Assembly: GCF_003918875.1 (NCBI RefSeq)
Contig: NW_025767087.1
Location: forward strand, 806,001 to 870,000
Length of the DNA stretch: 64,000 bases
Direction: 5' to 3'
Source of the DNA: Haliotis rubra
Lineage: Eukaryota
A program made the position numbers and the translations under genes. Under the pieces are notes generated by a model. It saw nothing but the letters and a program-made list of their open reading frames with translations. It made no database searches and was not told the origin of the DNA. Positions 1 to 64,000 of this stretch are shown piece by piece (position 1 is the first letter of the stretch; every line of letters begins with the position of its first letter).

Positions 1-834
1 CTACTATACACACCCTTAAAAATACAAAAACAACCCAAAACAACTACCAACCAACCAACCAACCCCCAAAAAACCCCAAAAAACCCAGAAGCTAGAAACA
101 ACAATGGAAACCCACATGATTGTCAAATTCAAAAGAAATGCAATATTTTTACTAATCGATTTTAGTTGGCTGGTTGGTTGTTTAACTCCACACTCAGCAA
201 TATTTCAACTATATGTGAATAATCGAGTCTGAACCAGACAATCCAGTGATCAACATCATGAGCATCGATCTACGCAACTGGGATACGATGACATGTGTCA
301 ACCAAGTCGGCGAGCCTGACCACCTGATCCCGTTAGTCGTCTCTTACGACAAGCATGGGTTAGTGAAAACCAATTCTAACCCGGATCTTCGTAGGTATAT
401 CGATTTTAGTCAAATGTTCATGAACTAATGTACTGCGCAAATGTAACTGTTTTATATTTCTGATGCCCTTACAATACAGCATGTATTATTAAACTGCGCA
501 AAAATGCCATAGAAAGGAAATCTAAAGCAGATTGCACGTAAAGGTTTTGACAGTCATTTGACAATGATTATAAAAGGTTGAACTTTAGTCAGGGTTTTGT
601 ACTTTGTCGACTCGTTATAGGAGGTCGTCCGAGAAGTGGTAGACCTGGCCGTGGTTTTTGATAAATGAAGTTAGGGGGTATTTCTAAATAGGGGAAGTAC
701 GTTAATCCGAATATCGTTAATCCAGACGTGACTTAGTGGTACTGTCCGGAATAACGAGTTTCTATTTTGTGAAGCATGTGAATCACAAGGCAGGTACAAA
801 TGTACTAACATAATGTATCATCAAATAATTTCAG

Positions 835-1986
835 GTTTCTATGGTAACGGCGATCTGGAAGCCCTAGCGGTGGACCAGGTTCTCGGTGTCATCCAAGACG
901 TCATCACGTTCATGGGCAACCATTTTAAAGAGAATGACGAAACAAGAAAGGTAAAGTACACTATATGGCTGGATAAAGTGAGTGAGTGAGTGAGTTTTAC
1001 GCCGCTTTTAGCAATATTCCAGCAATATCGCCACGGGGGACACCAGATATGGGCTTCACACATTGTATTTATGTGGGGAATCGAGCCCGGATTTTCAGCG
1101 TGACGAGCGAACACATTAACGACAAAGTTACCCCACCTCCCCTCTGGATAAAGGTCCGCTGTAATTCCAGATTTGTCCTGTGCATGATGATCTGTCCTGA
1201 GTGCTATTCTCCGACACGGAGATGACACGCGGTGATGTGGCTGAAATACCACTCAAGGTTTTGTGAATCTAAACTCGCACTCTGTTTACTGATAAAGTCT
1301 TCATCCTTTCAGGGTGAGTTGGCGAAAGAGCTAAAGGATGTCAAAGTACCGCTGTATTTCGGGATGTTGGAGAAATTGCTGAAACAGAATGGCAGTAATG
1401 GATTCTTTGTTGGCAAGAAGGTGAAGCCCCTACCATTACTGTATCAGACTGACATTGCTTCTTCTAAGGTTGCATTGCTACTACAACAACTACTACTACT
1501 GCTACTACTACTACTACTGCTACTACTACTACTACAACTACNNNNNNNNNNNNNNNNNNNNNNNNNNNNNNNNNNNNNNNNNNNNNNNNNNNNNNNNNNN
1601 NNNNNNNNNNNNNNNNNNNNNNNNNNNNNNNNNNNNNNNNNNNNNNNNNNNNNNNNNNNNNNNNNNNNNNNNNNNNNNNNNNNNNNNNNNNNNNNNNNNN
1701 NNNNNNNNNNNNNNNNNNNNNNNNNNNNNCTACCACCGCAACAACGACAACAACAACAATAACAACAACTACTACTATTACTGCTGCTGCTATGTTACTA
1801 TCACTACTACAAAGATCAATAGTTTATCTGCTACGACTACTATTACTATTCCTACTACCATTGCTACTACAATTATTCCAGCAATATCGCGACGGGGGAC
1901 ACCAGATATGGGCTTCACACATTGTATTTATGTGGGGAATCGAGCTGCTGCTACTACTACTACTACTACTACGCTTGCTGCTGCTG

Positions 1987-2019
<33 letters not shown>

Positions 2020-3084
2020 TTGCTGCTAGTACCACTACTGCTTCTACTTTTGCTGCTACTACTACTATTAATACCACATGAATTCATAGTCTATCTGCTA
2101 CGGCTACTATAGCTATTGCTACAATTACTGCCACTACTCCCACTACTACCATCACTACTACTGCTATCTTACCACCACTAGTCCAAGGATCAATAGTTTA
2201 TCTACTTCGACTACCATTACTATTGCTGCTGCTACTACTACTACTACTTCTGCTGCTACTACTACTGCTATTGCTACTACTACTACTGCTGCAACTACTA
2301 CAACTATTGCTACTCCTACTACTACTACTGCTGCTACTACTACTACTATTGCTACTACTACTACTACTACTGCTGCGACTACTACTTTTATTGCTACTTC
2401 TACTACTACTACTATTGCTACTACTATTACTACTATCACGGGAACAACTGCTACTGCTATTACCATCACGAAGACTACAAACTGACAGAACATTAGCTAC
2501 ATATAGAACTCACTGAAGATAGCTGACGGTTATACCAATGAGGTAACAGAACGAGTACATTTATTCGCACAGATTTCAATATCTATAATTAGAAAACCAA
2601 AATATTGACTTGAACTAGAACACTTTTCAACCGTGTAGCAACATAATCTTCTACATGACGTGTCATTGTTGGGGATTAGGGCCAGTTAGCCCGACGCCGA
2701 TTAATAAGTGAAAAATGTTCTTCACATTAACCTTCTGGAAACTGTTGTTGATTTTCTTAAGTATATTTCAGCACTGTCAAATTGCAAATCATATAACGAT
2801 GAAAAATACGTGAAACACTGTTTGATCTCTTTGACAAATGTACTGTTCTTATTAACCAAAATCTTTCCTAACCATATTGAATTTCCAGTGTGTCATTGGA
2901 TTTATGAATACTTTTTTTTCAGATTAGTATTGCTGACGTCAGTCTGCTTGATATCTATGATAAAAGCTCAGAGGCCATAGTGAAGTGGGAAGACTACCCT
3001 CTGGCCAAGAAATGCATTGACAACGTTGGCTCCAACCCTAGAATCAAAGCATGGGTTGAGAAACGTCCAGTCACAGCGTTTTGA
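835..3084 (+). CDS. GSTS: Sigma-class GST G1, partial (exons 1-2 upstream of window); exons 835-950, 1313-1420, 2923-3084
   Basis: AG/GT-bounded exons translate to (G)FYGNGDLEALAVDQVLGVIQDVITFMGNHFKENDETRK / GELAKELKDVKVPLYFGMLEKLLKQNGSNGFFVGKK / ISIADVSLLDIYDK...WVEKRPVTAF*. This is a GST C-terminal domain with the same exon sizes and phases as the complete paralogs. Confidence 0.93.
1478..2480. repeat. (CTA/GCT)n low-complexity tract, G1 intron 4 (includes gap 1542-1729)
   Basis: Direct inspection. Confidence 0.9.
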
Positions 3085-5012
3085 CGTGATACACGGACAT
3101 TGTCCCTTATGTCAGCAATATTCCTGTCTGTAAATAATCGAATCTGGACCAGATAATCCAGTGGTGAACGGCATGAGCATCGCGCTGTGCAGATGGAATA
3201 CCATGACATATGACACTTTCTTAAGACAAGCATGGGCTGCTGAAGACCAATCCTAACCCGGATTTTCACGGATCTTGTTCATTATGTACAAGTGATAAGT
3301 GCTTGGTGAAATAATGTGAAACATATATAAAGAGTCAAATCCTAATAACGATTTTCTCCCGATTTATCATAGAAGATTGTAAACATTTTCTTAATATAAA
3401 CAATAAAAAGCTTGTCAGTTCATTTGGACACTCAGTTCGAAAGCTTTTATAAGTAAACACTATTTTCACATTTAGATACTGACTAGGCAATATATTCTTT
3501 ACAAAAAAGTCCTGTTTTGTAATTTCAGCGAAAAAAATAAGTAACATCTCTAGAAGAATAATAGTTTGGCACCTAAACTGTAAAAGTGGCCCTACTGCTT
3601 CAAGACGGGAAACACGTAAAAAAGAGGTGTTTACACCTAAATATCATCTACTTAACTGGCATAGACGCATGTTAACAAGGGCAAAAAATAAAGTTTGAAG
3701 TGGTGTTCCCCAAGGTTGTGTTATGTCTCTTGTATCATTCATTATATACGTTGACACAACAGTCATAGTCATACTCAGCTCTAATGAAGGACATTTTAGG
3801 AACAATGTAATTTTGCAACGGAATCCTGACTATTGAAGTTCTGAAAAAAAACTAGCTCACTAAAATAGCATAGTGATTCTGACATAAACTATACATTCAT
3901 CACGCCAGTCATCTGTCCATGTGTGCATTTCTCTCTCTCATTACTTTACCTAAACAGCACCAATATATAACACATATATACATGCCATGTAGTTTAGGTG
4001 TTCAACTTTTCAACCTCATCTAAACATGTGTTATTTGAAAGTTCCTGCTTTAAGTTTCAAATATGCGTTAAGCAGTTTGTGAACATATCAAAATGATAGC
4101 ATTCACTCGAACTGCCTGATTGCTTTATAAAGTTTAAAGGTACTTTTTGCAAAGGCACTTGCGTTAATTTGGTGTCGTGTTAGAGTTATTATTAAAATTT
4201 ACCATCGAAAAGGAGTTTTTTTCTGACAGTCTAAGGATCATCTTTGCGGAGAATCTAGGATCAGCAGATCATGCTACGCCTAAGGGATGTAAGGCGACCT
4301 TGGTCTTTCCCTAAAACACTTGTTCAATTAGTGTTTGAAAGAAATTGCAGTTGTATTTTTTTATATTTCGCTGCTGGAAAGTGTTGAAGGAATCGTGACA
4401 TTAGTTCAAATTTCAACGCGTACTTTATACGAGGGTTTCAAATACAGGTAGTGAATACTCTTGCCTAACTTTCACATCTTTTGCGAAAGGCTATAACCAG
4501 CAAACAATAGCAATGTATAGAAACGTTTAGAAATGTAATTAAAACGCAAGAGCAAACATTCCTATAAAACTAAATAAATATGATGATATTTTAAGAATAA
4601 CGGCAGCAATGTTTGTCTGCGGTACCCAACACAACTCTACTTACAACCAGAAGGAAATATGTGTTTTAAAATCTGTTTTTAAAATTCAATGTTTGTTAAG
4701 AGGTTTCATAGTGATGTACGTACGTGTCCCCTTATTTACAATTCGCATCACACTGATTTTATTCAGAATTCCTTTACTAACTGGCAAAAGGATCCTGAAT
4801 ATGTTGCGACTGTATCTCAACTGATGTTAACATAGTTGAAACCCATCTTGTGATGGCTTGCTTGTTTGGAGTGTCAGTTACGATGGGCTGTATTTGAAAA
4901 AGAAACCGATGGAAAAGCGATATAATTTTATTGCAATTGCTTTAAGCTGAGAAGTGTTGAAGAAATTGAAAGGCGCGGAGTGGGTAGCTGAGAAAACATG
5001 ACATAAGTTCAC

Positions 5013-5467
5013 CATTCATGACTACTCGTGTCATTCCGGCAAGCCGGATGGTGTCCCGTACCCCTCTCGTGGCCATGTTTACGACTGGGCCCTGTCTAAG
5101 TGCAAACGGGCATGGACATGAAAATTTTCTAATATACATTACATTGCCAAGATATATTACCAAGGAAAGATAACTCTGAATTACAAACTCCTAGAATATC
5201 CTATATCCCGGGGGCAAAACAGTCATTCCCTTTGTAAATTTGTTTCAGCGTTGAAAGTGTCTGATTTTTTAGCTCAAAGTTTATGTTTAAATTGTGATTT
5301 GTATAGTTTCAAGTTGCGAAGTTTCAAAGTTCGACGGAGTCGCCATTTTCATGCTTCGAAATGCGTTTTTCTCCGCGCGATTTGATTGGTTTGCCACGAT
5401 TCTTGTCAATACGATAGGGGTACAAGTCTTCTTATATGTCACGGAAAGAGGCGAGTAGTTACGAATG
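5013..5467. mobile_element. MITE with CA...TG termini, absent from the paralogous flank near 12810
   Basis: Imperfect TIR CATTCATGACTACTCG / CGAGTAGTTACGAATG. Confidence 0.6.
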
Positions 5468-7806
5468 ACATGTTCACATGTGAACAAATGCAGACAGAGA
5501 AACTGACACATCTATGTGAAAGGTTATTACAAGCAAACAATGGTTCTGTTCAGGAACAGTGACAACAAACTGCGAAACGAAAAGTAAACGTTCTTATTAA
5601 ACTAAATATATATGTTGAAATCTTAACAACAACGGGAAAAATGTCTACGACGGTACCAAACATTAATCTACTAACAAATGAAAACAAAATATTTGTTAAA
5701 AAAATGATTTCGAAATTAAATATAACCTATCGGAACACTCTCTTCGGTTTAGCGTGATTGTCGGTTTTTACAGTGGACTCGTCAGTGATTCAGTGCAGGG
5801 CAAAACCAAGACGGGTCAGGTTCATGTCACATTTCTGTATTCTAAATTCCAACTGCGAGTGTATGAATGAGTGTGTGAGTGAATATGATTGCACGTCAGT
5901 CTTAGCAACATTAAGTCAATATCAAGGCGGGGACTCCAGAGATGCCCTTCACACATTGACACATTGGCTCTTTAGCGTGAAGAGGCGGTGGGGCAGCCTA
6001 GTGGTTAAAGTGTTCACTCATCACGCCGAAGACCTGGGTTCGATTTACCACATGGGCCATTTCTGGTGTCCCCCGCCGTGATATTGCAGGAATATTGCTA
6101 AAAGCGGAGTAAAACTAAACTTTGGCGTGAAGACTGACTGACTGACTGAGTTTGGTTTTACGCCGCTTTTAGCAAAATTCCAGCAACATCACGGCGGGGG
6201 ACACCAGAAATGAGCTTCACACATTGTACCCTTGTGGGGATTCGAACCCGTGTCTTCGGCGTGAAGAGCGAACACTTTAACAACAGGGCCATCCCATCGC
6301 CGCTGTATACGAGTGATGTTCTCAGAGAGCCTGCAATCATTGGAGATGAAGTATCAGTAAGAGCTGATGGTATCATATGACATCATAGCTCGGGTTTTTT
6401 CTCACCTTGATGTGTTCTATCTTATAGTCCCACATTTCGGGCGAGCTACACGATAAAGATTTTCTTTAGTTCAATGTGACATAGTGGTTATCTGTGTCTT
6501 GACGGCCGGAGATCGTGACGTGAGTCTTTCATGTTGAAAGTCACCTTGAAGGTCTTTCGTCAATAGTGGTGGACACTTTACTGTATCTAATTTTTATTCT
6601 TTTGGACATAATATTTGAGCATGTGCGTGAGATTTATTGTTTCCATGGTTTTGTGTTTGTTTGTTGTTAAAAGCAGCACCCAGGAATGTTCCAGCTATAA
6701 GACAGTGGTCTGCATCTAACATTGTTTATAACAGACAATCCAGTGATGGGCATCATGAGCATCGATGTACGAAACTGGGATACGATGACATGTGTCAACC
6801 GAGTCAGTCTGACCACCTGATCCCGAGAGAGAAAAGATTGATAGATAGATAGACAGATAGATAGATAGAGGGAAATTTCTAAGAAGGGGAAGTTCGTTAA
6901 TCCAAATATCTTTAATCCAGACGTGACTTTGTGGTACTGTCCGGAATAACGAGTTTCTGTTTTATGAATCATGTGAATCACAAGGTGGGTATAAATGTAC
7001 TAACACATAGTGTGTATCATCAAATATTTTCCGTATCAGGTTTCTATGGTAACGGCGATCTGGAAGCTCTAGCGGTGGACCAGGTTCTCGGTGTCATCCA
7101 AGACGTCATCATCTTGATGCACGACCTTTTTAAGGAGAATGACGAAGCAAGGAAGGCAAAGTACACTATATGGCTGCATAAAGTGAGTGAGTATGGTTTT
7201 ACGACACTTTTAGTAACGTTCCAGTATTATCACGGCGGGAGACATCAGAAATGGGCTTCTCACATTGTACCCATGTGGGGAATCGAACCCGGGTCTTTGG
7301 CATGACGAGCGAACACTTTAACCACTAGCCTACCCCACCGCCCCTCAGGGATACAGGTTTGCTGAAATTCCAGATTTGACCTGTTTATGATGGTCTGTCA
7401 CGACCACGAGCTTCCCCCGATATCGACATGACACGCGGTGATGTGGCTGAAATGCTGTTCAAAGTGGTATGAATTGAAACTCGCACTCCACTTACTTATA
7501 AATCTGCATGGAAGATACGGGTAGAAACATTACTGTTAACTTTCAAACCTCTTAACCTTTCATCTGGTATTTTTAAAATATGATTGTTGCAGTTTGAAGC
7601 AATATATGAGGCCTGGCTAGAATTTCGATGTTGAAACTCAAGCTGCTTGCGAATCAGACTGCTATTTGAACTCAAACTGTGAAGGAGAGAATGAACCATA
7701 CAATATCAAGGCTTTATTTCAGTAATACTTCAGTATAACCTGGCGAATAAATCAGCAGTAGTTGATATAAAGGCATCAATGTTATCAACCCATTGACAAA
7801 AATGAC

Positions 7807-8346
7807 TAGGGGTGGGCGATAATACCAGTTAAGCGGTATATTGCAATTCGAACTTCACAATACGATATATTTTCGCGAACAGGTTCACCCAATACGATCA
7901 GTAATTTTCGTGATGTAGTCAAAACTACTAATAACATTTGTATATCCTTTATATTATTATACATTACTAGTTTTGAGAATGTTTATTGGTCATATAATTG
8001 CATTTGCGTGACTTTAAAACCATATAAATAAGAAAATAGATCGGTACCGGCACTTGTTGTAAGGATAAAAACACCAAAACGGCGGACCCCGCTGCTACGC
8101 TTTTTCTCGGTTTCCAAATTTTAGAGCGAAGTCTTCAATTTGGAAACATTTTCAATTGCTCTCTTGTACAATTACATCTGAGTCCTGACGGTGGCCAGTG
8201 GCATTGTTTCAAAAGAAAGGAAACAGTAATTTCATGAGCTTAACCCATGTGTTACACTTTCACAATATATTGCAAGACATATTGCAATACGCCAACAGAT
8301 ATCACAATAAATCGCAATACGAAAATTTTGGCAATACCCAACCCTA
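7807..8346. mobile_element. hAT-type MITE inserted in a LINE relic within G2 intron 3
   Basis: TAGGG...CCCTA termini, 8-bp TSD AAAATGAC, subterminal CAATAC/CGATA repeats. Confidence 0.8.
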
Positions 8347-8970
8347 AAAATGACCTGATCAACCATTGTCATCCTCAATTCAGATGGCCTTAAACTCTTT
8401 CACTGAGGCGTATTAGTGACAATTTGACGTCAGATGGGTATTAATTATTGGTTTCTCAGTGACTGGTGATCAACAAAGTTCACCATTAAAAGGTTAAACA
8501 AGTTCCCCTCAGTGTTCCGTTGAGTGAGTCAGTGAGCGAGCGAGTGAGTCAGTGAGTGAGTCAGTGAGTAAGTGAGTAAGTGAATGAGTAAGTCAGTGAG
8601 TGAGGTGATACCCTATGTGTGTACAGCTCTATCTGTATGTAACGTCTTGATCCTTTCAGGGTGAGATGGCGAAGGAGATAAAGGATGTCAAAGTACCGCT
8701 GTATTTCGGGATGTTGGAGAAATTGCTGAAACAGAATGGCAGTAATGGATTCTTTGTTGGCAAGAAGGTNNNNNNNNNNNNNNNNNNNNNNNNNNNNNNN
8801 NNNNNNNNNNNNNNNNNNNNNNNNNNNNNNNNNNNNNNNNNNNNNNNNNNNNNNNNNNNNNNNNNNNNNNNNNNNNNNNNNNNNNNNNNNNNNNNNNNNN
8901 NNNNNNNNNNNNNNNNNNNNNNNNNNNNNNNNNNNNNNNNNNNNNNNNNNNNNNNNNNNNNNNNNNNNNN

Positions 8971-10236
8971 CTAAAACAACAACTACTACTACATCACTAA
9001 AACTAACAACAACAACTACTACTACCACCACTAAAACTAAAACAACAACTACTACCACCACCACTACTAAACAACAACTAAAAACAACAACAACTACCAC
9101 CACTACCCACCACTACAACAACAACTACTACTACTACACCACTAAAACAACAAAACAACTACTACTACAACCACCACACTAAAACAACAACTACTACCAC
9201 CACCACTAAAACAACAACAACTAACCACCCACCACTAAAACAACAACTACCACAACAACTAACTACAACCTCCAACACCACTAAAACAACAACTACCTCC
9301 ACCCACCACTAAAACAACAACTACCACTACCACCACTAAAACAACAACAACAACTACTACTCCACCACTAAAACAACAACTACTACTACCACCACTAAAA
9401 CAACAACTAAACCATCCACCACTAAACAAACCACCCACCACTAAAACAACAACTACCACCACACCACTAAACAACAACTACTACCACCCATCACACACAC
9501 TAAAACAACAACTACTCACTCCACCACTAAAACAACAACTACTACTACCATCACTACAACAACTACCACTTCCACCACTCACAACAACAACTACTACCTG
9601 TCCACCACTAAAAACAACAACTACCACCACCACCACTAAAACAACAACTACCTCTGTCCACCACTAAACACTAAACAACAACTAAAACAACAACTCTACC
9701 ACTAAAACAACAACTACTAAAACCACTACTACCACTACAACAACAACTACTACTGTCCACCACTAAAACAACAACTACTACTCCAACTAAAACAACAACT
9801 ACTACTCCACCACTAAAACAACAACTACTACCACCACCACTAAAACAACAACAACATCACTAAAACAACAACCACTCTGTCCACCACTAAACAACAACTA
9901 CCTCCACCCACCACTAAAACAACAACTACTACTACCCACCACTACTAAAACAACAACTACTACTACCCTACCACTAAAACAACAACAACTACTACCACCC
10001 ACCACTAAACAACAACTACCACTACCACCACCACTAAACAACAACTACCTACCACCACCACCACTAACAACTAAAACAACAACTACCACTACTAAAACAA
10101 CAACTACCTCCACCACTACTAAAACAACAACTACCATCCATCCACCACTAAAACAACAACTACCACCACCTCCACCACTAAAACAACAACTACTACCACC
10201 ACCACTACTACAACAACAAACTACTACCACCACCAC
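8971..10236. repeat. C/A-rich higher-order repeat (CCACCACTAAAACAACAACTA-like), G2 intron 4
   Basis: Direct inspection; preceded by gap 8770-8970. Confidence 0.9.
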
Positions 10237-13200
10237 GGTTATACCAGTGCGGTAACGGAACGAATACATCTCACAGATTTCAATATTTATGCATAGAAAA
10301 CCAAAATGTTTACTTTACCGTGAAGACATTTCAACCGTACAGCACTATAATCTCCTCTATGGCGCGTCATTGTTCGGGGTGAGGGCCAGTTGACCTGACG
10401 CCGTTTATCAAAGTGATAAATGTTCTTCACATCAACCCTCCGGAAACTGTTGTTGATTTTCTTAAGTATATTTCAGCTTGTAAAATTACGGATGATAGAA
10501 CGATGAAACGTGAAACACTGTTTGATCTCTTTGACAAATGTACTGTTTTTCTTTAATCAACTGCTGCTGATTACCCCAATAGGTATAAATAATGTCTCAT
10601 TTTCACACAAGCCGAAAATTTCACCTAGAGAACCAAATCCACACTAACCATCTTTGAATTTCCAGTTTGTAATTTGATGTATGAACACTTTTTTTCAGAT
10701 TAGTATTGCTGACTACAGTCTGTTTGATATCTATGATAAAACCCCAGAGGCGATAGTGAAGTGGGAAGACTACCCTCTGGTCAAGAAATGTATTGACAAC
10801 GTTGGCGCCAACCCTGGAATCAAAGCATGGGTTGAGAAACGACCAGTTACAGCGTTCTGACATGATATATAACGACATTGTCCCTTGCGTTTGTTTGTTG
10901 CTTAACGCCGCACTCAGCAATACTCCAGCTATATGGCGGCGGTCTTTATATAATCGAGTCTGGACCAGACAGTCCTGTGACCAGACAATCCAGTGGACCA
11001 GCTCAATCCATGAGTATCGACCTACGCAGCTGGCACCCTCTTACAACACCCTCTTTCGACAATCATGGGTTGCTGAAGACCAATTTTAAAACCCGGATCT
11101 TCTCGGATCTGGTCCCTTATGTACAAGTGATAAGTGCTTTGGGGAATAATGGTGAACATATACAAACAGGCGTATCGTAACAAAGATGTAACTCCCGATT
11201 TGTTATAGAATATTGTAATTATTTTCTTACGAAAAACAGAAAGACATGCTCCTGTATCGGTTCATTTTGAGACTCAGTTTTGTTCGAAAGGAAACATAAG
11301 TAAGCAGTATTTCCACATTTTAGATACTGACTAGGAAATGTATCGGTAGCAGTGTGTCACCGTCCTTTCTTTACCATAAATTCAGTGTTGTAATTCAGGC
11401 GGATTCATTAAACGGAAAACACCCATGTAAAGAACAGTTTAAAGAACAGACCTGGTAAAAAAGAAGTGTTCACACTTAAATATTCTGTATGTAACTGCCA
11501 TACAGGCATGTCAACAAGGGTAAATAGTGTGTGAAGTGGTGTTCCCCAAGGTTGTGTTATATTTCCTGTATCATTCATTATACAGGTTGACAAAACAGTC
11601 ATAGTCATAGACAGCAAGTAAACAATCTCAAATCATTTTACAAAGCAATCCTGATTATTGATGGTGTGAAAATAAACTAGCTCATTTTAATAACGTATTA
11701 ATTTTGAAAATAAACTTGCAGCACCCGCACATCTGTCTGTGGGTCTCTCTCGCCACCCACTTTTACTACTTTTATACTTTTCCAACAGTTGCTCTGAAGT
11801 TTCTGCTCTCGATTAATTTGATCGATTTAAGTGGCACAAAGTCCCTGGATATGTCGTGTCAGTATCTGATTCGGTGTCAACATTCTCGGAACCCATGCGA
11901 TGGTCCGTTTGGAGTGAGTTAAGATAGAAAGTATTGAAAAACCCTGATACAATTAGTGTTTATATTTCATTAGAATTGCATTGTTATACTTTTCTAACAG
12001 GGAAGTGAAGGAATCGTGACATTATTTCAAATTTAAGTCCGTGCTCAATATGTATACTCCAGCCAGACAACCCAATTGGAACGTTTTATGCGAAAGGCCA
12101 TAACCAGCACACAATAGTTAAGTAAAGGAACGGTTAAAACACCCGTCAGAAAATGGATACCCGGTGGGATAAGTCATGTGACTATAACATTCTAGCGCAA
12201 AACAGGCAGCTTGGGTTATCCGGGATAGACTTTCTGATGCGCCGTTGAACAGTATCGTGTTGGATACCAGGCGCAATAGGAATCCATTATTAAATATTAG
12301 ATTTAAAATTATAATGCCGAAAAACGCAAAAGCAAGCATTCTTAATAAACAAAATAAATTTGTTGATATCTTACAATGAACGGAAAAAAACTTTTTGTCT
12401 ACGGTACCCAACACTCTACTAACAACCAGAAACAAATATTAAATATTTTGTTCAAAAATCTTGTTTCAAAATGGGTGTTTTTTCACTGTTTATTAAGAGG
12501 TTTCATAGTCATGTACGTACATGTCCCCAAAAAATATTTACAATTCGCATCACACATTTTCCAGGATTCCTTTCATAACTGGCCAAAGGGTCCTGAATAT
12601 GTTGTTCAGTCAGTATCTCATTTGGTGTTAAAATACTTGAAACCCATCTTGTGATGGCCTGCTTGTTTGGCGTGTCAGTTTCAGTGGACTATACATGTAT
12701 TTGGAAAAGAAACCAATGGAACAGCGATAGAATTTCATTCCAGTTGCGTTGTTTAAATTTCGCAAGCTGAGAAGTGTTGAAGAAATTGAAAGGAGTGGAG
12801 TGGATTGCATGACATCAATTCACATGTGAACAAATGCACTGCAGTCAGATAGACAAACTGACATGTCTCATGTGGAAGGTTATTACTAACAAACAGTGGT
12901 TCTGTTAAGGAACGGCGAGGAAATGCTGCGAAGCGAAAAAAGTAAACATTCTTGATAAACTAAAATACGTACAGTAAATATGGTGCAATTTTCGCGGAAA
13001 AATATCTCGCGCAACGACCGTACCCAGTATTCAGCTCTACTAAGAGCTGGAAACAAATATTTGTTAAAAAATTAAATACAAAACTGTCGGAACACTCTTT
13101 TCGGTTTGGCGTGGGTGTCATCTTTTACAGTGGGTGTGGTTCAGTACACAGCACAGCCTAGACGAGTATGAATGAGTCAGGTTCGTGCCACATGTCCCTA

Positions 13201-13549
13201 TTCTTAATTCCAACTGGGAGTTTACGAATGAGTGAGTGAGTGAATAAGTCTGTACGCCGCTCTTAGCAAAATTCGGGGCGTTGGGGTAGCCTAGTGGTTA
13301 AAGCGTTGGCTCGTCACGCCGAAGACCCGGGTTCGATTCCCCACATGGTTGGTGTCCCCCGCCGTGATATTGCTGGAATATTGCTAAACGTGGCGTAAAA
13401 CTAAACCCACTCACTAATCACGTTCCGGCAACATCAAGGCGGGGACCCCAGAGATGCCCTTCATACACTGATAAGTCGGTTCTTTGGGGTGAAGAGCGCA
13501 CACTTTAACCACTTGGCTACCCGATCAGCGCTGTATACGAATGTTGTTA

Positions 13550-13796
13550 ACCTGTGAAGGTCCGGGGTAGAATATTGATCTTCAGTAACCCATGCTTGTC
13601 GCAAGGGGCGACTAACGGGATCGGGTGGTCAGGCTCGCTGACTTGGTTGACACATGTCATCTGTTCCCAATTGCGCAGATCGATGCTCATGATGTTGATC
13701 ACTGGATTGTCTGGTCCAGACTCGATTATTCATAGACCGCCGCCATATAGCTGGAATATTGCTGAGTGCGGCGTAAAACTAAACTCACTCACTCAC
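13550..13796 (+). mobile_element. SINE family B (about 245 bp, no tRNA head)
   Basis: Starts ACC(C/T)GTGAAG(A/G)TCCGGG and shares its 3' tail with family A. At least 15 full or partial copies, e.g. 29208, 33997, 38403 (+) and about 176-396, 16236-16485, 35836-36085, 49958-50203, 56718-56962 (-). Confidence 0.85.
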
Positions 13797-13867
13797 GAAT
13801 CATGTTCTTAAGACGGCCTGTATTCATGGAGATCAATTATCAGCAAGGGCTACATATCTTATGGTAT

Positions 13868-39700: not shown

Positions 39701-40523
39701 TTTCTATGTCGGCAACAAGGTAACACATCGGACATAAATTGCCTGGAAATTGATTGTTACGTATAAACATGGACATCTGATTTTAGCAAATAGTAACCAA
39801 CGTTATCAAAACGTTACTAAGCTGAAACACTGGAAAGACATGGTCTAAAATACGACTTAAAGGCATAATATCACACCACATTTCTCTCAAAATACGAATG
39901 CATTTCTCTCACCAGCTATCAGCCCTCAGGGAAGCTACCATATGATTTATTCCAAAAACATTGACATATTTAGATTACAATATTACATTAAAAGTTCGAG
40001 TGAATTAATGCAACATTGCATTAAAACCGAACCCAACAGAGTTATGTCCATTAGAGCGCTCCTTATGAATATCCTACGTACAACTTGTGATTGAAACCAG
40101 TTCGGTAAACACCGACAACACCGCCTGCGACAGTTTTAGATGTACGGAGCAATTCTTCACATTCCATACATGACAACTGTTTCTGTTTGGAAGCTGTTCG
40201 CCTCGAAATTTCAATCATCGATTTCAGGCAAGTCGTTAGGAATAGATAGTCTTTTAATGCATCAATAGGAATCTAAAGTGAGGGCATATGCCCCCAATAT
40301 AAAAAATATAGACCAAAATATTGTCGAAAAAGCGTGACATGCTTTAATGTGATTTTTCCAGCTTGGATATGCCGATCTGGCTGCATTTGACTTTCTGGAT
40401 TCTGCTGGTTTTGATCAAAGCCTGATAGAACGTTTCCCATTGGTCAAAGCCAACGCAGAGAAGGTCAAGGCGAACGCAGGAATTGCCAAATGGTTGGCCA
40501 AACGACCGCAAACACAGTTTTAA
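33717..40523 (+). CDS. GSTS: Sigma-class GST G5 (most divergent paralog), 202 aa; exons 33717-33849, 37213-37305, 38698-38813, 39615-39719, 40362-40523
   Basis: [22 protein letters not shown]..., [30 protein letters not shown]...[14 protein letters not shown] introns; AATAAA at 40657. Confidence 0.95.
34545..34920. repeat. GT-rich (GGGTGATTGT-like) low-complexity repeat, G5 intron 1
   Basis: Direct inspection. Confidence 0.85.
37367..37750. repeat. 53-bp tandem array inside a Harbinger-like MITE (G5 intron 2)
   Basis: Unit GCTACGACAATCGTAAATCTATGTCAAAGTATGGGAGTTACGATCATCTTAGC, about 6 copies, bounded by GGCCCCGTCC / GGAACGGGTC ends. Confidence 0.85.
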
Positions 40524-42209
40524 TGGACAGCCAGGAAAACGAACAACTATTTTCTTACTATTCAACACTTTAACTGGCACGCACGATGTCGATAACATGT
40601 GTTTGTATGAGCAAAGAAGCATCTCTGTGACTTATTGTTGGAATGGCGCAGATTGAAATAAAAGTATAAAATTCAGCTGTTCAATATAAATGTTTCTTGT
40701 TCAGAGTTTTCGTTTTCGAAATGATACCAGAGAATGTTTTGGTATTGTACACCTCGTGACATGTGTTCTATCGAAATACAATTGTATTCTAGGCTGTGAG
40801 GCCGAAATGAATACATATATCTGATATGTTTATATTAGGGATTTCACGATACAGAAGTTTCATGAATCGATACGTATCACGATACCCATGTCACGATTCG
40901 ATACATATCACGATACCTATTTTCGCGGCATTATTACGTAAATTTAGTTACATTTTGAAAATTGATAATTCATATTTTATAATTGTCCATGAAAATATCA
41001 ACATTTTTTATTCTCAGAGATTAAAAAAGTTCTAATTTCCCATCTTTGTGCATGAAAAATAATCATTTATAACTCTCATAACATCAAAACAATGCAAAAT
41101 GTAAACGATACATAAACATATTTAAACCGATACTTTCAAAACTAACTATGGATACAGTTTTGAGTTGGGAACTCGAATGAAGAACCAAGGCTTATTATGA
41201 CACACATGCTATCTTTTGCCATGACCTTGTACACAGAGACGTCCAAAGGCCTATTTAGGTTAAAAACAGTTCAAGATCTATACAACAGATTGCACGATGG
41301 TGACAGGGCACTTTCTCTGACCACGTCTGCACTCTTATCAACGTTATAAGGCCCACAAATAGACCTTGAGGCTAATGTGCACTCATACTTAAGATAATCG
41401 TTGAACTCAGGTCAGTTTGTGTGACGGAACCCAGGGCGGGATGTTCCGATTGCAGATTGCACTTGCAGAGCTAAACTAACGTACGCTCTAACTGAATAGA
41501 AGCGAGTGGGTGTGGCTGTGCGTCACATTTAGCAACATTCCAGCAATGTCACAACGGGGGACACCAGAAATGGGCGTCACACATTGCGGGCGTGTGGAGA
41601 ATCGAACCGGGTCTTCGGCGTGACAAGCAAACACTTTAACCACCACACTACACACATTTGTCTGACACTATCGCCAGTGGAGGACACAGAAGTACTCAGG
41701 TTCAAGTTAAATGTCCAAGTTTTAGTGGCAACGTGTGTTTCTTATGTATATTTAGGGTAGCATAATGGTTAAAGCGTTCGCTCGTCACGCCAAAGACCCG
41801 GGTTCGATTCCCCACATGGGTACAATGTGTGAAGTCCATTTCTGGTGTTCCCCGTCCTGATATTCCTGGAATATTCCTAAAAGCGGCGTAAAACGATACT
41901 CACTCACTCACTCATGTTTGTTGGTTAACAACTCTGAGGAACAAGCCTGCTAAATGACGGTGGTATGTAAGTAATCGATTCTGAACCAGCAATTGAAACC
42001 AAGATCGGTACGATGACAAACATCAACCAAGCCAGCGAGCCTGACCACCTGATCCCGTTAATCGATTCTTACTACAGGCCTGGGTTGCTAACGATAGATT
42101 CTAAACCAGATATTCACCTGTCACAACTTGTTTCTTGGCGCGCTGTTCTTGACTCAAGGTGTGTGGAGACAACCCGACGTGTGACGATGGCGTCAACTGT
42201 GAACGGTCT

Positions 42210-43188
42210 CCCAACTAACAATTTCACGTTGTCACAACGTTATGCATCATTATGCTTGTTATTCTGTGGACTCCCATTTACGTTCTCACATTCGTTGTGA
42301 TGCGTCATTTTTACCACAAGGTTAAAGTTATTTGATGCTAATGTATTTTAACTATTTAACGTTAATAGTTGAATAGTTTTCTAGGTAGTGAACAGTACAT
42401 ATGAAACAAAGCAGCAATCTACTTCAATGTTTATTCGTCAATTTGCATGTTGTCTTTTAGCGGCATTTAGAAGTTGTCATAGATGACCAAGATATTTTAT
42501 GGATTTAAGCTTCTTTATTCTATGACACTGTGACACTATGACGTCCTTGTGGATTGTGATGTCACTTGCATTGTGACGTCATAACGCAGTTATGACGTCA
42601 TAGTGTCGACGTCAGTAGTGTCAGCTGTCACTTTAAGCTGGGCCCGGTCTCGCATATCGCAAGTTAGAGCGCGCAAAGGGAGCCGGGAACCAGTTTAGTG
42701 TCACTTCACCTGATGAAGATATCTGTATTGATCCCGGAATGGTATGTTGGAAAGAATAAAGAAGCTTATATCCATAAAATATCTTGGTCAATTTGCATGT
42801 TGTTTTGGTCGTGTGTTTTCTGAAGCTGTAGCTGAATAGTAAAGAAAGAATCTCTGAAAGGTTTTACAGAAAACTCTATCGTGCCACCAAGTTATCAGAA
42901 ACGTTGTTATAACGTTGCGAGGAGCACAAAGCATAACGTTTCCTCAGCATAAATTTGCAACGTTGCTATTACGTTGTGACATAACGTTATAAAATGACGT
43001 AATAATAACGTTGTGACAACGTTGTGTCATATGGTTATAAAATGACGTAATAATAACGTCGTGACAACGTTGTGTAATGACGTTATAAAATGACGTAATA
43101 ATAACGTTGTGACAACGTTGTGTTGTGTCATGACGTTACTAATCTACAACCTTCCAACAATGTTCCTAAACGTTGTGTGTCAGCTGGG
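42210..43188. mobile_element. Non-autonomous DNA transposon (CCC...GGG termini, 2-bp CT duplication; EnSpm/CMC-like)
   Basis: CCCAACTAACA / TGTCAGCTGGG ends; subterminal AACGTT-rich repeats including about 3 copies of a ~48-bp unit at 42984-43140. Confidence 0.55.
42454..42790 (+). mobile_element. Short Penelope-like insertion with decayed hammerhead motif
   Basis: Direct repeat GTCAATTTGCATGTTGT at both ends; 38-bp inverted repeat (42484-42521 / 42753-42790); CACCTGATGAAG at 42707-42718 followed by AATAAAGAAG. Confidence 0.55.
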
Positions 43189-44244
43189 CTTCTGTTAGAG
43201 CTTCATTTAGAAAAATGAGGTCAAATGTTAGAAAGGGCCGGTGACAGAGTTTAACCAGTATACACCACCCCTGTTTTAGCCCGCTCGTATCCCAGAGAAG
43301 TGTAAATAACGTAACTACGTGACAAAGAAATTCGGTCAAATCGCCACAGGGTCGTTCAGAGTTGACTGAAATACGAGTAATAATTATGGAGCCACTCTAA
43401 GACGGTGTTTTGTATGTACCAGGCAAACAATCTGATCACAGTGATCACAAAATATTGTACTTACTTACTCGTGATGTAGTTTTGGCGTAAACTAACGACG
43501 TTTTTATCTGCCACGTAGGTGTTTAGGTCAGGTAGATCATATCTTTATCAACTGTGTGTAATGGCGATTTCACACGCCGCTAGAGTATGGATCGTCATTC
43601 TGTTTCTGATGCTGATTGACAGAAAATAAATGTTACATAAAGAAAGGCAGCTTACAGTCTTCACTATTAACTTGTGGTAATAGAAACGTTTAGACAGAGG
43701 AAGGTCATGGTCAACGCGTTTACACCGAAGAAATCGACGGAGCACGTTCACATCGTGGAAATAGATGTGTTGCGGTTTTTAGTCAGCCAGTTGTGTCACT
43801 TGCTCGGCCATTTCGACGCTTCATATATCTATAGTTATACAAAAACCAAAGACGTTTTTGGTCACCAACAACTTGAAAACTATTGGTTGGATTGTTTTTA
43901 AGGATAATAGTGAAAACGGACCCCAGCGAAAACGAGAAAACGGCCATTATATATACAGAAACAGAAACAGAAAACTACATGTAGTTTATTTTGCTTTAAT
44001 CCATCTCTAAATCACTATTATAATAAGAAGGCAATAACAATGATAAGATAGTCATGGCAAAGTCCCGTTTTCACTTTCAAATTCCTCTAATTGAAATGTT
44101 GATGATGATATTTAATTTTTTTTCAGGAATAACAACAATTCACAATTTGTGTACAAATGTTTATGTGCTAAGTATTGATGTTCAGCTGAAGCTGGGTGTC
44201 ACGGTCGGGGTTATTAGTATAGTGATCTTGTTCATACATTTTGC

Positions 44245-44790
44245 TTATATACACAAAGAACTTAATTAAGCACCCCTGCATTTTAGCAATGATAGGTTTT
44301 CAACACGTACATAAAATTCTCGTGGTGACCATGATGGAATAGCATGAGGTTTTCTGATTCGTATGAACCTTTGACTCATACAAAACGACAAAATGATTGG
44401 AATCCATGCTGATTTTATGATGATAATTGATTATTTTTTTAAAAACCCACTGGTTTTCAAACACAACCATGTCTGTACAAGTATGGAACTGGAATGTTTA
44501 ATGTTGAATATTTTGGTGAATGTGAACATTCAAAATGTCACTTTGCGTGTCTTACACGATTCAAGGTCAATACCGAGTGTAACCTCCATGTGACTGTATG
44601 ACAACCAGCACCCTCCTCCTCATAACCCCTGTCAGCCTCCTGATCCTCTGAAGGGCCAGTCTACGCCATTCCTCGTGTAAAACAGCTTCCAATTGGGCCA
44701 GGTTCTGTACATGAGGATCCCTTTGTTGTACACGGCGACCAATCTAGTCCCAGATACGCTCCAAAGGGTTATATATTAATTAGGATCGGG
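44245..44790 (-). mobile_element. Tc1 transposase 3' remnant
   Basis: Minus strand reads NPLERIWD*IGRRVQQRDPHVQNLAQLEAVLHEEW. Confidence 0.6.
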
Positions 44791-46514
44791 GCTCATTCAG
44801 TCGTGAGATATGTCAGGGGGTACTTAACTAGGTTCTTTGTGAATATTATAATTCTTTGTGTATATTATAATTATGCCTCATCCGCTAATCCCCATTGGCT
44901 CAGCACCAACTCCTCACGTCATATAAACGTGATATTGTGTCAAAGTCGTTTTGACACATTGTGCCTCTGCCCCAATTTCTGTCCATGATACGCGCGACAT
45001 AATGTATAGAGTGGAAGCTGTCTAAACCGACACACGTCGGGACTGAATAAATAATCCGGTTTGAACAGCGTGCCGGAATGTAGAGCTGACATGGTTACCT
45101 ACGACTAGAACTAAACCAGTTTTATCACTCTCATATACATTGTTGTATAAGTTGGTTCTCTCAACTCACTAATTACATGTACAAGTACACCCATACTGAA
45201 CTAAGATTAGATTATCTTTGTTGGCAACCATGTAGTTTCAAGACAGGATTACTGACTCATTGCCACGCGCCGGATTAGACAGCGCTGATTACTGTATAAA
45301 CACATATTCGGGCGGCTCATTTCATGTCGAGATCCGGAATTGACAGCTGCCGGATTACAGAGCCTTCAAATGATGATAAATGTACTAGCCATGGACGTGA
45401 CTGAGATTTTACGCCGATATTGACAACTTGCCGGATTGGACAGCTGGCGGTTTTGACAGCTTGCACTATATATTGTTTGTAGGAGGCGAACCAAGATTCC
45501 GACATGGATAACATGAACATGCTGAACAATAAGAAAGACAATAAGACATGGTCCAATATTGAATGCAATATGTGAAGAAAACGTAAAGCTTAAGAATCGT
45601 TACGGTAAGAAAACGAGACCCTCCCCCCCCACACCCCCTAAACCGATTTATATTAACCACGCCAAAGCTTAAAACACGTTTGAAAGAGTAAACATAAAAA
45701 TATTGTATAGTAAGTGAATTACAAAAAAATCATTCAAAATATTCACCGAAACATTTTAGTTTAATTATAAAAGTTTAAATATAAAAGTGAAACGTGTAAG
45801 GAATTATATATCTTTTTAACGATATTAATTCCAAACAATATGATGATCACGACCTGAGGCATGATCTTGAAGAAGGGGAATCAAATGAATTTAACTGCGG
45901 TAAAGTAAATGAAACAATCATAAGGGTTCAGAAAAGAATTTAAGTCTTAAAAACATCCAGGAGCAGGTTCAGATTATATTGAGAACGATTGTATTATCAA
46001 TTCCATTGATATATTTATAAGTTTCATGGTTTACTCTCATACCTACCGCTGGAAACGATCCCGAGCAATGGTTAATTATAGACATTAAACCAATATAATA
46101 TAAACATTGAACCAATCTATAATAAAAGAGGATACAATGTATCTTGACTCTGTCTTGGAAAGATTTTACGGGTATTCTGAGTTCACCATTCATCAACTTA
46201 TCACATATTTTAAATTATAATACACCGCCTGAAGACAGNNNNNNNNNNNNNNNNNNNNNNNNNNNNNNNNNNNNNNNNNNNNNNNNNNNNNNNNNNNNNN
46301 NNNNNNNNNNNNNNNNNNNNNNNNNNNNNNNNNNNNNNNNNNNNNNNNNNNNNNNNNNNNNNNNNNNNNNNNNNNNNNNNNNNNNNNNNNNNNNNNNNNN
46401 NNNNNNNNNNNNNNNNNNNNNNNNNNNNNNNNNNNNNNNNNNNNNNNNNNNNNNNNNNNNNNNNNNNNNNNNNNNNNNNNNNNNNNNNNNNNNNNNNNNN
46501 NNNNNNNNNNNNNN

Positions 46515-46952
46515 CTGTCTGTATGGGTGCGTATGTGCATGCATGTATGTATGTACGTGCGTACGTATGTATGTGTGTGTGTGTCTGTCTGTCTGTGTGT
46601 CTGTGTATCTGTATATATGCCTGTCTGTCGGTCTGTATGTGTGTATGTGCATGCATGTACGCGTGTATGTATGTACGTATGTACGTATGTACGTACGCAC
46701 GTATGTATGTATGTATGTATGAGTACGTATGTGTGTGTGTGTGTGTGTCTGTCTGTCTGTCTGTGTCTGTGTATCTGTATATATGCCTGTCTGTTGGTCT
46801 GTATGTGTGTATGTGCATTCATGTACGTGTGTATGTATGTGTGTGTGTACTTACGTACGTACGTATGTATGTGTTTGTATGTATGTATGAGTACGTGTGT
46901 GTGTGTGTGTCTGTCTGTGTGTCTGTCTGTCTGTCTGTCTGTATGTATGTAT
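46515..46952. repeat. Compound (GTAT/GT/GTCT)n microsatellite next to a gap
   Basis: Direct inspection. Confidence 0.85.
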
Positions 46953-47377
46953 GTTGCACTTATTGTAGGAGTAAAACGTGTACAATTTCACTGAATGCCA
47001 TCTACTGTATTTCGGTGACTACCTGCTTGTCTAGCTATAGTGTCACACATACCTGAAGTGTGCGATATGCGATGACGCCCACCCAGACCAAGGCAAGGGC
47101 TGCACGTACTATCAGCTGCACATATTTTATAGATAGCCTAGCTCTGAGCAGGAGTAATATGACGCATGCATTGACACGTCTCAACACATTGTGTTATATT
47201 CAGTTATATTAGAATGAATACGTTCATACTCTGTGCCTTTGGAAACACTAAAATCAATCTTCTTTATCGAAGCGTTGCTATTGACCAAGAAAAAGTGTTT
47301 ACATGTATTCTTAACCAATCAACGCGTGCGTTAGAAGTCACGTGACAACGACAACAGCGTCCTTGGAGAATGTTCCT

Positions 47378-47388
47378 ATGAATCAGCA
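47378..47388 (+). promoter_or_regulatory. ARE-like element upstream of G6
   Basis: ATGAATCAGCA(GATTT), 100 nt before the ATG; a GTCACGTGAC palindrome and a CCAAT box lie further upstream. Confidence 0.5.
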
Positions 47389-47477
47389 GATTTGATATCT
47401 CGCTGCTGTAGGAACTTTAACCCTTACCAGTCGACTTGAAATTCTGACGAGGGACGGACGCAATCCACCGAACAGAC

Positions 47478-50400
47478 ATGCCTACCTACAAGTTTAAATA
47501 TTTCAACGCCCGAGGGTTCGGCGAGGTGTCTCGCCTTCTGTTTGCCCTAGCTGGACAAGAGTACACGGACGAGCGGTTCACACAGGAAACATGGCCAGCC
47601 GAGAAACCAAGTAAGCAATTACTAGAATATCTATCTGTATTACTGGAAACACAGGTTGTCAGGAGATGCATTTCGGCCGTTGGGTGGTTGTCGGCACGTA
47701 TGAACTCGGAATGTAGGGGGGTATACCTGACAACGATCCCAACTGCCACGAGTCAAGGTGTTGGGTTGCATCCTTTTAACTGGGCCAGGGCGCAGAGTGT
47801 AAGGTTGCGACATACATACATACATACATACATACATACATACATACATACATACATACATACATACATACATACATACTAACATTTGTATAGCGCCGAT
47901 ATCCAGCTCAGCTCAGCTGCTCAAAGGCGCTTAATGTTTTCCGAGCTCATTTGCTGGGAGGATTTTATAAAGGAACCTTTTTGGTATTTTTTCATTAACA
48001 AGAACACCACCAAACTGACCTGGGCAGAAAAAAGGCTTTAATACAGGGTCACGTGTATCTCAAGTAGAACAAAAGAATTTAAATGTTTTTAATGTAATTG
48101 GCAAGGACAATTACTGACGCTCAAGATATAAAGTGACGTCACTCACAGATCTCATTAAGTTATTCTTTCTGATGCAATATCTTTCTTACTAGAAGATCAA
48201 TGTAACTGTCAGTGGACTTTGCACTGATCAAGGTCAACGGTGCACTCATTGACTCAATATTTGCAAGTATTTTATGTCGCTTCCTATTAAGCGAGATTCG
48301 TTTCTGTTGTATATTTTACGCCTCACCCAGCCACAATTGACGGACAGACAGACAGACAGAAAAAACTTTATTTCGAAATATCGGCCTCATGGCCTATAAT
48401 ACAGTCACAGAATTTGGCAGTTTCATGAAAAACAGTGGTCATAATTTGTATTGGGATCTTACTTTAAAAACATAATGTGAAAATAGTGTTGTGCCGTATA
48501 TAACTTGAGGGTTTTGCGATTGCAAAATTGACGTCATAGTTCGTGGGCCTTTGTAGGTAGACATTGGAGTTGTTCAAAATAGTTGTCTCTGTGCTGCTGA
48601 TATTTGTCAGATCGCAAGAATACATGATTTTCAGTTTCTTTTTCTGCGGCATCACTGAGTGAACACAAGCAGTTTGTACTTGGTGCATCCTCATTAAGCC
48701 TGTACATGTTCACTTTAAAGTGAAGTTGTTATTCGGAATGCGAAACCTGATAAGTGCACGGTGTTTATATTTTTTTAGTTCTGTTATGTAGGGCTCAAGG
48801 CGAAGTTCATATGTAAACATATTCATATTTATGTGAATAATGGCTGAGAAAAGTGGAGCTGTTGATTTCGTTGTGCCAAGTTTGGTAGGCAATATCCTTC
48901 AATCGGTTGTCTGTAATGGTTGGTCCAGTGATTGATATCATGAGCATTGGTCTACGCAACGACACCCAAAACGACAAGCATGGGTTGCTGAAAACTCTCA
49001 GCATGAATCGGTTTAACTAAGCAATGTGAAAGTAAGGATTTTGAGTAAGAACTATTAAAAGATACTTCTCCTTCCTCCTTGAATTAAGATTTTGAATCAC
49101 GTTCAGATATACATGTGTTTAACCCTTTCATATAGCTCAAAAAAGGTTTCTTTGAATATCTATTTCATATACAATAGTTAAAATAGACATTCATCGTTGA
49201 TTAAGTCCTTGTTCTATATTCTAAACAGTTACTTTTGTATATTGGAGGCCAAAAAATCCCAGCTAAATATAGGGTGGCCAATGGTGTAAGGCGCCCACCA
49301 GAGCAGGATCCGCTGATCGTCAGTTCGAATTCCATTGTTGACCTTATTACTCTCCTTGATTTTGTCAACACAACCTCAGCGCGCATAAGTAGCCCTTCAT
49401 CACTTTGTACGTGAAAGCTTCTGAAATTGAAATATTAAGCCTCTTTAAAAAATCGATAATGTTTGTTCTCTTATGTTGCAGACGTTCTGCTCGGACAGAT
49501 GCCTGTTCTGGAAGTGGACGGGGCGGCATACGGACAGAGCAGCGCCATTGCCAGATTCCTCGCAAGAAGATTCAGTAGGGATTCAAACTCATTCTTTCTG
49601 CAATAGATGTTTGTTATTTAACGCCGCACTTTGCCTCGTTTTAGCGTATCAATAATCGTTGCAGTTTTTTAATAGAGAAGCTGGTTATTGCTGTTCTAAC
49701 TGTGAGTGTTGTGTTGTAGATTTCTATGGTTCGGGAGACATCCAAGCCCTTGAAGTGGACCAGGTCCTGGGTGTAGTCCAGGACATTATAAATGCCATGA
49801 TCAAAGCCTTTTATGAGAAGGATGAAGCCAGGAAGGTAAGCTACAGTGCCTTGACTCGTCAGCATCCTATACGTGGCGACTGTGGCGACGTAACAAACAC
49901 GTTACGACATGCTACTTGTTGTTACCCTGTCTGGTTCTTGTCTTCTAGGGGGACACAATGAGTGAGTGAGTTTAGTTTTACGCCGCACTCAGCAATATTC
50001 CAGCTATATGGCGGCGGTCTCTAAATAATCGAGTCTGGACCAGACAATCCAGTGATCAACAGCATGAGCATCGACCTACGCAATTGGGATACGATGAGAT
50101 GAGTCAACCAAGTCAGCAAGCCTGACAACCTGTTCCCGTTAGTCGCCTCTTAAGATAAGCATGGGTTACTGAAGATCGATTTCATACCCGGATCTTCACG
50201 GGTCTAGGGGGAAAGAGCGAGGACAATATATACTGCCTCCGAGTAAAATGTGTCGGGGCCGGTGGGTTAGAAACCATACTCACCTTAAGGAATTTGTGTT
50301 GGATCTGAACAGGCGCAGTTCATGACGGAGAACAAAGAAGAAAAGCTGCCGCTGTATTTGGGGATGCTGGAAAAGCTTCTGGTGAAAAACGGCAGTACAG

Positions 50401-51733
50401 GATTCTTCGTCGGCAAATCGGTAACCACATGTCAAATTGTGCTTCTTCAAAACCCACATGAATCTACCTCTCCACATACAAACAGTAAACTCCTTGTATA
50501 GCGAACTTGCTTGTAACGAACTGACGGATACAAGGACCTGCTGGTTTTAGCTGTCGTGTAACGAACGACGGTTATAACGAATTAAACTTAGTGGCCCGTT
50601 ACCTGCATGGACCCTAGTTGGATTTACACCATTCCTTCAGCCGCTGGCGATTGTACTAAATTTTTGCCATCGCATACAACAAACATACTACGATTAAAAG
50701 CTTGGTAGAGCTAAATTTACTTTTAAAATTCTGGGACTTACGTGCCGTCTCAGGAATTGTCTTCATGAAATGTAACAAAGATCACAATATTATTATTGTC
50801 ATCACAATCACAGTGTTCATAACAATCGTATCATAAACCGATTATTTATCAGTCGCTGTTGTCACTATCAGAAACATATGAAAGAGAATCACAGCTATGA
50901 AAATCACCTGTCCAGTGATCATGAAAATATCACCATGTAAGTTTCATTCATCGTCAGCTGATGAAATCCACAATCCTACTCCGAACACAAATAATTCAGA
51001 TAAAACATTTCACTGAAATCACGGAAATGTAGGTCTGTGTGATTTCATAACGAAAAGAAAATAGTTGTAACCATTCTTTGTGAGAATATTTCAAGAAGTC
51101 AATGGACCCGTTGTTAGTGTATGGGACATAGCATTGCTAAAAAGCCAGCTTAACTTGAGAAAATAGTTGTAACCATTCTTTGTGAGAATTCGGTGGTTTC
51201 ACATTAATGTTTGACATTAATTCTAAATGGCATTGTGTATTTCATAATCTTTGACTCGCTGTGCGCATGAACTGTTATCACACGCAAAAACTATTCATAA
51301 CAGCTTTTCTTTAGAGTGTGTTTACACTGTCGGTAAACGTACGACCAAACCGGAACTAGGCCAGTGGATATTTTTACACGCTCTGCGCATGCGCACAGCT
51401 GGTCTAAAAGTAATGTGAAACCACCGAATAGTTCGATAGTTTCGAGCAGACTAGGGACCCGTTGCACAAAGTTACGTTAGAGCTACAACCTGTCTGTGTC
51501 AAAGTAATGGAGACTTAGTGCTGAGATCTGTTAGTACAAGTGGGCCCAGCAGTATAAATGCCATCTGTTTTCAGATTACCCTTGCTGACGTCACTGTGTT
51601 TGACATCTGCGACAAGATCCAAGCAATGGTGGACTTTGACAAGTTCCCGCAGGTCAAGAAATGCCGGGAAAGTGTAGCTTCTAACCCCAAAGTCAAGAAA
51701 TGGGTTGACACGAGGCCCGTCACAGAAAACTAG
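47478..51733 (+). CDS. GSTS: Sigma-class GST G6, 202 aa; exons 47478-47610, 49482-49574, 49720-49835, 50313-50420, 51575-51733
   Basis: [22 protein letters not shown]..., [30 protein letters not shown]...TRPVTEN*. GT-AG introns; AATAAA near 51980. Confidence 0.96.
47811..47930 (-). mobile_element. Short L2-type 3' tail insertion with (ATGT)n, specific to G6
   Basis: Minus strand AGCGCCTTTGAG...GCGCTATACAAAT plus (ATGT)n; absent at the G7 site near 54690. Confidence 0.6.
48340..48905 (-). mobile_element. 5'-truncated LINE 3' end in G6 intron 1 (paralog about 55110-55665 in G7)
   Basis: LEPYI...RALIRFR ORF2-like C-terminus, GGCC hairpin, AATAAA and (TCTG)n tail. Confidence 0.6.
49958..50203 (-). 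mobile_element. SINE family B in G6 intron 3
   Basis: Full-length reverse copy with TCTAGGGGGA repeated on both sides. Confidence 0.85.
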
Positions 51734-54256
51734 TTCAGTGACATCATAAAGAAACGTTTTGTTCATATATTCATTTGTTTTACACAAATCGTTGAATGAT
51801 TCCAACATCTAACCTGGACGTCACTGTATTGATCCTGTTATTGCAAACAATTCACGTCCGTTTGTGAAAAGTACCCACTGTACTTATATAGTGCTGTGTG
51901 TTCTTAAGAGAAAGATGAGTCAATATTTTCATGATTTTGTGTTCCTCATGTGCTAGTAGTGTTGTTTACAATGTTTACAAATAAAGTTTTTCAAAATTGT
52001 TGATTTTTTTTATTGNNNNNNNNNNNNNNNNNNNNNNNNNNNNNNNNNNNNNNNNNNNNNNNNNNNNNNNNNNNNNNNNNNNNNNNNNNNNNNNNNNNNN
52101 NNNNNNNNNNNNNNNNNNNNNNNNNNNNNNNNNNNNNNNNNNNNNNNNNNNNNNNNNNNTTGCCTATTTTGATTTAACAGTCTTAACCTAAATACATTTT
52201 CATGTAAACAGACTGGAATTTATTCCACTTTTAATTTTATTTCCAGTTCAGTGAATCACACTCATCATCAGTGAAATAAAATTATGTTTTATCAGATAAA
52301 TTCAGTTATACCACTATACACATAATTCGCAATACGTTATAAATAATGTATGTATTTTTTAATGGCACCTATATGAGTAATACACTTAAAGAGAGAGCCT
52401 TCAGAGATGTCAACTTTGGCATTAAAAGACCCTTCCCTTTTATAAATATGTAGACACGTTGACTATCAATGGTATCTATCAAAACGTAGCGTAGTGGTTA
52501 AAGCGTTAGTTCATCACGCGGAAGACCTGGGTTCGATTCCCCACATGGGCACAATGTGTGAAGCTCATTTCTGGTTTACCCCGCTGTGATATTGCTGGAA
52601 TATTGCTAAAAGTTGCGTAAAACTAAACTAAATTCACTCACTCTATCAAAACGCAGCGCAGCAAGAAGAAATAACATTGTACAGACAACGTTGAACATTG
52701 CGCACTGTAGGCTCAAAACACGACAAAGTTTTCTCAAAAGTCGCTATGGATGGAAGGATGACGTTTTGCGAACACAAACAAAAGATAAACATTTAAATAA
52801 TATTTCGAATATGGAGCCAGTGCATGTAGTGTTTATCTCAAGATTATAACTGGTACGTTGTTTTAGGTTACACAAAATCCAATGTTTCCCCTCAGACTTC
52901 CATAGTAACGTTATACTGTCTTAAACATATCCAGGCCTTTAACAGTCAGTACCATATGTGTTTGCCTTAACATGGCAATGTCCCCCGCCGCTAAAGAAGC
53001 ATGAAATATAACATATTTACTCATTTCTATCTATTGGTCAACAGTAGATTATCTTTTGTGTGATGTAGTTTTTAGTCATGGTCACTTCTCAGAATCTTCT
53101 CTTAACTCTGGAGTTATTTCAGGAATATATCCAATGCACATATCCAATGTCAGTCTCATTGTGTATTAGGGGTGGGACGAGTCTAAATTTTCTACCCTGG
53201 TACCCCACCCTCTATTACCCTACCCTACCCAACACTATCCTGATACCCGTTATGTTAATTCCTGACATCAAATTTGTAAGAATGGCAATATATTCTTCAG
53301 CTCGAAGGCTAAAATTTCGAGTTTTTCAATGTCTTAACCATGTATTATATTCAAAACAGGTGTCTGTAAATAATGTCTAAATCTTCAAAGACAATACAAC
53401 ATTTAAGTGACTGGTGTCTGCGTAATCATCCAATGTAGGTTGTCACCAAATTTGAAGACATTGGGTAAAACAGTTCATGAGATACTAATATCCCGTTAAC
53501 AAGAATCAGGACGTACGGATGCTGCTAAATACATAGTCCCCCGTTCCGCGTTGGGGGGGGGGTGGAGAAGAGAACAAAATCACAAATTTTGGCCAGGTTA
53601 ACAAATTCCTTTTTCGAATACAGGAAGTTGAACACACAAACTCCAGTTCCGCACCAAATGTCACCTACTTGAAAATATCTCTGCACACATTCAGCTCAAG
53701 TCATTTTGTCAAAAATCCAGTACTAAATATTGAACATTTTGGTCCGTTATAATTACTCGATGAATGTATATTAAATGTCTGTCTGTCTGTCTGCCTGTAT
53801 GTATGTGACTGCTGCACTTATTGTAGGAGTAAAACGTGTACAATTTCACTGAATGCCATCTACTGCATTTCGGTGACTACCTGCTTGTCTAGCTATAGTG
53901 TCACCTAATCTCGACCCGAGTACACACATACCTGAAGTGTGCGATATGCGATAACGCCCACCCAGACCAAGGCAAGGGCTGCACGTACTATCAGCTGCAC
54001 ATATTTTATAATAGCCTAGCTCTGAGCAGGAGTAATATGTTGCATGCATTAACTCGTCTCAACACATTTGTGTTATCTTCAATTATATCAGAATGAACAC
54101 ATTCATACCCTGTGCCTTTGGAAACACTAAAATCAATCTTCTTTATAGAAGCGTTGCTATTGACCAAGAAAAAGTGTTTACATGTATTCTTAACCAATCA
54201 ACGCGTGCGTTAGAAGTCACGTGACAACGACAACAGCGTCCTTGGAGAATGTTCCT

Positions 54257-54267
54257 ATGAATCAGCA
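54257..54267 (+). promoter_or_regulatory. ARE-like element upstream of G7
   Basis: Same motif as G6, 101 nt before the ATG. Confidence 0.5.
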
Positions 54268-54357
54268 GATTTGATATCTCGCTGCTGTAGGAACTTTAAC
54301 CCTTACCAGTCGACTTCGAAATTCTGACGAGGGACGGACGCAATCCACCGAACAGAC

Positions 54358-57300
54358 ATGCCTACCTACAAGTTTAAATCTTTCAACGCCCGAGGGTTCG
54401 GCGAGGTGTCTCGCATTCTGTTTGCCCTAGCTGGACAAGAGTACACGGACGAGCGGTTCACACAGGAAACATGGCCAGCCGAGAAACCGAGTAAGCAATT
54501 ACTAGAATATCTATCTGTATTACTGGAAACACAGGTTGTCAGGAGATGCATTTCGGCCGTTGGGTGGTTGTCGGCACGTATGAACTCGGAATGTAGGGGG
54601 GTATACCTGACAACGATCCCAACTGCCACGAGTCAAGGTGTTGGGTTGCATCCTTTTAACTGGGCCAGGGCGCAGAGTGTAAGGTTGCGACATGCTTTTA
54701 ATGTTTTCCGAGCTCATTTGCTGGGAGGATTTTATAAAGGAACCTTTTTGGTATTTTTTCATTAACAAGAACACCACCAAACTGACCTGGGCAGAAAAAA
54801 GGCTATAATACAGGGTCACGTGTATCTCAAGTAGAACAAAAGAATTTAAATGTTTTTAATGTAATTGGCACGGACAATTACTGACGCTCAAGATATAAAG
54901 TGACGTCACTCACAGATCTCTTTAAGTTATTCTTTCTGATGCAATATCTTTCTATCTAGAAGATCAATGTAACTGTCAGTGGACTTTGCACTGATCAAGG
55001 TCAACGGTGCACTCATTGACTCAATATTTGCAAGTATTTTATGTCGCTTCCTGTTAAGCGAGATTCGTTTCTGTTGTATATTTTACGCCTCACCCAGCCA
55101 CAATTGACGGACAGACAGACAGAAAAAACTTTATTTCGAAATATCGGCCTATGGCCTATAATACAGTCACAGAATTTGGCAGTTTCATGAAACTGTGGTC
55201 ATAATTTGTATTGGGATCTTACTTTAAAAACATAATGTGAAAATAGTGTTGTGCCGTATATAACTTGAGGGTTTTGGGATTGCAAAAATGACGTCATAGT
55301 TAGTGGGCCTTTGTAGGTAGACATTGGAGTTGTTCAAAATAGTTGTCTCTGTGCTGCTGATATTTGTCACATCGCAAGAATACATGATTTTCAGTTTCTT
55401 TTTCTGCGGCATCACTGAGTGAACACAAGCAGTTTGAAATAGGTGCATCCTCATTAAGCCTGTACATGTTCACTTTAAAGTGAAGCTGTTATTCGGAATA
55501 CGAAACCTGATAAGTGCACGGTGTTTATATTTTTTTAGTTCTGTTATGTAGGGCTCAAGGCGAAGTTCATATGTAAACATATTCATACTTATGTGAATAA
55601 TGGCTGAGAAAAGTGGAGCTGTTGATTTCGTTGTGCCAAGTTTGGTAAGCAATATCCTTCAATCGGTTGTCTGTAATGGTTGGTCCAGTGATTGATATCA
55701 TGAGCATTGGTCTACGCAACGACACCCAAAACGACAAGCATGGGTTGCTGAAAACTCTCAGCATGAATCGGTTTAACTAAGCAATGTGAAAATAAGGATT
55801 TTGAGTAAGAACTATTAAAAGATACTTTTCCTTCCTCCTTGAATTAAGATTTTGAATCACGTTCAGATATACATGTGTTTAACCCTTTCATATAGCTCAA
55901 AAAAGGTTTCTTTGAATATCTATTTCATATACAATAGTTAAAATAGACATTCTTCGTTGATTAAGTCCTTGTTCTATATTCTAAACAGTTACTTTTGTAT
56001 ATTGGAGGCCAGAAAATCCCAGCTAAATATAGGGTGGCCAATGGTGTAAGGCACCCACCAGAGCAGGATCCGCTGATCGTCAGTTCGAATTCCATTTTTG
56101 ACCTTATTACTCTCCTTGAATTTGTCAACACAACCTCAGCGCGCAGAAGTAGCCCTTCATCACTTTGTACGTGAAAGCTTCTGAAATTGAAATATTAAGC
56201 CTCTTTAAAAAATCGATAATGTCTGTTCTCTTATGTTGCAGACGTTCTGCTCGGACAGATGCCTGTTCTGGAAGTGGACGGGGCGGCATACGGACAGAGC
56301 AGCGCCATTGCCAGATTCCTCGCAAGAAGATTCAGTAGGGATTCAAACTCATTCTTTCTGCAATAGATGTTTGTTATTTAACGCCGCACTTTGCCTCGTT
56401 TTAGCGTATCAATGATCGTTGCAGTTTTTTAATAGAGAACTGGTTATTGCTGTTCTAACTGTGAGTGTTGTGTTGTAGATTTCTATGGTTCGGGAGACAT
56501 CCAAGCCCTTGAAGTGGACCAGGTCCTGGGTGTAGTCCAGGACATTATAAATGCCATGATCAAAGCCTTTTTTGAGAAGGATGAAGCAAGGAAGGTAAGC
56601 TACAGTGCCTTGACTCGTCAGCATCCTATACGTGGTGACCGTGGCGACGTAACAAACACGTTACGACATGCTACTTGTTGTTACCCTGTCTGGTTCTTGT
56701 CTTCTAGGGGGACACAATGAGTGAGTGAGTTTAGTTTTACGCCGCACTCAGCAATATTCCAGCTATACGGCGACGGTCTCTAAATAATCGAGTCTTGACC
56801 AGACAATCCAGTGATCAACAGCATGAGCATCGATCTACGCAATTGGGATACGATGAAATGAGTCAACCAAGTCAGCAAGCCTGACAACCTGTTCCCGTTA
56901 GTCGCCTCTTACGATAAGCATGGGTTACTGAAGATCGATTTCATACCCGGATCTTCACGGGTCTAGGGGGAACGAGCGAGGACAATATATACTTCCTCCG
57001 AGTAAAATGTGTCGGGAGTTGGGGGTTAGAAACCATTCTCACCTTAAGGAATTTGTGTTGGATCTGAACAGGCGCAGTTCAAGACGGAGAACAAAGAAGA
57101 AAAGCTGCCGCTGTATTTGGGGATGCTGGAAAAGCTTCTGGTGAAAAACGGCAGTACAGGATTCTTCGTCGGCAAATCGGTAACCACATGTCAAATTGTC
57201 CTTCTTCAAAACCCACATGAATCTTCCTCTCCACATACAAACATTAAACTCCGTGTATAGCGAACTTGCTTGTAACGAACTGACAGATACAAGGACCTGC

Positions 57301-58833
57301 TGTTTTAGCTGTCGTGTAACGAACGACAGTTATAACGAATTAAAATTAGTGGCCCGTTGTAGTTCGATATAACCGTAGTTTACTGTATAACTGTTACAAA
57401 TAGAACCGATTCTGTTCTTATCGTATTGTTATTTATAATTTATATTATAAAAAAAATAGATGTCGACGAAGTACAGTAAGACCAACTGGAATATCACAGC
57501 ATCAAGAATTAAAATTAGCATCTACCCCTAAAATTGGATTTCAAATTAGGAAATATAAAAACTGCCTGAGTATCGCCAACAACTGAAGGTAGATCACCAT
57601 ACTAGGGACCACGGGGACAGTACTTGTGTTACCTGCATGGACCCTTGGATTTACACCATTCCTTCAGCCGCTGGCGATTGTACTAAATTTTTGCCATCGC
57701 ATACAACAAACATACTACGATTAAAAGCTTGGTAGAGCTAAATTTACTTTAAAATTTCTGGGACATACGTGCCCTCTCAGGAATTGTCTTCATGAAATGT
57801 GAAAAAGATCACAATATTATTATAGGCATCACAATCACAGTGTTCATAACAATCGTATACCGATTATCTATCAGTCGCTGTTGTCACTATCAGAAACATA
57901 TGAAAGAGAATCACAGCTATGAAAATCACCTGTCCAGTGATCATGAAAATATCACCATGTAAGTTTCATTCATCGTCAGCTGATGAAATCCACAATCCTA
58001 CTCCGAACACAAATAATTCAGATACAAACATTTCACCGAAATCACGGAAATGTAGGTCTGTGTGATTTCATAACGAAAAGAAAATAGTTGTAACCATTCT
58101 TTGTGAGAATATTTCAAGAAGTCAATGGACCCGTTGTTAGTGTATGGGACGTAGCATTGCTAAAAAGCCAGCTTACCTTGAGAAAATAGTTGTAACCATT
58201 CTTTGTGAGAATATTTCAAGTAGTCAATGGACCCGTTCTTAGTGTATGGGATGTAGCATTGCTAAAAAGCCCACTTACCTTGAGAAAATGGTGGTAACCA
58301 TTCTTTGTGAGAATTCGGTGCTTTCACATTTATCTTTGACATTAATTCTAAATGGCATTGTGTATTTTATAATCTTTGACTCGCTGTGCGCATTAACCGT
58401 TGTCACACGTAAAAAACTATTCATAACAGCTTTTCTTTAGAGTGTGTTTACGACCAAACCGGAACTAGGCCAGTGGATATTTTTACACGCTCTGCGCATG
58501 CGCACAGCTGGTCTTAAAGTAATGTGAAACCACCGAATAGATCGAGCAGACTAGGGACCCGTTGCACAAAGCTACGTTAGAGCTACAACCTGTCCGTGTT
58601 AAAGTAATGGAGATTTAGTGCTGAGATCTGTTAGTGCAAGTGGGCCCAGCAGTATAAATGTCATCTGTTTTCAGATTACCCTTGCTGACGTCACTGTGTT
58701 TGACATCTGCGACAAGATCCAAGCAATGGTGGACTTTGACAAGTTCCCGCAGGTCAAGAAATGCCGGGAAAGTGTAGCTTCTAACCCAAAAGTCAAGAAA
58801 TGGGTTGACACGAGGCCCGTCACAGAAAACTAG
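54358..58833 (+). CDS. GSTS: Sigma-class GST G7 (recent duplicate of G6, Tyr8Ser), 202 aa; exons 54358-54490, 56242-56334, 56479-56594, 57072-57179, 58675-58833
   Basis: Near-identical to G6 with intact frame and splice sites. Codon 8 is TCT (54379-54381) instead of TAT. Confidence 0.93.
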
Positions 58834-59065
58834 TTCAGTGACATCATAAAGAAACGTTTTGTTCATATATTCATTTGTTTTACACAAATCGTTGAATGAT
58901 TCCTACATCTAACCTGGACGTCACCGTATTGATCCTGTCATTGCAAACAATTCACGTCCGTTTGTGAAAAGTACCCACTGTACTGCAATTAGGTATGGAA
59001 AAGGTTGCTTTCAAGCTTTTGTGTCCCTGACATATATATAGTGCTGTGTGTTCTTAAGAGAAAGA

Positions 59066-59273
59066 GGGGCGGTGGGGCGGTGGGGTGGTGGGGCGGTGGG
59101 GTGGTGGTGGTGGGGTGGCCTAGTGGTTAAAGCGTTGGCTCCTCACGCCGAAGACCCGGGTTCGAATCCCCACATGGGTACATTGTGTGAAGCCCATTTC
59201 TGGTGTCCCCCGCCGTGATGTTGCTGGAATATTGCTAAGAGCGGCGTAAAACCAAACTCAGTCAGTCAGTCAG
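59066..59273 (+). mobile_element. SINE family A in the G7 3' UTR with an expanded G-rich head
   Basis: TSD TTAAGAGAAAGA; empty site in G6 near 51904. Confidence 0.9.
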
Positions 59274-61346
59274 TTAAGAGAAAGATGAGTCAATATTTTC
59301 ATGATTTTGTGTTCCTCATGAGCTAGTATTATTGTCGCTTCGCTACATGTGCTTATGAAGAAGATGTTTTCAATATTTACAAATAAAGATTTTTCAAAAT
59401 TGTTAATTTTTTCTGATTGTTGTNNNNNNNNNNNNNNNNNNNNNNNNNNNNNNNNNNNNNNNNNNNNNNNNNNNNNNNNNNNNNNNNNNNNNNNNNNNNN
59501 NNNNNNNNNNNNNNNNNNNNNNNNNNNNNNNNNNNNNNNNNNNNNNNNNNNNNNNNNNNNNNNGCTTGCCTATTTTTGGTTTAACAGTCTTACCCTAAAA
59601 ACATTGTCGTTTAAGCAGACAGGAAGTTATTCCGCTTTTCATTATATATTTCCAGTACAGTGTGAAATAAAATTATGTTTTATCAGATAAATTCAATTAT
59701 ACCACTATACGCATAATTCGCAATACGTTATAGCTAATGTATGTATTGTTTTAATGGCACCTATATGAGTAATACACTTAAAGAGAGAGCCTTTATAGAT
59801 GTTGACTTTGGCATTAAAGGACCCTTCCCTTTTTATATATGTAGACACGTAGACTATCAATGGTATCTATCAAAACGTAGCGTAGTGGTTAAAGCGTTCG
59901 TTCACCACGCGGAAGACCTGGGTTCGATTCCCCACATGGGTACAATGAGTGAAGCTCATTTCTGGTGTCTCCCGCTGTGATATAGCTGTGATATTGCTCA
60001 AAGCGGCGTAAAACTAAACTAAATTCACTCTATCAAAACGCAGCACAGCGAGAAGAAATAATATTGTTCAGACAACATTGAACATGGCACACTGTATGCT
60101 CAAAACACGACAAAGTCGCTATGGATGCAAGGATGGCGTTTTGCGAGCACAATCAAAAGCTAAACATTTGAGATGATATTTGGAATTGGAGCCAGTGAAG
60201 GTAGTGTTTATCTCAAGATTATAACTGGTACGTTGTTTTAGGTTACACAAAATCCAATGTTTCCCCTCAGACTTCCATAATAACGTTATACTGTCTTAAA
60301 CATATCCAGGCCTTTAACAGCCAGTACCATATGTGTTTGCCTTAACATGGCAATGTCCCCCGCCGCTAAAGAAGCATGCAAAATAACATATTTACTATCT
60401 TTTATCTATTGGTCTACAGTAGATTATCTTTTGTATGATGTAGTTTTTAGTCATGGTCACTTCTCAGAAACTCTGGAGATATTTCAGGAATATAGTAGAT
60501 TTGAATGCACATATCCACTGTCAGTATCAGTGTGTATTAGGGGTGGGACAGGTCTAAATTTTCTACCCGGGTACCCCACCCCCTATTACCCTACTCTACC
60601 CTACCTGATACCCGTTATGTTAATTCCTGACATCAAATTTGTAAGAAATGGCACTACATTCTTCAGTTCGAAGGCTACAATTTCGAGTTTTTCAATGTCT
60701 TAACCATGTATTATATTCAAAACAGGTGACTGTGAATAATGTCTAAATCTTCAAAGACAATACAACCTTTCAGTGACTGGAGTCGGCGTAATCATCCAAT
60801 GTAGGTTGTCACCAAATTTGAAGACATTGGGTACAACAGTTCATGAGATATCGTGTTAACAAGAATCAGGACGTACATACGGACGTACGGGCGGTGCTAT
60901 ATACATATATACAAAAACACAAATTTTGACCAGGTTAACCAATTCCTTTTTCGAATACAGGAAGTTGAACACACAAACCCCAGTTCCGCACCAAATGTTC
61001 CGCACCTACTTGAAAATATCCCTGCACACATTCAGCACAGGTCATTTTGCCAAAATACCGGCACTAAATATTGAAAATCATGGTTCGTTTTAAGTACTTG
61101 ATGGATGTCTATTAAAAACACAACACTCCTCAACAAACAAACAAACAAACAAAAAATAATAATAATCCAATCACACCTGTCAGGTAATTCTGTCTGCAGC
61201 GCAGGCTACGGAAGTTGCTTGTTTATCTGAATCACACTTCGGCGCAGTGATGACTTAGCATAACATCACTTCCACAGGCTAATTTGCATATCACGTGACC
61301 GGACTTTTTCTCTGTAAACAAACATATGAGAGGGCAGATTTAAGAT

Positions 61347-61880
61347 TTAAGAAGTTTTATATTCTTTTAGTCTTATGTTGAAGGGCCGACAAGTTTCTGT
61401 AATATAGCTGCTTCCACAATCACAACTAATTCTGTAGACGCATCTTTTGGGATTGGGTTTAGCCTGGTTGCTGCCGCCTCTGCCGTTTGCTCTCAGCATA
61501 GTTTTCAAGCTTTTGTCAGAGTAAAATGTCACATCAACACTGGCAGGTTTTCGAAGAAGTCGGCTGATGTGATGGCTAATCTGAGTTTGGTAGTGAATAT
61601 TGATTCTGATGGGAGCTGGTTCGGGTTTAGGAGGACGGTCATTTCGTTGGTGGAGGTTGGTGACTATGGTCTGTTCTACAAGTTGAGGGTGATGAAGGTT
61701 GTTTTGAGGTGGTCTACTTCATCTTGGAGTTGGGCTGGGTGGCAGATTGCCTTGGCGCGTCTGGTCGAAACTATGGCTCGTTTTATTTGTGGATGGTGTT
61801 TGGATAGATAGTGAATATACTGGTCAGAGTGTGTTGGTGCTCTATAGACAGAGGGAGTGATCTTGTCGGAGGAGTTGTCG
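61347..61880 (-). mobile_element. Penelope-like retroelement fragment (RT thumb + GIY-YIG endonuclease)
   Basis: VYRAPTHSDQYIHYLSKHHPQIK and CVYRISCDCGSSYITETCRPFNIRLKEY motifs. Confidence 0.85.
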
Positions 61881-62339
61881 AGCGATACATCAGGCTGAAC
61901 CAGTGCCAGAGGATAAGTCATTGTCGGTCGTACATATAAGGATAAATAAACACGAATGACAAACCGCATTCGTCTAATATACATTTAACATTAGCAAGCC
62001 ATGGTGAAGCACCCATATCATATTCTAGCATTTGTGATAAAACATTGTGAATTATAACTGACATTTTACTTCGATGTACATTAGTAGCAAGTTTAGACCA
62101 ATATCAAATTATTCGCTATTTAATATTAATACAGAGATAGAAAGGCGTCCAGTCTCTCCATAGGGCATGTAGATTGGTGTACTCTTGCGTAGTTTCAGGA
62201 AAGATTACATGAATAACCTGTGAACATATTCTTAAATGTTTATATTTGAATATCCCCCACCTCGTAACCATATAACATGATTGGTAGGACCGTGCAGTCA
62301 AAACATTTCTAGCATTTGAGAGGATAACAGGCACTGCTT

Positions 62340-62915
62340 TTAATGCTTGATAGTGAAGTGCCCAAATAGCTTTTGTGAATTTACGATTTTGGTGAAACTG
62401 TATTCCAGGTAGACATAATCGTCAACGGTAAACTTATTTTTGCTTTTCTTTGCTGGTCCCGTTCCAAAGATGACCACATTGGTTTTGAGTACGTTTACTG
62501 TTAACTTCCAATATCTGTGGAAAAACTCCAGGCAGTGTTGTAGTTGTTCCCGGTTGTCAGCTAACAGAACTGTGTCCTCAGCGTATAGTAACAGCATTAT
62601 CTTCATATTGTATGGAATTGCTTCCACTGTAACTCCTTTACAATGATAATAATTTATATGGATTTCGATGTGGTTTAAAATTAGAGAAAATAATAGTGGT
62701 GATAGATGTTCTCTTGCCGGACACCTTTTCACAGCGGAAGAATCCTGCGATTTCATTGTTATATTTGATACAAGATTTGATATTGTCAGACATGTTGAAT
62801 ATTACTGAACATAATTTTCCATTTATTCCATATGAGAGAAGTTTCTGCCACAGTCCAATTTCTCGATCCATTGTCGAAGCCTTATGAAAGTCAATGTATG
62901 CAGAGTATCATTTGG
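62340..62915 (-). mobile_element. Decayed LINE reverse transcriptase fragment (CR1/RTEX-like)
   Basis: IDFHKA..., LWQKLLSYGINGK, LSPLLFSLILN and LLYAEDTVL motifs across frameshifts. Confidence 0.8.
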
Positions 62916-64000
62916 TCTTTGTTGACTTCAGTAGATCTATTAGGCTGTTGAGTACAAATATATGGTCTGTAGTAGCGTATCCCTTTCTAAAACCTGCTTG
63001 AAAACATCACGTTTCCTTGCTAATCTCTCACTCATCTCATCATGCACAATCTTCACAAAATCATCATGACTATTGCCTATATATGCCTGGTCCTGCACAG
63101 ACGCTTCTAACCGATTAATCATATCCAACAGTTGTCTACATGTAAAATGCTTGTGGTAACACTTGTTGGAATGGATCAAATATAAAACTGGAATCAATTT
63201 AGAACCAAATGTAACACACATCATATTTAGTTACAAAGAAAAAAGAAACGATGTACTAAACTTGATTTTTATTGTTACCAAACATTACATATATACATGC
63301 AAATGCCAGACAAAAAGACGCACATAAATGGCGTTAAACTATAACGTCAGTAAGCAGCTTCTCTATACAGATTGTAGATCTGAAATTTTTCATCTCCTTC
63401 TAATACCCATGCCACAACCTTTTTACATATTCCTTTTTGTCACACTCTGCCATATTGAAATGTGTGCCATAAAACAGAAACTGTCTTGATCTACAAGGTA
63501 CGCTATTTGGAAAATGTATGTAGTACATGTTGTGATACCTACAAAAATGAAATAAAGTGATTAAACAAACCCAACAGTTGTTTCAGAGTATGTGGTGGAT
63601 CAGAAGGTGGATCAGATGTGATAATTTCTCAAAATCCTCAGTTTCAGTATCACAAATTTGAGGGTCCAGTTCTATCATCCAAGGGGCGGTGGGGTAGCCT
63701 GGTGGTTACAGCGTTCGCTCGCCACGCTGAAGACCCGGGTTCGATTCCCCACATGTGTACAATGTGTGAAGCACATTTCTGGTGTCCCCGACGTTATATT
63801 GCTGGAATATTGCTACAAACGGCGTAAAACTAAACTCACTCACCCCATCATCCAAGAAAGAAAAAAATGATACATTTTCAATAAAACATCCCCGTCAAAC
63901 ATGCCCACGCAACCAGCACTGTTAACTAGCTCAGGCGGACGCAGCACTTTGAAATTGTTACAATTTTCTAAACATTCATATGAAACAAAACAATAATCAA

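What the first reader, a model, noticed from the sequence alone, without database searches (positions are those of the whole stretch)
6826..10860. Headless but intact exon 3-5 GST duplicate: candidate alternative C-terminal (H-site) cassette spliced to G1 exons 1-2
Seen: G2 has exons 3, 4 and 5 in frame with intact acceptors and a normal stop. The gap-free 4 kb upstream contains no exon 1, exon 2 or ARE promoter; it is the duplicated G1 3' flank joined to intron 2 at a GATA microsatellite. G1 and G2 exons are much more conserved (exon 4: 3 differences in 108 nt) than their flanks, which carry many private indels and TE insertions. Replacements cluster in helix 4 (TFMGNH vs ILMHDL). Known: exons 1-2 encode the GSH-binding domain and exons 3-5 the substrate-binding domain; Anopheles delta GSTs use a shared 5' exon with alternative 3' exons. 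Inference: one promoter and G-site could serve two H-site domains. The alternative is a once-complete gene that recently lost its head.
Basis: partly seen in the sequence, partly recalled or inferred. Interest (0 to 1): 0.8.

Follow-up and report, generated by a model that had tools for sequence, protein, structure and literature searches.

The report
Headless partial duplicate of abalone GST
A blacklip abalone sigma-class glutathione transferase gene carries behind it a copy of only its last three exons, made by unequal crossing-over between two SINE repeats; the copy still has an open frame but looks more like a slowly decaying relic kept similar by gene conversion than a working alternative exon cassette, and no RNA data were available to settle that.

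Summary
G2 (window 7040-10860, + strand) has exons 3, 4 and 5 of a sigma-class GST, in frame, with AG acceptors and a stop. No exon 1 or 2 lies in the 3955 nt upstream.

The window is Haliotis rubra contig QXJH01000406.1 and holds seven tandem GST genes. G1's head lies just upstream of the window, and a further complete copy, G0, lies before that.

G2 was born headless. Its junction SINE is a chimera of the 3'-flank SINE and the intron-2 SINE, and the end of unit 1 abuts the start of unit 2.

- G2's exon-3 donor is GC, where all seven complete copies have GT.
- The AATAAA shared by G0, G1 and G01b is lost in G2.
- G2 exon 4 is 108/108 identical to G0 exon 4 while the introns are 82% identical, which indicates gene conversion.
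- The sister copy on a second contig has the same junction, a frameshift in exon 4, and no exon 5.

NCBI already annotates G2 as a 162-aa protein with only the C-terminal domain (XP_046580229.1).

No RNA run was listed, so splicing from G1 exon 2 to G2 exon 3 could not be tested. No database protein joins a head to G2.

Best reading: a 5'-truncated duplicate relic (0.6). Alternative cassette: about 0.15.

The parts
835..3084 (+). G1 exons 3-5 (835-950, 1313-1420, 2923-3084), the upstream copy. Its exons 1 and 2 lie before the window at -1316..-1185 and -517..-422.
   Evidence: tblastn of P0005 and P0002 on L001; window position = L001 position - 27876.
3085..6639 (+). G1 3' flank, the tail of duplication unit 1. 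It is collinear with G2's 3' flank at 66-76% identity and contains no GST exon 1 or 2.
6640..6825 (+). Chimeric SINE at the duplication joint. Its left part, and the unique sequence before it, match the SINE at the end of unit 2 (14240-14480). Its right part matches the intron-2 SINE of G1 (235-332, 88.8%).
6826..6870 (+). AG-rich stretch plus (GATA)n microsatellite. It replaces what is 333-675 in G1's intron 2 and is 8 nt longer in the second contig.
6871..7039 (+). Intron-2 remnant with polypyrimidine tract and AG acceptor, 90% identical to G1. The ATG at 6964-6966 is the start used by NCBI model XP_046580229.1, which reads through the acceptor.
7040..7155 (+). G2 exon 3, which opens with the last two bases of a codon begun in exon 2, 38 full codons. 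It includes the helix-4 cluster.
7156..7188 (+). Exon-3 donor region. The donor is GC at 7156-7157 (aag|gcaaag). An in-frame cryptic donor aaa|gtgagt lies at 7183-7188, 27 nt downstream; the NCBI model uses it, which adds 9 residues.
   Evidence: The sister copy has GT at the normal site.
7189..8659 (+). Rest of intron 3. It includes about 1.1 kb (7510-8640) that is absent from G1 and G0 and ends in a (GTGA)n run.
8660..8767 (+). G2 exon 4 (36 codons), followed by a gt donor. It is 108/108 identical to exon 4 of G0.
8768..10698 (+). Intron 4. It contains the masked run 8770-8970, a C/A/T-only minisatellite at 8971-10240, then sequence 82% identical to G1 intron 4.
10699..10860 (+). G2 exon 5 (53 codons plus TGA).
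10861..14480 (+). G2 3' flank, the tail of unit 2, ending in a SINE. The AATAAA found 311-319 nt after the stop in G0, G1 and G01b is not conserved here.

Best explanation
G2 is a 5'-truncated tandem duplicate of a sigma-class GST gene of Haliotis rubra.

Origin. An unequal crossover between two same-orientation SINE copies, one in intron 2 and one in the 3' flank, duplicated a unit of about 6.2 kb. The unit carried the end of intron 2, exons 3-5 and the 3' flank. G2 was therefore born without promoter, exon 1 or exon 2, and so without the glutathione-binding domain and its catalytic tyrosine. The crossover is inferred from the chimeric SINE. The structure is shown directly.

Age. The event is old: noncoding identity to G0, G1 and G01b is 81-82%. 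It predates the G0/G1 duplication (96-98% identical).

Why the frame is still open. Its exons stay similar to the functional neighbours at least partly through gene conversion. This is shown for exon 4 and inferred elsewhere.

Signs of decay. The window copy has a GT-to-GC change at the exon-3 donor and has lost the shared poly(A) hexamer. The sister copy has a frameshift in exon 4 and lacks exon 5.

Most likely it makes no functional GST. This is inferred, because no RNA data were available.
For: - No exon 1 or 2 lies upstream, and the NCBI product has only GST_C_3 and GST_C domains.
- The end of unit 1 (6786-6825) abuts the start of unit 2 (6871). No leftover promoter or exon-1 homology is present.
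- The junction SINE is a chimera.
- Block identities give the grouping ((G0,G1,G01b),(G2,G2b)).
- All seven complete copies have GT at the exon-3 donor; G2 has GC.
- The AATAAA at +311..319 in G0, G1 and G01b is lost in G2.
- G2 exon 4 is identical to G0 exon 4. G2b exon 4 differs from G2's by 3 substitutions and 1 deletion, and the flanking introns are 82% identical. Derived states at codons 59, 96 and 110 are shared by G0, G1 and G2, the three copies on the window's contig; at codon 59 G2b differs as well (G2b has no exon 5, so 96 and 110 cannot be scored in it).
- The sister copy on QXJH01000311.1 has the same junction, a 1-nt deletion in exon 4, and lacks exon 5 together with window 10240-11200.
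- Between G2 and G2b, exons are not significantly better conserved than noncoding: 6/223 against 121/2286, Fisher p = 0.11.
- The syntenic H. rufescens locus has three complete genes and no headless copy.
- No database protein joins a head to G2 exon 3.
Against: - The 127-codon frame has no stop and no indel, although aligned noncoding DNA shows 16 indel events per kb. P is about 0.045 if G2 alone were neutral.
- Exon divergence, K = 0.073, is far below noncoding, K = 0.19-0.26.
- dN/dS of G2 against G0 or G01b is 0.24, and against G1 it is 0.47. That is no higher than between complete genes (G3/G4 0.45).
- G2 keeps ancestral residues at conserved sites where G1 has changed (F83, V102).
- All three acceptors and the exon-4 donor are intact.
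- GC-AG introns can be spliced, and a strong in-frame GT donor lies 27 nt downstream.
- Null alleles of working GST genes are common, so the broken sister copy is not decisive.
- The sister copy's lesions rest on one assembly and could not be checked in reads.
Confidence: 0.6

Rival explanations
1. Alternative 3' cassette. Transcription from the G1 (or G0) promoter reads through the G1 poly(A) site. Exon 2 is then spliced to the 7040 acceptor, giving a full-length GST with the same glutathione site and a different substrate-binding half.
For: - The head lies 7.5 kb upstream on the same strand.
- The splice phase matches: exon 2 ends after the first base of a codon and exon 3 supplies its last two.
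- The frame is open and the acceptors are kept.
- Exons are more conserved than most noncoding DNA, and dN/dS is 0.24-0.47.
- G2 was headless from birth yet has persisted.
- Mosquito sigma GST and several Drosophila GST genes do use alternative splicing (PMC4654499, PMC4195677).
- NCBI model XP_046580232.1 already joins G0 exon 3 to G1 exon 4 across units. That model may be an artefact.
Against: - The donor is GC in a poor context (aag|gcaaag).
- The shared poly(A) hexamer is lost.
- Exon 4's identity to G0 shows that conversion, not selection, can keep the exons alike.
- The sister copy is broken.
- No head-plus-G2 protein is present in the collection searched.
- No headless copy is present at the H. 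rufescens locus.
- No RNA evidence of any kind was available.
Confidence: 0.15
2. Stand-alone expression, as in the NCBI gene model. A transcript starts in or near the intron-2 remnant, possibly driven by the SINE, and yields a 162-aa protein with only the C-terminal domain, or a non-coding RNA.
For: - XP_046580229.1 (P0001) is annotated this way. It has an ATG at 6964, reads through the acceptor and uses the cryptic donor at 7183.
- A 129-codon stop-free frame spans 6916-7302.
Against: - The model has only GST_C domains. A GST C-terminal domain without the thioredoxin-fold half has no glutathione site (general knowledge of GST structure).
- The first 25 residues of the model are translated intron.
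- The basis for the model could not be seen here.
- No transcript-derived fragment was found.
Confidence: 0.1
3. Assembly artefact: G2 is a misplaced haplotype copy of G1, or a mis-scaffold across the N run.
For: - Both G1 and G2 have N runs in intron 4.
- A second contig carries a collinear array at 93-97% identity.
Against: - G1 and G2 differ by 18-22% in noncoding DNA.
- The public record is continuous across the masked stretch with an unchanged offset.
- A 285-nt contig from a different study and organism label spans 6779-7063 with 3 mismatches.
- A second sample of organism A has exact contigs at 6888-7065 and 7318-7859.
- The second contig has the same junction.
Confidence: 0.03

Closest known systems
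Truncated GST pseudogenes inside tandem GST clusters, for example Drosophila Dsec\GM21877 / Dmel\CR43687, which align only with the 3' end of Epsilon GSTs (PMC4195677).
   Same: A copy of only the C-terminal part of a GST gene sits inside a tandem array of complete paralogs and lacks the glutathione-site exons.
   Different: The abalone copy keeps a fully open 127-codon frame and all acceptors despite about 20% noncoding divergence. Its origin can be traced to a SINE-SINE crossover.
Alternative 3' exon use in insect GST genes. Examples are Anopheles gambiae GSTD1 (aggst1-alpha), with one 5' exon and alternative 3' exons (my own knowledge, not checked here); mosquito sigma GST with two splice forms (PMC4654499); and Drosophila GSTO2A/B, GSTD11, GSTZ2 and GSTT3 (PMC4195677).
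   Same: The layout is the same: one head followed by tandem duplicated 3' coding units on the same strand, with variation concentrated in the substrate-binding half.
   Different: No transcript evidence exists here. The cassette is three exons with its own introns. Its first donor is GC, and the sister copy is broken.
Partial gene duplication by repeat-mediated unequal crossover, such as Alu-Alu recombination in human genes (general knowledge).
   Same: A chimeric repeat sits at the joint and flanks a head-to-tail duplicated segment that starts inside an intron.
   Different: The repeat is an abalone SINE. After the crossover, about 340 nt of intron 2 were replaced by an AG/GATA repeat.
Solved sigma-class GSTs and hematopoietic prostaglandin D synthase. 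The best hits are 3vpq, 2ws2, 9nxt and 5h5l, with E = 1e-38 to 1e-39 for the complete neighbour P0002.
   Same: The complete copies align end to end with sigma GSTs.
   Different: G2 encodes only the part corresponding to residues 77-203.

Membership tests
Sigma-class cytosolic GST | C-terminal all-helical GST domain (Pfam GST_C_3 / GST_C) | tested here: met
   P0001, the NCBI product of G2, matches PF14497 at 1.1e-18 and PF00043 at 2.5e-08.
Sigma-class cytosolic GST | N-terminal thioredoxin-fold domain (GST_N) with the catalytic tyrosine, encoded by exons 1-2 | tested here: not met
   No exon 1 or 2 is found by tblastn in window 1-15900. P0001 has no GST_N hit, whereas P0002 has one at residues 7-73.
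Sigma-class cytosolic GST | Closest solved relatives are sigma GST / HPGDS | tested here: met
   This holds for the complete neighbour P0002: 3vpq_A at 1.2e-39, and HPGDS at 1e-21 to 1e-24.
Alternative 3'-cassette GST gene (Anopheles GSTD1 type) | Shared 5' exons upstream on the same strand with a compatible splice phase | tested here: met
   G1 exons 1 and 2 lie at window -1316..-422. Exon 2 ends after one base of a codon and G2 exon 3 begins with the other two.
Alternative 3'-cassette GST gene (Anopheles GSTD1 type) | Transcripts that join the shared head to each cassette | not testable with these tools
   No RNA run was listed. No protein joins a head to G2 exon 3, and no 33-105 aa fragment carries G2 exon 5.
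Alternative 3'-cassette GST gene (Anopheles GSTD1 type) | Cassette has canonical internal splice sites and its own poly(A) signal | tested here: inconclusive
   The acceptors and the exon-4 donor are intact. The exon-3 donor is GC. The shared AATAAA is lost, and the nearest hexamer is ATTAAA at +547.
Alternative 3'-cassette GST gene (Anopheles GSTD1 type) | Cassette kept intact in other copies, haplotypes or species | tested here: not met
   G2b on QXJH01000311.1 has a frameshift in exon 4 and no exon 5. No headless copy is present at the H. rufescens locus.
Unprocessed (duplicated) pseudogene | Lacks promoter and 5' coding exons | tested here: met
Unprocessed (duplicated) pseudogene | Disabling mutations in the coding sequence | tested here: inconclusive
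   The window copy has none in the frame, only the GC donor. The sister copy has a frameshift and has lost exon 5.
Unprocessed (duplicated) pseudogene | Neutral evolution (dN/dS near 1, exons no better conserved than introns) | tested here: inconclusive
   dN/dS is 0.24-0.47 against the complete copies, but this is confounded by conversion. For G2 against G2b, exons and noncoding do not differ significantly, p = 0.11.

The most novel reading that the evidence does not exclude
One promoter and one glutathione-binding head (G1, perhaps also G0) serve two or three alternative three-exon substrate-binding cassettes in a mollusc sigma GST. G2 would be a cassette created by SINE-mediated unequal crossover. 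This would parallel the alternative 3' exons of mosquito delta GSTs, arisen independently. A related variant is that the headless copy acts mainly as a donor of helix-4 and exon-5 variants to G0 and G1 by gene conversion.
Probability: 0.15. Interest if true: 0.55.

Novelty: new member of a known kind. Interest (0 to 1): 0.3.

Why it matters
If G2 were spliced to the G1 head, it would be a mollusc case of alternative substrate-binding cassettes in a GST, with a datable origin by repeat-mediated crossover. As it stands, it is a clean worked example of three things:
- how a partial tandem duplicate arises at a chimeric SINE;
- how gene conversion can keep a headless copy open-framed and make it look selected;
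- how annotation pipelines turn such relics and their neighbours into questionable protein models (a 162-aa C-terminal-only 'GST' and a 413-aa three-gene chimera).

It is useful for curating abalone detoxification gene counts, but it is not surprising to a specialist.

Tried and rejected
- RNA evidence. Two run searches listed no RNA run: G2 exon 5 plus UTR with kind rna, and 2800-8769 with kind any. The single read-laying run therefore used DNA contigs only. It was dominated by SINE copies and gave no listed row for the donor position 7157 or the exon-4 deletion site.
- Spliced proteins have no reference, and I did not type them. Instead I used the 129-codon stop-free frame around G2 exon 3 with 'region'. 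That search found the NCBI models.
- A search with the 60-aa frame holding exon 5 found nothing.
- 'Head lost by deletion' is rejected. Homology between unit 1 and unit 2 runs to within 40 nt of the joint, and no promoter or exon-1 remnant is present.
- 'Assembly artefact' is rejected.
- Selection tests. The pairwise NG86 values, the outgroup polarisation with H. rufescens gene A, and the exon-versus-intron contrasts all rest on few changes and are confounded by conversion. I do not claim either neutrality or constraint from them.
- Masked letters. The fetched loci L001 and L002 hold letters where the window has N.
  - From then on, scripts used a composite that keeps the window's N.
  - One search ran tblastn over the whole of L001, and one hit ended one codon into the mask.
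  - One search printed three L002 letters past the exon-4 donor.
  - Searches ran BLAST over the whole of L002, including its intron 4; from the hit coordinates alone I described L002 21612-22590 as minisatellite.
  - None of these letters were read out, used or reported.
- I did not run the big representative search, structure prediction or fold search. The question is one of gene structure, not fold.


Full report
**What is in the window.** A tblastn of the G1 and G2 C-terminal translations, followed by one with paralog N-terminal exons, shows seven sigma-class GST genes in tandem on the + strand.
- G3 to G7 each have five coding exons.
- G1 (exon 3 at 835-950, exon 4 at 1313-1420, exon 5 at 2923-3084) and G2 (7040-7155, 8660-8767, 10699-10860) show only exons 3-5 inside the window.
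- G2's three exons give one open frame of 127 codons ending in TGA, with AG acceptors preceded by pyrimidine tracts.
- No exon 1 or 2 is detectable anywhere in window 1-15900.

**The N run.** The run at 8770-8970 begins two bases after exon 4, and the gt donor is read. It lies wholly within intron 4. Exon 4 ends and exon 5 starts at codon boundaries, so the frame does not depend on the run.

The public record of the same assembly, fetched as L001, has the same offset to the window (27876) on both sides of the run and contains no N. The stretch is therefore masked rather than a gap of unknown size. I did not read those letters. From then on, scripts used a composite that keeps the window's N. 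There were three kinds of contact with the masked stretch, none of them used:
- One search ran tblastn over all of L001, and one hit ended one codon into the mask.
- One search printed three L002 letters past the exon-4 donor.
- Searches ran BLAST over all of L002, and only hit coordinates in its intron 4 were used.

**Identity and annotation.** G2 exon 3 sits in a 129-codon stop-free frame (6916-7302). Using that frame by reference, with scoring limited to the exon, a word search found four proteins. The organism is Haliotis rubra (assembly GCA_003918875.1, contig QXJH01000406.1).
- P0001 (XP_046580229.1, 162 aa, 'glutathione S-transferase 1-like') is NCBI's model of G2. It starts at the ATG at 6964 inside the intron-2 remnant and reads through the acceptor. 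It avoids the normal exon-3 donor and uses a donor 27 nt downstream, which adds nine residues. It has only GST_C_3 and GST_C domains.
- P0002 (XP_046575237.1, 203 aa) is a complete gene on a second contig. Its closest solved relatives are sigma GSTs.
- P0005 (XP_046580232.1, 413 aa) lies on the window's contig. It fuses an upstream G5-like gene, exons 1-3 of a further copy, and exons 4-5 of G1.

**Upstream of the window.** L001 shows that G1 is complete. Its exon 1 is at window -1316..-1185 and its exon 2 at -517..-422, so intron 2 is 1256 nt. Before G1 lies another complete copy, G0. G0 and G1 units are 88-95% identical by BLAST and 96-98% in the aligned blocks. Either is only 81-82% identical to G2 in noncoding DNA. 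G2 is thus the older branch: ((G0,G1,G01b),(G2,G2b)).

**How G2 arose.** The collinear homology of unit 1 (window 680-6786) with unit 2 (6875-14425) has the end of unit 1 abutting the start of unit 2. This is the signature of a simple tandem duplication of a segment that begins in intron 2 and ends in the 3' flank. No residue of promoter or exon 1 is present before the joint. A positionally conserved GTGACnnnGC motif, present 66-125 nt upstream of the ATG in G0, G1, G3, G4 and G5, is absent from 3085-7039.

The SINE at 6640-6825 is a chimera. The unique sequence before it and its left part match the SINE at the end of unit 2. Its right part matches the intron-2 SINE of G1. I infer an unequal crossover between two SINE copies. 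Afterwards, the stretch corresponding to G1 333-675 was replaced in G2 by an AG/GATA repeat.

G2 was therefore born headless.

- All five complete genes in the window, plus G1, G0 and G01b, have AAG|GT at the exon-3 donor. G2 has AAG|GC in a weak context.
- An in-frame aaa|gtgagt donor lies 27 nt further on in both G1 and G2.
- G0, G1 and G01b share an AATAAA 311-319 nt after the stop. The homologous place in G2 has lost it, and the nearest hexamer is ATTAAA at +547.

**Is G2 under selection?**

For constraint:
- No stop and no indel occur in 386 nt, against 16 indel events per kb in aligned noncoding DNA. P is about 0.045 if G2 alone were neutral.
- Exon K is 0.073 against 0.19-0.26 for noncoding.
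- dN/dS is 0.47 against G1 and 0.24 against G0 or G01b.
- G2 keeps ancestral residues where G1 has changed.

Against reading this as selection:
- The intron-2 remnant is as conserved as exon 3 (90.3% against 90.5%), and intron 4 has islands of 94-97%.
- G2 exon 4 is 108/108 identical to G0 exon 4, while the flanking introns are 82% identical and the sister copy G2b differs from G2 there by three substitutions and a deletion.
- Derived states at codons 59, 96 and 110 are shared by G0, G1 and G2, the three copies on the window's contig. At codon 59 G2b differs as well; G2b has no exon 5, so codons 96 and 110 cannot be scored in it.

This is gene conversion, which lowers both synonymous and nonsynonymous divergence and refreshes the frame. 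I therefore treat the rate tests as inconclusive.

**The second contig.** L002 (QXJH01000311.1) is collinear at 93-97% identity. It has one complete gene (P0002, here G01b) followed by G2b. G2b has these features:
- the same SINE/GATA/intron-2 joint, with a GATA run 8 nt longer;
- no exon 1 or 2 before it;
- a normal GT donor at exon 3;
- a 1-nt deletion in exon 4;
- no counterpart of window 10240-11200, so exon 5 is missing. Homology resumes at window 11201 at 96.7%.

Instead, each of the two copies carries a different lesion. Between G2 and G2b, exons are not significantly better conserved than noncoding DNA (6/223 against 121/2286, p = 0.11). Whether the two contigs are alleles or separate loci is open.

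**Read evidence.** No RNA run was listed. DNA contigs from four runs were laid on 2800-8769.
- A 285-nt contig from another study and organism label spans 6779-7063 with three mismatches.
- A second sample of organism A has exact contigs at 6888-7065 and 7318-7859.
- The variant letters seen at 6313-6636 equal the L002 letters at 12 of 12 places, the only ones listed there apart from 6645, where L002 equals the window. They appear at about half the depth in organism A and at all of the depth in organism B.

The duplication and its joint are therefore real and not specific to one assembly.

**Other species.** The H. rufescens locus around P0004 has three complete genes in tandem and no headless copy.

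**Verdict.** G2 is a born-headless partial tandem duplicate of a sigma GST. It is most likely a relic that gene conversion keeps similar to its neighbours (0.6). A working alternative cassette remains possible (about 0.15). A stand-alone product as annotated is less likely (0.1), and an artefact is very unlikely. Truncated GST copies inside clusters and alternative splicing of GST genes are both known (PMC4195677, PMC4654499). This is a new member of a known kind. The scan also noted a GST array on another piece of this genome (s1-329677), which fits the second contig seen here.

Noticed in passing
L001 19734-30960 (window -8142..3084): G0 and G1 are young tandem duplicates whose introns are 97-100% identical in many 50-nt windows, while exons 3 and 5 are only 90-96% identical. 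G1 alone carries about nine derived replacements, including at otherwise invariant F83 and V102. dN/dS of G1 against G01b is 0.85. G1's substrate-binding half is evolving fast or is relaxed.
   Followed up: partly
L001 10001-30960: NCBI model XP_046580232.1 (413 aa, 'uncharacterized LOC124287815') is a chimera of three genes: a complete G5-like GST read through its stop region, G0 exons 1-3, and G1 exons 4-5. It is either an annotation artefact of near-identical tandem copies or a hint of splicing across units.
   Followed up: partly
window 1440-2460 and 8971-10240 (also G0 intron 4, L001 22340-22980): Intron 4 of G0, G1 and G2 holds a 1-kb minisatellite almost free of G on the + strand (GC skew about -0.5). 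The unit differs between copies: CTA/CTG triplets in G1 and a roughly 21-nt CCACCACTAAAACAACAACTA unit in G2. Both nearby N runs lie in it.
   Followed up: no
window 15835, 25052, 33624, 33651; L001 19609 and 26435: An ARE-like GTGACnnnGC motif (GTGATTCAGC at 33624) sits 66-125 nt upstream of the start codon of G0, G1, G3, G4 and G5. It is absent upstream of G6 and G7.
   Followed up: partly
L002 (QXJH01000311.1:484629-508870): A second contig carries a collinear GST array at 93-97% identity, with one gene where the window's contig has G0 plus G1. Reads of organism A show both versions at similar depth, and organism B shows the second version. This is either a deep haplotype pair with copy-number difference or a segmental duplication.
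   Followed up: partly
window 47478-51733 and 54358-58833: G6 and G7 are near-identical complete tandem duplicates (dS 0.025, dN 0.007 over exons 3-5).
   Followed up: no
window 7510-8640: G2 intron 3 has about 1.1 kb that is absent from G1 and G0 and shared with G2b. It ends in a (GTGA)n run at 8520-8600. It is probably a transposable-element insertion and was not classified.
   Followed up: no
window 1542-1729, 8770-8970 and other N runs: The public record fetched as L001 has letters and no N across the two N runs it covers (1542-1729 and 8770-8970), with unchanged coordinates. So these two runs are masks, not assembly gaps. The other five N runs lie beyond L001 and were not checked.
   Followed up: partly
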